Origin: Spirochaetota bacterium
GTDB taxonomy: Bacteria > Spirochaetota > JAGLSM01 > JAKPMW01
NCBI GenBank assembly: GCA_031283155.1
Contig: JAITCI010000020.1
Coordinates: 27,414-91,413, forward strand
DNA length: 64,000 bases
Direction: 5' to 3'
Below are positions 1 through 64,000 of this stretch, piece by piece. How positions within the stretch are numbered: position 1 is the stretch's first letter; each line of letters starts with the position of its first letter. Position numbers and translations under genes: made by a program. Under the pieces are notes generated by a model that worked only from the letters and a program-made list of their open reading frames with translations, was not told the origin of the DNA and made no database searches.

Positions 1-740
1 ATTTCGGAAAGAAGATAATCGAAAAAGTCAAAAATATTGGAATGCCATTGGATAACTATGTGTCATTAACCTATGGTTTCAAAACGGCGGATGACGAAAA
101 ATTTCTTTCAAAAAAGAAAATAAACAAAGACTATAAGCCCTTTATAAGAAGCGCGGATATCTTCAGGTACAGATTTAATATGCCCGGCGAATATGTATGG
201 TACGTACCGGAAGTTATGATTAAAAATAAATCCACAGCAAGACCAGGCAATATTGAACGATTTTTATCAGAAAAAATTATTGTTGCAAGAATGGGAAATA
301 TGTTGATTGCCTCATATGATAATGGGGGCTTGTTTGTTAAGGATGCAATGCTTTTGCTGAAAAAAAGCGGCATATCTCTGAAGTATATTTTAGCGTTAAT
401 CAATTCGCGATTGATGAATTATTACTATCAGGAATATTTTGTAACTATTGATGTTCTGAAAAATGCTCTGCTTAGTTTACCAATTGCCCATATACGATTA
501 GATAACGCATCAGATAAACAAAAACACGATAATCTCGTCTCTCTTGTTGATAAGATGCTGGAACTCAAGCAGAAGGAGGCTTCCGAACAAGACACGCAGC
601 GAAAAAATATTCTTCTGCGGTTTATAAACGATATAGATAAGGAAATCGACGCGGCGGTATACGCCCTCTACGGTTTGACGGAGGAGGAGATTGCGATTGT
701 CGAGGGTCTGAACCACAACAAGGCATTGAGCCACGAATAA
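1..740 (+). CDS. C-terminal part of a type IIG/IIS restriction-modification enzyme or DNA methyltransferase with a TaqI-like C-terminal specificity domain. It is 5'-truncated by the window edge.
   Basis: The reading frame is open from nt 3 to the window edge. The NSRLMNYYY motif and overall pattern resemble Eco57I/TaqI-family C-terminal target-recognition domains. The region is strongly AT-rich relative to the rest of the window. Confidence 0.4.
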   Translation, partial: FGKKIIEKVKNIGMPLDNYVSLTYGFKTADDEKFLSKKKINKDYKPFIRSADIFRYRFNMPGEYVWYVPEVMIKNKSTARPGNIERFLSEKIIVARMGNMLIASYDNGGLFVKDAMLLLKKSGISLKYILALINSRLMNYYYQEYFVTIDVLKNALLSLPIAHIRLDNASDKQKHDNLVSLVDKMLELKQKEASEQDTQRKNILLRFINDIDKEIDAAVYALYGLTEEEIAIVEGLNHNKALSHE

Positions 741-1051
741 CGCGAATGAAAGACTCGAATAAGACAAAAAACCAAACTGGGGGTAAATACAAAAACAAGG
801 CATAGGGCTCAGGGGTGCTGCGAAAAACAGCTTTTGGCTTTGTCTTTTACCCAAAACTTTTTTAGGCTTTTATTTCGAGCCTTTATTCGGTCTTTTTCGT
901 GGCCAAATGTGCTTTTTTTTGCGGCAGCGGAACGGCAATTCGGAGAACAAGAGCTGCGGCACATCCGTAGAGCGGCGGGGCGTTGTTTAATTCATATGGC
1001 TTCGTTGTTTTGTTCAGTATGCGATAACCGTTCCCAAAAACAAAAAAATCC

Positions 1052-1732
1052 TCAGCCTTGCCGCCCTCTCGCGGGATTTTGCCCCCAATTTGCTATGATC
1101 TTCTTTTTGCGCTCGAGATCCTTGATCCGAAAATTGATGGTCTTGCGGTAGTCAATATCGCCGACGTGGATGCGTCTGGCCTCGTCCAGGATCGCGTCGA
1201 TCAGACCGCCGGAGAGACGGATGGAGCGGTTTTTGTAGATCATGGCCGCCAGGCGTTTGGCTTCGTCCCAGTAAACGATGGCTTCGCGGTAGTAGTGTTC
1301 GGCGATCTGAAAGCCCTTCGCGAGTTCGTCGGCGTACTCAAGGTTAAAGAAGTATATCTCTTCCTTGTCGTAGCGGTAGCCAAGCTGGAGGTAGCCCTGC
1401 GCGATCAGAAACGCAATGCGCGCGCGCAGGAGGCGTTTATATTGCTCATGCTCGGCCTCGGTGCGAATGACGCAGAGCGCCTGGATGGGGTGCTTGTAGG
1501 GTGCATTGAGCGCGACCTGCAAAAAATAGATGTTTTGCTCGGTCGAATCGGTCGAGGGCATATGATTTTGGGTAAAGAGGGCATAAAACTCTTCCACGTA
1601 TTTGAGCTTTCGGCGCTGGGGTATAAATCCAAAATCGTCCGCGTCGGCGGTCAGAATAGAAGCGGCCAGCAAAAGCAGCAAAACCGCGCATATATGCCGC
1701 CGAAACATACCCTCAAATCTGCTGCGATCCAT
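1052..1732 (-). CDS. hypothetical secreted protein
   Basis: An internal Met is followed by a hydrophobic signal-peptide-like stretch (MFRRHICAVLLLLLAASILTADA). The 5' part of the long ORF overlaps the divergent gene and is taken as non-coding. The C-terminal two-thirds read protein-like. Confidence 0.45.
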   Translation of the reverse strand: MDRSRFEGMFRRHICAVLLLLLAASILTADADDFGFIPQRRKLKYVEEFYALFTQNHMPSTDSTEQNIYFLQVALNAPYKHPIQALCVIRTEAEHEQYKRLLRARIAFLIAQGYLQLGYRYDKEEIYFFNLEYADELAKGFQIAEHYYREAIVYWDEAKRLAAMIYKNRSIRLSGGLIDAILDEARRIHVGDIDYRKTINFRIKDLERKKKIIANWGQNPARGRQG

Positions 1733-1885
1733 GCCGATTCCTTTAAGAGTGGTGCCTTTTAATTTTCGGCAGGAAACAGGATCGCAATGAGTCCCGCTTG
1801 ACACCACGCTTGATCTGGAACTTGTATTCGTATATACTGAATGGTTGCGAAATGCCGGGGATTGGGGTTTGTGCAGGAGACACAT

Positions 1886-2866
1886 ATGCCGATAGCTAAA
1901 GAAAGCTATTTTACGCGCGAGCATTACGAAAAGGCCTCCGGCTTTGCGAATCCCGCGCTCGCGGAGCTGGTGGTGCATTGTCTCGAACTGGTGGCGGAAC
2001 TCTGGAAGAGCGGTCTCTCCTTTCGCTTTAAGGGCGGCAATTCGCTGCTGCTTATCCTCCCGCAGCCGGAGCGCTTTTCGATTGACGTGGACATAGTCAC
2101 CGAGGCAAGCCGCGCGGAGCTGAACCAGATCATGACCGAAATCGTTTCCCCCGCGCGATCCTCCGTCTTCAAACGCTTTGAGGTGCGCCCCCATAAAACC
2201 AAACCCTGGCTTCCGATGATCAGTTTTAACCTCCATTTTAATTCGTTATACCAAAGCGAGGAAGACGCCTTTGTGATGCTGGACGCGGTGCTGGAGAATG
2301 CCCCGTATCCCGGGGTGATGCGGCCGCTGGTCTGCGGGGATATATATGCCGCAGATCTACAGATAGAAACGCCCAGCACCTCGGGGCTCATCGGGGATAA
2401 ACTCTTAACGCTGGGACCAGCAACCCTCGGCATCCCCCTGGGCAAAGGGAAAGAGGCGCAGCGCCTGAAGCATATATTCGATGTGTCCACCCTGCTGCGC
2501 GGCGAATACGATCTTGCGCTTGTGCGCGAGGCGATTGATGCCTGCGTAAAACAGGAAAACGCCTTGCAGCAAAAAAGCTGCGTCTTTCCGGATGTGCGGG
2601 AGGATACACTATCCTTTCTTGCGCAGACTCAGGGCTTGAATGACGAACTCTGCACGCAGGCGGCGAATGAGGAACGCAATGTTATGGGGGCGAAGTACGC
2701 AACTCCCGGGGAGTATCTTGCGGCATGCAGGCGCGAGATCTTGCAGGGTTTCCATGAATTTGCCGCGCACCTCTTCAGGACGAAATATTCCTGGCAGCGC
2801 CTCGCGGAAGACGCCGCGAGCATCACGGCATTGCTCGAAAAATTCGCAAACATGAACGTACTCTGA
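1886..2866 (+). CDS. AbiEii/AbiGii-family nucleotidyltransferase (DUF1814), type IV TA toxin-like
   Basis: The FKGGNSLLLILPQPERFSIDVDIV motif matches the AbiEii nucleotidyltransferase signature GGTAL...RFSEDIDF. An AGGAGA RBS lies 6 nt upstream of the ATG at 1886. The stop is 3 nt before the murB start. Confidence 0.6.
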   Translation: MPIAKESYFTREHYEKASGFANPALAELVVHCLELVAELWKSGLSFRFKGGNSLLLILPQPERFSIDVDIVTEASRAELNQIMTEIVSPARSSVFKRFEVRPHKTKPWLPMISFNLHFNSLYQSEEDAFVMLDAVLENAPYPGVMRPLVCGDIYAADLQIETPSTSGLIGDKLLTLGPATLGIPLGKGKEAQRLKHIFDVSTLLRGEYDLALVREAIDACVKQENALQQKSCVFPDVREDTLSFLAQTQGLNDELCTQAANEERNVMGAKYATPGEYLAACRREILQGFHEFAAHLFRTKYSWQRLAEDAASITALLEKFANMNVL

Positions 2867-2869
2867 AGT

Positions 2870-3817
2870 ATGGAGATTCAGGAAAGCGTCCCGCTCGCCC
2901 CCTATACGACCTTCCGCATTGGCGGAAACGCGCGCTGGTATTGCGCTCCCCAAACAAGCCATGAAATTTGCGCCGCCCTTGCCTGGGCGCGGGAGCGCGC
3001 GCTCCCCTGGTTTGCGCTGGGACGAGGCTCCAATCTGCTCGTCGCCGATGCGGGCTATCCCGGTCTCATCATCCATACGCTGGGGATGCATTCGATTGCG
3101 TGGGAGGGCGCGGCTTGCGCGGCGCTCCCTGAGCAAGCGTGCGTCGTCCGCTGCGGTGCGGGCTGCGCGACCGCTGTACTCGCGGATGAGGCCGCCGGGC
3201 GCGGGCTTTCGGGGCTGGAATTTGCGGGCGGGCTGCCGGGCTCCATCGGAGGCGCAAGCTGTATGAACGCGCGCGCGTACGGGAGCGAGATCGCCGATAT
3301 CTTCATCGAAGCGGAGGTTGTGACCCCGGGAGGCGAAATCATGCGGCGCACGCGCGCGGATATGCGCTATGCCTACAAGCACTCCGCGCTGATGGAGAGC
3401 GGCGAAATCGCGTGTTCGGTTACGCTCGCGCTTCTTTGCGCGCGCGATGAAGCTGAACGCGAGATGATCCGCGCGAGAACCGAAGAGAACCGCACAAAAC
3501 GCGTTACTATGGGGCAGTTCCGTCGGCCGAGCGCGGGCTGCGTTTTCAAAAACGATTATGCCTTAGGTATTCCATCGGGCAAGCTGATCGACGACGCGGG
3601 ATTAAAGGGGATGCGCGCGGGCTGCGCCGAGGTATCATCGGAACACGCCAATTTTATCGTGAATCACGGGGACGCGCGCGCGGCGGATGTGCGCGAACTG
3701 ATTGCGCGGATAAAAGATATCATCAACGAAAAATACGGGGTTATGCTTGAGGAAGAAATCACGTATCTGGGTTTTGACTCCGCCGCGCCTCGGCAAGACG
3801 CGCCTCATCGAGGGTAA
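2870..3817 (+). CDS. murB: UDP-N-acetylenolpyruvoylglucosamine reductase
   Basis: N-terminal PLAPYTTFRIGG FAD-binding signature, GRGSNLL motif, and a length typical of MurB. Confidence 0.9.
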   Translation: MEIQESVPLAPYTTFRIGGNARWYCAPQTSHEICAALAWARERALPWFALGRGSNLLVADAGYPGLIIHTLGMHSIAWEGAACAALPEQACVVRCGAGCATAVLADEAAGRGLSGLEFAGGLPGSIGGASCMNARAYGSEIADIFIEAEVVTPGGEIMRRTRADMRYAYKHSALMESGEIACSVTLALLCARDEAEREMIRARTEENRTKRVTMGQFRRPSAGCVFKNDYALGIPSGKLIDDAGLKGMRAGCAEVSSEHANFIVNHGDARAADVRELIARIKDIINEKYGVMLEEEITYLGFDSAAPRQDAPHRG

Positions 3818-5198
3818 CGGTTATCGTGCGCGCGGCTGCGGCATGGACTGTCCCCGCGCTCGCTCCCGGCACGGCGCGGAGATGCTTCGCCTCGGTATAG
3901 AGTACCTCCTCGCGCGCGTGGGAGCGCGCCTCGCTGTAGTATAACGCCAGAAGCGCGGCGTCCATGATCTCGCGTTCGGTAAAAACGTACCCCTTATGCC
4001 GCCGCCGGAGTATGACGTGCGACCCCGGGTAATTTTTTACGTGAAACCAGAGGTCGTTCCCGGCGGCGAGTTTCAGACTGATGAGGGCGTTCGCCTTCGC
4101 GTTTTTACCCACCCAGATGATCGTTTCTTCCTTATTAAAAACGCGGTACGGCAGACTCCGCCCCGTGATCGGCTTTTGCGAAGATTTTTGGGCACCACCG
4201 GAATCGCGGGCTTGCGGCGGCGCAAAACGCCGGATGTATGGCAGGAGGAGCGCGAAATCAGGGTAGGCGGGCGTGCCGGCTTCGGCACGAATCGTTTGCA
4301 GCGCGCGCAGGGCTGCTTCGAGTTCCTGCATACGCTTATCCAGAGCCGCAAGCCCGCGCCGATATTTCGCCGCGCGCTGAAAAATGCCGGCCACGTTTTC
4401 CTGCGGCGTACGCAGCGGATCGAGCGCAACCACGCGCCTGGCCGGAGGCGCGGACTGATCGCCGACAGCGTCCGCGAAGTAATCGGTAAGTTCGACCTCT
4501 CTCATGCCGCGCTTAACGAGCCGGAGCTGCGCTTTCAGGAGTTCGCCGTCACGGCTGATCTCTTCGTGCCGCGCGTACTCTTTTTGATCCAGGCGCACCC
4601 GCTCGATCAGCGCGGTTTGCTTGCGTATGCGGGCGTCTATTTGCGCGAGGAGGCGCGTTTGGCAGAGAGAAAAATAACGGCGGAGAGCTGCATCGTCCGC
4701 GCCTGGGGCGAATGTGGGAAGCTCTTCCTGCGCGGAAACGGGAAACGAGTTCCCGTTTATTATCTGCTTCCCATTCACGAGAAGAGCGGGAGAAGCCCGG
4801 CGGGAGAACGCGCAATACACAGAATCGTTATCTTCAATTTCTTCTTGCCGCTCTTCCGCCCCCATACAAATAACATCTGTAAGCGCCGCATTATCCGGCA
4901 GCTCGCGCGCATCCTCCGCGTGTCGCACGCGCGCAGCGGAAAACACAACCTCGCCGCGCCGATCAAGCAAACGATCCAACCGCGCGCCGCCAAGGTATTT
5001 GCGCAGAGCCATCACCGCGCCCCGTGGATGCTCGCCTGCCCCCTTGAGTTTTTCGCTGTGGTACGCGCCGCAAAATCCGCCCCTGCCATCGGGGAGAATG
5101 AACAGAATAATGCGCTCAGGGTACCGCGAGAGACAAAACTCGTAGACCTGGGGAAAGGGTTCCGCTATATGGTCAACGCAAAAGCCATTCTCTTCCAC
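3759..5198 (-). CDS. NFACT-family protein (fibronectin-binding protein A / RqcH-like, DUF814-containing)
   Basis: C-terminal NFACT-R/DUF814-like block (LWFHVKNYPGSHVILR) and a central coiled-coil-like region. Its 3' end overlaps the murB 3' end by 59 nt, convergently. Confidence 0.55.
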   Translation of the reverse strand: MEENGFCVDHIAEPFPQVYEFCLSRYPERIILFILPDGRGGFCGAYHSEKLKGAGEHPRGAVMALRKYLGGARLDRLLDRRGEVVFSAARVRHAEDARELPDNAALTDVICMGAEERQEEIEDNDSVYCAFSRRASPALLVNGKQIINGNSFPVSAQEELPTFAPGADDAALRRYFSLCQTRLLAQIDARIRKQTALIERVRLDQKEYARHEEISRDGELLKAQLRLVKRGMREVELTDYFADAVGDQSAPPARRVVALDPLRTPQENVAGIFQRAAKYRRGLAALDKRMQELEAALRALQTIRAEAGTPAYPDFALLLPYIRRFAPPQARDSGGAQKSSQKPITGRSLPYRVFNKEETIIWVGKNAKANALISLKLAAGNDLWFHVKNYPGSHVILRRRHKGYVFTEREIMDAALLALYYSEARSHAREEVLYTEAKHLRAVPGASAGTVHAAAARTITVTLDEARLAEARRSQNPDT

Positions 5199-5267
5199 AG
5201 AACCCTCCGGTGTTCCAAAACGATTATACTATTATATTATAGTATAGCTTAGATTAGGAGGTGTGCA

Positions 5268-5522
5268 ATGACCGATGCTGAACAGGAAGAATTGGAAAGG
5301 CTTCGACGCGAAAATGAACAGCTGAAACAAAAAGTTCAAAGAGGAAAGACCCTGGAACTCAGGGTCAGCCAAAAGGGCGCGCTTTCGGTGTACGGCCTGA
5401 ATCGCTTCCCCGTAACCCTGTACAAGGAGCAATGGGAGCGCCTGCTTGAGATCTCGGATTCAATTAAGGAATTTATCAAGCAGCATGAGGGCGAACTGGC
5501 GGTGCGGAACAAGCCGGAATAA
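5268..5522 (+). CDS. hypothetical small protein (84 aa) with an N-terminal coiled-coil
   Basis: Strong AGGAGG RBS, an AT-rich palindromic promoter upstream and a rho-independent terminator downstream. The sequence reads protein-like (EELERLRRENEQLKQK...FPVTLYKEQWERLL). Confidence 0.5.
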   Translation: MTDAEQEELERLRRENEQLKQKVQRGKTLELRVSQKGALSVYGLNRFPVTLYKEQWERLLEISDSIKEFIKQHEGELAVRNKPE

Positions 5523-5550
5523 CACCGGCTTAAGGATCTTCAGAGAAAAG

Positions 5551-5583
5551 GGCTGCCTCAACGACGGGGGCAGCTCTTTTTTT
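5551..5583 (+). terminator. rho-independent terminator
   Basis: GCTGCC stem, loop, GGCAGC stem, then a run of 9 T immediately after the small ORF. Confidence 0.55.
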
Positions 5584-5635
5584 ATGGTACAGCGCGGGCG
5601 CGCTCGCTGTACATTTTTCCGTATATTTCATATAT

Positions 5636-6784
5636 ATGCGACTCCCATCCGAACGCTATAAAACACATGGCGAACTTTCCCCGCTCGCAATCTATACCGC
5701 GCGGATGTTCCGGGTTGTGATCATCATCGCGCTTCTGGTGCTATGCCGGAGGGCGGTTCCCGACACCGGAGGAAAATGCCTCGCCGCGAGTATCACGCCG
5801 GAAGGCGATCAGATCACGGGGAGTTTTACCTATCCCGCCGACAGAGAGTATTGCCCGGCGACTGTTCACGCTGTATGGACGGATGCGCTGCTCTATCTCT
5901 CCGGCGGGCTCGGGGTGTTCTCCGAGCGCTTTTTCCGGCCCGAGGAGCGTTTTGTCGCCGACCAATTCGGATATGTAATATATTCAAAAACGGATCCGAA
6001 AATGGGCATATACGCGCCCAATGGAGAGCTGATTTTTGAACACTCCGGGGCGGCATGGCCGAGGCTTGCGGGTTCCGCAGAATGGATATTTCTTTTTACC
6101 GGCGATCAGTCGGGGGTCGCCTTTTTGGATCGGCAGGGCGGAGAAATGGGCGGCGGTTTTCAGCAATTCGCCTCTATGGTAACCGCCTGGGCATATACGG
6201 AAGCTGATCAGAGCGCCGTGCTGGGGATGATGGACGGCAGCATCGAAAAGATCAGCGTCATCGAGAACCGCAGCCTCTGGCGGATCGAGCCGCCTGCGGG
6301 CAGTCTGCCCGTGATCAAAGGGCTTGCGGCGGCGTTAAGCGGCGTGGTTGCGGTCAGCGGCTCCGACCCGGAGTATATCTCCATGATCGACCACAAGGGG
6401 CAGGTACTCTGGAACCGCAAAACCGAAGGCGATTTGCGCACGCGCGTTATGGTATGCGCAACCGAAAATTTTGCTGTTACGCACACGCGGGATACGGCCG
6501 TCATTCTGTGCCTCGATACGGGCAGGGTATTTGCCGCGCTGAAACCGATTGCGGACGAGCGCATCACCTGGATTTCAGTCGCGGAATCGCCCCGCGCTCT
6601 GTACCTCTCCGTTTCGCAGGGTTCGCGCACCACGATCTATCATATCGCCGCAAATGGCCGCGTCCGCGACTGCGCGGTTGTCGATTCGCCCTGGGCGGAG
6701 CTTGCGCTCACTGCGGACGTCCTCCTTGCCATAACAACGCGCGATGCGCTGAACCTGTACCAAAATCCCGGGGAGGCGGAGTAA
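5636..6784 (+). CDS. hypothetical membrane-anchored or exported protein
   Basis: N-terminal hydrophobic segment (MFRVVIIIALLVLC). Its stop overlaps the start of the downstream M23 peptidase gene (TAATG). Confidence 0.5.
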   Translation: MRLPSERYKTHGELSPLAIYTARMFRVVIIIALLVLCRRAVPDTGGKCLAASITPEGDQITGSFTYPADREYCPATVHAVWTDALLYLSGGLGVFSERFFRPEERFVADQFGYVIYSKTDPKMGIYAPNGELIFEHSGAAWPRLAGSAEWIFLFTGDQSGVAFLDRQGGEMGGGFQQFASMVTAWAYTEADQSAVLGMMDGSIEKISVIENRSLWRIEPPAGSLPVIKGLAAALSGVVAVSGSDPEYISMIDHKGQVLWNRKTEGDLRTRVMVCATENFAVTHTRDTAVILCLDTGRVFAALKPIADERITWISVAESPRALYLSVSQGSRTTIYHIAANGRVRDCAVVDSPWAELALTADVLLAITTRDALNLYQNPGEAE

Positions 6785-7674
6785 TGCGAACCCAAAAACG
6801 CCCCCTGCAAAAAATGCGCGCTGCGGCGCTCATCGCGATCCTCTCCATATCGGCGACGATAACAGGCGCTGTTTTTGAGTGGCCGGTCGCGCGCGTTCTC
6901 CTGACCGCGAGCTTCGGCGAAACCCGCAGCGACCATTTTCATAACGGAATTGACATGGGCGGCGACAGCCAGCGGGTGGTACCCATCGCTCCGGGCGAAA
7001 TCGTCTACTATTTTGACGAGGGGGAGCATCCGCTCTACCGCGAATCCGGCGTGGGCAATTTTATGGTATTGCAGCACACCAACGCGATGCGCAGTTATTA
7101 CTATCATATGCGCAAAGCCTCCGTCGCCAACGCGCGCGCATCCCTCGCGCACAATGAAACGATTGGACTCAGCGGGAACTCCGGGCGATCCTTCGGCGCG
7201 CATCTGCACCTCAGCGTCTCCGACGACAAGGGCTATATCAATCCCTTAAGCCTTTTACCGGACTACCCCGACGCGCGCGCGCCCGAGATCGCGTCCATCC
7301 TTTTTGACTTTGACGGGCGCGTGATCACGGTTCCCGATCAGTACCGCGTAAGCGGCCTGGATATTTTCACGCTGCTCGCCCGCGCCTGGGACACGCATGA
7401 GGAGATTCGCGCGATAGGGGTACTCGCGCCCTATCAGGTCAGCTTCTCGCTTGACGGGAACACCCTGAAAACGATCACCTTTGACCGGCTCCTCAAAAAG
7501 AACGGACGCCTGCTCCTGGCGGACGGCACGGGCTTTGCCGAAACCTGGTCGGGCGAGGGCTTTCTCATCGGCGGGGAACTGCGCAACCTGAGCGGGCAGC
7601 ACACCATCAGCATCCTCGCGGCGGACTATGCGGGCAATACCGCAAGCAAGTCGGTGAATGTACAATTCAGATAA
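6784..7674 (+). CDS. M23 family metallopeptidase (LytM-like)
   Basis: HxxxD (HFHNGIDM) and HxH (AHLHLSV) zinc-ligand motifs, with an N-terminal hydrophobic anchor. The start was taken at the ATG overlapping the upstream stop rather than the longer ORF. Confidence 0.8.
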   Translation: MRTQKRPLQKMRAAALIAILSISATITGAVFEWPVARVLLTASFGETRSDHFHNGIDMGGDSQRVVPIAPGEIVYYFDEGEHPLYRESGVGNFMVLQHTNAMRSYYYHMRKASVANARASLAHNETIGLSGNSGRSFGAHLHLSVSDDKGYINPLSLLPDYPDARAPEIASILFDFDGRVITVPDQYRVSGLDIFTLLARAWDTHEEIRAIGVLAPYQVSFSLDGNTLKTITFDRLLKKNGRLLLADGTGFAETWSGEGFLIGGELRNLSGQHTISILAADYAGNTASKSVNVQFR

Positions 7675-7752
7675 GAACATGGACGTCGCTTGCGCGCAAA
7701 GCGGCTATCCCGCGCGCGTACACGCGAAGCGCGCAAGGCGAGGAGGTACGCT

Positions 7753-7812
7753 CCTGCGCGGGTAAAAACATGGACGGGGGTGTCAAATATTTTTTCGGAC
7801 AAGTTTTCAGGA
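7753..7812. terminator. possible bidirectional terminator hairpin
   Basis: GGGGGTGTCAAA ... TTTGACCCCC inverted repeat between convergent genes, with T-runs on both sides. The loop is long, so this is tentative. Confidence 0.3.
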
Positions 7813-8136
7813 TAGTGTGTTTTTGACCCCCGCGACTTTATCTGCATACTCTCCTTGCCGCCGCTCCCCCTGCGTACTTTCCAGATACGCTTTTTCCACA
7901 GCAAGCGCAAGCTGATCCGCGCATGAGGTTCCCTTGCTTTGCCCTTTTTGCACACATATAATTCCATTGCACTTTTCCTGTATCCCGCGAACGGTCATTC
8001 CGTCAACAAGGCGGGATACGGCCTGCAGGTTGCCATTGCAGCCATTCGCGAATGCAACATTGGTGATAATATCTTCATTGATATCAAAGCTGATTTCGGT
8101 TGCGCAGATTCCCTGCGGAGTATAGGTGTATCTCAT
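7807..8136 (-). CDS. TSCPD-domain protein (TIGR03905 family)
   Basis: VAFANGCNGN ... TSCADQLA motifs characteristic of the TSCPD/TIGR03905 family. The start was taken at an internal Met that gives a typical ~110 aa length. Confidence 0.6.
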   Translation of the reverse strand: MRYTYTPQGICATEISFDINEDIITNVAFANGCNGNLQAVSRLVDGMTVRGIQEKCNGIICVQKGQSKGTSCADQLALAVEKAYLESTQGERRQGEYADKVAGVKNTLS

Positions 8137-8267
8137 TTTGCCCCGGACTTGAAAACTGTAGTATATATTATTATAAGCATAAGCACACTCTGCGTGCATG
8201 GATGCGAAAAATTAACACGCCCGGCGCGGTCAGCGGCTGACGATCTCGCGGCGGCATTTGGGTAAAT

Positions 8268-9437
8268 TTGACCATGCAATATGATTTTGACAATATCATC
8301 GACCGAAGCGGTACGTGCAGTATTAAATATGAACCTGTCTGGCGCGGAAGGCCTGCGGACATATTGCCCCTGTGGGTCGCCGATATGGATTTTGCCGCGC
8401 CGCCCTGCGTACAGGAGGCGCTTATCCAGCGCGCCCATCATGGGATCTTCGGATACTCCGAACCGGACGCCGCGTATTTCAGCGCCGTACAGGGATGGTT
8501 TGACTGGCGGCCAGAGCGCGAGTGGCTCACGATCACGCCGGGCGTGGTCAACGCCGTTTGCATCGCCATCCGCGCGTACACAGAGCAGGGCGACGGCATT
8601 GTTATACAGCAGCCCGTATATCATCCCTTTGAATCGAGCATACGGATAACCGGACGACGATTGCTCGTTAATGAGCTTATTCTCCGCGACGGACGCTACA
8701 GCATCGATTTTGACGACTTCGAAGATAAAATCCGGCAGGCTAAATTATTTATTTTGTGCAATCCGCATAATCCCGTGGGGCGCGTATGGAACCGCGATGA
8801 ACTCATGCGCATGGGCGAAATATGCCTGCGGCACGGTGTTATCGTTATCGCCGACGAGATTCATCAGGATTTTATTTTTCCCGGGCACAGACACCTTGTG
8901 TTTGCTGCGCTTGGTCACGATTTTGCCGCGATAACCGTAACCACTACCTCCCCCTCAAAAACATTCAATCTCGCGGGACTGCTGCACGCCAATATTTTTA
9001 TTTCCGATGCAATCCTGCGCACAAAATTCAACGACGAATATACCAAGTCCGGATTAAGCCAGCCGGGTATTATGGGCATGATCGCCTGCCAGGCGGCATA
9101 TACGCACGGCGCTGCGTGGCTCGCGGAGTTGCTGGATTACATCGCGCAGAATATGCTCTTTCTGAAAACATATCTTGCCGAGCGCATCCCCGCGATCAAA
9201 ATGATCGAGCCGGAGGGTACATATCTCGCGTGGCTGGACTTCCGCGGGACCGGAATTCCCCCGCATAAACTGGACGAGACGCTCACGCGCGGGGCAAAGC
9301 TCTGGCTGAACGCCGGCCGCTCTTTTGGCAAAGGCGGCGAGGGTTTCGCGCGCATGAATGTTGCCTGCCCCCGCGCTGTGTTACAAGGCGCGCTTACGCG
9401 GCTTGCCAATGTGGATTGGGAAAACGCTGAATTTTGA
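8268..9437 (+). CDS. patB: PLP-dependent C-S lyase / aminotransferase class I-II (MalY/PatB-type cystathionine beta-lyase)
   Basis: NPHNPVGRVW and SPSKTFNLAGL (PLP-lysine region) motifs. The length is typical of MalY/PatB. Confidence 0.8.
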   Translation: MTMQYDFDNIIDRSGTCSIKYEPVWRGRPADILPLWVADMDFAAPPCVQEALIQRAHHGIFGYSEPDAAYFSAVQGWFDWRPEREWLTITPGVVNAVCIAIRAYTEQGDGIVIQQPVYHPFESSIRITGRRLLVNELILRDGRYSIDFDDFEDKIRQAKLFILCNPHNPVGRVWNRDELMRMGEICLRHGVIVIADEIHQDFIFPGHRHLVFAALGHDFAAITVTTTSPSKTFNLAGLLHANIFISDAILRTKFNDEYTKSGLSQPGIMGMIACQAAYTHGAAWLAELLDYIAQNMLFLKTYLAERIPAIKMIEPEGTYLAWLDFRGTGIPPHKLDETLTRGAKLWLNAGRSFGKGGEGFARMNVACPRAVLQGALTRLANVDWENAEF

Positions 9438-9503
9438 CCAGCGCCTGGTACATGGCGCGGAGCTATTTCGATTCTCATGCCATTCAGATCTGTTTCTGAT
9501 TTT

Positions 9504-10607
9504 TTATCGCAGATTCTTTTCCAGTTCTTCGATAAAATCCCTCGCGGCTGCCTTCATTACCCCAAAAACGGGACCTAACGACCTGGTGCAGTCCAGAACA
9601 AGAACAACGGCTATTGCCTTTCCTGCGTCATCGGGAGTAAGCGAATCTTCCGTATCCACCCTGTACCCTGTATCGCGCGAAGAGCTTATCTCCACCTGTA
9701 TGCTGTCGATAATGAGTTCTTCTCTGGGATTTTCGGGTACCTTGTACGTCAGTTTATGCAGCGGTATGCGGATCTTGCCGTTTCTGCTGTCGCGAGTTCC
9801 GATACTGAGACTTTCGTCAAAAGATATCCATTGATTTCTTGGCTCCACCACCGAGAACTTACTGCCCACCAGACTGCAAAACATTCTTGCCGCCGGCGCT
9901 GTTGGCTGCCCGCTTCCATGCGAAGGATATATGGTTATTCTGAAATATTTTGGGTTATTTGCCGTAAAATTTCCCGGGTTTGTGAACAATTCCACCGTTT
10001 TTACAGTGGTCATAACCTTATTTCTGATATGCTGAAAGGCAGGAAGAATCAAGGTGGAATTTGTTGCCGACGCGTACTCGCCGCCATGGGGGGATACCAA
10101 TTTCGTCCGCAATTCCGCTTCGCGCGCCAGGGGCTTGCCTTCGGGAGCATAGCCTATCGCATGGGCTTCAATGTCCCTTCTTGCCCGCAGATCCTTCTGC
10201 GCCTTGTCATACTCCTGTCCGTAGGGTATATCCGCGTAGGACTCTTTATCGGTCGAGTAATTGTCGTCGCCATCCGTGAATGTGAGGACAAATTTGTGAT
10301 CAAACTGCGGCAGCGCGGAATCGTCAAACAGTTTTAATGACTCAGATACCGCGTAGCAAAGCGCGGTGCTGTCCTCAAAATTATTCTGGGCGTTTATGAA
10401 TTTTTTTGCGCCGTCTGAATTTGCTGACAAAGGATATTTTCTTGCTTCTCTGTCAAAGGCGACAACGCCTATATGCAGCGAGTTTAACGTTCTTTGGGGC
10501 TTTTTTTCAGGCGGATCCGGTTTTGTTTCTTTACAACCCGCGAGCAGCAAAACGCAAATGAGTACCGGTATCGCCGGATAATTATAAATTTTGGCAGTAA
10601 TTTTCAT
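9504..10607 (-). CDS. lipoprotein with a von Willebrand factor A-like domain, apparently circularly permuted
   Basis: Lipobox LLLAGC near the N-terminus. vWA-like C-terminal-half motifs (FVLTFTDGDDN) sit near the N-terminus, while a vWA-like start motif (AVVLVLDCTRSL) sits at the extreme C-terminus. Confidence 0.5.
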   Translation of the reverse strand: MKITAKIYNYPAIPVLICVLLLAGCKETKPDPPEKKPQRTLNSLHIGVVAFDREARKYPLSANSDGAKKFINAQNNFEDSTALCYAVSESLKLFDDSALPQFDHKFVLTFTDGDDNYSTDKESYADIPYGQEYDKAQKDLRARRDIEAHAIGYAPEGKPLAREAELRTKLVSPHGGEYASATNSTLILPAFQHIRNKVMTTVKTVELFTNPGNFTANNPKYFRITIYPSHGSGQPTAPAARMFCSLVGSKFSVVEPRNQWISFDESLSIGTRDSRNGKIRIPLHKLTYKVPENPREELIIDSIQVEISSSRDTGYRVDTEDSLTPDDAGKAIAVVLVLDCTRSLGPVFGVMKAAARDFIEELEKNLR

Positions 10608-10792
10608 TATTGTTTCCTCTTTATCCGGCGGAGAGTGCGGGGCTGTTTTTGATTGGGAGTAGTGTGTGATGCTGTCATACTACCGCACTCTCGGATACAA
10701 GGCTACACACTGAAGGATTGAATTTCAAATAAAAAATGAACTTTTGAGGAAAACTGTCGGGATATTCCCCTGTTTTTACTCAATGAAGGGCT

Positions 10793-11767
10793 TTGTTTTC
10801 ATGGAAGAATGACGCCGCGCGTGTTATAATGGAGAACCATATCTCACGGGGGGCGGATGGAAAAATGTTTACAAAAAAGCGTCCTGACGGAACGTATATA
10901 AAAGATATGCACTTTTTTGATCGGCTGCTGCCCTATCTCATGCCAACGAGATCGGACGCCGTTATATATTTTGAAACTGAATTTGACGTCACGGAGACGC
11001 TGCAATATATCCACCGAAAAAGGAGGGAGGATCCCGCGCGCAAAAACCTGGGTTTGTTCTACATCATACTGTACGCAAGTCTGCGGGTGCTGGCGCAAAG
11101 GCCAAAGATGAACCGTTTTGTATCGGGGTACAGATACTATCAGCGGAACAGAATTTCCTTTAACTTTGTGGCGAAACGCGGGCTGAAAGACGACGGCGAG
11201 GAACTGAATGTCACGCAGTCTTTCCCGCCGTTTATATCGCTGCATGATTTTTGCGCCAAAATTGACGCCTGTATCCTTTCGCTGAAGGCCGGAGAAAATT
11301 CAGACTCTGAAAAACTGAATTCCTTTGTCGCCGGGCTGCCCCGCTTTATAATCAGGTTTATGATGCGGGGTGTGCAATTTCTGGACAGGCACAACGCTCT
11401 GCCCATGTCGGCCATTGATTCGCTGCCTTTTTACAGCAGCATATTTTTCACCCATGTGGGCAGCGTGGGCATAGACGCTCCCTTTCATCACAATTTTGAA
11501 ATCGGCAACTGCGGGATATTCTGCGCCATCGGCAAATTGCGGAAGGAATACCGTTTTACCGCCGACGGCACTCCCACGCCGCGCCGCGTAATAAAAATCA
11601 CCTATACCTTCGACGACAGAATAGCCGATGGAATTTACTGCGCGCGGGCGGTCGATATGGTCAGCGATCTGGTCAGAAACCCCGAGAAACTCGAGATCCC
11701 GCTTGTATTAACCGCCAAGCAAATAGCCGCCCTGGCGCTGGCTAAACGTGAAACCGCAGGGACATAG
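10793..11767 (+). CDS. CAT / 2-oxoacid-dehydrogenase-E2-like acyltransferase-fold protein
   Basis: EFDVTETLQYI followed by a C-terminal FDDRIADGIYCARAV block resembles the E2 catalytic domain (DHRxxDG), but with His replaced by Asp. The start may be at a downstream Met (10829 or 10865). Confidence 0.4.
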   Translation: MFSWKNDAARVIMENHISRGADGKMFTKKRPDGTYIKDMHFFDRLLPYLMPTRSDAVIYFETEFDVTETLQYIHRKRREDPARKNLGLFYIILYASLRVLAQRPKMNRFVSGYRYYQRNRISFNFVAKRGLKDDGEELNVTQSFPPFISLHDFCAKIDACILSLKAGENSDSEKLNSFVAGLPRFIIRFMMRGVQFLDRHNALPMSAIDSLPFYSSIFFTHVGSVGIDAPFHHNFEIGNCGIFCAIGKLRKEYRFTADGTPTPRRVIKITYTFDDRIADGIYCARAVDMVSDLVRNPEKLEIPLVLTAKQIAALALAKRETAGT

Positions 11768-11818
11768 TGACGCCAAACACAGATGACCGTACCCGTTGAT
11801 AGATATGCGCTGACTTCC

Positions 11819-12673
11819 TCACGTCGAGTGTTTGAGCCGCTTGCCGCCAGGCGGCCAGGGCAGGACGTCCGCAAAAAATCCGGCCGCCTTGGCGTGCCCC
11901 CCGCCGCCAAACTGCGCGCATATCTTTGAGACGTCGATATCCGCGCGCGCGGTATACAGGGAGATGTGGTAGCGTTCGCCGTCAAACATATAGGCAATAC
12001 AAATATCGTAGACCTTTTCGAGTTCGCCGAACATTGCGGAATTGCCGCGCAGATTGCAGACGGCGGCTCTGTACCCCGCAAGGGTTGTCTCGTAGGCATA
12101 CTCCTTGATCAGCCGCGCGCGCCGCCTGGTTTCGTAGGCGTTGATCGCGCGGCCCGGCGCGAGGATCGGCTCGAGATCGCGCATCAGCAGCCCCTGGCGA
12201 AGATATTCCTTCCAGAACGGCGCTGTGGGGAGAATGTCATACAACTCCAAACCGTAATTGAGATTTATGGATTCTTCACCGAAACTGAATCTCCATATAT
12301 CCATATCGCCTATCATCTGCACGATGAGCGGAATTGCTTCGTTCGGGAAAAAAAACTGCCAGGCAAGAACGCAGGCCGCCTCTTCGGTGTTTTGGATACC
12401 CAAAACACCGTGTTCCCCTGCCCAGACCGCGTTCTTTTCAAGCGCGGAGATATGGTGATCGACCCAAACGATATCATGGGTGATCGCCCAGAGGCTATCG
12501 CGGTCGGGAATGTTTATATCCAGAAAAACGACCTTTTCGCCAGGCGCGATATCCTGAAACCGGAAGGTCATGTCGTGCCGCCAGCCGCAGTAAATTCCTG
12601 CTGACGCATAATAAAGAGCGGCGATTGCTCCGGCGCAGCAACCATCCGGATCAAGATGAAAATAAATTCGCAT
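11819..12673 (-). CDS. DHH/DHHA1 family phosphoesterase
   Basis: DHH motif (VWVDHHIS) and DHHA1 GGGGH motif (QFGGGGHAKAAG). Confidence 0.75.
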   Translation of the reverse strand: MRIYFHLDPDGCCAGAIAALYYASAGIYCGWRHDMTFRFQDIAPGEKVVFLDINIPDRDSLWAITHDIVWVDHHISALEKNAVWAGEHGVLGIQNTEEAACVLAWQFFFPNEAIPLIVQMIGDMDIWRFSFGEESINLNYGLELYDILPTAPFWKEYLRQGLLMRDLEPILAPGRAINAYETRRRARLIKEYAYETTLAGYRAAVCNLRGNSAMFGELEKVYDICIAYMFDGERYHISLYTARADIDVSKICAQFGGGGHAKAAGFFADVLPWPPGGKRLKHST

Positions 12674-12720
12674 TCAATTTTTCCTTACGTACTTCCCCGC
12701 GCGGTAAAAACAGACACAGG

Positions 12721-14508
12721 CTATTTATCGCCTTTTACAAAGGGTTCAAGGATTCCGGCCAGCGAATTGGTTACTTCGTATACATGCTGCACGGCCTTGA
12801 TGATAAGCTTATTCCGCGACCCGCCTATTTGATATATATTGCGCACAAACTCCGGTTTGCGAATCTCATGCACATCCCTGATAATGGCGGAAAGCGCGGG
12901 AAGGGAAGCGACGACCACTTCGCCAAGCGATCGAAGCGCCTTCGCCGCCAGATTATTCAAAAGATGAATTTTGTCACTCACTGTTTTATACGCAGGCTGA
13001 TCGCCCGAATACCGCAAAATCGTGTTCTGGGTCTTCTCGCCCTCGGGTTCAGAAGCCGAAACTCTTCTCTCAAAATCCTGCACCTTTGCAAAGAGATCGC
13101 TGAACTTATAGAAATAGTCCCCGAGGCTCGCATGGAGCATTTTATTGACAAACTCACCGTCAACCACTATCGAATTGAGCGCCGGACGCACAAGCGGCTC
13201 AAACATTCTGTGATTGAAGGCTTTTGCAGCCTGCATCTGCCTGCAATACAGAAATATCGGAAGACCAAATGTTTGCAGCCTCTTGTTTGTCTCTTCGTTA
13301 TAAAATTCGATATCAGGTATTTCCGTATCGCCGAAAAGTTCAAAGATACGTTTTCCCAGCTCGTCAATATCGATCTGGTGCTGCAGCACCTCCGCCTTGC
13401 TCAAAAGGCGTACGCGCAGGGAGGCCGCCATTTCCTCCAGGGGGTTTACAGAGATTCGGCGCATACTGAAGGAACGGTCGGGCGAGCGGGTTATGATGCG
13501 AATGATCGTAGAAAGACGTTCGTCTTTGATCAGAGACGTAATCAAGGGAACACAGCGCGCATCCATTCCCTTTCTCCATGCTTCTCTCGAACTGCCCCCC
13601 GCGCCTGTCTCCTCTGTGCCGCTGTCAGTGCTTATGATATCCGCGTAGGCCGCGAGAGCCGAGAACATTTCGTCCATATTTATGGACAAGTCAATGGAGC
13701 AGACAAGCTCCTCAAGACGAGTTAAATCAAAAAGAGCTTCGTTCGCGTCGGTCGGCGAAAAAACAGGCATTCCGGCGGAGGCAAAAACAGCAGGATCCCC
13801 AAACCGGCGCAGAAACGCAAAAAAATTATAAAAAGCGAGCCGCTGGTATGCTATAAAATTGGAACAGAGCAGATTGATCATACCGCGCTTGTCATGACTC
13901 ATGGAAGTAAGCATTTTATCCAGATCGCGGTCTATCGTTGCCTTAATCTGCGCCTTTTCAAAGAGCTTGTGGTTTTCCTTGATATATTCATACGTGTAAC
14001 GCTTTTCGATATCGGGTAACTCCGGCTCGATGCGGCGAATAAAAAATTCGATAAACCCGCGGCTTCCCGTATCGGGACCGGACATCTGGCAATCTTCATA
14101 GATCTGTCTAAGTCCGCCCATAATCTCGGAAATCTTGTAAATGATTTCCGCCAGAGATGGTAAAAGCTGATTTGACCGCACATTATAAAGCTGGGGCTTG
14201 AAGGTTCGGGCACGCGCGGCGAGCGAAGCAATTGCCTGCTTTTTGATGAATTCTTCTTCTGTGATGCCCGTAAAAAGCTGCTGGATGAACAGACTGAAAC
14301 GCTGCCAGGGAGTCAGGCTCCCCTGTTTTTTGCTCTTGCCAACGGAAGAATTTGACTTGCCCGGCCGACGCTGCGTTTCATCCGCGCTTTCGCTTATGGA
14401 TGCACCGGCCTCGCGGAACTCCCGCTCAAGACGCTCGCGCTCCGAGCGGTCAAGGGCGTTTACCTGGCGCTCAACGGGCGATGCCGGTCTGTTATCGGAA
14501 TCCATCAT
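12721..14508 (-). CDS. hypothetical protein (595 aa)
   Basis: Long ORF with protein-like composition. No recognisable motif. Confidence 0.5.
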   Translation of the reverse strand: MMDSDNRPASPVERQVNALDRSERERLEREFREAGASISESADETQRRPGKSNSSVGKSKKQGSLTPWQRFSLFIQQLFTGITEEEFIKKQAIASLAARARTFKPQLYNVRSNQLLPSLAEIIYKISEIMGGLRQIYEDCQMSGPDTGSRGFIEFFIRRIEPELPDIEKRYTYEYIKENHKLFEKAQIKATIDRDLDKMLTSMSHDKRGMINLLCSNFIAYQRLAFYNFFAFLRRFGDPAVFASAGMPVFSPTDANEALFDLTRLEELVCSIDLSINMDEMFSALAAYADIISTDSGTEETGAGGSSREAWRKGMDARCVPLITSLIKDERLSTIIRIITRSPDRSFSMRRISVNPLEEMAASLRVRLLSKAEVLQHQIDIDELGKRIFELFGDTEIPDIEFYNEETNKRLQTFGLPIFLYCRQMQAAKAFNHRMFEPLVRPALNSIVVDGEFVNKMLHASLGDYFYKFSDLFAKVQDFERRVSASEPEGEKTQNTILRYSGDQPAYKTVSDKIHLLNNLAAKALRSLGEVVVASLPALSAIIRDVHEIRKPEFVRNIYQIGGSRNKLIIKAVQHVYEVTNSLAGILEPFVKGDK

Positions 14509-14634
14509 GCTTCCTTCTGCGGCTTCTTATACCCCCGGCAGGATGAAAACCCGGGCGTACACACCATTTTGCGAACCCTTTCCTGATGAACTCAGCTATC
14601 TTACATCACGAAAAAATGACAAGCAATACAGAAT

Positions 14635-15399
14635 ATGATATACTCAAAGGATAAGGATTCAAGCATGAAAGATAATAAAGATATCCTCTTTGAATACGGT
14701 GATCCGAACAAACCCCGCGGAAATGCCCTCGCCTACTGGCGGCTGCTCACAGACGCTGAAAGCGAGAGTTTCCAGCGCATCATCGCGACCAATTTTGTAA
14801 TTTCCCCCCTCTTTATCGGTCATCAGGGAATTGCGGCGACATTTCCTCCTCAGGTTATAGAAACCTACGACAGGCTGCTCGATATCGCGCGCAAAGCGGA
14901 AATCGACCTTATTTTTGTCGATGAATTAAAAATTCCCCTGGATGACTTTGATTTTGACAATTTTTTCAAGACCCAGTTCGCGCGCTTTAATAAAATTGTC
15001 GCCGCTTACTTAAAACGCTATGCCGTCGCGTTTGAAAATTTGCCGGAGCATGAAGCGGTCGGGACGGAAAACAGTGAGCTGGAGAACATAAACAATATCG
15101 ATCGGCTCACACAAGAGGCGCGGCAGTCCCTTCTTGCGCATCCGGGCACCGCTCAGGCGCAAAACGCCCTCCTGCGTATCCGCAAGATCGCAGCGACCCT
15201 GAACTCGCCCTCCTATAAATACGACGTAGAGGATCTCCTTGAGTTCCTGAATTGCCCCGACGAGCGCGTGGAAGAACTCTCGCGCCTGTATCACCGGAAA
15301 TTTATCGCGATCTATACCGAGCGCTACGAGGATGCCGAAAAGCTCAAGCGCGCCATCCGGCATCTCTCCCGCAGTATTTCCCTGGAATTGCCGTCGTGA
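14635..15399 (+). CDS. hypothetical protein (254 aa)
   Basis: ORF divergent from the 595-aa gene, with protein-like composition. No recognisable motif. Confidence 0.45.
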   Translation: MIYSKDKDSSMKDNKDILFEYGDPNKPRGNALAYWRLLTDAESESFQRIIATNFVISPLFIGHQGIAATFPPQVIETYDRLLDIARKAEIDLIFVDELKIPLDDFDFDNFFKTQFARFNKIVAAYLKRYAVAFENLPEHEAVGTENSELENINNIDRLTQEARQSLLAHPGTAQAQNALLRIRKIAATLNSPSYKYDVEDLLEFLNCPDERVEELSRLYHRKFIAIYTERYEDAEKLKRAIRHLSRSISLELPS

Positions 15400-15505
15400 G
15401 TACAGCAAAACCGTAACACAAACGGATAGACAAAATAGATCCGTATATGCTATTGTATCGGTATACCGAGCGCGTTTGCGATCCAATAAAACTTTGGATG
15501 GAACC

Positions 15506-15850
15506 ATGGCCGAGCAAGTCAATGAGAGAATGACGCGAATATCTTCCAGCATATATGGCGTCTATCATTATAAGGGCAGTAAAGTGCAGTGCGTGATCAC
15601 CGATTTTTCGGTGAACGGAATTGCCATCACCACCAACCAGCTTTTGGTTCCGGGTGATCTGATTCGCATCAAGGCCGATCTGCCCCGCAGCAGCGCCAAG
15701 ATCGATATTTGGTGCGTGGTGCGCAATGTTCAGGGGCGTAAAGTGGGTTTGCAATTTGAGGAAATCAGCAACGAACAGAAGGATAGCCTGATTCAGTATG
15801 TGTATTCGATCCTGGACACCTCAAATCTTCCCAAAACCGAGAAATATTAA
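15506..15850 (+). CDS. PilZ domain protein (c-di-GMP receptor)
   Basis: RxxxR (RMTRISS) and D/NxSxxG (TDFSVNGIAIT) PilZ motifs. The start was taken at the internal Met giving a 114-aa protein. Confidence 0.65.
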   Translation: MAEQVNERMTRISSSIYGVYHYKGSKVQCVITDFSVNGIAITTNQLLVPGDLIRIKADLPRSSAKIDIWCVVRNVQGRKVGLQFEEISNEQKDSLIQYVYSILDTSNLPKTEKY

Positions 15851-15862
15851 ACCCCGGAGGAA

Positions 15863-17494
15863 ATGATGCGTGGTTTTTCAGTTTTCACGCTCTTCTGCCT
15901 TCTGCTGATCTTCACGGGGCTTACAGGCGCTTGCGGAATGAGCCGCGAAAATAAAATTCTCGAATCCTTTTTTGATTCGCTCTACAGGGATAAGAGCGTG
16001 GATCCGCTTCTTTCCTCTATGCTCCCGTTTTTTGCCAATGACGTCCGCGAAAAACGCCTCCCCGTGTACGGCGGACAAGGCCGTCTCTCCGACAAAATCA
16101 GGGACTGTACAATTTCCGGCATGAAGGAGCAGGAGAAAGACGAACGCCTCTCCGTAAGCGCCTCGCTGCGCGAGATCCCGCGAACCGGTGCCGCCACGGA
16201 AAAGGGCTTCATTGCGCGCTTCGCGAAACGCCATAGTCCCGACGGCAAAGATTCTGTATGGATGCTCTACGACATGGCGTTTTCCGCGCAGCCTGTACAA
16301 AACACGGACGCCTGGCTCAGGCTCATTGAACTGAGTCCCGCCTCACGCAGTCTCCTGAGTACCCTGAGCAACGACGCCGATGTTCTGCTGTTTGGGCGCG
16401 TTTCCGAAGACCCTGTTATTCATATTCTCCGCGAGATCGCCGCCTGCATACCCGCGCGCATACGTTTTTCATATCACGACCCCGATATCGACCGCGGCAT
16501 GGCCGCAAGCTATGGTATTTCGCGCTCCCCGCATATCGTCATTGAAAATGGCAATCGCAGGGCGATCATCCCAATATCCGATCTCTCCTGGGAGGAGCAA
16601 AAAACGGCGAACCCCGAGCGCGTACTGGGCGCGGAGCAAAAACTGACGGCTGCCTTTCTTCGCGTTGCGGGACCGTCTGTGTATGCCGTTTTTATTGAGG
16701 GCATGGGCGAGAGGAACCTTGATAGAAACACGCCGCGCGGGCTTTCCAGATTCATCGCAGCGCTTTCCAACAGTGGATATATCGTGCAGCGCGAGCGTCT
16801 TGGCAGCGCCCTTGATCAGGCTGCGGCGGACGCGCGGCAAATTTTGATATTTGCGGATCCGCGCTATGCGCCGGCACCGGACGAGGAGGCTAAACTCCTG
16901 CAGGCACTCGGCGCGGGAACGGTGCAGGCTCTTTTCCTTTTTGATACGCCCGTTACTCCCTGGGGTATGCGGCTTGCCGCCGCTTTCGGCTTCCGGGCTC
17001 TTGGTGTAACCATACTCGACCCCACCAATAAGGATTCATTCCGGGGGGCGCGCTGGATTGAGTCGCTCATCCAGCAGCACGAAGCCGCGCTGCATTACGT
17101 ACACCGCCCTTCCTTTCGCTTCCTGATCGGAGAAGGGGTTGGCTCGATCCAAATAAAAGATTTTACTTCAGATAATTTCAGAGCGCAGCCAATAGTTTCC
17201 TGCAGCAGCAATGGCTGGGCCTCGATTGACTTTGATCCCGAAAAACCGGACGAGGCCGAATATGAACCCGGCAAGGATATACCCGGCCCGCTGCATTTCG
17301 GCTTTGCGGTGAGTACGGCCGGATCAAAACCAGCGGCAATATTTATCGGGGACGCCGACTGCATCGCCAATGAACTCTTTCAATCGCGCATGAGCAACTG
17401 GCTCTTTACGGCAGACCTTCTTGCCTGGCTGCTTGCAAACGAGGTATACGCAGTTCCTGCGAAAAGCTATCCCACAGCCCGGCAATACAGATAG
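15863..17494 (+). CDS. lipoprotein, possibly GldG-like / ABC-transporter-auxiliary family
   Basis: Signal peptide with LTGAC lipobox. The overall similarity to GldG-type ABC auxiliary proteins is tentative. Confidence 0.45.
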   Translation: MMRGFSVFTLFCLLLIFTGLTGACGMSRENKILESFFDSLYRDKSVDPLLSSMLPFFANDVREKRLPVYGGQGRLSDKIRDCTISGMKEQEKDERLSVSASLREIPRTGAATEKGFIARFAKRHSPDGKDSVWMLYDMAFSAQPVQNTDAWLRLIELSPASRSLLSTLSNDADVLLFGRVSEDPVIHILREIAACIPARIRFSYHDPDIDRGMAASYGISRSPHIVIENGNRRAIIPISDLSWEEQKTANPERVLGAEQKLTAAFLRVAGPSVYAVFIEGMGERNLDRNTPRGLSRFIAALSNSGYIVQRERLGSALDQAAADARQILIFADPRYAPAPDEEAKLLQALGAGTVQALFLFDTPVTPWGMRLAAAFGFRALGVTILDPTNKDSFRGARWIESLIQQHEAALHYVHRPSFRFLIGEGVGSIQIKDFTSDNFRAQPIVSCSSNGWASIDFDPEKPDEAEYEPGKDIPGPLHFGFAVSTAGSKPAAIFIGDADCIANELFQSRMSNWLFTADLLAWLLANEVYAVPAKSYPTARQYR

Positions 17495-17495
17495 C

Positions 17496-18593
17496 TTAGC
17501 CGCCGAATGCCTGCTGTATCTCTTTCCCTTTTTCCAGAAAGATTTTAGTTAAAGCCGGATCAAAATGCTCGCCCGACTCCTTCTCGATAATGTCGATGCT
17601 CTCCTCGTGGGTGCGCGGATCCTTATAGGGGCGCCTGGAACGCAGCGCGTCGTACACATCCGCAAAAGCCACGATACGCGCCGCCAGAGGGATATTCTCG
17701 CCGGAGAGTCCGTCGGGATAGCCCGTGCCATTCCACCACTCATGGTGGGAGCGCGCGATGTCCACGCACATCGCGACAAAATCGTTCTGCTTGTCGCGCT
17801 CAAGAACAATCTTGAGGCAATTTGCGCCCGCAGCCGAATGCGTTTTCATAATCTCAAATTCTTCCGGCGTAAGCTTTCCCTGCTTCAGGAGTATGGAGTC
17901 CGGAATCGCCACCTTGCCAATATCATGGAGAGGCGAGGCGTCATGGATATTTTCGCAAAACCTTTCGGTGACAACTGCCGCATATTCCGGCTTTTCGCGC
18001 AGCGCTGCGGCGATGATGCGGCAAACATTCTTTGTGCGCGCGACATGCTGATGCGTATCGCCGTCTTTACATTCCACCAGATTGGCCATTGCCTCAATCA
18101 AAGCCATTTGGGTGCCGGAAATCTGCTTCACCTTTTCCTGTACAATGTTCTCGAGCTGTTCATTGTATTTTTTGAGTTCATTCTGCGCCTGCGACAGCCG
18201 CAGATGCGAACCCACGCGCGCGTGTACCTCTTCCATCTGGAATGGCTTTGTAATATAATCCACCGCGCCTTCCGTAAAAGCGCGCAGCTTGAAATTGTTG
18301 TCCGCGAGCGCGCTGATAAAAATTACGGGGATATTCTTGAGCCGCTCATCGGCCTTCAGCCTCTGGATAACCTCAAAACCATCCATCTCCGGCATGGTTA
18401 TATCCAGCAGGATCAGATCCGGAACCTGCGTTTCTGTGGCTTTCAGCGCAAGGCTGCCGCGCGGGAAAGCAAGCACCCGGTATTTCTCAATCTGAAGCAT
18501 TTCCTGAAGAAGAACCAGATTGGCGGGTGTATCATCCACGACCATGATGGTAAGAGGCTCACGCTTTGCGCCGCCGGATTGTTTTGTAAGCAT
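17496..18593 (-). CDS. response regulator receiver plus HD-GYP phosphodiesterase
   Basis: REC domain (LILLDITMPEMDG, phospho-acceptor Asp) and HD-GYP motifs (HDIGK ... HHEWWNGTGYPDGL). GGAGGG RBS before the chosen ATG. Confidence 0.85.
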   Translation of the reverse strand: MLTKQSGGAKREPLTIMVVDDTPANLVLLQEMLQIEKYRVLAFPRGSLALKATETQVPDLILLDITMPEMDGFEVIQRLKADERLKNIPVIFISALADNNFKLRAFTEGAVDYITKPFQMEEVHARVGSHLRLSQAQNELKKYNEQLENIVQEKVKQISGTQMALIEAMANLVECKDGDTHQHVARTKNVCRIIAAALREKPEYAAVVTERFCENIHDASPLHDIGKVAIPDSILLKQGKLTPEEFEIMKTHSAAGANCLKIVLERDKQNDFVAMCVDIARSHHEWWNGTGYPDGLSGENIPLAARIVAFADVYDALRSRRPYKDPRTHEESIDIIEKESGEHFDPALTKIFLEKGKEIQQAFGG

Positions 18594-18739
18594 CGTATCC
18601 CTCCGCTGTATACTTCCAGAGTAAATTCCATAGAAAAATGTAGCAAAAACAAAGCTTTCTGTCAAACGCGAAGCGTCTGCTACAGGCTTGATCCGCTGCC
18701 TGCGCTCCCCTAATATAAATATAAAAGGGGAGGGTCATA

Positions 18740-19723
18740 ATGCGCGCGCTGGTGACAGGATCATCGGGGTTTGTGGGGAGCCATCTCGCGGAGGAACTCG
18801 TCCGGCAAAATTGTACCGTTCGCGTGATCCTGCGGGGCGGCGCACGCTTCGCGCCCTGGCTCAAAGATCTGCCCCTGGAATGCGCCGAAGCGGAATATAC
18901 CAACCCCGAATCGCTGCAACGCGCGCTCCGCGGCGTCGATATTGTGTTCCACGCCGGCGGCGTCACGAAGGCGCTGACGCCGAACGGCTACATCGACGGA
19001 AATGTGCTTCCCACAAAGGCTCTGCTTGAGGCGGCTTCTGTTGAAAAAAATATCCGGCGCTTTGTACTCGTATCGTCGCTCGCCGTGATGAGTCCGGCGT
19101 CCGGTTTGGGCGAACCCGTCCGCGAGGACGACGTCCCTCGTCCGGTGGAGGCCTATGGCCGATCAAAGCTGATCGCGGAACTGGTTGCGCGCGCGTATTC
19201 CGACCGCGTCCCCATTACGATCATCCGCCCGCCTGCGGTATACGGCCCGCGCGACCGCGACTTCCTGAAGGTATTTGCCCTGATCCAAAAACACGTCAAC
19301 CCTTATTACGGCAACGCAAAAAAATATACTTCCATCATCCATGCGCGCGATCTGGTTGACGGCATGATCCGCGCGGCGCTCTCTCCGCAGGCCGCAGGCC
19401 GCGCCTATTTTCTGTGCAACGACGAGCCGCTCTCCTGGCGCGAATTGCAGACCGCCATGAAAACCGCCATGCAGCGCCGCGCCCTTGATCTTTATTTGCC
19501 GGGATGCACGCCCACGCTCGCCGCCTGGTGTGCCGAACCCATTTCAAAGCTGACCAAAAAGCCATCTATCATCAACCGCGAGAAGGCGCGGCTTGGCCGC
19601 CCCCGATATTGGATAGCCTCGAATGAACGCGCGCGCGCCGAGCTTGGCTTTGATCCGAAAATAAGTCTCATCGACGGCCTCGCCGAAACATACAGATGGT
19701 ATACGGAAAACGGGTGGTTATAG
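18740..19723 (+). CDS. NAD-dependent epimerase/dehydratase (SDR family)
   Basis: N-terminal Rossmann motif ALVTGSSGFVGSHL and a YxxxK-type extended-SDR pattern. Confidence 0.8.
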   Translation: MRALVTGSSGFVGSHLAEELVRQNCTVRVILRGGARFAPWLKDLPLECAEAEYTNPESLQRALRGVDIVFHAGGVTKALTPNGYIDGNVLPTKALLEAASVEKNIRRFVLVSSLAVMSPASGLGEPVREDDVPRPVEAYGRSKLIAELVARAYSDRVPITIIRPPAVYGPRDRDFLKVFALIQKHVNPYYGNAKKYTSIIHARDLVDGMIRAALSPQAAGRAYFLCNDEPLSWRELQTAMKTAMQRRALDLYLPGCTPTLAAWCAEPISKLTKKPSIINREKARLGRPRYWIASNERARAELGFDPKISLIDGLAETYRWYTENGWL

Positions 19724-19965
19724 AGAGCCGCGAAAAAGACACTCAGCCGCGAACTAAGTCTTCGTCTTTTTTATTTGCGGCAACAGCTCCGGCTTTTGTC
19801 AATGCGCCCGAATTTTCCGCCGAGCAGGGCGAACGGTGCCATAATGTACTCCCCTCGCCAAAATCGCCATCCGTGGCGGCGAGGGGTTTCCACATCGTGT
19901 TCCAAGCATACAACGCCCAAAGCGCTGACCTTCCGTAAATAAAAATTCAGTGCTTTGCAGCGCCT

Positions 19966-20589
19966 CTACAGATCGGTACTCGTGATCTTACTTGGCGTCT
20001 TAAACTCGCTGCGTAATTCGCGTTCCAGATCAAGCCAGTTATAGTCCAGCGCAGAATAGGTGAGTACGATCCGGAGCTTGTCGGTTTTCCAGGTGTACCT
20101 GCCGTCAAAGCGTGTGCCTTCGGGTTCGTCACTCTGCACCTTTCCGTACTTATCCATGAGGGCGGTACGCAGGGCGTTGAAAAAACGATAGTCCTGATCA
20201 TCCACGCTGCGGAAGTTGTTGACAAGGCGGATGCGAACGAGCTGTTCCTTGTAGAACACCAGATAGATATCGCTGCGGTTGACGGTAAAATCGCCGATGA
20301 CAATATCCGCCTTAGGACTGTAAAAATCACAGCCGTTTTCGTCCCAGTCTATCATCACGGGCGCGGGGCGGATCTTCAGGATATTCTTGAAATCCTTGAG
20401 CTTCGCGCCAAAATAAAAGCCCTTGAAATTTTCCCCTGAAGGTGCCTGTTCCTCTTCCGTTGCCGCCGCATCGGAAGGCACCTCTGCTTGCTGCGCGAAG
20501 GGAGAGTGATTTTGGGCGAGCAGAGCGCCGCCGGTGAGTATAAGGGCAAAGCCAAGAAAAGCGCAGAAGGCGATTTTTTTGTTTTTCAT
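19966..20589 (-). CDS. hypothetical secreted protein
   Basis: N-terminal signal peptide (MKNKKIAFCAFLGFALILTGGALLAQ). Confidence 0.5.
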   Translation of the reverse strand: MKNKKIAFCAFLGFALILTGGALLAQNHSPFAQQAEVPSDAAATEEEQAPSGENFKGFYFGAKLKDFKNILKIRPAPVMIDWDENGCDFYSPKADIVIGDFTVNRSDIYLVFYKEQLVRIRLVNNFRSVDDQDYRFFNALRTALMDKYGKVQSDEPEGTRFDGRYTWKTDKLRIVLTYSALDYNWLDLERELRSEFKTPSKITSTDL

Positions 20590-20714
20590 CGGTTTCCTCC
20601 AAAAACAAGCCTTTGGCAGATTATCGGCATTTAAGCTGAAAACTTTACAAAAAAATGTGTTTCTTGCATCCCTGCGCCGGGACGCGCTATACTGGGCAAA
20701 GCCTGTGAGCGAGG

Positions 20715-21080
20715 TTGCAAATTATGGAACAGTCGGCGCTGGAGCAGAGGGAAGATCTCTTCCGTAAATGGGTTGTGCAAAGCTGGTTCAGCGCCTCCGC
20801 GCGAAACCAGCGGGATTTTGAGATGGAACTGCATGAAGTCTGGCTCACCCTCTTTTCCAATCTCTACGATGATCTCTCTGAACGCCTCCCGAACCGGGAG
20901 GCCTGCGACGCCCTCTTTCTGGAATTCTCCAATTCGATCTTCCCCGCAGCGCTGGATACCTATAAATGGTACGCAAGCGAAAAACTTGGCGGCGATATCG
21001 GGCTGCTGGCCGCCCTGGCGCAAATCACCGGCGAAGCCTGGTTTATTGAACTCCTCTCCAGTTTTTCGCAAACCTATTAG
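20715..21080 (+). CDS. hypothetical protein
   Basis: Small ORF immediately upstream of, and co-oriented with, the J-domain protein gene (5-nt gap). Confidence 0.4.
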   Translation: MQIMEQSALEQREDLFRKWVVQSWFSASARNQRDFEMELHEVWLTLFSNLYDDLSERLPNREACDALFLEFSNSIFPAALDTYKWYASEKLGGDIGLLAALAQITGEAWFIELLSSFSQTY

Positions 21081-21085
21081 CCGGT

Positions 21086-21892
21086 ATGCGCCGTGTCAAG
21101 CATTGCCTGGCCGTTATAGCGTATTGGCGCGGCAAGGAAGTATGCGATGGGCTGCGCGAAGAAGCGCGGTTGCGGCGGATACGCATATCCGGAGGGCTTA
21201 AGCGTTCCATCCTGCGGGAGGAATTCAGGAACAAGCCCAACGATCTCCTGCGTCGGCTTGCCCGCGAGATTCAGGATCGCGGTTTTCTTTCCATGCTCTA
21301 CACGCTCTACGATCAGCGGGAACGCGCGCTGCAGGCCGAGGGCGCGCGCAGAAGCAATACCGCGCGGAAACGCGCGCGCACCCTGGAAGAAAAATTTCTC
21401 GCAGCCGGTGCCGGCCGGTATATATCCCTGCGCGAGGCGCTGCTGGAAGAGGCGCGCTTGCGCAAGCTCGATCTCCCGGAAGATATGCTGCGCGACCATT
21501 GCCACATATTCAAAAAATATTTTGACTGGTCTACCGGGGCGCGGCTTGAAAAAATCCTTGCTCTGGACGAACAGGCTTTTCATCAGCGCGTCTATGCCTT
21601 CGCGGGCGAACTGGCGGCGGCGTCCGGCGTTTGGGCGCATAATCTGCGGTTTGACTGGAGGCGCTTCCGCTACGCTGGTTTTGAACGCGCGGACACCCTG
21701 ATCTTCATAAGCGAGCGGGAGCGCCACCTGCTCGCGCTTGGGCTGGATACAAACGCCGACCCCGAAACGATCCGCAAACGCTATATAGAGCTTGCCAAAT
21801 TGCACCACCCCGATAGCGGGGGCGAAAGAGAACGGATGCGCGAACTGAATGCCGCATACGGTTTTCTTATGAAGGAAGATAAACAACCCTAG
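21086..21892 (+). CDS. J-domain (DnaJ-like) protein
   Basis: C-terminal J-domain with the HPD tripeptide (IRKRYIELAKLHHPDSGG...LNAAYGFL). This strand was chosen over the overlapping antisense ORF because of the motif. Confidence 0.55.
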   Translation: MRRVKHCLAVIAYWRGKEVCDGLREEARLRRIRISGGLKRSILREEFRNKPNDLLRRLAREIQDRGFLSMLYTLYDQRERALQAEGARRSNTARKRARTLEEKFLAAGAGRYISLREALLEEARLRKLDLPEDMLRDHCHIFKKYFDWSTGARLEKILALDEQAFHQRVYAFAGELAAASGVWAHNLRFDWRRFRYAGFERADTLIFISERERHLLALGLDTNADPETIRKRYIELAKLHHPDSGGERERMRELNAAYGFLMKEDKQP

Positions 21893-22294
21893 TCAGACCC
21901 GCGCGAGTTCCCGCGAAAGCTGCTCGCCCATCCAGGCGACCTCATGCGCCATCTCAAGCATATTCGCCTCGGTGGAAACCTCCGGCGCGAGCGCGAAAAG
22001 CACGAGTTCCCCTTCAAGCAGCGCGATTCGCGCGTAGCGAAGCTGCATCGCCAGGCTAAGCATTTTTTCGAGACGGCGGAGAGCGTGTTCGCCGATATAC
22101 TCGCCCAGGCGCGTAAAACACACCAAAAGGCTTTCGCGGCCATCATCCTCGGTGGGCACAACATTAAGGCGAAAGAAGAGTACCCGCGAATGCTCCTCAT
22201 CCACAGGCACCTCCAGCACCCAAACGTCGCCATCGCGTCTGCTTACCGCGCCGAGAGCCTGGGCGAAGTTGAGCATAAGCACATCGAGCGCCAT
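21893..22294 (-). CDS. hypothetical protein, possibly YbjN/chaperone-like fold
   Basis: 133-aa ORF. The YbjN-like assignment is tentative. Confidence 0.35.
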   Translation of the reverse strand: MALDVLMLNFAQALGAVSRRDGDVWVLEVPVDEEHSRVLFFRLNVVPTEDDGRESLLVCFTRLGEYIGEHALRRLEKMLSLAMQLRYARIALLEGELVLFALAPEVSTEANMLEMAHEVAWMGEQLSRELARV

Positions 22295-22410
22295 AGGCCT
22301 TTCCTCGCGCTTTCACAAAGATTCAAATTACGATACACGATTTCACGGGGATTTTCAAGGATAGAGATTTTATTTTTCCGTACCTTTCTCATGTACGGAG
22401 GAGAGCAAGC

Positions 22411-23271
22411 ATGGATAATCTGACTTCGACCATTGAGCAGGTTCTCGCCGGTCTCGTGCGATCCTACCAGCAGGGAGGCGCCAATGGCATAAACGGGAAG
22501 CTCATTCCTTCAAGGGAGAGCATTATAACGGTTCTTCGCGCATTGCAATCCCTGATCTTCCCGGGATTTTACGAAAATGAAATTATAGATATGCGCACCA
22601 TCCGGAGCATCACCGGGCAGCAGTTATATTTTATCGCGCGCCGGCTCTCCGAAGAAATTGAAAAGGGTATCTGCCATAACTGCGATGAAGAGGGAACCTG
22701 CAATAAGCATGATCACTGCCGCGACAAGGCGCAGGCGATCACGGAGCGGCTCCTCACCAAACTCCCGGAGGTTCGCGAAACCATCCTGAAAGACGTGGAG
22801 GCGATCTACGCGGGCGATCCGGCGGCGAAAAGCCATTCGGAGGTCATTCTCGCCTATCCCGGCCTCGCCGCGATTACCGCTTACCGGATTGCGCATATCC
22901 TGGTGCGGGAAAACGTCCCCCTCATCCCGCGCATGATGATGGAGCATATCCATCACGAAACCGGCATTGATATTCATCCGGGAGCCTCGATTGGGGAGCG
23001 CCTCGTTATTGATCATGGCACGGGCATTGTGATCGGGGAAACCGCCGTTATCGGCAACGACGTTAAACTGTACCATGGCGTTACCCTCGGCGCGTTTGCG
23101 GTGACAAAGGAAGCCACAAACAGAAAACGGCACCCCACGATCTGCGATGAAGTAACCATATACGCCGGCGCGACAATTCTGGGCGGCGATACGGTGATCG
23201 GCAAGGGATCCGTTGTGGGGGCGAATGTGTGGCTTACCCATTCCGTGGAGCCCTGGTCCAGAATCAAATAG
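22411..23271 (+). CDS. cysE: serine O-acetyltransferase
   Basis: SAT N-terminal domain plus left-handed beta-helix hexapeptide repeats (DIHPGASIGERLVIDHGTGIVIGETAVIG). Confidence 0.85.
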   Translation: MDNLTSTIEQVLAGLVRSYQQGGANGINGKLIPSRESIITVLRALQSLIFPGFYENEIIDMRTIRSITGQQLYFIARRLSEEIEKGICHNCDEEGTCNKHDHCRDKAQAITERLLTKLPEVRETILKDVEAIYAGDPAAKSHSEVILAYPGLAAITAYRIAHILVRENVPLIPRMMMEHIHHETGIDIHPGASIGERLVIDHGTGIVIGETAVIGNDVKLYHGVTLGAFAVTKEATNRKRHPTICDEVTIYAGATILGGDTVIGKGSVVGANVWLTHSVEPWSRIK

Positions 23272-23287
23272 CAAATTGGAGAAAACC

Positions 23288-24610
23288 ATGCGCAAAACGA
23301 AAATATTCACGTTTGCTTTGCTGTGCGCTTTCTGCGCGTTTTCATGTAAGGGCGAGCCTCCGGTCCCCGCCGAGATCCGCCAGGCGCGCGCTGCGGAAGC
23401 GGCGGGCAAATACGGGGAGGCGCGTAAAATACTCGAGGCTGCGGAAGCCGCGCATCTGGATACCGCCGCTTTTTCGTACGCGCTTGCGCTTCTTTCATAT
23501 ACTTATTTTGATGATTTTTATAAAGGCGAAATCAAAACCATTATTATAAATGACCCGGGTTATAAAATATTCGGACACGCGATAAAAATGAACGACGCCG
23601 AGGGCCGCGATCTTGGGTTCATGCTGCGCGATCTCTCGCCTGTAATCGAGATACTGGATCGCGCGATTGGACGCGATCCGAAATACGCGGATCCCTGGCT
23701 GCAAAAGGCAATCTGCCTCGCCGAAATGGATCAGATGCCGCGCGCGCTCGAGATCCTCTCAAACGCGCAAAAATATCTCCCAAGCGAAGCGCGCGTCCCG
23801 TTTTTGGCCGGCAATATGTACGCGCATCAGGAAAACCATGAACAAGCGGCGCGCGCTTTTGCCGAGGCGCGCAAAAAAAATTCCCGCGATTCGGGCGCGG
23901 CGCTCTATCACGGCATTTCCCTGCTCGCCCTGGATCGCGCGGAGGAAGCGGAAGAGGCGCTTGGGCGCGCGGCCGATCTCGCGAAGGGCGTAAATGCCAA
24001 TGACGCCGATCGCGCCGTGTATGAAATGTTCAGTTGGTATTTCGGGCAGGAAGAATATCAAAAGGCGTATGCCTGGGGAAAGAAACACCTCGATCTGGTG
24101 AAAAAACGGGACAAGCTCTACCGGACGCTCGGGATAGCCGCGTATTTAAGCGATCATTATGCCGAGGCGGGCAAATGGCTCGGCGAGGCCATCGCGCAAG
24201 GCGCGGAGAATGCGCTCTCCCTGGCGCTCTATGCCCAGATTCACGTGAGCGAGGGTAAATTTGCCGAGGCGGAGGCACTCTTTAAGCGCTCACTGAAACA
24301 CGAAGAAACCGTTCAGGTATTGGCGCAGCTCGGGAGCCTGTATCTCGAAAAACTCAATTCGCCCGCGCAGGCCATTATAATGCTCGAACGGGTCATTGAA
24401 CTCCAGCCGATACATTATCTTGCGCGCTATCAGCTCGCCCTGGCATACCAGGCGGCGGGGCGCGATGCGAAGACCGAAATGGACGCCTGGATCGCGTATC
24501 TCGCCGTTATCAAACTCATAACGCTTGAGGAACTGGGTGCGCAGGAAAAGGAGTACGTAGAAACGGCGCGCGCGCGGATCCGCGAACTCGACGCCGTAAT
24601 TGATCCATAA
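23288..24610 (+). CDS. TPR-repeat lipoprotein
   Basis: Signal peptide with lipobox (CAFCAFSCKG). Multiple TPR-like helical repeats. RBS before the ATG at 23288. Confidence 0.7.
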   Translation: MRKTKIFTFALLCAFCAFSCKGEPPVPAEIRQARAAEAAGKYGEARKILEAAEAAHLDTAAFSYALALLSYTYFDDFYKGEIKTIIINDPGYKIFGHAIKMNDAEGRDLGFMLRDLSPVIEILDRAIGRDPKYADPWLQKAICLAEMDQMPRALEILSNAQKYLPSEARVPFLAGNMYAHQENHEQAARAFAEARKKNSRDSGAALYHGISLLALDRAEEAEEALGRAADLAKGVNANDADRAVYEMFSWYFGQEEYQKAYAWGKKHLDLVKKRDKLYRTLGIAAYLSDHYAEAGKWLGEAIAQGAENALSLALYAQIHVSEGKFAEAEALFKRSLKHEETVQVLAQLGSLYLEKLNSPAQAIIMLERVIELQPIHYLARYQLALAYQAAGRDAKTEMDAWIAYLAVIKLITLEELGAQEKEYVETARARIRELDAVIDP

Positions 24611-24658
24611 TCAAGAACAAAATTTGCGTATCTTTGACCTAAGCATAAATCCAAATAA

Positions 24659-25981
<1,323 letters not shown>

Positions 25982-26041
25982 CACGATGCCCGCGCGCAGA
26001 CGAAGCGTATGCCCGTACCCCTTAGGGGTACGGGCGTTACT

Positions 26042-27196
26042 CTATGCCCTTTTCCCCAGGTTTTCCGATTCGCGGTGTACTTCATCCACGCGCCTGTCTA
26101 TTTGCTGAATCATATCGACAACCTCGGTCATCTTTTGCACAACCTGAGAAAGGTTGGAATCCAGTTCCTGAAAAGCCTTGCCCGACTCTGTAACGAGCTT
26201 TTCCGCAGCAATCACCTTTTGGTAAACGTCCTCAATGAGTTCGCTGTTCTCCTTGGCGGCTTTCGCGCTGCTATTTGAAAGTCCGCGCACCTCGCTCGCT
26301 ACAACCGAAAAACCGACGCCGGCCTCTCCGGCGCGCACCGCTTCGATAGCGGCGTTGACGGCAAGCAGATTTGTCCGCGATGCAATGGAGTCGATATTCC
26401 GGCTTGCCTCGGCAACTTCTTTGACTATCGCGAGGGTGTCTTGCATATTCGCAACAATCCGATCCGTACGCTCACGCGCGGTATGTATGGTGGCAGCGCT
26501 GCCCTGAAAAACCGAATTGAGGTTTTTCGCGCTCCCTGCGCAGTTCGTCGTAAGAGTGAATATTTCGGAAATATGTTCCGCTATGCGGCTTGCGCCTTCC
26601 GCTATATTCCGCGATACGGTCTCAATCCTGCCCTTCGCGTCAACGTCGCTCACAATCTCAACATGCCCTATTTTATTTCCCGCCGCATCCAGTATGTAAT
26701 GCGTAGATACCTCCATGAGCGTAGACGGGCGGCCATCGCCGTACTCCTGATGGTAGTTGGTAATCTCCTTGCCCGCGCGGAGGCTCGCGATACCGCACTT
26801 TTCAGTCCCGCATATACCGGCTTTCCACTCGGAGCAATGCTTTCCGATGCAGGATTCCTTGTCCAGATTGAGATAGGCAAGCAGAGATTCAGTTACCTTG
26901 TTGATGAATACCCAGCACATATCCAGATCGGTTACGGTAATGGGGGTCGGCACGTTGTCGAGGGTGCCTTCCAGGAAGAGCGCCCGCCTGTATTGCCGCA
27001 GAAAATACCGCCGGACAAAAAAGCCGGATGTACCGGCCCAGATAAAGATCAGAGGGGCAGACAAAAAGAACTCATCCGGCCATGAAATTGCGGCACCAAG
27101 CCAGACAAGCAATGCGCCAATACATAATACGAACACCAAAACCGCCAAAGTACCCAATTGATGTACACGCTTCAGGGAAAACGCTTTCAAGTACAT
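26042..27196 (-). CDS. methyl-accepting chemotaxis protein
   Basis: N-terminal TM helices and the MCP signalling-domain core (TNLLAVNAAIEAVRAGEAGVGFSVVASEVRGL). Confidence 0.85.
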   Translation of the reverse strand: MYLKAFSLKRVHQLGTLAVLVFVLCIGALLVWLGAAISWPDEFFLSAPLIFIWAGTSGFFVRRYFLRQYRRALFLEGTLDNVPTPITVTDLDMCWVFINKVTESLLAYLNLDKESCIGKHCSEWKAGICGTEKCGIASLRAGKEITNYHQEYGDGRPSTLMEVSTHYILDAAGNKIGHVEIVSDVDAKGRIETVSRNIAEGASRIAEHISEIFTLTTNCAGSAKNLNSVFQGSAATIHTARERTDRIVANMQDTLAIVKEVAEASRNIDSIASRTNLLAVNAAIEAVRAGEAGVGFSVVASEVRGLSNSSAKAAKENSELIEDVYQKVIAAEKLVTESGKAFQELDSNLSQVVQKMTEVVDMIQQIDRRVDEVHRESENLGKRA

Positions 27197-27236
27197 ACTC
27201 CTTCTTCTGGTCCGAACCGACCGCCATGATCAAGTA

Positions 27237-27947
27237 TCAAATACTGCGCCCCTTGTGCATCGACTCCTGAACCAGGGCGTCGCAGCGCTCATTTTCGGTG
27301 TGCCCGCTATGCCCGGGTACCCAATACCAGGTTATATGATACGAGAGCGCCAATTTATCAAGCTTTTCCCAGAGATCGCGGTTCACGACTTCTTTATTTC
27401 TTTTTGTGCGCCAGGAATTTATTTTCCAGTACTCTATCCACTCCATCATTCCCTTTTGCACATATTGGCTGTCCAGATATATCGCAACATCCGACCCGGT
27501 CGGAATACGGCTGAGTCCCTCAAGGACCGCCATGAGTTCCATACGATTATTTGTGGTATTCGCTGCGTACTTCGCGCCCTCTTTCGTATTCCCGGAGGGA
27601 TCGCGGATAAACCAGGCTGCGGCACCCTTTCCCGGATTGGGATTCGAGCCGCCATCGCTGAAAAGCACATACCCTTTTTGTTCCGCCGGAGTGCTTTTTG
27701 AGGTACGTATATTGATCACAAATGACTTTGCGCCCCGGGGTCCGATTTCCTGATCAAGGCTATCGCGAATCGCGTCCGTATATTGCGCAACAAACGCCTG
27801 TAACTCCGGGGATGAAGCCTTTTGCATATACAGTGTGCGCTTTTTGGATTCGTAATAATAGTTAAGCAAAACAGAGCCTGAAGAAAATTCGAGCAAATAC
27901 TGCCTGCCGCATGAAATTGCCTGTATGGTTTGAACTTTAATTTTCAT
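27237..27947 (-). CDS. rnhA: ribonuclease HI with a ~95-aa N-terminal extension
   Basis: RNase H catalytic motifs (FSDGGS ... MELMAV ... YLDSQYV ... WVPGHSGHTENERCDAL). The start overlaps the stop of the upstream large gene by 4 nt. Confidence 0.8.
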   Translation of the reverse strand: MKIKVQTIQAISCGRQYLLEFSSGSVLLNYYYESKKRTLYMQKASSPELQAFVAQYTDAIRDSLDQEIGPRGAKSFVINIRTSKSTPAEQKGYVLFSDGGSNPNPGKGAAAWFIRDPSGNTKEGAKYAANTTNNRMELMAVLEGLSRIPTGSDVAIYLDSQYVQKGMMEWIEYWKINSWRTKRNKEVVNRDLWEKLDKLALSYHITWYWVPGHSGHTENERCDALVQESMHKGRSI

Positions 27948-30733
27948 CGCCCTTTACCCGCCAGTCTTTTCTCTGACTCCGCAAAAAGTATCATATCTTC
28001 ATGCCGCCGGAAACTCAAGCACAGCTCCGGATCCGCCCTGCCGCCGAGGTCATACCAGTACCAATCGCCCCGCCGGACGGGTTTGAGCAAGCGGTTGTTC
28101 ATGCTGAGCCTCCAGGGGGTTTGATCTGTACGCACCCCGAAAGCGTTCCCGCCCTTTGGCGCGCGAAAAACTTTTGCTATGGTTATGCCATCCTCAGGGA
28201 AGCCGGAGTCCAGTCTCTCCAGTTCGGACGCATCGCCAATATTCAGAATATTCTGCCGCGAGCCGCCTGCCGAAAGGGTATACCAGAGTGTATCAAAAAT
28301 AAAGTCCCTTGGCGTAACCGGCTCGCAATCCGCGCGGTAAAGCGTATCTGCCTGTTTTGCCGTAACCAGCAGCTGTACCTGGGGTAAATCCGTAACCAGA
28401 TTGATCGCGAGAGCGACCGCGCTCTCCGGCGCGATACGATACGGAACCTCGCCGCTCAGAACGGAGACCGCGCCCTGAACAGACATGATCTCCAGGAACT
28501 GCCGGCTGCGGTTATGTATGATAAAGCGTCCATTTAACGGAGAATGTATAATCGCATACGTGATGAGCGGATGCGGATGCGAAAGCAGAAAAGGTTCGCT
28601 CCATTTTTTTTCCTGCCCGCCGCGCGCGACCCGGTGCGTCAGCGCGGCATATTCCGCCGCGCCGGATCCGGTCTCGGGCGCATACAGCGTCATCTCGCGG
28701 CTGCCCGCCGCTGAAGAAACCGCTCGCCAGGATGCCGGCAGCGCGTCCAGTTCCGTCCCCTCGGGCAAGGAAAGACTGAACGTAAATTCGGACGAAACGC
28801 GCGCCTGCGGCCATATTCCCTGCCGCGCAAGCGCCATGGCTATGATAATGGCGTCCGTCTGATCCAAACGCAGAGTGGTTAAGAGCCGTTCGAGCGGCGC
28901 CGAAAGCGCAAAACGCTCCAGTTCCGCGCGCAGCTTATCGCTATCCAGCATGAGCGACGCCATGAACGCCTCGTCACGCTCCCTGGGCGCGTCCAGTTTG
29001 TCGCGGATGCGCGACCGGAGTTCGCGGAACAGAAAAGAGGCTGCCGCGTCCTTTGATGTATGGCGCAGCTCAAGCAGAGTCCGGTAGAGGCGCTCCAGGC
29101 GATAATCCGAATACGCATTCTCTTCGTCCAGACAGCCATATAACGCCCCTTCGCCAAGCACAATAAGCCGGAGCGCCATCGCCTCGGGCGGAGCAAGCGC
29201 CGCGAGGCTCTCCGCGCACCCGGGAAGCGCATTCCCTAAGTATTCGCGATCCAGATTACGCGCCGCAGCGCAGAGCAAATACGCCTGATCGCGGGCGGGG
29301 AGAAAGCGCGCAAGCGGCCGCATGATCTGGTACTGCTTTGTGATGCGCGCGTCGTGGTCATAGAGGAAAGTGAAAACCCGGGCGTCGGGCATTCCAAAAG
29401 CGTCGGTCCAGCCAAGCGCTTCTTCCGAGTACAGCGCGTCGCCATATTCGCGAAAAGCCGCCGCATACTTCTCCATGCGGGACGCGCTTGTCTCATCGCG
29501 GGAGAGCCGGAGGAGTAAAGCCGCGTCATTTGCCGCCGCTGCGTACACAACCGCCTCGGCCGGACTCGCGGAGGCACCTTCCTGCAATACACGCCCCGCT
29601 ATTGCGTCGAGCGCCAAACGCGCGATCTCCAGATCACCCGCAAGTTTCCCGCTTGTTATGGTGAGCCGCGAAGCGAGAGAGGCATAGCGCGCCAGAGCCA
29701 TGCGGTTGTCCGGATCCTCGGCAAGGCGTCCAAAATTACGTTTCTCCTTCGCGAGCATGGAACTTGCCCTCGCAATAAAAAACAAAGCGGCGGAATCGCG
29801 TCCGCAAACGCGCATCGCCTCGGCGGAGTCGAGCAATACCGAAATGTCCCCGGGGATGAGCGCTTCATGATGCCGCATGATATCGAGGGAGAAAAGCGCG
29901 CGCATGAACGAGGATTGCATGGAGGGTACCGCATATTCGGGCATTCGGCTTTCGCCGAGCCAATCCCGCCAGAGGGTTCTGCGTTTCTCCCGTAATGGCG
30001 TATCCAGAGCCGCAAGGCGCATCCATTCCGCGCATTTTTTTTGGGCGGCGGAGACCCCCGAACCCAGCGCAAGCACAAAGGCCAGGGTTGTTTGCGCATT
30101 GGTCTCCAGCGTGATCTCCGCAGTGAGCGAAAAATACCCCTGATCGCGCGCGGGCAAAGCATACGCGGACGCTCCCGCAAGCGCGGACGTATACCTAAGC
30201 GGGTGCGCGCTTGCCGCTCCGAACGCAAGCGCCTGATCATCAACCAGCATCGCAAGCTGCGCGTCCTCAGCCTTCCAGAAAGCGAGCCGCTTTGCGGAAC
30301 CCGTACTCATGGCGAGTCCCGAATGAAAAGACTGCGCGCAGGCCGAGACATTCGAAAGTGTTATTTGCCAGACGTACACCCCATCCGTATACGAGCAGAA
30401 AGCCGCCGAAACGTCAATGGCTTCCGTATGCGTAAACCGAAAATATTCCGCTCCCTCGCGAAATTCAAAATCCGCCTTCGTATTCTGCTCCGCGCGATCC
30501 TCAGTAACGGTACGCATCGGGATGGACGCTCCATCCTGCTGAATGATGATCGGCGCTATGCAGTCAAAGAGCGGATTTTTATTTTTCGCGGTGTAGAGTT
30601 CCAGCACAAGCCCGGCATCGTCCCCGGACGTGCCAAATACCGCAGCGCTTGCCGCGTCGCCCAGATACGCGCGCGTACCGGACAGAAGGAAAGGAAAAAA
30701 AAGAAACGCAAGGCAGAGGAGCGATCGGCACAT
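27944..30733 (-). CDS. large hypothetical secreted protein (~930 aa)
   Basis: A signal-peptide-like segment after an internal Met (MCRSLLCLAFLFFPFLLSG). Long protein-like ORF, translationally coupled to rnhA. Confidence 0.5.
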   Translation of the reverse strand: MCRSLLCLAFLFFPFLLSGTRAYLGDAASAAVFGTSGDDAGLVLELYTAKNKNPLFDCIAPIIIQQDGASIPMRTVTEDRAEQNTKADFEFREGAEYFRFTHTEAIDVSAAFCSYTDGVYVWQITLSNVSACAQSFHSGLAMSTGSAKRLAFWKAEDAQLAMLVDDQALAFGAASAHPLRYTSALAGASAYALPARDQGYFSLTAEITLETNAQTTLAFVLALGSGVSAAQKKCAEWMRLAALDTPLREKRRTLWRDWLGESRMPEYAVPSMQSSFMRALFSLDIMRHHEALIPGDISVLLDSAEAMRVCGRDSAALFFIARASSMLAKEKRNFGRLAEDPDNRMALARYASLASRLTITSGKLAGDLEIARLALDAIAGRVLQEGASASPAEAVVYAAAANDAALLLRLSRDETSASRMEKYAAAFREYGDALYSEEALGWTDAFGMPDARVFTFLYDHDARITKQYQIMRPLARFLPARDQAYLLCAAARNLDREYLGNALPGCAESLAALAPPEAMALRLIVLGEGALYGCLDEENAYSDYRLERLYRTLLELRHTSKDAAASFLFRELRSRIRDKLDAPRERDEAFMASLMLDSDKLRAELERFALSAPLERLLTTLRLDQTDAIIIAMALARQGIWPQARVSSEFTFSLSLPEGTELDALPASWRAVSSAAGSREMTLYAPETGSGAAEYAALTHRVARGGQEKKWSEPFLLSHPHPLITYAIIHSPLNGRFIIHNRSRQFLEIMSVQGAVSVLSGEVPYRIAPESAVALAINLVTDLPQVQLLVTAKQADTLYRADCEPVTPRDFIFDTLWYTLSAGGSRQNILNIGDASELERLDSGFPEDGITIAKVFRAPKGGNAFGVRTDQTPWRLSMNNRLLKPVRRGDWYWYDLGGRADPELCLSFRRHEDMILFAESEKRLAGKGR

Positions 30734-30846
30734 ACATAAAGAGTAACACCTAAGCCGCGCGGGAGACATGAAGGAAATTCATTCCTTAGGCGCGCTGATT
30801 CCGTACCTTTTTGGCAGGTTCCGATTCTGAAAAACAAGGGGAAACC

Positions 30847-31356
30847 ATGAAAACAATCTGCGCTTTCATTTTGGGTATTCTGCTCATGCTTCCCGGCTGC
30901 GGTGCCAAAAAACCCGTCATATCCGGCACAATCCTGCCGGAGAGTGACGATCCGAAAATCATCGCGGAACAGTATCAGGAAAGTTTCGCAAAATGGCAGC
31001 GCAAAAATATCCGGGCATATACCATGGTATTCCGGTACGGCGCTTTTTCCCCTTTCGCGGGAATATGGGAAATCGATGTTGCCGACAGGCAAACAAAGCG
31101 GCGCGTATTTGAGGGCTCGGCGGTCGGCGAAGAAACGCAAATGATGGCGAATCTCAATATGGAGCGTCTTTATAATCTCGCCGCTCCCGCGACAAACGCC
31201 AAACCCGAGGGTCCCTTTATTATCCAGGCGCGCTTTTTCCAGGATGGCGGCGTTGCGTTGGTGCGCCGTGTAGTCAATCCCGCAGCCGCAGGTTCCGGCC
31301 CGAGGGACGCAAACTGGTCGTATGAGGTGCGCGAGGTACGCTCGCTCTCCAGGTAA
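30847..31356 (+). CDS. hypothetical lipoprotein
   Basis: Lipobox LMLPGCGA. AAGGGG RBS before the ATG at 30847. Confidence 0.5.
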   Translation: MKTICAFILGILLMLPGCGAKKPVISGTILPESDDPKIIAEQYQESFAKWQRKNIRAYTMVFRYGAFSPFAGIWEIDVADRQTKRRVFEGSAVGEETQMMANLNMERLYNLAAPATNAKPEGPFIIQARFFQDGGVALVRRVVNPAAAGSGPRDANWSYEVREVRSLSR

Positions 31357-31360
31357 CATA

Positions 31361-31867
31361 ATGGCACGAAACAAACAGGTTCTCGTGATCGGCGACAGCG
31401 CCGACTATCCCGAGCGAAACGCGATAGCATACACAATGGGGCGTTTCATTGCCGCAAACGGATGGGTACTCGTAAGCGGCGGCCGCGGCGGGGTAATGCA
31501 GGCCGCCTCCCGGGGAGCAAGCGAGGGCGGAGGAATCGCGCTTGCAATCCTTCCCTCGGACAGCATGGACGAAGCAAATCCATTCGCCGCCATTATCATT
31601 CCGACCGGGATCGGTTTTGCGCGGAATTACATTAACGTGCTTGCGGCCGACGTTGTGGTTGCGATAGGCGGCGGAACCGGCACACTCTGCGAGATCGCCT
31701 ACGCATGGCAGGCCGGTAAACCCATAATCGCCTGCAGCATGAGCGGCGGGTGGGCTGAGGAACTCGCCGGACGTACCCTCGATTACCGTCGCGATGACGC
31801 CATTATCAGTGCCGCGACCATTGAGGAAGCGCAAGAACAGCTTGCGGCGATACTGAAGACAGAGTAA
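31361..31867 (+). CDS. TIGR00725 / LOG-family Rossmann-fold nucleotide-binding protein
   Basis: SGGRGGVMQAASRGA and GGGTGTLCE motifs typical of LOG/YgdH-like proteins. Confidence 0.6.
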   Translation: MARNKQVLVIGDSADYPERNAIAYTMGRFIAANGWVLVSGGRGGVMQAASRGASEGGGIALAILPSDSMDEANPFAAIIIPTGIGFARNYINVLAADVVVAIGGGTGTLCEIAYAWQAGKPIIACSMSGGWAEELAGRTLDYRRDDAIISAATIEEAQEQLAAILKTE

Positions 31868-31913
31868 ACGTATATAATCCATAGAAAAATGGCGCCGCGC
31901 AAGGAGATGATAT

Positions 31914-32294
31914 ATGCACGAGTCGGCGGAGATGTATCTCGAAACAATCCATGTTTTAAGCCTCAAGGGGATCAAGGTTCGGTCGATTGACATCGTGAAC
32001 GAACTGGAATACAGCAAGCCCAGCGTCAGTGTCGCCATGAAAAACCTCCGAACCCAGGGCTGCGTCGCGGTGGACGACGACGGTGCCATAACCCTGACCG
32101 CGAAGGGGCGCAAGATAGCGGAAACCATGTACGAGCGGCACGTCGCGATCTCCGACTGGCTCATTTTTCTGGGCGTAGATAAAAAAACAGCGGTGCATGA
32201 CGCCTGTAAAATGGAACACGCCATGAGCGAAAAGAGCTTTATGGCGATAAAAAAGCACATTGAAAACCTGAAACGCCCGGGACCGGGAGAGTAA
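31914..32294 (+). CDS. DtxR/MntR-family metal-dependent transcriptional regulator
   Basis: N-terminal winged-HTH (SAEMYLETIHVL ... SVSVAMKNL) and metal-binding/dimerisation region. ~125 aa. Confidence 0.75.
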   Translation: MHESAEMYLETIHVLSLKGIKVRSIDIVNELEYSKPSVSVAMKNLRTQGCVAVDDDGAITLTAKGRKIAETMYERHVAISDWLIFLGVDKKTAVHDACKMEHAMSEKSFMAIKKHIENLKRPGPGE

Positions 32295-32518
32295 AGAATA
32301 CGCCGCAGCGTCCGAAAAATGCGTCTATAATTTGTTGCTTCATGGGCAGTTTTGTGCTACCATGTCCGGTTAATAAGCCGACAAGATCGTTTCATAGAGC
32401 TAACCGCTCCGGGGCAGAAAACAGCCCGGCGGCGGGCGAATGACTTTTTGAAACGAATACGCTTAAAAACCGGAAACAAAGACTCAACCGCACCAACAAA
32501 AAGGGGGAATAGAAGCAC

Positions 32519-34513
32519 ATGAAAAATGCTCGGTCGTTTGCTGCGCTTGTTCACGCAAGGAAGTGCGTTGTATCCACAGTCATAATTTTGCTGATGGCGG
32601 CTTTTGTTACCGTGCCGCTGCCTGCCCAATCTGAGGCGGAAGTATCCATAATATTCATGCACGATATGCACTCGCACCTCGACGCCGAGCGTTTTATTGA
32701 CGCGAACGGCAAGGTCGGGATGCGCGGCGGTTTCGCGTATATGAAAACCGCTATCGACAATATCAAAAAGCGCTACCCGAATTCCTTCCTGCTGGACGCC
32801 GGTGATTTTGCGATGGGTACGCCGTATCAAACCATTTTCTCCGCCGAGGCCGCCGAATTGCGCCTGATGGGGCAGATTGGTTTTGAGGCGACCACCCTGG
32901 GCAACCACGAATTTGACTACCGCACCCAGGGCTTGACCGAGATGTTCAATACCGTCATAAAGAGCGGCGATCGTCTCACCCCCATGCTCTGCGCCAACAT
33001 AGACTGGGACAGAACACTGGCGGATCCCAAACGGGTCGAGAAGGCCACAGCGCTGAAAGAAACCATGGAACGCTATGGCGCAAAGGACTACATGATTATA
33101 GAAAAGGGCGGCGTGAAAGCGGCGCTATTCGGCATTCTGGGCATACAGGCCGACAGTTACGCGCCGCTCAGCGGACTCTATTTCATCAATCCCATTAAGG
33201 CCTCCAAAGCGGTCGTCGCCAAAATCAAAAAAGAGACCGACGCCGACATGATCATCTGCCTCTCGCACAGCGGCACCTTCGACAATCCCGCCGAATCCGA
33301 GGACGAACTTTTGGCGAAAGCCGTGCCGGAGATCGATTTTATTATCAGCGGACATACGCACACCCGGCTTGCTAATCCCATCATCATCGGCAAAACCGCG
33401 ATTGGCTCCTGCGGCTCCTACACCTACGACGTAGGGCATATTAAATTTGTCCGCGACGGCAGCCGCTATAAGGTTTCAGGCTATGAGCTCTTCCCTGTCA
33501 CTGATGCATTGGCAAAAGATCCCGCCGTAGACGCCGCCGTGTTAAAGTACCGCGATCTGGTCAACAAACTTTATTTCTCCCACTTCGGCTACAGATACGA
33601 TCAGCGGCTGGCAAGCTCCAGTTTCAGCTTCGAGGGTGTGGATACCTTCGGGTTGGTGCAGGGCGAAGAGCCATTGGGTAATCTGATAACGGACGCCTAC
33701 ATAGCCGCCGTTAAGAAAGCCGAAGGGGATAACTACCGCAAGGTAGATGTGTCGGTGGCACCCTTCGGCGCTATCCGGGGTTCGTTCACCGAGGGCGTGA
33801 TCACCGTGGCCGACGCCTTTAACCTGAGCAGCCTGGGCATAGGGCCGGACAGGGTACCCGGCTATCCGCTTGTGAGCGTGTATCTGACCGGCAAAGAACT
33901 GAAAACCGCAGCGGAAGTCGATATTTCCGTCTCCACGCTGATGATCGAGGCGCGGCTCTATATGTCGGGCATCACCTATACCTACAACCCCAACAGGCTG
34001 CTGCTGAACAGGGTAACGGATGTGCGCTTTATGGATCCCGACGGCACGACCTCCGAAATTGACGACAACAAGCTCTACCGCGTCATTGCCGGATTGTATT
34101 CCTGCCAGATGCTGGGCGCGGTGGAAGCGCACTCCTCCGGACTTCTGGCAATTACACCCAAGGACGAGAACGGCAATCCCATAGCGGATTTCGAACAGCA
34201 TCTTGTCTATGACGGCGGCGTTGAACTCAAGGAATGGGTTGCGGTCGCAAAATATCTTGAGTCGTTCCCCAAAGTGGATGGTCTGCCCCAAATACCCGAA
34301 TCCTACAGCCAATTACAGGGACGCAAGGTCGAGGACAACAGCAAATCCCTCGGCGCGCTTCTGAAAAAACCGAATAAGATCTTCTTCATGCTTGTCGGCG
34401 GCATCCTGCTGATCCTGATTATCCTCGCTGCCATTGTATATGTCGTTATCCGCATTATACGCAAAAGAGGCAAAGCCGCGCCTGCGGCAAAACCTGCCGT
34501 CAGCCGCAAATGA
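32519..34513 (+). CDS. bifunctional metallophosphatase / 5'-nucleotidase (UshA family) with a C-terminal membrane anchor
   Basis: Signal peptide. Metallophosphatase motifs (HDMHSHLD, GNHEFD, GHTH) and 5'-nucleotidase C-terminal domain features. C-terminal TM helix followed by a basic tail. Confidence 0.8.
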   Translation: MKNARSFAALVHARKCVVSTVIILLMAAFVTVPLPAQSEAEVSIIFMHDMHSHLDAERFIDANGKVGMRGGFAYMKTAIDNIKKRYPNSFLLDAGDFAMGTPYQTIFSAEAAELRLMGQIGFEATTLGNHEFDYRTQGLTEMFNTVIKSGDRLTPMLCANIDWDRTLADPKRVEKATALKETMERYGAKDYMIIEKGGVKAALFGILGIQADSYAPLSGLYFINPIKASKAVVAKIKKETDADMIICLSHSGTFDNPAESEDELLAKAVPEIDFIISGHTHTRLANPIIIGKTAIGSCGSYTYDVGHIKFVRDGSRYKVSGYELFPVTDALAKDPAVDAAVLKYRDLVNKLYFSHFGYRYDQRLASSSFSFEGVDTFGLVQGEEPLGNLITDAYIAAVKKAEGDNYRKVDVSVAPFGAIRGSFTEGVITVADAFNLSSLGIGPDRVPGYPLVSVYLTGKELKTAAEVDISVSTLMIEARLYMSGITYTYNPNRLLLNRVTDVRFMDPDGTTSEIDDNKLYRVIAGLYSCQMLGAVEAHSSGLLAITPKDENGNPIADFEQHLVYDGGVELKEWVAVAKYLESFPKVDGLPQIPESYSQLQGRKVEDNSKSLGALLKKPNKIFFMLVGGILLILIILAAIVYVVIRIIRKRGKAAPAAKPAVSRK

Positions 34514-34534
34514 GATAACGAAATTACAGATTTT

Positions 34535-34566
34535 AAAAAAGCCCGGCAAAAGCCGGGCTTTTTTTG
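34535..34566. terminator. bidirectional rho-independent terminator
   Basis: GCCCGGC-aaaa-GCCGGGC hairpin flanked by an A-run upstream and a T-run downstream, between convergent genes. Confidence 0.65.
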
Positions 34567-34592
34567 CGCAGGCAGTATCCGGTGATCGTCTT

Positions 34593-37073
34593 TCAACCCA
34601 ATTCCTCATCCTGACTGACGCCGCGTACTCGCTTCACGCGTCGCCTCCATCCTGGTACGCGCAATAAAATCGCATTCGTAATCACCGTAACCGAGGAGAG
34701 CGACATCACGAGACCGGCGATCATCGGATCAAGCATCGGCCCGCCAAATGGAACCAAAGCGCCCGCCGCTATCGGTATACAAAGCGCATTATAGGCGAAT
34801 GCCCAGAAAAGATTCTGCCGAATCTTGCGAAACACGCGCCGCGCAAAAAGCATAAATCGCGCGAGAGAGGCGATATCGCCCTGCGCCGCATCCGGCTTCG
34901 CGCCCCGCGACTCGCGGTTCGCTTTGCGCGACAAAAAAACGTCGCCGCTTGCGCGCGCGAGATCAGTGGCAAGACCGGGCGCGACGCCAACATCGGCCTG
35001 CGCGAGCGCGGGACCATCGTTCATGCCATCGCCCATCATCACAACGATATGCCCGTCGGATCGCAAATCGCGCACGAAATCGTGTTTGGCCTGCGGAGAC
35101 ATACCTCCATAATATTCGTTTATCCCAAGTGCGGCAGCCGCGCAACTGACCGCCTCTGCGCTATCGCCGCTCGCGATGATCGTTTGAATACAGCGCGGTG
35201 AAAACCCGCGATTTTTGACCTTGAGTCCCTGCAATAAGCGTACAACCTCCCGCGCGCGCGGGCAGATCGGGTCAAATATAGTAAAATAAAAATAGTAGAA
35301 CAAATTTTCCTGCGCGTTTTCCAGCGCTTTTTCGCGAACTTTTTCCCGCTCTTTTTCGGCGTCATCTTCTACCGCACCCGCAGCCTCAAATACGCCATGC
35401 ACCACACTCGGCACACCGCCCGCCGCAAACTCTGTAGCGCGCCCTTGTAACCCGGCTGACGGGCTATAGCCAAACCGCTTCAGCAGCGCCTCGTTGCCGA
35501 GAAGAAGCCGCCCTTCCGCAAAATTGCCCGCAATGCCCTCGCCCGCATAGACCTCAACGCTGTCCGGCGGCGCGTGACGCGCTCCTCTCTCCTCGGCGTA
35601 TACGATGATCGCGCCTGCGAGCGGATGCTCCGAGCAGCGCTCGAGCGCGGCGGAAAGCGCGAGCATATCCTGCGCGATCTCAGGCGCGCCCCGCGCCTGC
35701 ACGACTGAAAACTCCTGCACCCGCGGCCGCCCCTCGGTTAAGGTTCCCGTTTTATCGAAGACGAGCGTATCCGCGCGCGCCGCGCGTTCCCATGCGGCGG
35801 CGTCCCGCACAAGAATACCGTGCCGCGCGCCCAAACCCGCCGCCACGCTGACCGCCGTCGGCACCGCGAGACCAAGCGCGCAGGGACACGAGATAACCAA
35901 AACAGAAACCAGCACACCTACCGCAAAGGAGAGTTCCGCGCCGGCAAACAGCCAAACAATGGCCGCCGCAAATGCGATAGACAAAACAACCGGCACAAAA
36001 ATAAGTGCAATCCGATCAGCCAGAGCCTGCATGGGCGCTTTCGTGGTCTGCGCCTCATGCACGAGGCGCGCGATCCCCGCGAGTACGGTCGCCTGCCCGC
36101 TTGCCGTCACGCGAAAGCAAAGATGCCCATGCCCGTTCACGCAGCCGCCGATCAGCGCGTCGCCCTCTTGTTTCAGAACAGGAACGCTCTCTCCCGTTAA
36201 AAGTGATTCATCAAGCTGACTCTTTCCCGACACAACCACGCCGTCCGCCGGGACGCGCTCTCCGGGGCGAAGGATCACGATATCCCCGGGTAAGAGTGTA
36301 CTCGCGGGGATCCGACGCTCTGCGCCGTCGGCGGCTTCGACGCTTACCTCGCCCGTTTCGCGAAGGCTGAGCGCGGCCAGATCGCGCGCCGCTCTTTTTT
36401 TCGCGCCCGCCTCGAGCCGCCGCCCTATGAGAATGAAAAAGAGGAGCCCCGCCGCCGACTCAAAATAAAGCGCGGGTGCCGCATGGTGCGCATCGTGGAT
36501 CATAAGCTGCGCGTCATACGCAAACCAAATCGTACACGCGCTCGCGAGGCTATAGCCCACCGCCGCAAGCGCGCCGAGGCTCACCAGGGTATCCATATTG
36601 GCGCGCTTATAAAACAAAACGCCGGGGAATCCAAAGCGGAAAATGTCGCGCGCCGCGCAAAGAACGGGAATCGTCATTGCAAATTGTATAAGGGCGTCCA
36701 GCCAGTGCGGAAAAAGAAAGAGCGCGGCAAAATGGCTGAGCATCGCGTACGCGATCAACGGAAGAGCAAAAATTCCTGCCATGATAAGCTGCCCACGCGC
36801 GCGCTTTTCCCTTTTGGCGGCAAGCGCGCTGGCCTGCTCCGCCGCCGCAGGATCCTGCGCGCACTCTTCCGCGCCATAGCCCATGGCGCGCACGGCTTCC
36901 AGCACGGGGGCGGGATCGGCACCCTCCTCCATGCGTATAAACGCCCTGCCCTCCATCAGGCTCACCGCCGCGCGTTCCACCCCCGCAGCGCCCGCAAGCG
37001 CCGCTTCCACGCGCATCGCGCACGAAGCGCAGTGCATACCTTCTATAATGAGCGTTTTTGCGGCAAGCGCCAT
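34593..37073 (-). CDS. copA: copper-translocating P1B-type ATPase
   Basis: N-terminal HMA domain (GMHCASCAMRVE), CPC motif (SCPCALGLAVP), DKTGTLT phosphorylation site and GDGMNDGPALAQADVG hinge. The start was set at the MALAAKT Met, since the upstream 315 codons of the long ORF are antisense to a real gene. Confidence 0.9.
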   Translation of the reverse strand: MALAAKTLIIEGMHCASCAMRVEAALAGAAGVERAAVSLMEGRAFIRMEEGADPAPVLEAVRAMGYGAEECAQDPAAAEQASALAAKREKRARGQLIMAGIFALPLIAYAMLSHFAALFLFPHWLDALIQFAMTIPVLCAARDIFRFGFPGVLFYKRANMDTLVSLGALAAVGYSLASACTIWFAYDAQLMIHDAHHAAPALYFESAAGLLFFILIGRRLEAGAKKRAARDLAALSLRETGEVSVEAADGAERRIPASTLLPGDIVILRPGERVPADGVVVSGKSQLDESLLTGESVPVLKQEGDALIGGCVNGHGHLCFRVTASGQATVLAGIARLVHEAQTTKAPMQALADRIALIFVPVVLSIAFAAAIVWLFAGAELSFAVGVLVSVLVISCPCALGLAVPTAVSVAAGLGARHGILVRDAAAWERAARADTLVFDKTGTLTEGRPRVQEFSVVQARGAPEIAQDMLALSAALERCSEHPLAGAIIVYAEERGARHAPPDSVEVYAGEGIAGNFAEGRLLLGNEALLKRFGYSPSAGLQGRATEFAAGGVPSVVHGVFEAAGAVEDDAEKEREKVREKALENAQENLFYYFYFTIFDPICPRAREVVRLLQGLKVKNRGFSPRCIQTIIASGDSAEAVSCAAAALGINEYYGGMSPQAKHDFVRDLRSDGHIVVMMGDGMNDGPALAQADVGVAPGLATDLARASGDVFLSRKANRESRGAKPDAAQGDIASLARFMLFARRVFRKIRQNLFWAFAYNALCIPIAAGALVPFGGPMLDPMIAGLVMSLSSVTVITNAILLRVPGWRRRVKRVRGVSQDEELG

Positions 37074-37151
37074 GTTTTCCTCTTCATGCTTGACCGAGGC
37101 TGGATAAAAAATTATTTTTCCGTTTCCACATCGTAATAAGGAAAAATAATC

Positions 37152-38300
37152 ATGCGAAGCACGCTTGTATGTATACCTCTCGCGCTCATTCTTGCGCTCG
37201 CCTCCTGCAACTGCAACAACCAAAAGGAAGCCATGCCGCAGGTCGTTGTTGATATCGCCGTCCGCGACGCGGCGCTTCTTCTTGGAGGCGTCACACCCGC
37301 CACAAATTCCGCCCTCGCCCCATTTGCCGAAAGTAACGAATACAGCAACTGGGCGGCGGGCACGGATTCCGCATGGCAGAGAACCCAGGTCTCCAATCTC
37401 AGCCTCATCGAAGAGTGGCGCAAAGAAAATTTGACGAACGATTATCCCAAAACAGTCTTCTCGCCCTTCAGCGGCCCCGACCTCCTGAACACAATCGCAT
37501 TTTTCCCTCATGGAAATGAGTACATCCTGTTTGGGCTTGAGCCCGCAGGCCGCGTTCCGCATCCCGAAAATCTTGCCCCTGAACAGCTCATGCTCGAACT
37601 GCACCACCTCCGGAACGCGCTCGGCGACATCCTCTCGCGCAACTTCTTCCAAACCCTGCACATGAAGGAACAGGTCAGCGAGGATTCCTGCTCGAGCTTC
37701 GCCGGTATCATCATGTTCTTCCTGACCCGCCTGAATATGGAAGTCGTCTCGGCGCGCAACCTCAGCATTGACACGAACGGCGCATTGATCGACCGCTACG
37801 ATCCTGCCGACGCCGGCCTTGTCCCCGGAGTGGAATTTGTGTTTCGCGCAAACGCTGACGACGCCCAAAATCCGCCTGCGCGGGAACTCAAAACCGTCCG
37901 CTACTTCTCCCTCGACATCTCCGACGACGCGCTTGCCCAAAAAGACAATTTTGAGCGGTACGCGCACACGCTTCCCGATTGCACAACCATCATCAAATCC
38001 GCTTCGTTCCTGATGCACAAGGACTTCTTCTCCCGCATCCGCGCGCTGGTTCTCGACAGAAGCGCATATATTTTGCAGGACGATTCCGGCGTCCCGCTGC
38101 GCTTTTTCCTTAACGATAACTGGAACGTCGATTATTATGGATTTTACGAAAGACCGATCCGGCTTTTCGCGAACTACTTCCAGCGCGACCTTCTCTCCAA
38201 TATGCGCGCGAAATCAAGCGGACGCCTGCCCTTCAGCTACGGCTACGACTACACGCGCGGAGCGTCCAATCTTGTCATGGCAAAAAAACGCCATATATAA
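37152..38300 (+). CDS. hypothetical lipoprotein
   Basis: Signal peptide with lipobox (LALASC). Divergent from copA. Confidence 0.5.
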   Translation: MRSTLVCIPLALILALASCNCNNQKEAMPQVVVDIAVRDAALLLGGVTPATNSALAPFAESNEYSNWAAGTDSAWQRTQVSNLSLIEEWRKENLTNDYPKTVFSPFSGPDLLNTIAFFPHGNEYILFGLEPAGRVPHPENLAPEQLMLELHHLRNALGDILSRNFFQTLHMKEQVSEDSCSSFAGIIMFFLTRLNMEVVSARNLSIDTNGALIDRYDPADAGLVPGVEFVFRANADDAQNPPARELKTVRYFSLDISDDALAQKDNFERYAHTLPDCTTIIKSASFLMHKDFFSRIRALVLDRSAYILQDDSGVPLRFFLNDNWNVDYYGFYERPIRLFANYFQRDLLSNMRAKSSGRLPFSYGYDYTRGASNLVMAKKRHI

Positions 38301-39652
38301 TATACCGGAACGCTGGCCGCCAAAACCAGAAGCGCAAAGAGCGAGGTGGATGTCCAGGCCAGCAGGCTTGCGATCATCATGATCAGGGTCAGCGCAATAT
38401 ATATGGCGGGAAAGAGCGGGAAGAGCGGAACCTTCCAGGGGCGCGCGAGATCGGGGCGGCGTATGCGCAGGACGATAAGCCCGGCAACCGCGATCAGCGG
38501 GAATACCGAAAGCGCAAAACCCATATACTGCATCAGCATCTCCGCCGAACCCAGAAAGATATAGGTGATCGAGACCGCCGCCTGCAGGAGAATGGCGCGG
38601 TGCGGTGTCTCATAGCGTTCATGGAGCGCCCCCAGACTCCGGAAGAGCATACGATCCCGCGCCATCGCGTAGGAGACGCGCGGACCGATAAAAATCTGGG
38701 ATGAAATTGCGGAGAGCAGAATGACCGCAATCCCGAGACTGAAAAAGCGCGCGGCCTCCGGTCCAAAGAGTCCGCCTGCTGCCACCGCGCCCACAGCGCC
38801 CTGCCCCGCGAGTTCCTCAATCGGAACCGCGAGCAGATACACAATGTTGAACAAAAAATAAACAACCATGATCCCAAACGCGCTCCAGAAGAGGGCGCGC
38901 GGGAGATTTTTCGCGGGATCCTTGATCTCGCCCGCGATATAGGCGGAGGCGTTCCAGCCGGAATAGGCAAACATCACGATAAGCAGGGTAAGCGCGATCT
39001 CGGGAAGCGCGGGGACGGGCGCGGTGGGATGCAGAATCCATGCGAGACCGCCCGCAAGGGAAGCCGCCTGCGCGTCAAAGCCCGCGCTGAGGCGCTCGGT
39101 ATGTGCGCCCCCAGCCGCGATCAATCCGCCTATAACCAGCGCCAACACAATAAGAACCTTTATAACGGTAAGAATATTTTGCAGCAAGGTTCCGCGCCGC
39201 ACCCCCATGATGTGCATACAGGAGAAAAAAACGATGATCCCCGCCGCGAGAAATTTCTGAAAAACCGCGTCGGCAAAGAGCGAGTCTGCGGCTACGCTCG
39301 TCATAAAATTCGCGAGATACTCGGTAAAAACCAGGGCGCAGGCAGCGACAGCCGCCGAGAAGCCTACGGTCAGCGAAACCCAGCCCGTCATAAACGCGGG
39401 AAGTTTCCCAAAGGTATTTTTCAGGTATACGTACTCCCCGCCCACCTCCGGCCAGATGGAGGCAAGCTCGGCGTAGGAGAGCGCGCCGGCTATCGCGGCC
39501 GCACCCCCGATGAGCCAGAGTACAAGCACGAGACCCGCCTGCCCCATATCCGCAAGGGCATAGCCCGTGGTACCAAAAATCCCTGTTCCAATCATATTGC
39601 CGACGATGACGCACACGGCGGTAAAGAGTCCGATGTTTCGCTTTAATTCCAT
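38249..39652 (-). CDS. APC-family amino acid permease
   Basis: 12-TM-like hydrophobic profile with an APC-type N-terminal consensus (GLFTAVCVIVGNMIGTGIF). Confidence 0.8.
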   Translation of the reverse strand: MELKRNIGLFTAVCVIVGNMIGTGIFGTTGYALADMGQAGLVLVLWLIGGAAAIAGALSYAELASIWPEVGGEYVYLKNTFGKLPAFMTGWVSLTVGFSAAVAACALVFTEYLANFMTSVAADSLFADAVFQKFLAAGIIVFFSCMHIMGVRRGTLLQNILTVIKVLIVLALVIGGLIAAGGAHTERLSAGFDAQAASLAGGLAWILHPTAPVPALPEIALTLLIVMFAYSGWNASAYIAGEIKDPAKNLPRALFWSAFGIMVVYFLFNIVYLLAVPIEELAGQGAVGAVAAGGLFGPEAARFFSLGIAVILLSAISSQIFIGPRVSYAMARDRMLFRSLGALHERYETPHRAILLQAAVSITYIFLGSAEMLMQYMGFALSVFPLIAVAGLIVLRIRRPDLARPWKVPLFPLFPAIYIALTLIMMIASLLAWTSTSLFALLVLAASVPVYYIWRFFAMTRLDAPRV

Positions 39653-39696
39653 GCCTGCTCCCGATTATTATCCATAATTGCGCAGCGCCTCGAATA

Positions 39697-41088
39697 TCAA
39701 GGCACCGGAAGGAAAACCGTAAAAACCGCGCCCGTTCTGTCCGCCATGTTCGCGGCGGTAATACTCCCGCCGCAGGCCTCAACCGCCTCGCGCGCTATCG
39801 CAAGCCCAAGCCCGGCACCTCCCGATTTTCGCGCGCGCGCCTCGTCCGCGCGATAAAAACGCTCAAACACCATCGGCAGCGCTTCCTCAGAAATGCCCGG
39901 CCCGTCGTCCGTTACCCGCAGCTGTATCCGGCTGCCATCTCTGCGCGCGTCGAGTTCAATCTTCCCCTGCTCCCGCCCATACTTGAGCGCGTTTTGCATA
40001 AGATTATCGAAGACCCGGTACAAAGCGGCGCTGTCGGCAAGCACACGCAGATCAGATTCCGCAAACGAAAGTTCCAGGCGTATACCCTTTTCCTCCGCGA
40101 GCGGGTGAAAGCGCTCGGCGACCTTGCGCATAAAGGGCTCAATCGCAAGCGGAGTACACTGCGGACGCCCGGCATTCTCCAGTTCCCAGATCGCGCGCAA
40201 ATCGTTGATGATCTTTTCCAGACGCAAAGTCTCATCCAAAAGGGAGGAAAGCTGCGAAGCGTCCATGAAGAGCACCCCATCGCGAAGCCCCTCAAGATGC
40301 GCTTTCAGGATAGACACCGGGGTGCGCAATTCATGGGCAATATCGGAGGTCATGCGTGTGCGCAAACGCTCCTTGAGTTCCAGAGCGTCGGCCATGCCAT
40401 TAAAACTTTGGATGAGAGCGCTTATCTCGCGCGCGGAGCGGGTAAGACCAAAGCGCGCGGGCAGCGTGTCCAAACGCGCGCCCATCTCGCCGCCCGCTAT
40501 ACGCGCAGCCGCCCACGACGCCGACTCCAGCGGGCGCGCTATCGAGCGCGAGACAAACCAGGAGATCAGCGAAAGCAGCAATACCGCGAGAATCGAAACA
40601 TAGATGAGCATGGAGTTGACGCCATCCATAAAGACTTCTTCAATGACGCCCCCGGGGCGGCGGACGTAGGCGCTGAAAACTATGCTGCCCACATCGCGCT
40701 CCTCCGTTTGCAGCGATGCGCTATACTCTTTTATGGGATCGGCGCGATCATTTCTGTTCCCGCGTACACTCTCGCTGCGCACACCATCACCGCGTGTACC
40801 TTCGCTGCGCGTCTCGATCAAAAGCTGCCCTTCGGGATTATAAACGCGCGCCTCGCGAACGCCATAGCGCCGCATCGCGCCGCGCAGCAGGCGCTCCGAT
40901 ATCGGCGCGTCCTCTCCCAGGAATGAAGCAACAAGCCGCACAAAATCCGTCTGCCGCCGCTCCTCGCCCTGCCGCGCAAATTCCTCAAAGCGATTGGAAA
41001 CAGAATTGTGTATGCCCGCGATGCTGCCGACATACACCAGGATGGCCGCGACGCCATACAAAAGCATGAGCTGTGTTTGCAGGCGCAT
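39697..41088 (-). CDS. sensor histidine kinase (HAMP-HisKA-HATPase)
   Basis: HisKA H-box (SDIAHELRTP) and N/G1/G2 ATP-lid boxes (NLMQNALKY, DDGPGI, GGAGLGL). Confidence 0.85.
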   Translation of the reverse strand: MRLQTQLMLLYGVAAILVYVGSIAGIHNSVSNRFEEFARQGEERRQTDFVRLVASFLGEDAPISERLLRGAMRRYGVREARVYNPEGQLLIETRSEGTRGDGVRSESVRGNRNDRADPIKEYSASLQTEERDVGSIVFSAYVRRPGGVIEEVFMDGVNSMLIYVSILAVLLLSLISWFVSRSIARPLESASWAAARIAGGEMGARLDTLPARFGLTRSAREISALIQSFNGMADALELKERLRTRMTSDIAHELRTPVSILKAHLEGLRDGVLFMDASQLSSLLDETLRLEKIINDLRAIWELENAGRPQCTPLAIEPFMRKVAERFHPLAEEKGIRLELSFAESDLRVLADSAALYRVFDNLMQNALKYGREQGKIELDARRDGSRIQLRVTDDGPGISEEALPMVFERFYRADEARARKSGGAGLGLAIAREAVEACGGSITAANMADRTGAVFTVFLPVP

Positions 41089-41094
41089 ACAGAT

Positions 41095-41784
41095 TTACTC
41101 GCCACTGCCCGGAGCGGAACGATACCCCACCCCGTGGACTGTTTCAATGATGCGCGCATTCACGCCCAGTTTGCGGCGTAAATTTTTTATGTGGCTGTCT
41201 ATGGTGCGCTCCATGCTTTCGTAATCGTAGCCCAGCACTATGGCTGCAAGCTGGGCGCGCCTGTATACCTTGCCGGGATGTTTCAGCAGCTCAAACAGAA
41301 GATCAAATTCTGTGGCCGTGAGCGGAAGGGGTTGCCCCTGCGTAAAAACGGTACGCGATTCGGGATGGAGTTCCAGATCGCCCGCGCGGATAACCGCCTC
41401 ATCCTCAGCGAGGGCGCGGCCTGCGCGCTTCAAAACGGCGCGTATCCGCGCAACCACCTCGCGCGGCGAAAAGGGTTTGGTGATATAATCATCCGCGCCC
41501 AGTTCAAACCCTTGCAGGCGCTCCCACTCTTCGCTGCGCGCCGTGAGCATAATAATCGGGGTATCGCCCTTTTGCCGAATCGCGGCAGCGACGCGCTCGC
41601 CGGAGAGGACAGGCAGCATCATGTCCAGCAGGATGAGATCGGGATGACATTCGTCATATTGCTCCAATCCCTTTTTCCCGTCCTCCGCCTCGCACACCCG
41701 AAACCCTTCGCGCACAAGATAGGCGCGCAATACGTCCCGTATCTTCGCTTCATCTTCGATAAGCAATATTATTCGCTCGGACAC
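41095..41784 (-). CDS. OmpR-family response regulator
   Basis: REC domain (ILLIEDE ... LILLDMMLP) and C-terminal winged-helix trans_reg_C domain. Forms an operon with the downstream kinase. Confidence 0.9.
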   Translation of the reverse strand: MSERIILLIEDEAKIRDVLRAYLVREGFRVCEAEDGKKGLEQYDECHPDLILLDMMLPVLSGERVAAAIRQKGDTPIIMLTARSEEWERLQGFELGADDYITKPFSPREVVARIRAVLKRAGRALAEDEAVIRAGDLELHPESRTVFTQGQPLPLTATEFDLLFELLKHPGKVYRRAQLAAIVLGYDYESMERTIDSHIKNLRRKLGVNARIIETVHGVGYRSAPGSGE

Positions 41785-41849
41785 TCAAACTCCTCCCGGG
41801 GGCTGACTCAAAGGGAATCAATGCGAAAACGGAAATATATATCGCGCGG

Positions 41850-42716
41850 CTATAAGCGGCAATGCACAAGTTCGGTGACAATAATACCGCGGCAGCCGAG
41901 CGCCTCCAGACTGTCCATGCAGGTTTGTACACTCGCTTTTTCCGCCATAACCTTAACGGCAAGCCAGGCTTTGCTGTCGGTATTTTGGATAGTAGGCGAA
42001 GAATAACCGGGCGTGATTTTTTTTGCCTCGCTGAGTTTTTCTGCCGGACAGTTATACTCCAGCATGATCCAATTCGCCGCCAGAAACACCCCTTCAATCC
42101 GGCGCAGGAGCTTATCCCGCAGCGCGGAATCGCGCGGAGTGGCATTGCCAACCAGCACCGCCTCGGACAGAAGCGCAACCTCGCGCTCGACGAGATCATG
42201 CTCCCGCAGGCTGCTGCCGGTCTCCACGAGATCCAAAATACCGTCCACAAGTCCAAGAAGCACCATGACCTCGACCGCTCCGTTGATCTCAATAATCCGC
42301 ACATTGGGAATGGAGTGAGACTCAAAATACGCTGCGGCGCTTCTGACGAATTTTGTTCCAATGGTTTTTCCGCTGAAATCGGCTGCACATTTGATGCCGG
42401 AATCCGCATGGCTCGCGAATGAAAGCCGACACTGCCCAAAACCGAGCCGCCGATGCTCGACCAACTGGATACCCTTCTCGTACACAAGATCACTGCCGGT
42501 GATACCAAGATCAACCACGCAGGAACCCACCAGGGCGGGAATGTCCTGCGCGTTCACAAAAATAACCATCGTGTTCATCTCGTCGCACAACGCGAAAAGC
42601 TGCCGCCCATGCACATGAAACTTGAGCCCCGACTTTTTCAGGAGATCGATGGACTGATCCATCAACCGCCCCTTGGAAGGAACCGCAATCCGAAGATCAG
42701 CGTTGTCCTGTAGCAT
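41850..42716 (-). CDS. hisG: ATP phosphoribosyltransferase (long form)
   Basis: HisG catalytic and C-terminal regulatory domain pattern (LRIAVPSKGRL ... DLVETGSSLREH). Confidence 0.85.
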   Translation of the reverse strand: MLQDNADLRIAVPSKGRLMDQSIDLLKKSGLKFHVHGRQLFALCDEMNTMVIFVNAQDIPALVGSCVVDLGITGSDLVYEKGIQLVEHRRLGFGQCRLSFASHADSGIKCAADFSGKTIGTKFVRSAAAYFESHSIPNVRIIEINGAVEVMVLLGLVDGILDLVETGSSLREHDLVEREVALLSEAVLVGNATPRDSALRDKLLRRIEGVFLAANWIMLEYNCPAEKLSEAKKITPGYSSPTIQNTDSKAWLAVKVMAEKASVQTCMDSLEALGCRGIIVTELVHCRL

Positions 42717-43059
42717 ATCCGCCCCCAGTTTTTCGCGCTTCTTTTTCCTCGATGCCGCCTATCCCAAAACGCCGCGCAAGCGCCTCGCCGATGGCGTCCG
42801 GATGTATGCCCTTCGCGCCGAGCATGACCAGCATATGAAAGAAGAGATCGGCGGCCTCATGTACAAAATGATCAGCATCATCTTCGGCGGCGGCTTCGCA
42901 AAATTCATTCGCTTCTTCAAGCACCTTGCGGGCAATGGCCGCATGACCGCCGGCATAGAGGCTCGCGACGTAACTTTTCGGGGGCGGATTTTTGATCCGA
43001 TCCAGAATGACCTGATAGAGTTTGTTTATGATATCTTCCACAATATCAAAGATAAGCAA
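42697..43059 (-). CDS. hisE: phosphoribosyl-ATP pyrophosphohydrolase
   Basis: HisE/MazG-like motif (KVLEEANEFCEAA ... EAADLFFHMLVML). Overlaps hisG by 20 nt. Confidence 0.8.
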   Translation of the reverse strand: MLIFDIVEDIINKLYQVILDRIKNPPPKSYVASLYAGGHAAIARKVLEEANEFCEAAAEDDADHFVHEAADLFFHMLVMLGAKGIHPDAIGEALARRFGIGGIEEKEARKTGGGYATGQR

Positions 43060-43077
43060 AAACCCGAAAAGAGGGCG

Positions 43078-44730
43078 TTACTCTGTTCGCTGCCGCAAAA
43101 ATTCAAAATACAGAATCGATTGATCGTCTTCCAGTTGGGCACCTGCCGCATGAGCCGAAACCGTTTTAACAAGCCCTGAAACAAAGTCGTCGGGATGGAG
43201 ATCGCTATGCGTTTGCACATACTCCGAGAGGCGCGCTTCGCCGTAGGGCTCATCGTTTTCATTGAGTACGTCAATCAGACCATTCGTAAAAAGCAGAACC
43301 CGGTCGCCGGGTTCAAGCTGAACGGTTTGCGATTCGTATTTCCCTTCCTCGCGCACACCGATATACACTCCGGAGGCATGCAATTTTTCAATCGTTTCGC
43401 TCTGCGCGCGCCAAAGGTACGCAGCCCGATGCCCGGCGCTTGCGTAATGAAATAATCCCGTATCGAGCTCAATAACGCCGTAATAGGCCGTAAGAAAATG
43501 CCCGAGATCCGCGACCAGGGTATGGAGTTCATCGTTTACACGGCGGCAGGTTTCGGCGGGCGTGATCCCGTGGTGCCCGCTCGCGCGGAACAGGGTTTTG
43601 GCGAGGGTATTTACGAGAGCCGCAAAAACGCCGTGTACGGAAAGATCGGCCACGAGAAAGCTATAGGTGCTTCTTCCGATGCGCGCCGTATCGTAAAAAC
43701 TTCCTCCAATTGTGCCAATCGGAATATAACGCGCGGCGATAGAGAGTTCGGGAACCATCCCGAGACTCTCCTCGTCGGGGAACATGCTCTTTTGAACGCG
43801 CCGCGCCATTTCAACCTCGGCAAGAAACTGCTGGCTGATGGTGGTCAGTTCCTCATTTGCGCTGTGCAGTTCCGCAGTGCGCTGATCGACCATAGACTGC
43901 AGGTTTTTTGAATATCCCTGTATCTCTTCTTTTTGCGACGCGATCTCATCAAAGCTCCTCTTGAGTTCATGGCTCATATTACTGATGGCCTGCGCAAGAA
44001 ATCCGATCTCGTCCCTGGCGTCCAGCCTGATCTCAACCTCAAAATTGCCGCGCGCAATCTCCTCCGCGCTTGTCGTCAGGATACGCAGCGGCTGCACCAC
44101 AAGCCGCATCAGGAACCATATAAGGGTTCCCGCAATAAACGCGATCAGGATGAGCATGGTAAAAACAAAGGCGAGGCGGGTGTTGGCGACGGTTCGGTAC
44201 GCCAATTCCAGGGAGAAGATCATCTCCACCGATCCCAGCACCTTGCGTTCCCCGCCGCCCTCATATACGCAGGGTTCTGTCTTTCGGAGCCAATACTTTT
44301 CCGGAACCGGAATCTCGCCGGGTTCGCGCCCATTTAAGTGCAGCTTTTTCCCGGGCGTACCTTCCGCCCCGGGATTGCCGCGCACTATAACCGAAAGCAC
44401 GTCGGCCTCCAGTCCCTCGGACTTCTGGAGCATCTCGGCGGTTTCATGGATGATAAAATAAGTAAATCGTTCAATATTGTAGGCGCTGATCGCGGCAACA
44501 AACTCGATGAGTTTATCGGCGCTGCGCTCCTTTTCGGCTATCAGCGAACGCTCCTGCATCCCAATCAGCATCCAGCCGCCAATCGTCATGATCACAATAA
44601 GAAGCAGGATGATGGCGAGTGAAAATTTGATGGATAAACGAAAACGCACTTCCGAATTTGATTTTGCGCCTGTTTTCCGGCTGTGTTCGGCAGTGCCTGA
44701 ATTTTTTGCAGATTTGACGCTTTCGGACAT
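43078..44730 (-). CDS. HAMP-domain PP2C-type (SpoIIE/RsbU-like) serine phosphatase
   Basis: TM segments, HAMP, then PP2C motifs (GGSFYD ... LVADLSVHG ... LFTNGLIDVLNE). Confidence 0.8.
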   Translation of the reverse strand: MSESVKSAKNSGTAEHSRKTGAKSNSEVRFRLSIKFSLAIILLLIVIMTIGGWMLIGMQERSLIAEKERSADKLIEFVAAISAYNIERFTYFIIHETAEMLQKSEGLEADVLSVIVRGNPGAEGTPGKKLHLNGREPGEIPVPEKYWLRKTEPCVYEGGGERKVLGSVEMIFSLELAYRTVANTRLAFVFTMLILIAFIAGTLIWFLMRLVVQPLRILTTSAEEIARGNFEVEIRLDARDEIGFLAQAISNMSHELKRSFDEIASQKEEIQGYSKNLQSMVDQRTAELHSANEELTTISQQFLAEVEMARRVQKSMFPDEESLGMVPELSIAARYIPIGTIGGSFYDTARIGRSTYSFLVADLSVHGVFAALVNTLAKTLFRASGHHGITPAETCRRVNDELHTLVADLGHFLTAYYGVIELDTGLFHYASAGHRAAYLWRAQSETIEKLHASGVYIGVREEGKYESQTVQLEPGDRVLLFTNGLIDVLNENDEPYGEARLSEYVQTHSDLHPDDFVSGLVKTVSAHAAGAQLEDDQSILYFEFLRQRTE

Positions 44731-44741
44731 ACTGTCCCCTT

Positions 44742-45785
44742 TTATTTTCCCCAGGTATTGATGACGGCAATACGCTCATTTTTGATCATCTCTTCAACCC
44801 TTCCGAGTTCATCAAGAAGCGCCGCCGGAAACAACGATTTTGTATACTCCATGCCGGTGAGGCTAATCCCTCCGTTCCTGTAATCAAAACGGTAGCTTTC
44901 CCCGCGCAAGCCGCCCGCAATGCGGTACTCCAGCAGCCTGACCAGAGCAACATCAAGGCGCTTGAGCATACTGGTGAGTACATACCCGGGCGCCATGTGA
45001 TCCTGATCGGAGTCCACCCCAATAACGTAATGCCCGCTCTCCTGCGCCGCGCGGATGATACCATTTCCGCTGGCACCCGCTGCGGCGTAGATGATATCCA
45101 TATCCTCGGCATACATTTCCATGGCCATCTCGTACCCGCGCTTGGGATCGCTGAACCCCGAAAAATCCGGAAGGAGCGAAATATGGCGCGTGATGATCGT
45201 ACAGACCGGATCGCCGTATTGTACACCCTGCCGGAAGCCTGCCTCAAAATCCCTGACCGAGGCGACGTCTACCCCGCCCAGAAAACCAATCCGCTTGGTT
45301 TTGGAAAAACGCGCCGCCAGAAAACCCGCGGCGAAGGATCCCTCATTTTGCGCAAATTCGGCGGTCGCCAGATTGGGCAGGTGATACCCCTCGTCATAAT
45401 CGAAAAGGATAAAAACAATATCGGGGTATTTGCGCGCAAGGGCGTAAATGATCGGTCCCATCAGAAACCCTTCGCCGGCGAGAATCACATTGCATTTATC
45501 CTTTTGAATCATGTCCTCAAAAAGTGCCTCAAGGGTTTTTTCATCGTCATCCGGGGGTATACGCAGCACCGCGTCTATGTCAAAGCGCGTGTATGCCTGA
45601 ATGAGTCCGTTATAAAGCATATCGTTGAAGGATTGATCACCCAAACCGTGCGAACTCAGGGCAAGCCCCGCGCGTACAGCCTTTGCCGGAGTTTCCAGAC
45701 TGGCTATGGTACCGGAACGCTCGGGAAGGCAGGATCCCAAAAAACAGGCAACCCCAAGCAAGATAAAAATACAGTACCGCTTCAT
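44742..45785 (-). CDS. BMP-family (Med/PnrA/TmpC-like) ABC-transporter substrate-binding lipoprotein
   Basis: Lipobox (FLGSC) and the BMP-family pattern. GGAGGA RBS before the ATG at 45785. Confidence 0.8.
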   Translation of the reverse strand: MKRYCIFILLGVACFLGSCLPERSGTIASLETPAKAVRAGLALSSHGLGDQSFNDMLYNGLIQAYTRFDIDAVLRIPPDDDEKTLEALFEDMIQKDKCNVILAGEGFLMGPIIYALARKYPDIVFILFDYDEGYHLPNLATAEFAQNEGSFAAGFLAARFSKTKRIGFLGGVDVASVRDFEAGFRQGVQYGDPVCTIITRHISLLPDFSGFSDPKRGYEMAMEMYAEDMDIIYAAAGASGNGIIRAAQESGHYVIGVDSDQDHMAPGYVLTSMLKRLDVALVRLLEYRIAGGLRGESYRFDYRNGGISLTGMEYTKSLFPAALLDELGRVEEMIKNERIAVINTWGK

Positions 45786-45856
45786 CCTGCATCCTCCGTA
45801 TCCAGCAAACCCAGTGTACCATGTTTGGGAACCGGAAGGAAGAAAAAATACCATTT

Positions 45857-48364
45857 CTAGCCAATAAAGCGTTTTTTCATAAAATGCTCAAGCATGGCCG
45901 GCAGCATGATCACCGAGGTGAGCCAAAGTATCATCATGCCGAGAACCGCAAGCCCGCCGATGGAACGCAAACCCGGATGATTCGCGATCAACATACCCGC
46001 ATACCCCAGCATGGTGGTAAAGGAGCAGAGGAAGAGCGGGACTATCAGCTCGGCCACGGTTTTTTTGGTCTCGCCTTTGTATTCCTTCCAGCGCGTAAAC
46101 ATATGGACGCCGTTGTCCACACCCATACCGAGGAGCGCGGGGATCATGATCACGTTAAACAGGTTCAGATGCATACCCAAAAGCACCATGATTCCGAAAA
46201 TAAACACGAGTCCGCTGATGAGCGGAATCATCACAAACAGCGATTCACGCATAACCCGGAGTTCCAGCCAGACAAGAACGAACACACCCAGGAAGGTTAA
46301 AGCAACAAGCCACACAGCCTCGCCCTTGATGATTTTGACTATCTCGGCGTATACGGGGGTTTCGCCCACCGGCCCCACAACACCGCCAATATCGAGCTTA
46401 TCACGCGCCGCCTGCGATTCCGGGATGAGTCTGTATAATTCCTCGGTGAAACGGATCGCGTTTCCGGAATTTTTCCTTTCCGCTGCGGGTATAACGCCGG
46501 CCAGATACTTATTTTCGCCGTCTTTGGAAAGAAATGAACTGGCGAGCAAATCGGGAAGTTCCTGAATTTTCGGCGGAGATGGATTTTCGCCCATATCCCA
46601 GTCGCGCATTTCGCTTATCCATTTTTTCCGGTCGGGGTTTTCGATTCGCTCAATCCAGGTGCCTTCGCGCATCTCCTCCTGGATATCCCGCAAAAGCAGA
46701 AGCCGCTCCTTCCAGATCAGACTGCCCGGATCCGGGGCATAATCGCGGACGCTGCGCGTCACGCCAACCATGGTGGTATTGGTGGTATACCGGACTACTT
46801 CGCGCCCCTCAACCATATTTGTAACGGGGCTGCTGAGATAGGTTTTCGCGCGCATACGGTTCTCAAAGATATCCAGCGCTTTATCGAGACTTAACACATC
46901 GTCGGCCATAAAAACCGCCCCGGGCGATACGCCGCCGGAGTAGATCTTGCCGCGCGCCGCGCGCGCTTCCGCAAGACCGGGATCGGCGCTTTTGTCAAAC
47001 TGCAGGGTACTGAAACCTGCGTCAAATTTCATGCCTGCGCCGGCAAGTACAACAAAGAACACCATCAACACGAGCGCAATGATCGCGGCGCGCCGCGAAA
47101 GCACAAAGGCTTTATCATTGCGATGATCTTTGGCCCGCAAAAACCCAAAACGAGCAGCAACGACCAGCATCGGCGGCATACACACAAGCATGGAGGCAAG
47201 GATGCTGATGATGACAATGACGGAGATGATCCCGAATTCCGAGAAACCGCGAAAACCCGATATCATGAGAATCGCGAGCGCGAATGCGGTGGTGAAACCC
47301 GAAACAAGCACCGACGGCCCCGTGTTGCGGTAGGCCGCCACAAGCGCCTCCGCGAAGGGCATTTCGCACATCTCCTGCTCCACGCGCTTAACCAGGTGGA
47401 TAGCGTAATCTATACCCATACCCGTGAGAATCACTATGAGAAAAGACGTAATAAGGTTGAGACTCTTAACCGTGATCGGAATAAACGCAAAACCCCATAT
47501 CATACCCACCACAAGCGGAATGAGCACCACCAAAGCCGTTCGCAGGGAGCGAAAACCAATAACTGTCACCAGCAGGATCAGACAGCCGGAAACTATGGTC
47601 GCGATAGCGAGATCCTTGTTGATAAGGTTGAATTCTTCTATTTTGTTGCAATGCGACCCCGCGACGTCCGCCCATACCGAATACTCTTTCCCAATATCCG
47701 CCGCAATATTGGTGAGGCTTGTATACAGATCGGACACCTGCTGGAATTCATCGATCCCATTGGTTGTGCGGATGATGATCCCCAGGTTTTTACCATCAGC
47801 GGAAAAATGATAGGGGGTAAGCGAGGCGAAGTGGCGGACATTTACTTCTATGCCCTCTTCATTGGAGTTGTGTACACTCTCTTCATCGTCCGCTATATCC
47901 CCTGTGCCGCCCGCAAGCAGATTTACGCCGGCGGGAGAAAGTTCCGATTTCCAGCCGAGTATCTTGTCGTAGATCTGCTCCAGATAATCATTCGGAACCA
48001 GCAGATACCGATACTTTCTGAAAAATTCCACTGGCCACTCGTATTCCGCGGTATAGATGCCGGGAAGCGGCTGGATACGCCGCGCCGCCTCGGTAGCAGC
48101 CTGCACCAGGGTATTGCTCTCGTCGGAGTTTATAATCATGGTAAAATACCCGCCGTCTCCGGTGATCGCGGAAAGGGTGCGCGTATTTTTGGAGGCGCGG
48201 CTGTCTGTGGGCAGGAGGCGTACCAGATTCGGATCGATGAATATCTTCTGCACCTCTATAACGGCGGGTATGGTGACGAGCGCGATGATCGCGAGCAGCC
48301 GGTACGGGTGCCGCAATGAATACTGACAAACAGCCAGCATGATTTTTTTCAGAAAAGTATACAT
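45857..48364 (-). CDS. MMPL/RND-superfamily exporter (paralog 1)
   Basis: Two TM bundles separated by large periplasmic loops, with the MMPL signature. 835 aa. Confidence 0.8.
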   Translation of the reverse strand: MYTFLKKIMLAVCQYSLRHPYRLLAIIALVTIPAVIEVQKIFIDPNLVRLLPTDSRASKNTRTLSAITGDGGYFTMIINSDESNTLVQAATEAARRIQPLPGIYTAEYEWPVEFFRKYRYLLVPNDYLEQIYDKILGWKSELSPAGVNLLAGGTGDIADDEESVHNSNEEGIEVNVRHFASLTPYHFSADGKNLGIIIRTTNGIDEFQQVSDLYTSLTNIAADIGKEYSVWADVAGSHCNKIEEFNLINKDLAIATIVSGCLILLVTVIGFRSLRTALVVLIPLVVGMIWGFAFIPITVKSLNLITSFLIVILTGMGIDYAIHLVKRVEQEMCEMPFAEALVAAYRNTGPSVLVSGFTTAFALAILMISGFRGFSEFGIISVIVIISILASMLVCMPPMLVVAARFGFLRAKDHRNDKAFVLSRRAAIIALVLMVFFVVLAGAGMKFDAGFSTLQFDKSADPGLAEARAARGKIYSGGVSPGAVFMADDVLSLDKALDIFENRMRAKTYLSSPVTNMVEGREVVRYTTNTTMVGVTRSVRDYAPDPGSLIWKERLLLLRDIQEEMREGTWIERIENPDRKKWISEMRDWDMGENPSPPKIQELPDLLASSFLSKDGENKYLAGVIPAAERKNSGNAIRFTEELYRLIPESQAARDKLDIGGVVGPVGETPVYAEIVKIIKGEAVWLVALTFLGVFVLVWLELRVMRESLFVMIPLISGLVFIFGIMVLLGMHLNLFNVIMIPALLGMGVDNGVHMFTRWKEYKGETKKTVAELIVPLFLCSFTTMLGYAGMLIANHPGLRSIGGLAVLGMMILWLTSVIMLPAMLEHFMKKRFIG

Positions 48365-48424
48365 TTCGTTTTACCGTTCTTTCCGCAGCAGTATTCTCAG
48401 GAGATTCCTTAATTGAATTACACC

Positions 48425-51007
48425 CTATTTTCGCGCGGCGGCTTCCTCTTCATCCAGAATCTTTACTTCCGCAGCGCTCAAAAATTTTCTTCGCATAAAA
48501 TGTTCCAGCATCGCGGGCAGAATGATGACCGATGTCAGCCAGAGCATCATCATACCCAAAACGGCCAGCGTCCCGATGGAACGCAGCCCCGGATGCGCTG
48601 CGATGATCATGCCCGCATACCCCAGCATGGTGGTAAATGTACACAGAAAGAGCGGGATAAAAAGTTCACTCGCCGCTTTCATCGTATGCCCGTGATACTC
48701 TTTCCAGCGCGTAAACATATGGACGCCGTTATCGACGCCCATGCCCAGAAGCGCGGGAATCATAATGACGTTAAACAGATTCAGATTCATACTGAGAAGC
48801 ACCATAGCGCCAAAGGTAAATACGAGGCCGCTGATAAGCGGAATCATAACAAAAAGGGATTCGCGCACGGTCTTTAACTCCAGCCAAACCAGAATAAAAA
48901 TTCCGATAAAGGTTAAACTCACAACCCACCATATCTCGCCCTTGACGATCCTGACTATCTCGGCAAACACCGGAACCTCGCCCACCGGACCCCACACCCC
49001 GCCGATACCCAGGCGCTCCCGCTCCGCCTGCGATTCGGGAACAAGCTGATATATCTCGTCGGTAAACCGGAGGGAGTGCGCGGCGACCTTGCGGTCAACG
49101 GAGGGAAAGACCGCCACGAGATATCTGGCCGCGCCGTCCTTGGAGAGAAGCGGGGTGCATATAATTTCGGGAAGCTCGCTGAAGGCAGGCGGCAGGGGAT
49201 TCAGTTCCCCGTTCCAGTCGCGCATCTCGCGTATCCAGCGTTTCCGGTCAGGATTTTCGATCCTGTCGATCCAGACGCCTTCGCGCATTTCCTCCTGGAC
49301 GTCCCTAAGAAGAGCGCGGCGCTCGTGCCAGAGTTTGCCATTCGGATCAGGGGTATAATCGCGCAGGCTGCGCGCCCGCTCGATGGTTGTGGTATTGGTT
49401 GTATAGCTTACCACGGGCGCGCCATGAACCATATTTGTTACAGGATCTGTAAGCCAGGTATTTTCGTGGATGCGCTTGTCAAATATTTCCAGGAGGCGAT
49501 CCAGGTTTTCGGTATCGTCCGCCAGAAATATCGCGCCGGGAGAGAAGGTACTCGAATAGACCTTATTGTGCGCCATCCGTGAATCGCGCGCATTCCTCGC
49601 CGCGTCTGTTTCATGCAGCCCGGCAATCGCGCTGCGATCAAATTCCAGATTTCTGAAGCTCGCGTCAAACTGCAGTCCGCTTGCGCCTATAATCAGGCAA
49701 ATGCCCATCAAACCAAGAGCCATCAGCGTCCAGCGGCGCGAAAGGACTATGGCCTTCTCGCTGCGGTGATCGCGCGCGCGGATAAATCCGAAACGATGCG
49801 CGACGACCAGCATCGGCGGCATACACACAACCATGGAAGCCAAAATGCACGCGAGAACCATCGCGCTGATGATCCCAAATTCCGAGAAACCGCGAAAACT
49901 CGAGACCGACAGGATAGAGAGCGCAAACGCTGTAGTGAAACCCGAAACAAGCACCGATGGCCCCGTATTGCGGTAGGCCGACGCGAGCGCCTCCGCGAAG
50001 GGCTTCTCAAACATCTCCTGCTCCACGCGCTTAACCAGGTGGATCGCGTAATCTATGCCCATGCCGGTGAGGATTATGATAAGAAAAGCGGTTATAAGGT
50101 TCAGGCTCCGGATGGTACTCGGGATAAAAGCGAACCCCCAGGCCATCCCCACGATGAGCGGTATGAGTACAACAAGCGCCGTGCGGATAGAGCGAAAACC
50201 CAGCGCTGTCACCAGAAGAATCAGACAGCCGGAGATCAGGGTCGCGTGTCCAATATCGTCATTGATAAGATTGAACTCGTCGGTCTTGTTGCGATGGGAA
50301 CCCGCGATACCTATCTCCACCGGAAATTCTTTTGCAATCCCCGCCGCCACATTCGTAAGCCCTTTGTAGAGATCGACGACCTCCTGAAATTCGTCAATGC
50401 CATTGGATGTACGGATTATGATCCCCAGGTTTTTGCCGTCGGCGGAGAAATGGTAGGGCGAAAGCGAGGCGAATTGGCGGATATCCCCCTCGATGGCCTC
50501 CTCGCCGGGGCTTTGCACATTAACTTCGGTATCGTCCGGATCCGCCGTATCGCCTCCAAGCAGGTTCACGCCTGCCGGAGAGAGTTCCGATTTCCAGCCG
50601 AGTATCTTGTCGTAGATCTGCTCCAGATAGTCATTCGGAATCAGATGGTAGCGGTACTGCCTGAAAAATTCCACCGGCCACTCATACTCTACTGTATAAA
50701 CGCCCTTCAGCGGCCGGATCTGCCGCGCCGCCTCGTCCGCCGCCTGCACCAGGGTATTGCTCTCATCGGAGGTGAGTATCATGGTAAAATACCCGCCGTC
50801 CCCGGTAATAGCGGAAAAAGTGCGGGTATTTTTGGAGGCGCGGCTGTTTGTGGGCAGAAGGCGAACCAGGTTCGGGTCGATAAAGATCTTCTGCACTTCA
50901 AGCACGGCGGGGATGGTAATAAGCGCGATGACAGCCAGTATCCGGTACGGGCATCTCAAGGAATACTGACAGATAGCCAGCATGATTTTTTTGAGAAAAC
51001 TATACAT
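48425..51007 (-). CDS. MMPL/RND-superfamily exporter (paralog 2)
   Basis: 860 aa. Collinear with and highly similar to paralog 1 throughout (e.g. an identical MY[TS]FLKKIML N-terminus). Confidence 0.8.
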   Translation of the reverse strand: MYSFLKKIMLAICQYSLRCPYRILAVIALITIPAVLEVQKIFIDPNLVRLLPTNSRASKNTRTFSAITGDGGYFTMILTSDESNTLVQAADEAARQIRPLKGVYTVEYEWPVEFFRQYRYHLIPNDYLEQIYDKILGWKSELSPAGVNLLGGDTADPDDTEVNVQSPGEEAIEGDIRQFASLSPYHFSADGKNLGIIIRTSNGIDEFQEVVDLYKGLTNVAAGIAKEFPVEIGIAGSHRNKTDEFNLINDDIGHATLISGCLILLVTALGFRSIRTALVVLIPLIVGMAWGFAFIPSTIRSLNLITAFLIIILTGMGIDYAIHLVKRVEQEMFEKPFAEALASAYRNTGPSVLVSGFTTAFALSILSVSSFRGFSEFGIISAMVLACILASMVVCMPPMLVVAHRFGFIRARDHRSEKAIVLSRRWTLMALGLMGICLIIGASGLQFDASFRNLEFDRSAIAGLHETDAARNARDSRMAHNKVYSSTFSPGAIFLADDTENLDRLLEIFDKRIHENTWLTDPVTNMVHGAPVVSYTTNTTTIERARSLRDYTPDPNGKLWHERRALLRDVQEEMREGVWIDRIENPDRKRWIREMRDWNGELNPLPPAFSELPEIICTPLLSKDGAARYLVAVFPSVDRKVAAHSLRFTDEIYQLVPESQAERERLGIGGVWGPVGEVPVFAEIVRIVKGEIWWVVSLTFIGIFILVWLELKTVRESLFVMIPLISGLVFTFGAMVLLSMNLNLFNVIMIPALLGMGVDNGVHMFTRWKEYHGHTMKAASELFIPLFLCTFTTMLGYAGMIIAAHPGLRSIGTLAVLGMMMLWLTSVIILPAMLEHFMRRKFLSAAEVKILDEEEAAARK

Positions 51008-51100
51008 TTCCTAAAGATACAAAATTTACGACGTGCGGGGCGCGCGCGGTACGATACTTACGGCGCTTTTTTGACAGAATATGCGACCGGCGTGCTTTTT

Positions 51101-51724
51101 TCAGTCCGAGATGCGGTACTGCGCGACCGTCTGCTCGACCTGCCGTATCGCCGCCGCCACGCCCTTGGCGCTGACGATCTTTTTGAACTGTCCCTGATAA
51201 TTCCGGATGGTACTTGTCCCGTCCGTGAAATAATTGATGATCACCCAGCGCCCGTCTTTTTGGGTCAGAGTGTAGTCGAGCGCGATCCGCTCCGTGCCGC
51301 CGTTCTTTTTGCTGTATATGGCTGTCGTGCTGACCGTCACATTCGCGCCTGCGGCTTTTTCCCCGCCGTACTCAAAATTATCGGCGTTGTACCGCCCCAT
51401 TTTTTTGACCGAAGAGAGCAGGAGCAGCTCCTCAAATGCCTTTTTGAATGCGGCGCGCTGGGCGGGCGTCGTATCCGCCGGGAAAACCGTCAATACCGCG
51501 TCCGACATGGCTGAAAAATCCGTCGCCGGCTCGATAATGGCTCTGAGCTTTTTTTCGGTGGCGTCGTCCAGCTTGTTGCCCGCATTGGCGTTCAGAACCT
51601 CTTTAACCTTTTCGTTTGAGTCGCGAATCGCATCAAGCGGCGCGCCGGCAAAAAGCACCCCCGCAGAGAGCATGAGTCCAAGAGCCAAAATACCTACAGC
51701 CTTAGTTGAGAGTAACTTTTTCAT
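51101..51724 (-). CDS. MlaC/Ttg2D-like periplasmic lipid-binding protein
   Basis: Signal peptide. ~200 aa, with an MlaC-family pattern. Confidence 0.6.
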   Translation of the reverse strand: MKKLLSTKAVGILALGLMLSAGVLFAGAPLDAIRDSNEKVKEVLNANAGNKLDDATEKKLRAIIEPATDFSAMSDAVLTVFPADTTPAQRAAFKKAFEELLLLSSVKKMGRYNADNFEYGGEKAAGANVTVSTTAIYSKKNGGTERIALDYTLTQKDGRWVIINYFTDGTSTIRNYQGQFKKIVSAKGVAAAIRQVEQTVAQYRISD

Positions 51725-53045
51725 TTTTCATCCACTCCTCGTATTTTTTGATGTCCCCAAGAACAAGCGCCAGACGAGCAAGCGCTATCTGTGTCCTGAG
51801 TTCGCACTGCACCTCTTCAGCTTCGGTTTCGTACTGCATTCTGAAACCGCTAATCACGGTATTCGGCGTGTCCAGACCGAGATCGTAGTTCTCGAGGGCG
51901 AGACGCGCGAATGTTTTTGCAGCGGAGAGCGAATCGCGGATATTCGCAAGATTGGTATACTCCTGCCGCAGACCGGATACCGCCTTTTCCAGGTCAAGCC
52001 GTACCCTTTCTTCCGCATACTTCAGCCCATGCCGCAGCGCATCGAGATCGCTTTTCGCGAGTTCCGCCTCCGTGTCCACCCTCCAGAAGTCCAAACGCCA
52101 CCTTAGCCCTATAAAAGCACCGACACCCTTTGAGTTATAATCGTCACTACTTGGGCGGTTACTTGCGTAGCGCATCCGCAAACCGCCGCCGATGAACAGA
52201 TCGGGCAGGGCGTTTGCTTTTTCGACGGACAGCTTCGCGTCTGCGGCCTGAATCGCCGAGCGCATCTTGCGCAGTTCCGGGCTGCGCTCCGTTACCCGCT
52301 GAAGCAGGCGGGTGATATTGGGCGTCGCATCGTCAAATTCGGGGAGCGGGCTTTCGGCGGCGCGTAACTCGCGCCCCTCGTCCCGCCCCATAGCGATGTT
52401 GAGGGCGCGCATCAGGTTGGTATATTCCCCGGATGTACTGGTATACATTTTATGAACCTGCCAGGAGCGCGCGCGCAGTTCCAGGCGATCCATCTCCGTG
52501 ATGGTACCGTCCTCTTTTTCGATCTCCTCGTCGGCCTTTTCGACAAGCGAATCAAATTTGCCTTTCATATCCTCGGCCACAGCCAGCCCTCTTTGGGCAG
52601 CCGCAAAACCGCGATACAGGCAGATCAGCTCAAAAACGGCCTTATCGCGGGTATCCGCAAAATTATCCTGTTCGTACGCCAGCCCATGCCGCGCGAGTTC
52701 CTCGGCGCTGCCGATCTTGCCAAAGGTTAAAATGGGCTGCACAAAGGAGAGTTCGTTTTGGGTAAACACACCCCAGCCGCTGAGTTCAAAGGGATCGGAG
52801 CCGGGGAGGACGCCTCCGGTAGAGGTGAGATCAAATTTCGTGAGATACTTAAGCTCGTTGACCTTGGTTATCTGCAGGCGCGCCTTCTCCACGCGGGCTT
52901 CCGCCGCCTTAATCCCCGGATTCTCGCGCAGCACCGTGGCGAGTACGTCGCCGAGAAGAATCAGCTCGCCCTCCGCAGCGCCAAGAAAGACCGGAAATAT
53001 AATGACCATAATAATCCGGGAAAAAATGTGTGAAAAAAGGCGCAT
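51702..53045 (-). CDS. TolC-family outer-membrane efflux protein
   Basis: Signal peptide. Two OEP-repeat-like halves. Overlaps the downstream MlaC-like gene by 23 nt. Confidence 0.75.
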   Translation of the reverse strand: MRLFSHIFSRIIMVIIFPVFLGAAEGELILLGDVLATVLRENPGIKAAEARVEKARLQITKVNELKYLTKFDLTSTGGVLPGSDPFELSGWGVFTQNELSFVQPILTFGKIGSAEELARHGLAYEQDNFADTRDKAVFELICLYRGFAAAQRGLAVAEDMKGKFDSLVEKADEEIEKEDGTITEMDRLELRARSWQVHKMYTSTSGEYTNLMRALNIAMGRDEGRELRAAESPLPEFDDATPNITRLLQRVTERSPELRKMRSAIQAADAKLSVEKANALPDLFIGGGLRMRYASNRPSSDDYNSKGVGAFIGLRWRLDFWRVDTEAELAKSDLDALRHGLKYAEERVRLDLEKAVSGLRQEYTNLANIRDSLSAAKTFARLALENYDLGLDTPNTVISGFRMQYETEAEEVQCELRTQIALARLALVLGDIKKYEEWMKNEKVTLN

Positions 53046-53124
53046 CAGCGCACCCCTGCCATTTTATGGGAAATACCGGAAATAAAGACACAATTCCGGT
53101 ACGAATATCAGCTTTCCTGTAAAA

Positions 53125-54957
53125 CTAGTCCGGCGGATTCCGCAAGTCAAGAGGCGTCCTTGACCAATTTTCAGGTTCATATACAGCAGCGATGGCATTC
53201 GTCCAGACTTCGGTATACCCGCCCTCCTGTATCAATTCCATTGTTAAGGCATGAAGAGTGGGGCGCGGCGCCGCCCATTGGGTTTGCAGCCACTGCGCGG
53301 CATAGGGATCGGGGAGCGGCCAGTTCCGCGCTGCGGTAATTGCGCGGACGTAAATAATCAGGGGATATTCGCGGTGTACCCCGCGCGCCCAGGAAAAAGC
53401 GTTTGTCAATCTGGAATGCGAAAAAAGCGCATGGGGCATGGAAAACCCCAGATACGGGATACACTCTGTAACATAAGTCAGGAGAGGCGCGAAGGGTATA
53501 AGCACAGCCTTTCCTTTCAGATCGTAGCGCGCGAGGTAATCGGTGAGTTCGTTTAGTGCGTCCGCGCGCGCCTTGTTTGTATGTATACCGCGAAGATTTG
53601 GGTGATGGAGGCTGTGTACGAGCTTCAGCCTGTTTGCCTGATCCCTGTCGGTTTGGGTAAAGGCATACGCCGCTGTAAAAACCCATGCCGGAACAAGTAT
53701 TGACCAGAAGAGCGCCCGGGCATAAACGGAAAATCTGCCAAAATAAAATGCCTGCGCATTTCCCGCGCGAAAAACAGTGCCCAGCGCAAGCGGCAAAGCA
53801 AGCCAAAGACCAAATTTGGCGTTCCACCAAACCTGATCTGAACCCAGAGGAAGGAGGAAGGCTATTCCAAACACGACAAGACAGATGTGCGCCCATCTGT
53901 TTCGCAGAAATTGCCCGGGAAGCGAAAAAAGAATAATGCCCGCGAGAAAGAGCGCAAACGCAAATATGTACAGCGGAAAAGATATAAGCTGCTTGCCATT
54001 TCCCAGTTCCTGTTCGATGAGGTACATGGGCAGATGAACGAGAAAGAAAGCCGCAATACATGGCAGCAGGCGCGCCCGCCAGTCATCGCGCCTGGACAGC
54101 AGACGCGAGAAAAGCGTATAAAAAGCGGCGAGCGCAAGAATTGTTCCCGCAACCTTCGCGGTGTCCGAGAGGAAACGTTTTGCAAGGTATGAGAATTTAT
54201 GATATGGACCCATATCGCCAAAAAGAGTAGCCTTAATTCCGTTCAGGAAAATTTCTTCCTGCCCAAGCAGAATAACTATCACCCCCGTAAACACACATCC
54301 GGCAATGAACCCCAAAAAAGACCACACGAAAGAGCGCAGCATGGCACCCGTGCCGAGATGAGACCGGATATACGCAAGGGGTATGAGAAAAAGCAGGATA
54401 CCGGCAATACTCGGTATACGCGCAAAAACAGTGAGACTCATGCACAGACCGGCAAAAAAGAAATTCTCCGCGCGTCCATTCCGGAAAGTCCGAAGCAGAA
54501 AAAATGCGGTACAGACATACAGAAACGCAGGGAAATTATTATAGTTGATAAGCTGCATGGTTGGAGTGATCGCGAGCACGGCAAGGGCAAGGCCAAAGAG
54601 GAGCGGACGCCGCGCAACAAAAAAAGGGCGCAGGCTTTTGTACGCGATCCATGCGGTAGCCCATGCTATAAAAGCGAAAAGTAACTTAAAAGAAAAAACC
54701 CCCAGCCGGCCAAAGAGCGCGTGCCAAACCCCGCCGAAGATCTCTGTGAGATATATGGAAGCAAGGGGGAACACCCCCCCATTTTCACCGGAAAGGTTAA
54801 GGGCAGGGTCAAAACTGAGGGCGTCGCGGTATTTAACAGCCCAAAATCCAAAATCGCCCATATCAAGACCCTGAAAGATCGTCAGCAGCGGGTACACCAG
54901 TATAATGATTATAAAAACCGAGTCCGGACAAAAGAAACGGCGGTGTACTCCAGACAT
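53125..54957 (-). CDS. large polytopic membrane protein, possibly a GT-C-type glycosyltransferase or polymerase
   Basis: >10 predicted TM helices across ~610 aa. Sits in a glycan-biosynthesis neighbourhood. The start was set at an internal Met (the ORF extends to 55062). Confidence 0.5.
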   Translation of the reverse strand: MSGVHRRFFCPDSVFIIIILVYPLLTIFQGLDMGDFGFWAVKYRDALSFDPALNLSGENGGVFPLASIYLTEIFGGVWHALFGRLGVFSFKLLFAFIAWATAWIAYKSLRPFFVARRPLLFGLALAVLAITPTMQLINYNNFPAFLYVCTAFFLLRTFRNGRAENFFFAGLCMSLTVFARIPSIAGILLFLIPLAYIRSHLGTGAMLRSFVWSFLGFIAGCVFTGVIVILLGQEEIFLNGIKATLFGDMGPYHKFSYLAKRFLSDTAKVAGTILALAAFYTLFSRLLSRRDDWRARLLPCIAAFFLVHLPMYLIEQELGNGKQLISFPLYIFAFALFLAGIILFSLPGQFLRNRWAHICLVVFGIAFLLPLGSDQVWWNAKFGLWLALPLALGTVFRAGNAQAFYFGRFSVYARALFWSILVPAWVFTAAYAFTQTDRDQANRLKLVHSLHHPNLRGIHTNKARADALNELTDYLARYDLKGKAVLIPFAPLLTYVTECIPYLGFSMPHALFSHSRLTNAFSWARGVHREYPLIIYVRAITAARNWPLPDPYAAQWLQTQWAAPRPTLHALTMELIQEGGYTEVWTNAIAAVYEPENWSRTPLDLRNPPD

Positions 54958-55119
54958 ATCCTGCCTCCTGCTCAAAGCCAAACCCTTCCTAAAAATACAA
55001 AAGTGTATATCCAGAGTGAAAACGATTGCCGCAGCCCGGCAAAAACGGAAGCGGAGCACCATTTTTGTAGACGCGAAAAAAAGGCCGCGTTACACTCAAA
55101 CAACAGAGAAGCGGAGTGC

Positions 55120-56919
55120 ATGATGGAGCGCAACTATACACTGATTGCGGTAATTACCGGCGCGGCGTTTTTATTCCTGTGGATTTTACCCTATCTGGTT
55201 TTGGGCGAAGACGCGCATATAACGCTCCACGACAATCTGGATTCTGAAATTATTTTTAACCAACTGGGCGCGAAATATTTTTTTGACTTAAGCGGTACGA
55301 TCCCCGAATTTATCAATCTGGATGCGCGCGCGCTCAACACCTTTTCGACGTTTCAGCTTTTGCTGTACGCATTCCTGCCGCCATTTCAGGCATATATATT
55401 AAATGAATGTATCGTCAGATTGGCAGCGTATGCGGGGATGTATTTGCTTTTGAGCCTGATTTGTACACGTCATTTCCGCGAAGAGCGCCCGCCGTCAGGC
55501 AATCCCTGGATGCTTGTGACGCTTGCCGTTTCCGTGCTTTTTGCGTGGCTTCCGTTTTACAGTGTGTATGGTTTAACGGTCGCCGGAATGCCAATGCTGG
55601 CATGGGCGTTTTATAATGTTTTTTTGCATGGCTGCGGGAGGGATCCGAAGACTGTCTCTTCCCGTAAATTAAAATTTTGCTTTTTGTGTATCGCGTTTTT
55701 TGGTTTTGGGAGCGCTCTGATCTTAAGCGGCTGGTTTATCCTTCTCATTTTGTCCGGGTTGTGCGCCTATTTCCTGTGCAAGCAGCAATTCCGCAAAAAA
55801 CAGATATATTTTTATCTGGCCGCAGCGCTCCTGCTGGCGGTGTATGCCGCGTGTAACCTAAAACTGATTATGCTCATGCTTTCGGGTTATCAATCGCACC
55901 GCGAGATTTGGGAAACTCTGGAGACAAAAAATTTCAGCGGGATGATACTCTGGTTTTTTGCTGTTTTCGGAATAGGGCGGCCGCACGCGGGTGGGCATTA
56001 TACCTTCATTGTATTGATATGCGCGGCGGCGTTTTTTTATGGATGGTTTAAGGACAAGAAAAACAAAATATGGCAATGGCTCTCATGGGTTGTATTGCTC
56101 AACGTAATTATTGCGGCGGCGAATGCGCTGCTTGCGGCCACCATCGTCGGCAAAATCATAATCGCGTCAGGCCTGGGGCGTTTTCGCGCGGCAAGGCTGT
56201 TCTTCATGATGCCGTTTACATGGTATACGGCGGGCGCTTTGGCTCTGGCGTTTATATGGGAAAAAATTGCGGGAAACGGAAACGCGGCCAGGTTAAAGCT
56301 GGCCCGGGCTGTAACAATTTGCGTATGCGCGCTGGCGTTTGTTCTTGTGTCCGCCATCCCGTGGCCGCACAGCCATGTTGCGGGGTTAACCAATTACGCG
56401 GTTATGCTGGGCGCTGCTGCCGGCGGCCCGTCGTGGAGAGAATTTTATGACGTAAACCTTTTCAAAACCATAGATGACGCAATCGGCCGCGACAAAACAA
56501 CATACCGCACAGGGTCGATTGGCCTGCCCCCCGCAATAGCGATATATAACGGATTTTACACCGTGGACGCGTTCTCGCAAAATTACAGTCTGGAATACTG
56601 GCGTACGTTTCGCGGCGTTATCGCGGGGGAACTTGCGCGCAATCCTGCCATGGACGCCAATTTTTACTGGGGGAATCAGTGCTATTTATTCGCAAGCGAA
56701 ATTTATGAACACCGCTCCTGGAATCTGGGGATGTACAATAAAAATTCCACAGCGGTGATTACAACTCTGGATTATGATATACAGGCGCTTAGAAACGTCC
56801 TCGGCTGCGAATACATTTTTTCCGCCGTACCCATCCTGACGCCGCCCGCCGAACTGGAATATGTGGATTATTTTGAAGGCGCTTATCTGGGGATTTATCT
56901 CTACAAAGTAATTATCTGA
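55120..56919 (+). CDS. large polytopic membrane protein (hypothetical, ~600 aa)
   Basis: Many TM helices and a C-terminal soluble region. The start was set at MMERNYT, because the upstream part of the ORF overlaps the divergent gene. Confidence 0.55.
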   Translation: MMERNYTLIAVITGAAFLFLWILPYLVLGEDAHITLHDNLDSEIIFNQLGAKYFFDLSGTIPEFINLDARALNTFSTFQLLLYAFLPPFQAYILNECIVRLAAYAGMYLLLSLICTRHFREERPPSGNPWMLVTLAVSVLFAWLPFYSVYGLTVAGMPMLAWAFYNVFLHGCGRDPKTVSSRKLKFCFLCIAFFGFGSALILSGWFILLILSGLCAYFLCKQQFRKKQIYFYLAAALLLAVYAACNLKLIMLMLSGYQSHREIWETLETKNFSGMILWFFAVFGIGRPHAGGHYTFIVLICAAAFFYGWFKDKKNKIWQWLSWVVLLNVIIAAANALLAATIVGKIIIASGLGRFRAARLFFMMPFTWYTAGALALAFIWEKIAGNGNAARLKLARAVTICVCALAFVLVSAIPWPHSHVAGLTNYAVMLGAAAGGPSWREFYDVNLFKTIDDAIGRDKTTYRTGSIGLPPAIAIYNGFYTVDAFSQNYSLEYWRTFRGVIAGELARNPAMDANFYWGNQCYLFASEIYEHRSWNLGMYNKNSTAVITTLDYDIQALRNVLGCEYIFSAVPILTPPAELEYVDYFEGAYLGIYLYKVII

Positions 56920-56937
56920 ATTTCGCCGGTATACTAT

Positions 56938-57564
56938 TTATTCGTAATTGTATTTATAATTGTCATAGTCATTTCTGATTTCATCCTCAGAAACGGCTTC
57001 CTTTCTTTTACAAACCATTAAGGAATCCACACCATCGAGTATTTGTATATATTTTTTTACAATATGGTAATACGGCCTGTTCCAGAAATCGTGAATGATA
57101 ATTACTGTATTTTCACTTGTTTCCAGCAGCGTCTTTAAGCAGCACGCCGCGCGAAACCGTCCGTCTATCAATACGGCGTCGGCCAGCCTTATTTCTGCGT
57201 ATTGCTCAAAAGGTTTTTGGGAGTAATTCAAAAATCTTTCCCTGTTATCCCCTTTGGCAGTTATAACCGGAGTTCCCCATTTACCGGTTTTGCCAATATC
57301 CGCATGAATCAGATGAAGCTGTCCGGATAGTTCGCTCTTTAATATGATTTCGTATTTTTGTTTCATCTTTTCTATCCAGCCTTTGTCCGATTCCACTGAA
57401 TATACTTTTCTGCCGCTATTGGTCAGCGCGGCGATTGTCGAACCGCCGGATCCGAATTCCAGATATATTTTTGCGCCGCAGATATATTTTTTGAATAATT
57501 CCCGCTCATTTTCAGTCATCGCCCACGTAAAATTTTTGTTCCGTGCCTTGCAGAATACAGACAT
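56938..57564 (-). CDS. class I SAM-dependent methyltransferase
   Basis: Motif I LEFGSGGST. Noticeably low-GC relative to its neighbours. Confidence 0.6.
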   Translation of the reverse strand: MSVFCKARNKNFTWAMTENERELFKKYICGAKIYLEFGSGGSTIAALTNSGRKVYSVESDKGWIEKMKQKYEIILKSELSGQLHLIHADIGKTGKWGTPVITAKGDNRERFLNYSQKPFEQYAEIRLADAVLIDGRFRAACCLKTLLETSENTVIIIHDFWNRPYYHIVKKYIQILDGVDSLMVCKRKEAVSEDEIRNDYDNYKYNYE

Positions 57565-57751
57565 ATCCGATCCCTCGCTTGCGTTTTCCGCAGCACGGGA
57601 CAGTATCTTCTGTATCAGCTTTTATATAGAGATATATCCTCCGCGCGCGGATTATTTTCCCAATACCGCTCATTGAGCGTCCAGTGCGATCCCAATTCAA
57701 AATCATACGCGCGGGGCTCAAAACGCCCAAAGCCGGCGTCCGAATAATTGG

Positions 57752-58594
57752 TTAGCTCGCCAAAATAGATAGTACCCCCCCCCCCCCCGTATCATGATCA
57801 TACAAATCCACGCGAATATGATCAAAATCCTGCGCAAGTTCTTCCGCAAGCCGGAGCATCTTTTTCAGATTTTTTGGGCGGGGGCGAAGCTCGCCGCATG
57901 GACATTCGAGCGTGAGATCGAGCGGATTCCAGCCGCAATCGTACATATTTATTGTATGCTCCGCAAAGCGATCAACATCCACCCGGATCATGCGGCAGCG
58001 TCCATGGATCATAAAAAACTTATAGTCGCAGGGCGGCTTTCCGTCCTTGCCGGCGAGAAGCTCCTCAACGAGAATGCGCCGGGGGATACCCTGATATGCC
58101 CACTGGTACTTAAAAACGCCATACGAATGGCGCAGCCAGCTGCGGCAGAGCGCAATGAGTTTCTTTGGGTCTTCCCGATCCTTATCATGAACGAGATAAT
58201 TCATCCCGCAGGAATGATTGGCCTTCAGCGCGAAAGAACGCGGCAGCCGCCCAAACGGGATGGTCTCCGGGGAATCCGTGGCATACAAAAGCGGAATGAG
58301 GATCTCCGCAGCGCGTTCCTTCCCAAGAAGCGTCTCGATATACTTTCGTACCCGCAGCTTATCGGTGACAACCGGAAGGAGCGGATTACGGTCAAAATGC
58401 TTTTTCCAGATAATCTTCTCGTTATAACTCTCCGGATTCTCCAGCTTAAGCGGATAGCCGTGCGCGCGCTGAAACTGCGCCCTCTCTATGGCTTTGCCGG
58501 CGAAAAAATCAAGCGCGTGAAACGCCGCCAGCCTGATCAGATACGCCGCGCCCGAATCCCACACCCGTTTCCATACAGTCCTTTTGTGTACCAT
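57752..58594 (-). CDS. TupA-like ATP-grasp amidoligase, C-terminally truncated in this frame by a homopolymeric tract (phase-OFF, or an assembly error)
   Basis: The YNEKI(I/L)WKK ... FALKANHSCG pattern matches the ATPgrasp_TupA family. A G14 run in the coding strand is followed 8 codons later by a stop. The +1 frame continues with IYFGELT...FEPRAYDFELG for ~50 more codons. Confidence 0.6.
   Translation of the reverse strand: MVHKRTVWKRVWDSGAAYLIRLAAFHALDFFAGKAIERAQFQRAHGYPLKLENPESYNEKIIWKKHFDRNPLLPVVTDKLRVRKYIETLLGKERAAEILIPLLYATDSPETIPFGRLPRSFALKANHSCGMNYLVHDKDREDPKKLIALCRSWLRHSYGVFKYQWAYQGIPRRILVEELLAGKDGKPPCDYKFFMIHGRCRMIRVDVDRFAEHTINMYDCGWNPLDLTLECPCGELRPRPKNLKKMLRLAEELAQDFDHIRVDLYDHDTGGGGVLSILAS
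57775..57788. repeat. homopolymeric C14 tract (G14 on the coding strand) inside the ATP-grasp gene
   Basis: Direct count in the sequence: 14 consecutive C on the + strand. Confidence 0.9.
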
Positions 58595-58598
58595 AAGG

Positions 58599-60197
58599 TT
58601 ATTCTTTCCTTTTTTTCCACAGCATAAGCACCCGCGCGTCGCCCTCCTCAAACCCCAGACATTTGAGGATACCAAAATATACGCCCAGAATGAGGATGAT
58701 CGCGGGCAGCTTAAGCCAAAAATACCCCAAGTCCGATATATCGGCAAAAAGCAAAAGCGCGCCGGAAACAAGAGCCGCGATATACGGCTTATACACCTCC
58801 CGCCGCCTGAGGCGCACCCCAAGCAAAAACCGCGCTTCCATAATCTGAATCAGGCGGATACTCACCGCCGCGAGTACCGCAGCAAGCGCCGCCCCAAAGA
58901 GTCCATAGACGGGAATGAAGAGCGCCGCGAACAGGAAGCTCAGCCCCGCAACCGTAACCGAGTTCGCGAGGCTCCAGGCGGATTTCCCGAGGGCGGTAAT
59001 GACATTCCCCGCCAGGCCAATGCCGCAGGAGAGAAGCGGAACAAGGGTGAGCAGGATCATAAAGCCCGTCGCGCCCATATCACCCAGATACTCCAATCGC
59101 AATACCGAAATGAGCGCGCCGGGGAGCAGTGCGTTCATCGGCAGGGCAAAAGGAACCCCAAAGGCAGGGTGAAAAAGCTGCAGGAGTTCATGCCTGAAAA
59201 AAATCACGAGAAAGCCCAGCGGGAACGCGAGGAGCATCGTCCAGCGGCTGACCTTGTTATAGGACACATTCATCTCATCCGGGCGCTGTTCGCCGTACAG
59301 GCGCGCGATAACGGGCGTATACGCGCCGGAGAACGCGAGCCGCACCTGTTCTATATTATGCACAATCTGCGCGGCAATCCCGTAATAGCCTATCAGCGCC
59401 GGCTGCACCCCAAAAAAGCCAAGCATCATCACGTCAAACCCCGCGATCATATCGGTAAAAGTGAGATTAAGGCTTTGCGGAAGCACAAAAACAAGGAGCG
59501 GGCGCATGAAACGAAAGCGGCGAAACGCAAGCAAGAGCCTTTTCATGGAAAAGGATCTGCAAAAAATGACAAGCGCAGCCGCAAACATAACGGCGCTTGT
59601 GGCTGTATAGCCGTACCCAAGTCCATCCACGCCGAAATCCAGCGCGGCAAAGAGCAGCGCGCAAACAAATAAGCCAAAGGGACGGATACACCCCTGCAAA
59701 AGCGCGTCCCACTTCATCTCCGCGTGCGCTTTCGTCGCTGAAACCAAAAGCACCGCAGCCGCCTGCAGCGGCAGACCGGGCGCCATCAGGCGCAGCAGCG
59801 ACTGAATGCGGCCTTCACTGTACATGGGAAGAGCGCCGGACGCGCCCAGAAGGAGAGCGAGGCAGAGCAAAAGCCCAACGCCCGCGCACAGGACAATGCT
59901 ATTGGCAAGCGCCTGATAGGCGTTCCGTTCGTCCCTGCGCGCCAGATACCTCGCGGCGAAAATCATAACGCCGTCATTGAGCCCGCCCACAGCCAGCTTC
60001 TTCAGCATCTCAATAAAGACAAACACAAGAAGGTACACACCCAGGGCGTCAGCGCCGTACATCCGCCCAACGACAATAAAAAATATGGGATTAAAGGCCT
60101 TGCCCAGCACCCCCAGGAGGTTGTACACAAGACCGCGCGTGACTTCGTGATCGTAATTTTGTTTCGTCAATCGCGCGCCCAGCCTTTTATAAAACAC
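58599..60197 (-). CDS. Wzx-type oligosaccharide flippase (polysaccharide biosynthesis protein, MOP superfamily)
   Basis: ~14 TM helices across 532 aa, with a Wzx/polysacc_synt family pattern. Its stop is 5 nt before the ATP-grasp start. Confidence 0.8.
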   Translation of the reverse strand: MFYKRLGARLTKQNYDHEVTRGLVYNLLGVLGKAFNPIFFIVVGRMYGADALGVYLLVFVFIEMLKKLAVGGLNDGVMIFAARYLARRDERNAYQALANSIVLCAGVGLLLCLALLLGASGALPMYSEGRIQSLLRLMAPGLPLQAAAVLLVSATKAHAEMKWDALLQGCIRPFGLFVCALLFAALDFGVDGLGYGYTATSAVMFAAALVIFCRSFSMKRLLLAFRRFRFMRPLLVFVLPQSLNLTFTDMIAGFDVMMLGFFGVQPALIGYYGIAAQIVHNIEQVRLAFSGAYTPVIARLYGEQRPDEMNVSYNKVSRWTMLLAFPLGFLVIFFRHELLQLFHPAFGVPFALPMNALLPGALISVLRLEYLGDMGATGFMILLTLVPLLSCGIGLAGNVITALGKSAWSLANSVTVAGLSFLFAALFIPVYGLFGAALAAVLAAVSIRLIQIMEARFLLGVRLRRREVYKPYIAALVSGALLLFADISDLGYFWLKLPAIILILGVYFGILKCLGFEEGDARVLMLWKKRKE

Positions 60198-60324
60198 TCC
60201 ATGTCCCGGAAATAAATATACTCGCTTATCCTGAGATCTTTCATGTTACGGCGGCCGCACCATACACATTTTTACAAACCTGTTCCGACGGGAGCGCCGG
60301 CTGTTTCGGCTCCCCAAAACCGCC

Positions 60325-60409
60325 TGCCGTCTACGCGGGGCGCTTACCTCTTCTGAATCGTTGCCCCGCGTCGAGCCGACATCCTGTCTACGCGGGGCGC
60401 TTACCTCCT
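60325..60409. repeat. two copies of a ~23-bp direct repeat (TGTCTACGCGGGGCGCTTACCTC) separated by 34 bp, with an inverted partial copy between them
   Basis: Seen directly in the sequence. The second copy overlaps the last codons and stop of the CDP-alcohol transferase gene. Confidence 0.7.
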
Positions 60410-61705
60410 GTAAGCGAACCACGCAAGATATACAACCAGCACCCAAATAACGCCCGCCATGAACCACATAAACGCGCCGGCGAGGTTCAGCATTAAAATC
60501 ACCATCGCGGCGAGGGCGAAAAAATCATGCCGGAACAGGAACGCCATTTTGGACACGCAGCGGTCAAGCAAAGCGATACCGCCTGTTTTCTGCGCGGCTT
60601 TCTCGACGTCGTTGATAATCTGAAAGGTATGCTCGCTTCCTGTGCGGCGGATGTAGCGCAGCATGACAAAAAACATACAGGCCAGTCCGAGTAATACCCC
60701 CCCGCCAAGAACCAGAAAGGTTTCGCTGCCCAGTTCCGGGAGCATATATGCAGCCGTTTCCTCCCGCGGAGAATTGCAGAGTCCAAGAGGGAGCGCGATA
60801 AAAAACAGGAAGTAGCCCAGTTGGTCGCAAAAGGTATCAAAGCGCGCGCCCGCCTGCGACATCCGCCATGTAAGCCTGGCCACCTCGCCGTCGCTGCCGT
60901 CGATGATCGAGGTAAGCTGATACAGAATGCCGCCCCAAAAAAAATTCCAATACCCGCCCAGCGCAATCAGCGCGGCGGAGAGCAGCGTCAGCAGGAGATT
61001 GACGCCGCTGATGAAATTGGGCGAAAAGCCCAAAACCATACACACGCGCGAAATACGAATCGATATGGGGCGGTTCAGATACCGCGACACAACGCCGTCG
61101 CTGGCTTTGCGCACCGACGCAAGGAGCGCGCGCCTTGCCCGCTTATAGGCCAATTTGTTTCGCACGTCCACAGCGTAGCCGTCTGTCATCGGCACGTACC
61201 CGGAGACGCGCGAATCAAAAATTAAGGTAAGCCCGGTATCCGGCGAACGGATAAACGCCTCAAGCAATTTTGGAAAAATATGCGCGCGGCAGAGCGCAAG
61301 CCCCGTCCATACCGCCCCTGCCTTTTGCCCATCCGAAACATTGCCCGCCATATCCACAATAAGACAGCAACTGCTCTCCGCGAGATCTATGCCGGGCAGA
61401 CGCGCGAGAACGCTCTCCTTATAAACAGCCGTATCGGAAAGGAGGAGAAAGGTATCGGTGAAGCGCTCCGCCTTCAGATCGGCGGCGTCGCGGCACGTCA
61501 CTGCGCAGCCCTGCCGCGCGAGTACCCGGTTTGCCGCCAAAAACGCCTGCATCTGCTCTGCGCCCTCGTCGCACACCACAAAAAAATCACGCACACCGGC
61601 GCGCGCTGCGGCAATAATGCTCCGCGCGATCAGCGGGTGCCCGCACAGCCTCCGCACGCGCATCGTGCCGCTATGCGAAAAGATGACCGCCTGCGAAATT
61701 ACCAT
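60401..61705 (-). CDS. nucleotidyltransferase-like domain fused to a CDP-alcohol phosphatidyltransferase
   Basis: C-terminal CDP-OH transferase motif DG(x)2AR(x)8G(x)3D(x)3D (DGSDGEVARLTWRMSQAGARFDTFCDQLGYF) plus a TM region. The N-terminal ~200 aa have a degenerate NTP-transferase-like fold. Confidence 0.7.
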   Translation of the reverse strand: MVISQAVIFSHSGTMRVRRLCGHPLIARSIIAAARAGVRDFFVVCDEGAEQMQAFLAANRVLARQGCAVTCRDAADLKAERFTDTFLLLSDTAVYKESVLARLPGIDLAESSCCLIVDMAGNVSDGQKAGAVWTGLALCRAHIFPKLLEAFIRSPDTGLTLIFDSRVSGYVPMTDGYAVDVRNKLAYKRARRALLASVRKASDGVVSRYLNRPISIRISRVCMVLGFSPNFISGVNLLLTLLSAALIALGGYWNFFWGGILYQLTSIIDGSDGEVARLTWRMSQAGARFDTFCDQLGYFLFFIALPLGLCNSPREETAAYMLPELGSETFLVLGGGVLLGLACMFFVMLRYIRRTGSEHTFQIINDVEKAAQKTGGIALLDRCVSKMAFLFRHDFFALAAMVILMLNLAGAFMWFMAGVIWVLVVYLAWFAYRR

Positions 61706-61892
61706 ACCGATTTACCTGCTTTCTGAAACACCTGCGTTGGATAAACATACTTTCCTGAAGATAAGCACTTCTCAGTATTTACCGATAGGAAGATCATGCG
61801 TGATGTATTTTAGGTTGTATTTGTCCTAAAATGGCACCATACTTATTATGCGCCTCGGACGCATGGATTAAAACATCCCGGGAGGCATTCCC

Positions 61893-62135
61893 ATGAATAT
61901 CAATACTGAAAATCTCGTTTCCATATCGGAAGCCAACCAAAACTTTTCAAAAGTCGCCCGTCTTGTTGATGAAAAAGGGACAATTATCATCTTAAAAAAC
62001 AATACTCCGCGCTATATTTTGCTGGATTACAATCTATCCCGTCAGAACAACGTCGCGAATGACGACGATATGAATGCAGCAGCCTCGCGTATTTTGTCAA
62101 AGCACATCAAAGCGTTTGAAGAACTTGCAAAGTGA
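61893..62135 (+). CDS. Phd/YefM-family antitoxin
   Basis: N-terminal Phd pattern (VSISEANQNFSKVARLVDEKGTIIILKNNTPRYILL). Its stop overlaps the start of the downstream Doc gene. AT-rich. Confidence 0.65.
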   Translation: MNINTENLVSISEANQNFSKVARLVDEKGTIIILKNNTPRYILLDYNLSRQNNVANDDDMNAAASRILSKHIKAFEELAK

Positions 62136-62509
62136 TTATCCTCAGTTTGGAGCAAGTCAAAAACCTTCATAAAAAATTACTGATCGGCACAGGCGGGCTG
62201 AATGGGATTCGGGACGAAGCCTTGCTCGATTCTGCGCTGGTTGACGCATTTCAAACTTTTGACGGCGCTGAACTCTATCCTTCTACGGCAGCCAAAATAG
62301 CGCGAATCACATATGGCCTTGTATGCAATCACCCGTTTATAGACGGAAATAAACGTATCGGTATGTATGTTATGCTGGTTCTCCTGGAATTGAACCACAT
62401 CGACGCTGCCTTTACGAACGAAGACATAATCCGCATCGGATTAGAGATTGCGCAGGGAAAAATGGGCGATAAGCGCCTGCTGAGTGAAATTTTAGAACAC
62501 TCGCAATAA
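62132..62509 (+). CDS. doc: Doc/Fic-family toxin
   Basis: Fic motif HPFIDGNKRIG. 125 aa. Confidence 0.8.
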   Translation: MIILSLEQVKNLHKKLLIGTGGLNGIRDEALLDSALVDAFQTFDGAELYPSTAAKIARITYGLVCNHPFIDGNKRIGMYVMLVLLELNHIDAAFTNEDIIRIGLEIAQGKMGDKRLLSEILEHSQ

Positions 62510-62601
62510 CCGCGCCTATGACCTGGACGGGAATGTGGGCGCAGTTTCCGAAGAAGGAGTACGTACTTCGGAATGGATGTCGCGGCGCGGAGCGTGCGCC
62601 C

Positions 62602-63552
62602 CTACTGTAGCCGTACAGCTGCGGAGAACATCCAGCCCACGCCATTGCTCGCGCGCGCGTCCACGGTATAACTGTCTTCGAGCAGCAGCCCGTCGCTAAC
62701 GCGATATTTGACTGTGCGCAGGCAGCGGCGAATGGATACGCCGGAGGCAATCGAAACATTTGGCTGCGCGCTGCCCACGACCGTCAGCACACCGTCGGCA
62801 TTTGACTGCGTTTTGTAATATATGCGGAAGGGTTCCTCCTGATCAAAATCGACGTATTTCACCGCCTTGTGATCCGCGAGAGCCAAAAGTTTGTTCAGGG
62901 TAGTGGTGTAATCGATCCGGACGCTCATCCAGGTTTTCGTTTTCCCGCTTGCCGCCGCCGCGATCCCGCCCGCCGGAAGGGCGTCGTGGTTAAACATCCG
63001 CAATATCTCGCCCATGATTGGGTATACGTTAAAGCTGTCGTCGTACGCGCCATATTCCGGCGGGGTAATCATCGGCACACGGCACTGAATCGCGCTGTGC
63101 GTCCCGAGGGCGCTGCGCGTAAAGGTGAAGGACTGCGGGTTCAGGTCGCCAATCAGGAAGGCGCGCGGAACCACCTCCTGAATCATCGGGCCGTAAAATG
63201 GCACATTTCTGAAATTAGTCTCGAGCTGCCCGAAGAGCGACTTGGCCTGAATGAGATTTTTTGCCGCCGTAACCAGGGAAATCTTCTCGCCGTTCCGATG
63301 GGTGCGCACCCGTACGCCCGTATTCGGAATGTCCTTCAGGGTAAAGCGCATGGAACCGTCGGCGGCTTTGACCCCCTCAAAAAAAGCGTCCGCGTAGGCG
63401 TGGTAGTACATACGCACATCGGTGACAATGAAATTTTTGCGCGTATCGCTCTTCATTTCGTAGGAAATGACGTAATTCTCGGCGGAGAGCGCCCCCGCGA
63501 GGCACAGACTGAGAATAAGGCATAAACCGGTTTTTGCGAGTATGCGTTTCAT
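62602..63552 (-). CDS. hypothetical secreted protein
   Basis: Signal peptide (MKRILAKTGLCLILSLCLAGALSAEN). Confidence 0.5.
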   Translation of the reverse strand: MKRILAKTGLCLILSLCLAGALSAENYVISYEMKSDTRKNFIVTDVRMYYHAYADAFFEGVKAADGSMRFTLKDIPNTGVRVRTHRNGEKISLVTAAKNLIQAKSLFGQLETNFRNVPFYGPMIQEVVPRAFLIGDLNPQSFTFTRSALGTHSAIQCRVPMITPPEYGAYDDSFNVYPIMGEILRMFNHDALPAGGIAAAASGKTKTWMSVRIDYTTTLNKLLALADHKAVKYVDFDQEEPFRIYYKTQSNADGVLTVVGSAQPNVSIASGVSIRRCLRTVKYRVSDGLLLEDSYTVDARASNGVGWMFSAAVRLQ

Positions 63553-63600
63553 GGCTTTACCTTTCCGATTTTATTCTGGTACATATTCTAACAACACCTT

Positions 63601-63685
63601 GCTGACACGGATGTCAGCACTCCGAGCCGCGACAGGAGGTCGCACGTGAGCGAGGAGAGCTGACACGGATGTCAGCACTCCGAGC
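63601..63685. repeat. two identical 27-bp elements (GCTGACACGGATGTCAGCACTCCGAGC), each containing a perfect 7-bp-stem hairpin, flanking a third palindrome (GCGACAGGAGGTCGC)
   Basis: Seen directly in the sequence. Confidence 0.8.
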
Positions 63686-63696
63686 TACGCACATCT

Positions 63697-63927
63697 TTAC
63701 GCTTTCAATACTTCTTTATTGACTTTGGCGGCTTCCATAGCGCGCGCCCGCTCTTCCCATGTTGCAAAATTTGCCGGACGGAACTCCGCCAACTGCTCCT
63801 CGGTAAGAGGGGGGCAATCCGGATCATATACATACGGCAATTTTGCCGCAGCGTCCCCCACTGCCTTCCTTCGCGCCCTTTCTTCAGGGGTGGGCTCTTC
63901 TCCACCCGAACGCCTCACTATTGCCAT
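63697..63927 (-). CDS. small hypothetical protein, possibly a BrnA/DUF4415-like antitoxin
   Basis: 76-aa ORF. The YDPDCPPLTEEQLAEFRP segment resembles the DUF4415 core. This is tentative. Confidence 0.35.
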   Translation of the reverse strand: MAIVRRSGGEEPTPEERARRKAVGDAAAKLPYVYDPDCPPLTEEQLAEFRPANFATWEERARAMEAAKVNKEVLKA

Positions 63928-64000
63928 GATATCTCCTCCGTTCCGCAGAGTTTGCCACCCGCGCCGAGATTATTCTGGTTACATCTCCACGCTCTGTATA

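Follow-up and report, generated by a model that had tools for sequence, protein, structure and literature searches.

The cluster described here lies within a 64-kb stretch of DNA, the window, that was analysed as a whole. In the direction of reading it encodes a TolC-family outer-membrane factor (OEP), a periplasmic protein with an MlaC fold and two paralogous RND-superfamily transporters of the MMPL type, MMPL_A and MMPL_B, followed by a Bmp lipoprotein (Table 1). Re-checking the open reading frames returned exactly the coordinates of a first-pass annotation of this DNA, including the overlap between the OEP and MlaC frames and the spacings of 93 nt between MlaC and MMPL_A and 60 nt between MMPL_A and MMPL_B. 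Its assignments of the four proteins were right, with Pfam matches at 3.4e-33 (OEP), 3.8e-28 (MlaC), 5.6e-34 (MMPL_A) and 1.3e-33 (MMPL_B), as was that of the Bmp protein. Intrinsic-terminator-like sites were absent from the intergenic gaps, with scan counts not above those of shuffles, so the arrangement is consistent with a single OEP-MlaC-MMPL-MMPL operon, without demonstrating one. The overlap suggests that translation of the first two genes may be coupled.

Table 1. Features of the cluster and its surroundings (window coordinates)
Feature	Position	Strand	Remarks
Multi-pass membrane protein, 645 aa	53125-55062	minus	~10-12 TM + C-terminal soluble domain
TolC-family outer-membrane factor (OEP)	51702-53045	minus	447 aa
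OEP stop/MlaC start overlap	51702-51724	minus	23 nt
MlaC-fold periplasmic protein	51101-51724	minus	207 aa
MMPL_A, HpnN-like RND-superfamily transporter	48425-51007	minus	860 aa
MMPL_B, tandem paralog of MMPL_A	45857-48364	minus	835 aa
Bmp/PnrA-family lipoprotein	44742-45854	minus	Pfam Bmp 1.3e-47
HAMP-PP2C (SpoIIE) membrane phosphatase	43078-44730	minus	Pfam SpoIIE 3.5e-41, HAMP 9e-13
CDP-alcohol phosphotransferase fusion (DIPP-synthase/PI-phosphate-synthase-like)	60401-61705	minus	Pfam CDP-OH_P_transf

The OEP protein carries a Sec signal peptide and lacks a lipobox cysteine. Its NCBIfam matches to TolC and NodT fall far under the cutoffs, and a sequence search of the PDB gave no match at E<=0.01. 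The AF2 model (pLDDT 81) predicts the full TolC fold, with long helices of 66 residues, and Foldseek aligned it with TolC, OprN, ST50 and CmeC at TM 0.67-0.80. OEPs linked to MlaC genes resemble one another (E 1e-43 to 1e-58) and belong to a small OMF subfamily marked by a conserved C-terminal tail, LGDIKKYEEWMKNEKVTLN, which an exhaustive profile search recovered from about 40 representative clusters.

The second protein of the cluster likewise has a signal peptide and lacks a lipobox. Its NCBIfam matches, HpnM at 60.9 bits (9.5e-17) and MlaC at 38.7 bits, are both under cutoff. The first-pass annotation had let its proposal stand or fall with the MlaC fold of this protein, and the fold holds: the AF2 model has a pLDDT of 87.6, and every one of the top 12 Foldseek matches in the PDB is an MlaC/Ttg2D structure (TM 0.64-0.77 target-normalised, 0.60-0.69 query-normalised). 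Against the window protein, the MlaC proteins of other OEP-linked pairs reach 108-127 bits, whereas that of a canonical MlaEFDCA operon, picked up in the same profile search, is clearly more distant, at 71 bits. By these similarities the OEP-linked MlaC proteins, like their OEP partners, constitute a distinct subfamily.

Both transporters are related to HpnN. The top NCBIfam match of MMPL_A is HpnN (TIGR03480, 2.3e-57, under cutoff), its closest PDB matches are the HpnN structures 5khn and 6wu0, and its hydropathy profile fits 12 TM segments and two large periplasmic loops, a topology that MMPL_B shares. BstA (NF045600) is the second or third NCBIfam match for the two proteins, at 134-147 bits against a cutoff of 1400, and AcrB can be aligned with them in the TM region only (ACR_tran, 29-35 bits). 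Aligned along their whole length, the two are collinear, at 71% identity and 84% positives, in line with their earlier description as highly similar paralogs. The N-terminal strings quoted for them are indeed common to both, and the long identical nucleotide stretches reported between the genes amount to ten perfect matches of 20 nt or more, up to 47 nt in length. One 27-nt string, CCAGCGCGTAAACATATGGACGCCGTT, occurs exactly twice, at 46088 and 48704, where shuffles lead one to expect 0.

Over the codon alignment the two genes share 72.7% nucleotide identity (dN 0.20, dS 1.11), and divergence is greatest at residues ~400-650, the second periplasmic domain. Like MMPL_A, MMPL_B retains the Asp motifs of TM4 and TM10, its GIDYAIH aligning with GVDFAIQ of HpnN. 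Relatives whose MlaC is no more than 64% identical have a single MMPL gene, closer to MMPL_A than to MMPL_B, and the duplication is otherwise found only in L021, the nearest relative. The tandem pair can thus no longer be counted as part of the conserved machine. It is instead young and lineage-specific, MMPL_A being, by sequence comparison, the ortholog of the relatives' single gene and MMPL_B a faster-diverging copy; the two probably form a heterodimer or serve two related cargoes.

Co-conservation of the trio was the other point on which the first-pass annotation had rested its case, and the trio does recur. The order OEP-MlaC-MMPL is found in about ten related Spirochaetota loci (the window, L001, with L021, L002, L006, L009, L010, L013 and L016-L018; MlaC identity 51-81%), in a distant Leptospirales-like contig, L019, at 29/36/39% identity, and, rearranged within 4.5 kb, in an Acidobacteriota MAG, L012. 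All compared loci derive from MAGs or metagenomes, none from a cultured organism. The same 23-nt overlap of the OEP and MlaC frames occurs in L002, L006, L013, L021, L004 and L019, with every Spirochaetota locus conserving it, and an overlap of 20 nt in five Methylomirabilota-like loci (L022, L023, L025, L026 and L027), so that overlapping frames are kept across phyla, down to 28-36% identity. In several lineages, including Methylomirabilota-like genomes, the OEP-MlaC pair stands without an adjacent MMPL/RND gene. The overlapping pair is the invariant core of the cluster, and its inner-membrane partner may be variable or different across lineages.

The pair's independence, and a view limited to 64 kb, would also suit a reading in which the genes are functionally unrelated neighbours: the OEP would work with efflux pumps whose genes lie elsewhere, the MlaC-like protein would belong to an Mla ABC system at another locus, and the MMPLs would act alone. 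This is very improbable and already disfavoured by synteny, given the persistence of the frame overlap over such distances, the recurrence of the Acidobacteriota trio in another gene order, and the membership of the OEP and MlaC partners each in a subfamily of its own.

The surrounding genes bear on what the cluster might carry. Upstream of OEP, at a distance of 79 nt, lies the gene for the 645-aa membrane protein, which occupies the same place in L010, L013, L016, L018 and L021. Neither Pfam nor NCBIfam matches the window copy, and a profile search against the PDB found nothing; paralogs in L002 match PMT_2 weakly (7e-05 and 5e-03), and the protein may be a GT-C-type glycosyltransferase. A CDP-alcohol phosphotransferase gene directly follows the MMPL gene in L002, L006, L009 and L013, joined in some relatives by a radical-SAM gene. 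In the window it is found 7 kb from the cluster, where it matches NCBIfam NF041135 at 9e-29 (under cutoff) and where tblastn places the L002 and L006 genes (60404-61702, 44-51% identity). The Methylomirabilota-like loci have, ahead of OEP-MlaC, a gene resembling that for serine palmitoyltransferase (579 bits) and an SDR gene. On the other side of the cluster, Bmp orthologs follow in L002, L006 and L009, and within the Treponema-like clade Bmp is a conserved neighbour on the downstream side; its lipobox, FLGSC, follows an internal Met, so the true start is probably M24. The HAMP-PP2C gene is syntenic in the same three loci, again as a conserved downstream neighbour, and its product is a possible regulator.

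Genes for an MFP/HlyD adaptor, for MlaD/E/F (the Mla ABC/MCE complex) and for MlaA are all absent from the 64-kb window, although any of these could sit elsewhere in the genome, and the cluster as it stands thus fits neither the classical tripartite efflux pump nor the Mla system. Like AcrAB-TolC, MexAB-OprM and CusCFBA, it co-encodes an inner-membrane RND protein with a TolC-fold OMF. Unlike those pumps, it has no adaptor in the window, its RND proteins are of the HpnN/MMPL type (~850 aa) rather than HAE1 or HME, and its periplasmic protein has the fold of a lipid carrier.

An efflux or secretion function nonetheless deserves to be weighed. On that reading, the substrate caught by the RND and MlaC-like proteins would be some small hydrophobic or amphiphilic compound, such as a xenobiotic, a solvent, a terpene-like molecule, a fatty acid or a secreted biosurfactant. 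It would leave the cell through the TolC-like duct, with the MlaC-like protein acting as a periplasmic substrate chaperone in the manner of CusF in CusCFBA. The order cusC-cusF-(cusB)-cusA, with the chaperone gene directly after the OMF gene, resembles the OMF, periplasmic protein and RND succession seen here, and the predicted OEP structure is that of an orthodox, full-length duct. Toluene tolerance, moreover, gave members of the MlaC/Ttg2 family their original name (PDB titles), and AmeABCD of Castellaniella defragrans, whose HAE3-type RND protein is genetically linked to one outer-membrane partner and two periplasmic ones, neither of the latter a classical adaptor, confers monoterpene tolerance (PMC6394551). 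That said, the AmeABCD partners, a DUF1302 outer-membrane protein and the two periplasmic proteins, have folds unrelated to those of the cluster, and its monoterpene substrates belong to a catabolic island (PMC6394551). Here, lipid or glycoconjugate synthesis genes (CDP-alcohol transferase; Spt-like) adjoin the cluster in two unrelated lineages, in neighbourhoods that hold no catabolic or resistance genes. The ligands of all characterised MlaC-fold proteins are diacyl or tetra-acyl lipids (PDB entries). The lack of an adaptor gene in the window also weighs against expulsion. Every known TolC-dependent pump relies on such a protein for opening and sealing its duct, and we regard an efflux function as unlikely, though not negligible.

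Among lipid transporters, the closest counterpart is HpnN/HpnM/HpnS, the proposed inner-to-outer-membrane route for hopanoids in Proteobacteria (PMC12324291). There, too, an HpnN-type RND protein is encoded beside an MlaC-family periplasmic protein, and shuttle-type export is proposed to proceed without a membrane-fusion adaptor. The outer-membrane partner differs, being HpnS, an MlaA-like lipoprotein, in the hopanoid route and a TolC-family trimeric channel in the cluster, where the RND gene is also duplicated in tandem. BstABC, the sterol transport system of Methylococcus (NF045600; PMC11713862), similarly combines an HpnN-like BstA with a periplasmic lipid-binding and an outer-membrane-associated protein. 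As far as is known, neither BstB nor BstC shares a fold with MlaC or TolC. Could the cluster be the hopanoid export system in spirochete form, or a sterol transport ortholog? The best NCBIfam matches (HpnN at 2e-57 and BstA for the RND proteins, HpnM for the MlaC-like one) and the PDB matches to HpnN point that way, and the Acidobacteriota and Methylomirabilota, which also carry the module, include hopanoid producers (PMC12324291). However, the scores lie far under the curated equivalog cutoffs (195 vs 752, 121 vs 1100, 61 vs 160), the window contains no shc, hpn or MlaA-like hpnS gene, and Spirochaetota are reported to lack squalene-hopene cyclase and hopanoid synthesis (PMC12324291), so that such orthology is scarcely credible.

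The Mla pathway (MlaFEDB-MlaC-MlaA/OmpC-F) resembles the cluster in pairing a soluble MlaC-fold carrier with a trimeric beta-barrel partner in the outer membrane, but it works with an ABC/MCE complex and MlaA, where the window has an RND protein instead. A TolC homolog also occurs among Mla-type lipid-trafficking genes in the mlaEFD-tolC-tamB clusters of Negativicutes, which have an ABC/MCE engine with a long MlaD and neither MlaC nor RND (PMC10665443).

The reading we favour, with a probability of about 0.5, is an envelope-spanning lipid-trafficking route built from RND protein, MlaC-fold carrier and TolC-family protein; a lipid-trafficking role, as first suggested, thus remains the best account of the locus. 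One or two HpnN-like RND proteins, driven by the proton-motive force, would draw an amphiphilic lipid out of the inner membrane's outer leaflet. The soluble carrier would accept it and take it through the periplasm, and the dedicated TolC-family protein, presumably co-translated with the carrier, would provide the site of docking and of insertion or release at the outer membrane, standing where MlaA-OmpC/F stands in Mla and HpnS is proposed to stand for hopanoids. Contact between the TolC-family protein and the carrier is something we infer. Some points count against this route. The TolC lumen is hydrophilic and its 12-stranded barrel has no known lateral gate, so that insertion of a membrane lipid through it is hard to picture; and HpnN itself is thought to need no outer-membrane channel (PMC6394551).

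Movement could also run the other way, with the TolC-like and MlaC-like proteins removing excess or misplaced lipid from the outer membrane and the RND protein returning it to the inner membrane. The MlaC fold predicted for the window protein is in keeping with this, as E. coli MlaC is generally assigned a retrograde role, in which the lipid is donated by an outer-membrane beta-barrel complex (PMC10719372; PMC11289387). Outward movement, however, is what RND proton antiport drives, and the linked biosynthetic genes fit delivery of newly made lipid. No characterised RND-superfamily lipid transporter (HpnN, MmpL3 and, as proposed, BstA) is known to do other than export from the inner membrane, and because all characterised HpnN/MmpL relatives do so, inner-to-outer export is the more likely direction and retrograde homeostasis rather improbable. 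As for what an export route would carry in this spirochete clade, the gene neighbourhood points to a phospho-polyol or a glycolipid as the probable cargo. It would be synthesised by the products of the linked genes, namely those for the CDP-alcohol phosphotransferase, the radical-SAM protein of some relatives, the GT-C-like protein, and a MOP flippase and TupA-like ATP-grasp cluster.

The architecture had at first been taken to be without precedent. That holds in part: the pairing of an RND (MMPL) protein with an MlaC-like one is known, having been proposed for hopanoids as HpnN/HpnM (NCBIfam/TIGRFAM; PMC12324291), so only the TolC-family partner is new and, it appears, undescribed. Most likely, the cluster is a not yet described version of the machinery that carries lipids between inner and outer membrane in bacteria.

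The first-pass annotation had described a TolC-like gene, an MlaC-like gene, two MMPL genes and a lipoprotein gene at this locus, and exactly this content and order were recovered, with all genes on the minus strand. The gene for the TolC-family outer-membrane protein (OEP) comes first; the MlaC-like gene starts 23 nt inside its 3' end and is followed, after gaps of 93 nt and 60 nt respectively, by the two tandem HpnN-like transporter genes, MMPL_A and MMPL_B (see table). The same annotation had treated these genes as one operon. There is no terminator-like hairpin in the intergenic gaps, in keeping with that view, but a promoter and terminator scan of the cluster gave counts not above those of shuffled sequences and was uninformative on operon boundaries, so a single operon is plausible, not proven. 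The Bmp/PnrA-type lipoprotein gene is an orphan, with no ABC transporter genes nearby; together with the HAMP-PP2C (SpoIIE) phosphatase gene it is kept directly 3' of the transporter genes in the Treponema-like clade.

Features of the cluster, its upstream neighbours and the related loci with a serine palmitoyltransferase-like (Spt-like) gene
Feature	Sequence	Coordinates	Strand	Remarks
OEP, TolC-like	window	51702-53045	-	447 aa; Pfam OEP 3.4e-33
MlaC-like protein	window	51101-51724	-	207 aa; Pfam MlaC 3.8e-28
MMPL_A	window	48425-51007	-	860 aa; Pfam MMPL 5.6e-34
MMPL_B	window	45857-48364	-	835 aa; Pfam MMPL 1.3e-33
Bmp-family lipoprotein	window	44742-45854	-	Pfam Bmp 1.3e-47
HAMP-PP2C (SpoIIE) membrane phosphatase	window	43078-44730	-	
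U645, conserved multi-pass membrane protein	window	53125-55062	-	645 aa; directly upstream of OEP
DUF6044 membrane protein	window	55120-56919	+	6.6e-110; divergent, beside U645
208-aa ORF	window	56938-57564		beside transferase
TupA-like ATP-grasp gene	window	57752-58594		beside transferase
MOP/MatE-type flippase	window	58599-60062		beside transferase
CDP-alcohol phosphotransferase fusion protein	window	60401-61705	-	DIPP-synthase / PI-phosphate-synthase-like, below cutoffs
Spt-like/SDR/OEP-MlaC region	L022	4655-7660		
Spt-like/SDR/OEP-MlaC region	L025	4332-8636		
Spt-like/SDR/OEP-MlaC region	L026	4253-8618		

The assignment of the second gene to the MlaC type hinged on its fold, which is present in the AlphaFold2 model (pLDDT 87.6). 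The best 12 PDB matches of the model are all MlaC or Ttg2D proteins (TM about 0.64-0.77 target-normalised, 0.60-0.69 query-normalised), and the next are generic NTF2-like folds at E 1e-3 or weaker. The model conforms to the MlaC fold, in which an NTF2-like beta-sheet and a helical lid form a lipid pocket, and the protein carries the PF05494 signature (98.8 bits against a cutoff of 26) and a signal peptide without a lipobox. Its best NCBIfam match is HpnM (TIGR03481), the MlaC-like protein of hopanoid clusters, at 60.9 bits against a cutoff of 160.1; the equivalog model for E. coli MlaC gives 38.7 bits (cutoff 195).

The upstream protein likewise matches its Pfam family (OEP; two stretches, 115.5 bits with the cutoff at 22), and its AlphaFold2 model (pLDDT 81) is a complete TolC protomer, with four beta-strands (residues 68-79, 91-106, 282-294 and 309-317) and two 66-residue helices (110-175 and 323-388). 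Foldseek aligned this model with TolC, ST50, OprN, CmeC and TOprJ at TM 0.67-0.80, so that the protein has, as a modelled protomer, the fold of an outer membrane factor. It falls outside the curated TolC (TIGR01844, 48.5 against 225 bits) and NodT (TIGR01845, 44.6 against 210 bits) families, lacks an N-terminal lipobox cysteine, and gave no match in a PDB sequence search at E<=0.01.

Both transporters are matched in two stretches by PF03176 (118 bits for MMPL_A and 117 for MMPL_B, cutoff 20.5). Hydropathy predicts the RND topology of 12 TM segments, with loops of about 210 aa between TM1 and TM2 and of about 240 aa between TM7 and TM8, and the motifs GIDYAIH in TM4, which aligns with the TM4 aspartate of HpnN, and GVDNGVH in TM10 are kept in both copies. 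With 12 predicted membrane spans, two periplasmic loops, an internal duplication and acidic residues in TM4 and TM10, the two proteins can be placed in the MMPL/RND superfamily. HpnN is their best match among curated families and solved structures (TIGR03480, 2e-57; PDB 5khn and 6wu0). HAE3 and the sterol transporter BstA come next, and every one of these family scores is far short of its equivalog cutoff; for HpnN itself the scores are 190-195 against 751.85 (TIGR03480) and 121-124 against 1100 (NF052374). They are not HAE1- or HME-type RND proteins, which have porter and docking domains and a length of about 1000-1050 aa: at 835 and 860 aa they match ACR_tran over profile positions 282-499 only (29-35 bits), and the HAE1 NCBIfam models give 17-27 bits against cutoffs of about 940-1850.

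The two copies had been called collinear and highly similar, and they do align end to end at 71% identity; a 27-mer quoted in support occurs exactly twice, against none expected in shuffles. Recent gene conversion between the copies was considered and rejected: third-position identity is only 53% overall with dS about 1.1, and the segments that remain alike are those with high amino-acid conservation, which makes such an event unnecessary as an explanation. Divergence (dN 0.20, dS 1.11) peaks in the second periplasmic domain, where amino-acid identity falls to 44-56% over residues of about 400-650; by these values each copy has the age and the constraint that a functional gene would show. In relatives with one MMPL gene, that gene resembles copy A a little more (63-66%) than copy B (59-63%). 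The nearest relative, L021 (81% MlaC identity), has two copies, an ortholog of A at 84% and a partial ortholog of B at 79%, and in neighbour-joining trees the duplication falls later than the branching-off of the L002 and L006 lineages. The duplication is a lineage-specific elaboration that lies outside the conserved machine. A seemingly split OEP gene in L021 is not a pseudogene; the interruption is a scaffold gap of Ns.

Chance adjacency of the three genes had been raised as the alternative to co-conservation, and the trio does recur. Treponema-like loci were recovered by exact-protein look-ups, two collection scans and tblastn, and all ten (the window locus L001, L021, L002, L006, L009, L010, L013, L016, L017 and L018; 51-81% MlaC identity) carry OEP, MlaC and MMPL genes in identical order. 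A 42-kb contig with a Leptospirales-like context (L019) carries the trio in this order too, at only 29%, 36% and 39% identity, and its OEP/MlaC overlap is also 23 nt. On an Acidobacteriota MAG contig (L012) the trio lies within 4.5 kb in a rearranged form, with MlaC forward, MMPL reverse and OEP forward. L004/L011, labelled an uncultured Leptospirales MAG and close to L019, keeps the OEP-MlaC pair without an adjacent MMPL gene, which was apparently lost or relocated in L004. The flanks tRNA_edit, Lnt, ligase and patatin are common to both, and an MMPL gene follows MlaC only in L019 (8597-11325, compared with 10594-10839 in L004/L011). That the genes are merely functionally unrelated neighbours is, with this recurrence in hand, very improbable, even though the RND gene is not always adjacent.

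The pair extends further than the trio. A profile search returned more than 60 further clusters of MlaC-like proteins of 190-220 aa; because canonical Mla operon proteins were mixed in (a 197-aa group, for example L024), only matches above about 230 bits were counted as the subfamily. In all five loci examined from these matches (L022, labelled a Methylomirabilia MAG, and L023, L025, L026 and L027) the OEP gene overlaps the MlaC-like gene by 20 nt, and no MMPL gene was found near the pair. The lower-scoring L024 is an ordinary MlaE-MlaF-MlaD-MlaC-MlaA operon and so marks the limit of the subfamily; scored against the window protein, OEP-linked MlaC proteins reach 108-127 bits and the canonical one 71. 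On this comparison the OEP-MlaC pair is the conserved core. All loci compared are MAGs or metagenomes, the window itself coming from a metagenome-assembled Spirochaetota bacterium whose OEP and MlaC proteins match NCBI MAG entries on a 93-kb contig exactly. Single-sequence word-index searches gave 18 MlaC-like and 10 OEP homologues, and a metagenome scan gave seven loci, mostly close relatives, of which L019 was the informative one. The collection scans worked from narrow peptide patterns: a narrower MlaC alignment used on a genome collection found only four loci because its patterns were so specific, and absence from cultured spirochetes cannot be concluded.

The OEP proteins linked to MlaC resemble one another (E 1e-43 to 1e-58) and share a C-terminal tail, ...LGD..(L/K)Y..W.....V.L, encoded in part by the stretch that overlaps the MlaC start. 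The tail site spans window positions 51702-51760 and the C-termini of OEP homologues P0165-P0208; in Spirochaetota its last codons, read in another frame, begin the MlaC-like gene (MKK). HMMER was run exhaustively against 1.84 billion representative proteins and gave 4,665 OEP relatives, only 182 of them at E<=1e-30. Roughly the top 40 matches reach the end of the profile and carry the tail, and weaker ones stop about 15-20 residues earlier. With the tail limited to these best matches and so few relatives at high significance, the TolC-like partner forms a small, distinct and phylogenetically scattered subfamily.

The cluster was also compared with known systems. Among the ORFs of 100 aa or more in the 64-kb window, none showed a membrane-fusion adaptor (HlyD/AcrA/MFP), and the syntenic loci L002, L006 and L019 showed no HlyD/MFP domain either; without an adaptor in the window or an HAE1-type RND protein, the cluster is unlike a classical tripartite efflux pump. 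The same set of window ORFs contains no MlaD/E/F, ABC_tran, MlaA, Lpt, or hopanoid or sterol synthesis genes. Having neither the ABC/MCE complex nor MlaA in the window, the cluster differs from the Mla pathway and from the true MlaEFDCA operon of L024. Retrograde, Mla-like transport, which the carrier fold would allow, is considered improbable.

The closest described arrangement is an HpnN-type RND protein with the MlaC-like HpnM and the MlaA-like HpnS, recently put forward as a route for hopanoids (PMC12324291). Transport of hopanoids or sterols by an orthologous system would account for the best family matches of carrier and transporters, but all HpnN and HpnM equivalog scores are below cutoff, no shc or hpn genes were found in the 64-kb window, and squalene-hopene cyclase is reported absent from Spirochaetota (PMC12324291). 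For Spirochaetota a hopanoid system was set aside on these scores and that reported absence, and we regard orthologous transport of this kind as the least probable explanation. An SDR/epimerase gene at 18740-19723 (+) has hopanoid-associated HpnA as its best NCBIfam match (133 bits against a cutoff of 368) and is of one general family with the SDR found ahead of OEP in Methylomirabilota-like loci. With 32 kb between this gene and the cluster, the link is probably a coincidence.

The first-pass annotation had presented the coupling of MMPL, MlaC and TolC-like proteins as an undescribed architecture. Since the HpnN/HpnM pairing is already annotated and has been proposed, with HpnS, for hopanoids (PMC12324291), this was too broad for MMPL plus MlaC. 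The TolC-family component is another matter: full-text literature searches turned up no description of such a third component, or of an outer membrane factor subfamily with a conserved MlaC-fold partner, the nearest hint being an unexplained tolC homolog adjoining mlaEFD in Negativicutes (PMC10665443). We place the cluster with RND plus periplasmic-carrier lipid trafficking, its three folds forming a combination not found in the literature searched.

There is some indication from neighbouring genes of what might be carried. In L022, L025 and L026 the OEP-MlaC pair is preceded by an Spt-like aminotransferase (its best match, at 579 bits with the cutoff at 640, is serine palmitoyltransferase NF047600; BioF/Kbl reaches 417) and by an SDR/epimerase gene overlapping the start of OEP. 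In L023 the SDR/epimerase gene alone stands ahead of the pair; the L027 contig ends within the upstream gene. This arrangement hints that the module serves a sphingolipid-like pathway in Methylomirabilota-like bacteria. A corresponding link in the window was rejected, since its aminotransferase (8274-9437) is a PatB C-S lyase and not Spt, which confines the Spt linkage to the Methylomirabilota-like loci.

Among the spirochetes, L002 and L006 have a radical-SAM gene and then a gene for a CDP-alcohol phosphotransferase fusion protein after the single-copy MMPL gene, and L009 and L013 have the transferase gene alone in that place. The radical-SAM gene (13315-14277 in L002, 5774-6730 in L006) is MoaA/SPASM-like without a specific family, and tblastn found no homologue in the window. 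The window does hold an ortholog of the transferase, displaced 7 kb upstream, which is a possible source of the cargo headgroup. Closer to the cluster lies U645, the 5' neighbour of the OEP gene. The window copy has no Pfam or NCBIfam match and a profile search against the PDB was empty; its L002 paralogs give weak PMT_2/GT-C matches, and a GT-C glycosyltransferase is one possibility. As the long U645 and DUF6044 ORFs overlap at their 5' ends, the true starts of both are probably internal Met codons.

Elsewhere in the window, several long ORFs have no Pfam match at E<=1e-3: 27944-30769 (-, 941 aa), 15863-17494 (+, 543 aa), 3996-5252 (+, 418 aa) and 1052-2236 (-, 394 aa). Positions 1-2000 have a GC content of 0.46 compared with about 0.55 in the rest of the window and include a TaqI_C-like specificity-domain ORF (42-740); this window edge may hold part of a restriction-modification gene, or mobile DNA.

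Taken as a unit, the cluster is best read as encoding a three-step lipid-trafficking route, a reading to which we give a probability of about 0.5 and for which we infer direction, cargo and contacts. One or both HpnN-like RND proteins, driven by the proton-motive force, would take a lipid from the inner membrane, the MlaC-fold carrier would shuttle it across the periplasm, and the dedicated TolC-family protein would serve as the outer-membrane station. The conserved frame overlap can be argued to imply stoichiometric co-production, and hence physical partnership, of OEP and carrier; the basis for contacts of the carrier with the OEP trimer and the RND periplasmic domains is this 20-23-nt overlap and synteny. 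Because the RND neighbour is recurrent but not obligatory, the inner-membrane engine may, we would argue, be encoded elsewhere or exchanged. An endogenous lipid cargo is argued for by the neighbouring biosynthetic genes, namely the CDP-alcohol phosphotransferase, radical-SAM and GT-C-like genes of spirochetes and the Spt-like and SDR genes of Methylomirabilota-like bacteria. Those genes weigh against the main rival, in which a hydrophobic molecule would be expelled or secreted without an adaptor, the MlaC-like protein acting as a chaperone in the manner of CusF. This rival has a precedent in the HAE3 system AmeABCD (PMC6394551), and we consider it unlikely, if somewhat less so than retrograde transport. 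Were it correct, the requirement of TolC ducts for a membrane-fusion protein would have to be revised.

How lipids other than LPS (phospholipids, glycolipids, sphingolipids, hopanoids) are delivered to the diderm outer membrane is largely open, most sharply so outside Proteobacteria, and three well-understood folds in one cluster offer a concrete, genetically compact and testable candidate. It poses the questions of whether an MlaC-type carrier docks on a TolC-type protein, whether an RND pump can replace the Mla ABC engine, and which lipid is carried. The recurrence of the module in Spirochaetota, Acidobacteriota and Methylomirabilota-like genomes, beside different lipid-biosynthesis genes, suggests a general, overlooked solution beyond one genome's curiosity. 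More tentatively, the OEP proteins may constitute an unrecognised TolC-like subfamily, marked by its C-terminal tail and by a frame overlapping the downstream gene, whose obligate partner is an MlaC-fold carrier instead of a membrane-fusion adaptor. Such a protein would be a lipid port of the outer membrane, joined in different lineages to different inner-membrane engines and cargoes: in Spirochaetota to HpnN-like RND pumps and genes for phospho- or glycolipids, in Methylomirabilota-like bacteria to a sphingolipid-like pathway of the serine-palmitoyltransferase type. If this is true, TolC-family proteins would gain a role in outer-membrane lipid biogenesis, and the delivery of non-LPS surface lipids to the spirochete outer membrane would have a candidate explanation.

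Follow-up and report, generated by a model that had tools for sequence, protein, structure and literature searches.

Does a run of 14 guanines that breaks the reading frame of an ATP-grasp gene serve as a genetic switch, or does it merely record an assembly error or the loss of a dispensable gene? The question is raised by a 64-kb stretch of DNA (hereafter, the window) from a metagenome-assembled genome (MAG) of an uncultured member of the Spirochaetota. The gene in question lies on the minus strand, where the sequence reads ...GATCATGATAC-G14-TACTATCTATTTTGGCGAG... (in its wider flanks, GATTTGTATGATCATGATAC-G14-TACTATCTATTTTGGCGAGC), corresponding to an uninterrupted C14 on the plus strand. 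The reading that we find probable is that the tract is a hypermutable homopolymer switching a putative amidoligase on and off within an operon that also encodes a flippase-type and a methyltransferase-fold protein. The coordinates of the features discussed below are collected in Table 1.

Table 1. Coordinates of the G14 tract, the gene that carries it and the co-oriented neighbors
Feature	Coordinates	Strand	Basis or remark
Nucleotidyltransferase-like N-terminus fused to CDP-alcohol phosphatidyltransferase	60401..61705	-	Pfam CDP-OH_P_transf
MATE/Wzx-like (MOP superfamily) flippase-type membrane protein, upstream, co-oriented	58599..60197	-	Pfam MatE 4e-12
TupA-like ATP-grasp (amidoligase-family) gene, full ON extent	57615..58594	-	Assembled allele is frameshifted by the G tract
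Uninterrupted G14 homopolymer	57775..57788	-	Codes for a Gly run at the tip of a beta-hairpin (residues about 270-273)
52 C-terminal codons, open only with G12/15/18	57618..57774	-	YFGELT (E280), G288, P294, G302, W305
Premature stop TAA, G14 frame	57752..57754	-	7 codons past the tract
ON-frame stop TGA	57615..57617	-	Translation of tract-length variants
Class I SAM-methyltransferase-fold gene, 208 aa, downstream, co-oriented	56938..57564	-	AF2 and Foldseek

The G14 tract and the reading frames of the gene

The G14 tract is the only G or C run longer than 7 nt in the window. The second-longest runs are two of 7 nt, and no run has a length between 7 and 14. Runs of C number 152 at length 4, 34 at length 5, 4 at length 6 and 2 at length 7, and the counts of both G and C runs drop about four- to five-fold with each extra base. 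Markov models of order 1 to 5 fitted to the window, which has a G+C content of 54%, put the expected number of 14-nt runs at 1e-7 to 1e-3, indicating that the tract is a real feature beyond chance. Its composition is also unusual at the codon level. All of its codons are GGG, a codon that makes up 25% of the Gly codons in the window, and in this it is unlike the six other Gly runs of the window (3-4 residues), in which the codons are mixed. The tract is located 82% along the open reading frame (ORF), whereas the most economical switches sit near the 5' end. Neither Tandem Repeats Finder nor a scan for G/C runs of at least 8 nt revealed another candidate switch repeat in the 64-kb window, and within it there is no sign of a wider set of phase-variable genes.

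The two C7 runs, which read as G7 on the strand of their genes, are found at 54774-54780 and 60697-60703, one in the gene for a 645-aa membrane protein and one in the CDP-alcohol phosphatidyltransferase gene. Thus, the three longest G/C runs of the window all fall within one 6-kb envelope locus, for which the rough chance is about 0.03. G7 only just reaches the shortest repeat lengths that serve as cut-offs for phase variation (PMC6321876).

The protein product depends on the length of the tract. With G14, the ORF extends from the ATG at 58594 to the stop at 57752 and encodes 280 aa ending in ...DTGGGGVLSILAS (C-terminal reading of the present frame, ...VDLYDHDTGGGGVLSILAS). With G12, G15 or G18 the product has 325, 326 or 327 aa, respectively, and ends in ...ISLYKS* at 57615, while G13 and G16 give 291 and 292 aa with an unrelated 18-residue tail. 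The 52 codons past the tract contain no stops and keep all conserved family residues, and the 268 codons before the tract are likewise intact. The absence of decay in the downstream codons suggests that the frameshift is either very recent or reversible. An initial annotation of this DNA had pointed out the tract at 57775-57788 and had predicted that the restored frame would end at about 57615, short of the methyltransferase gene. On recheck, all of its coordinates and translations were correct, and the restored frame does stop at 57615, leaving a gap of 50 nt to the ATG of the next gene at 57564.

The exact 280-aa product has been deposited at NCBI as MDR2733716.1 ('MAG: hypothetical protein LBC99_03600 [Spirochaetota bacterium]'); it is encoded on a contig of 93,292 bp that is also present at JGI. 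As regards annotation, this 'hypothetical protein' is a frameshifted member of the amidoligase family.

Domain, fold and the site of the insertion

The repaired 326-aa protein matches Pfam family PF14305 (ATPgrasp_TupA) over profile positions 1-238 of 241 (8.5e-34, 117.6 bits), and the truncated 280-aa protein matches positions 1-208 of 241 with 93.6 bits. Both scores are far above the gathering threshold of the family (25 bits), so both proteins are members of it, just as the initial annotation had assigned the gene to TupA-like ATP-grasp enzymes. That annotation had further considered the +1 version to be the true protein and had proposed aligning its translation to the PF14305 profile. In this alignment, the +1 frame gains 24 bits and 30 profile positions over the truncated form. 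The extension of the match from position 208 to 238 identifies the +1 frame as the true continuation of the family sequence, and it restores the near-invariant pattern YFGELT..Y..G..P..G..W. A complete PF14305 domain with the C-terminal YFGE(L)T...P...G segment is therefore present only in the frame of G12, G15 and G18.

Conservation at the level of individual residues leads to the same picture. In an alignment with 119 homologs, the invariant residues include R261 and D263 ahead of the tract and E280 and G288 beyond it, and a further set of residues past the tract (Y277, F278, G279, L281, T282, Y284, P294, G302 and W305) is conserved in at least 90% of sequences. All of these post-tract residues are present in the +1 frame. 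The G14 product lacks E280 and G288 together with the rest of the conserved C-terminus, in agreement with the earlier claim that the assembled allele is OFF.

Sequence searches of PDB, whether with the protein alone or with a profile, yielded chance matches only, and thus no solved relative was detected by sequence; nor did any NCBIfam model match the amidoligase. An AF2 model of the repaired protein, built on the alignment of homologs, had a pLDDT of 95.1 and a pTM of 0.92. When this model was compared with PDB using Foldseek, the matches were D-Ala-D-Ala ligases (Ddl), ArgX/LysX, RimK and PsnB (probability 1.00, E about 1e-5). As modeled, the protein has the three-dimensional fold of ATP-grasp enzymes. 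D263 and E280 are acidic residues on two adjacent strands, which we take to be the counterparts of the Mg-ATP binders of ATP-grasp enzymes. Their invariance, their place in the predicted fold and general knowledge of these enzymes suggest that they act as metal ligands, whereas a local alignment to a segment of E. coli DdlB was uninformative on the equivalence of either residue. Because E280 would be an Mg-ATP ligand, the truncated protein, devoid of this presumed catalytic residue, of a core strand and of the C-terminal helices, should be inactive.

The same model places the tract within the structure. The two strands, residues 259-268 (HIRVDLYDHD) and 274-282 (GTIYFGELT), form a hairpin in which the tract-encoded TGGGG is the turn; the hairpin joins the strand carrying R261 and D263 to that carrying E280, and the tract is at its tip. 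The segment from Y265 to Y277 has 6 residues in 118 of the 119 homologs and 7 in the remaining one, compared with 11 here. At the DNA level, the gene is longer here by exactly 14 bases than its two nearest counterparts, both from Spirochaetota MAGs (L002 and L003; 55-56% protein identity), which have CAGGGACGGGTG at the position of the tract. These additional nucleotides, in a loop whose length is otherwise constant, mark the tract as a pure, lineage-specific insertion. Judging by the model, the tip of the hairpin should tolerate additional Gly residues.

Two other ideas about the tract were considered and rejected. Insertion of a mobile element does not apply, as the G run is the only extra DNA. 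Nor is poly-G a habit of the whole family: among 78 homologous loci of other species (1.08 Mb), the homologous gene itself has no G/C run of at least 9 nt, and the three such runs that occur in these loci are all outside it.

Envelope-glycan context

The amidoligase gene occupies the third position in a row of four genes with the same orientation (Table 1). The product of the first of these scored 100.7 bits against the NCBIfam model for archaeal bifunctional IPCT/DIPPS, far under the cut-off of 580; it may provide an activated head group or a substituent for the same envelope product. The stop codon of the flippase-type gene is located 4 nt ahead of the ATP-grasp ATG, and the homolog of this gene in a related locus from another metagenome (L082) also matches Polysacc_synt.

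For the product of the fourth gene, there was no match in Pfam or NCBIfam despite about 580 homologs, including ones from Brachyspira. However, its AF2 model (pLDDT 93.4) has as the best Foldseek match the methyltransferase-like structure 3cvo (TM 0.79/0.84), followed by the polysaccharide (sugar) O-methyltransferase MeT1 and then by COMT-like enzymes. The methyltransferase that had been annotated downstream of the tract can thus be specified, on the strength of the model, as a protein with a class I methyltransferase fold. Its closest homologs (57-74% identity, 230-250 aa), one of which comes from a MAG named as Treponema sp., carry at the N-terminus a hydrophobic stretch of about 25 residues, which is missing here according to the alignment. 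Upstream of the ATG, the frame runs into a stop at 57622-57624.

In a consensus scan of the 56.8-61.9 kb region, counts of promoter-like sites were near the shuffled expectation and terminator-like sites were about 2.5 sd above it. The scan revealed no convincing promoter or terminator between the amidoligase and methyltransferase genes.

Several further genes accompany the operon. A full-length DUF6044 membrane protein (369.6 bits) is encoded divergently next to it, at 55093-56919 on the plus strand. Beside the operon there is also a gene for a polytopic protein of 645 aa (53125-55062, minus strand), for which no family match was found. Both the DUF6044 gene and the 645-aa gene recur near the flippase in relatives. 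Further away, the region 45857-53045 (minus strand) contains two tandem genes for MMPL/HpnN-like RND transporters, followed by MlaC/HpnM-like and TolC-like genes. This set looks like a lipid-export module beside the glycan locus, and the pairing of MMPL with MlaC is kept in L082.

The comparison with L082 is informative about the amidoligase itself. The related locus contains the MMPL, MlaC, methyltransferase-fold, flippase and DUF6044 genes, but the amidoligase is absent, from which we conclude that the amidoligase is an accessory decoration gene. Collectively, the gene content indicates an envelope glycan or glycolipid pathway.

From the DUF6044 gene through the methyltransferase-fold gene into the 3' end of the amidoligase gene (55000-58000), the G+C content is 0.46-0.49, compared with the window mean of 0.54; this segment may be variable or may have been acquired laterally.

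A second spirochaete-like contig (L080/L081) is found in the sequencing run SRR14710906. On it, a paralog or ortholog of the methyltransferase-fold protein (68-71% identity) is encoded beside a gene of more than 2,696 aa, which implies that two or more related lineages were present in the sample. The source of the window is probably identical with JGI sample 3300042617.

A candidate phase-variation switch and its alternatives

TupA-like ATP-grasp amidoligases couple an amine to a carboxylate on a cell-surface polysaccharide at the expense of ATP, the carboxylate typically being that of a uronic acid. Family membership together with the flippase and methyltransferase neighbors suggests that the enzyme described here would likewise form an ATP-dependent amide bond on a polysaccharide carboxylate. 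We propose that slipped-strand mispairing during replication of the 14-nt G run inserted at the hairpin tip would toggle the reading frame. Lengths of G12, G15 and G18 would be ON, producing the full-length enzyme with small differences in the length of its Gly loop, and lengths of G13, G14, G16 and G17 would be OFF, producing a truncated protein without E280 and the C-terminal helices. The assembled G14, presumably the majority allele, would then be OFF and could return to ON by gaining one G or losing two. If tract length varies in the population in this manner, cells of one lineage would differ in an amide-linked decoration of their glycan. There may also be an effect on the next gene. With the switch OFF, translation would end 188 nt short of the methyltransferase start, compared with 50 nt when it is ON, and the longer untranslated gap could change the expression of that gene; polarity on the downstream methyltransferase gene in the OFF state is thus possible.

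How well does the locus agree with the usual properties of contingency loci? Such loci have uninterrupted poly-G/C tracts of 7-8 nt or more, and here the tract is a pure G14. One of the three frames should be intact, and indeed G14 leads to a stop after 7 codons, while G15 and G12 give the full-length protein. Tract lengths at such loci differ within a population or between isolates; here, G14 is the sole allele in the collections searched, and a scan of JGI metagenome contigs with the flank pattern TATGATCATGATAC-N4-30-TACTATCTATTTTGG, which does match the window itself, gave 0 matches in a collection that is without the source contig and therefore yielded no information on alleles. Contingency loci usually, though not obligatorily, come as a set, and in this respect the tract stands alone in the 64-kb window. 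The single allele, the isolation of the tract, its late position in the ORF and the lack of G/C runs of at least 9 nt in the homologous genes of the 78 loci count against a switch. The absence of the amidoligase from L082 is what would be expected of a variable decoration gene, and we count it in favor of the switch.

The most serious alternative is that the tract length is wrong: the true sequence would be G15 (or G12), the gene would be intact, and the reads or the consensus would be one base short. Errors are common when long G runs pass through library PCR and sequencing, the window comes from a metagenome-assembled genome, and one extra base suffices to obtain a perfect full-length member of the family. 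On the other hand, the Logan assembly of SRR14710906 contains a 9,794-bp contig that is identical to window positions 50600-60393, G14 included. Two different assemblers therefore agree on G14 across an otherwise identical 9.8-kb stretch. Since Logan is built from 31-mers, individual reads must cover the tract together with unique flanks on either side, which argues against an assembler glitch. For the same reasons, that is, unique flanks on both sides within single 31-mers and an independent k-mer assembly, the poly-G artifact of two-color chemistry (dark cycles) was rejected. Both assemblies were drawn from the same reads, however, and their agreement is silent on a systematic bias of one missing base in the reads themselves. 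Consequently, the assembly error that the initial annotation had named as its alternative is weakened by the second G14 assembly but is still live, the same reads underlying both. The rest of the window has no signs of frameshifts: long ORFs tile it, and every neighboring ORF that was searched matched its family cleanly, which indicates that the data are not generally indel-prone. Moreover, a tract of G15 would be hypermutable too, so that an error of this kind would alter the assembled state and leave the mechanism in place. Overall, we regard a length error as unlikely, though well within consideration.

Alternatively, the tract may have arisen by an accidental expansion of G that inactivated a dispensable amidoligase, leaving a pseudogene with no adaptive switching. 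The accessory nature of the gene, missing as it is from L082, fits this explanation, and so does the occurrence of a single long tract in 64 kb. The absence of an ON allele from public data also fits it: a protein search of 5.8 billion clusters found no allele of ON or any other length; the nearest relative there is 55% identical, and the organism is represented once in this collection, with G14 as the sole allele. The state of the gene argues the other way. Not only are the 268 codons upstream of the tract intact, but the 52 codons downstream of it remain stop-free with every conserved family residue in place. In addition, the tract is both pure and long, whereas tracts that are not under selection tend to shorten or to acquire interruptions. 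We therefore consider a dead gene improbable.

A third alternative, in which G14 is fixed and RNA-polymerase slippage or ribosomal frameshifting provides full-length enzyme at a low level, is in keeping with the perfectly preserved ON frame and with the fact that long homopolymers promote transcriptional slippage in bacteria, but slippage at the DNA level would be expected to dominate at G14, and we give this alternative very little credence.

Returning to the phase-variation switch, several characterized systems offer a comparison. Among them are the poly-G/C loci of Campylobacter. In this genus, poly-G/C tracts of 7-8 nt or more are candidates for phase variation, and many of them are in genes for the modification of capsule, LOS and flagellar glycans (PMC6321876). 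The loci of Campylobacter jejuni in the PhasomeIt catalog (PMC6321876) resemble the one described here in that a pure poly-G tract is located inside the gene of a surface-glycan enzyme, a frameshift leads to a premature stop, and a change by one repeat restores the ORF. They differ in number, with many tracts per genome compared with one in 64 kb here. The spirochaete tract, for its part, belongs to an uncultured Spirochaetota MAG, is late in the ORF and would switch as judged from sequence.

The late position has a precedent in Helicobacter canadensis, for which 'C-terminal phase variation' has been described: its rfbB has a G14 tract, with G11-G17 observed in reads (Snyder et al. 2010, PMC2823697). 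There, too, G14 is found far into a gene of a polysaccharide pathway, and only the C-terminus changes, the rest being translated in every frame. In contrast to that case, the 52 residues lost here include a core strand of the modeled structure and an acidic residue that is invariant in the family, so a loss of activity, rather than an altered tail, would be expected.

In Neisseria gonorrhoeae, a poly-G tract in pgtA, encoding a pilin galactosyltransferase, switches the sugar decoration of pilin (PMC2193922). The similarity is that poly-G occurs in the gene of a glycan-decorating enzyme, in some lineages, and is absent from others. However, PgtA is a glycosyltransferase and not an ATP-grasp amidoligase, and the switching of pgtA has been demonstrated experimentally.

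Within the same phylum, 76% of the tested poly-G tracts of at least 8 nt in Treponema pallidum vary in length (PMC7864442). Such G tracts, in tprL and elsewhere, are length-variable within strains (PMC7864442). The best-studied of these tracts act at promoters. The tprL tract differs from the spirochaete G14 in that it is in a promoter and modulates transcription, whereas G14 is intragenic and would act at the level of translation.

As for the enzyme, TupA-like proteins are generally encoded in surface-polysaccharide loci (PMC13419641). The C-terminal domain of Cj1438 (Cj1438C), from the HS:2 capsule locus of C. jejuni, attaches serinol-P or ethanolamine-P to capsular glucuronate by amidation of its C6 carboxylate (PMC11800379). 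It is likened to the protein described here by family, as both are TupA-like ATP-grasp members of PF14305. The difference is in architecture: Cj1438C is part of a three-domain protein, whereas the spirochaete enzyme is a stand-alone protein of 326 aa.

The mechanism of switching itself is textbook, and with this tract the spirochaete locus would join the known poly-G contingency loci. A more elaborate version can be envisaged, in which the ON forms G12, G15 and G18 are unequal in activity or in the choice of amine, resulting in a graded switch of the envelope glycan in an apparently non-pathogenic spirochaete lineage. The ON lengths might differ because the tract codes for the hairpin that links the strands with the invariant acidic residues, but we view such grading as a long shot.

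If the tract does vary in length, slipped-strand phase variation of surface glycans, previously known from well-studied pathogens such as Campylobacter, Helicobacter, Neisseria, Haemophilus and T. pallidum, would extend to an uncultured lineage of Spirochaetota. The class of enzyme would be new for this kind of switching as well, as we found no report in the literature of a phase-variable TupA-like amidoligase. In that case, the gene would also be relevant to interactions with phages or a host in the community from which the organism came.
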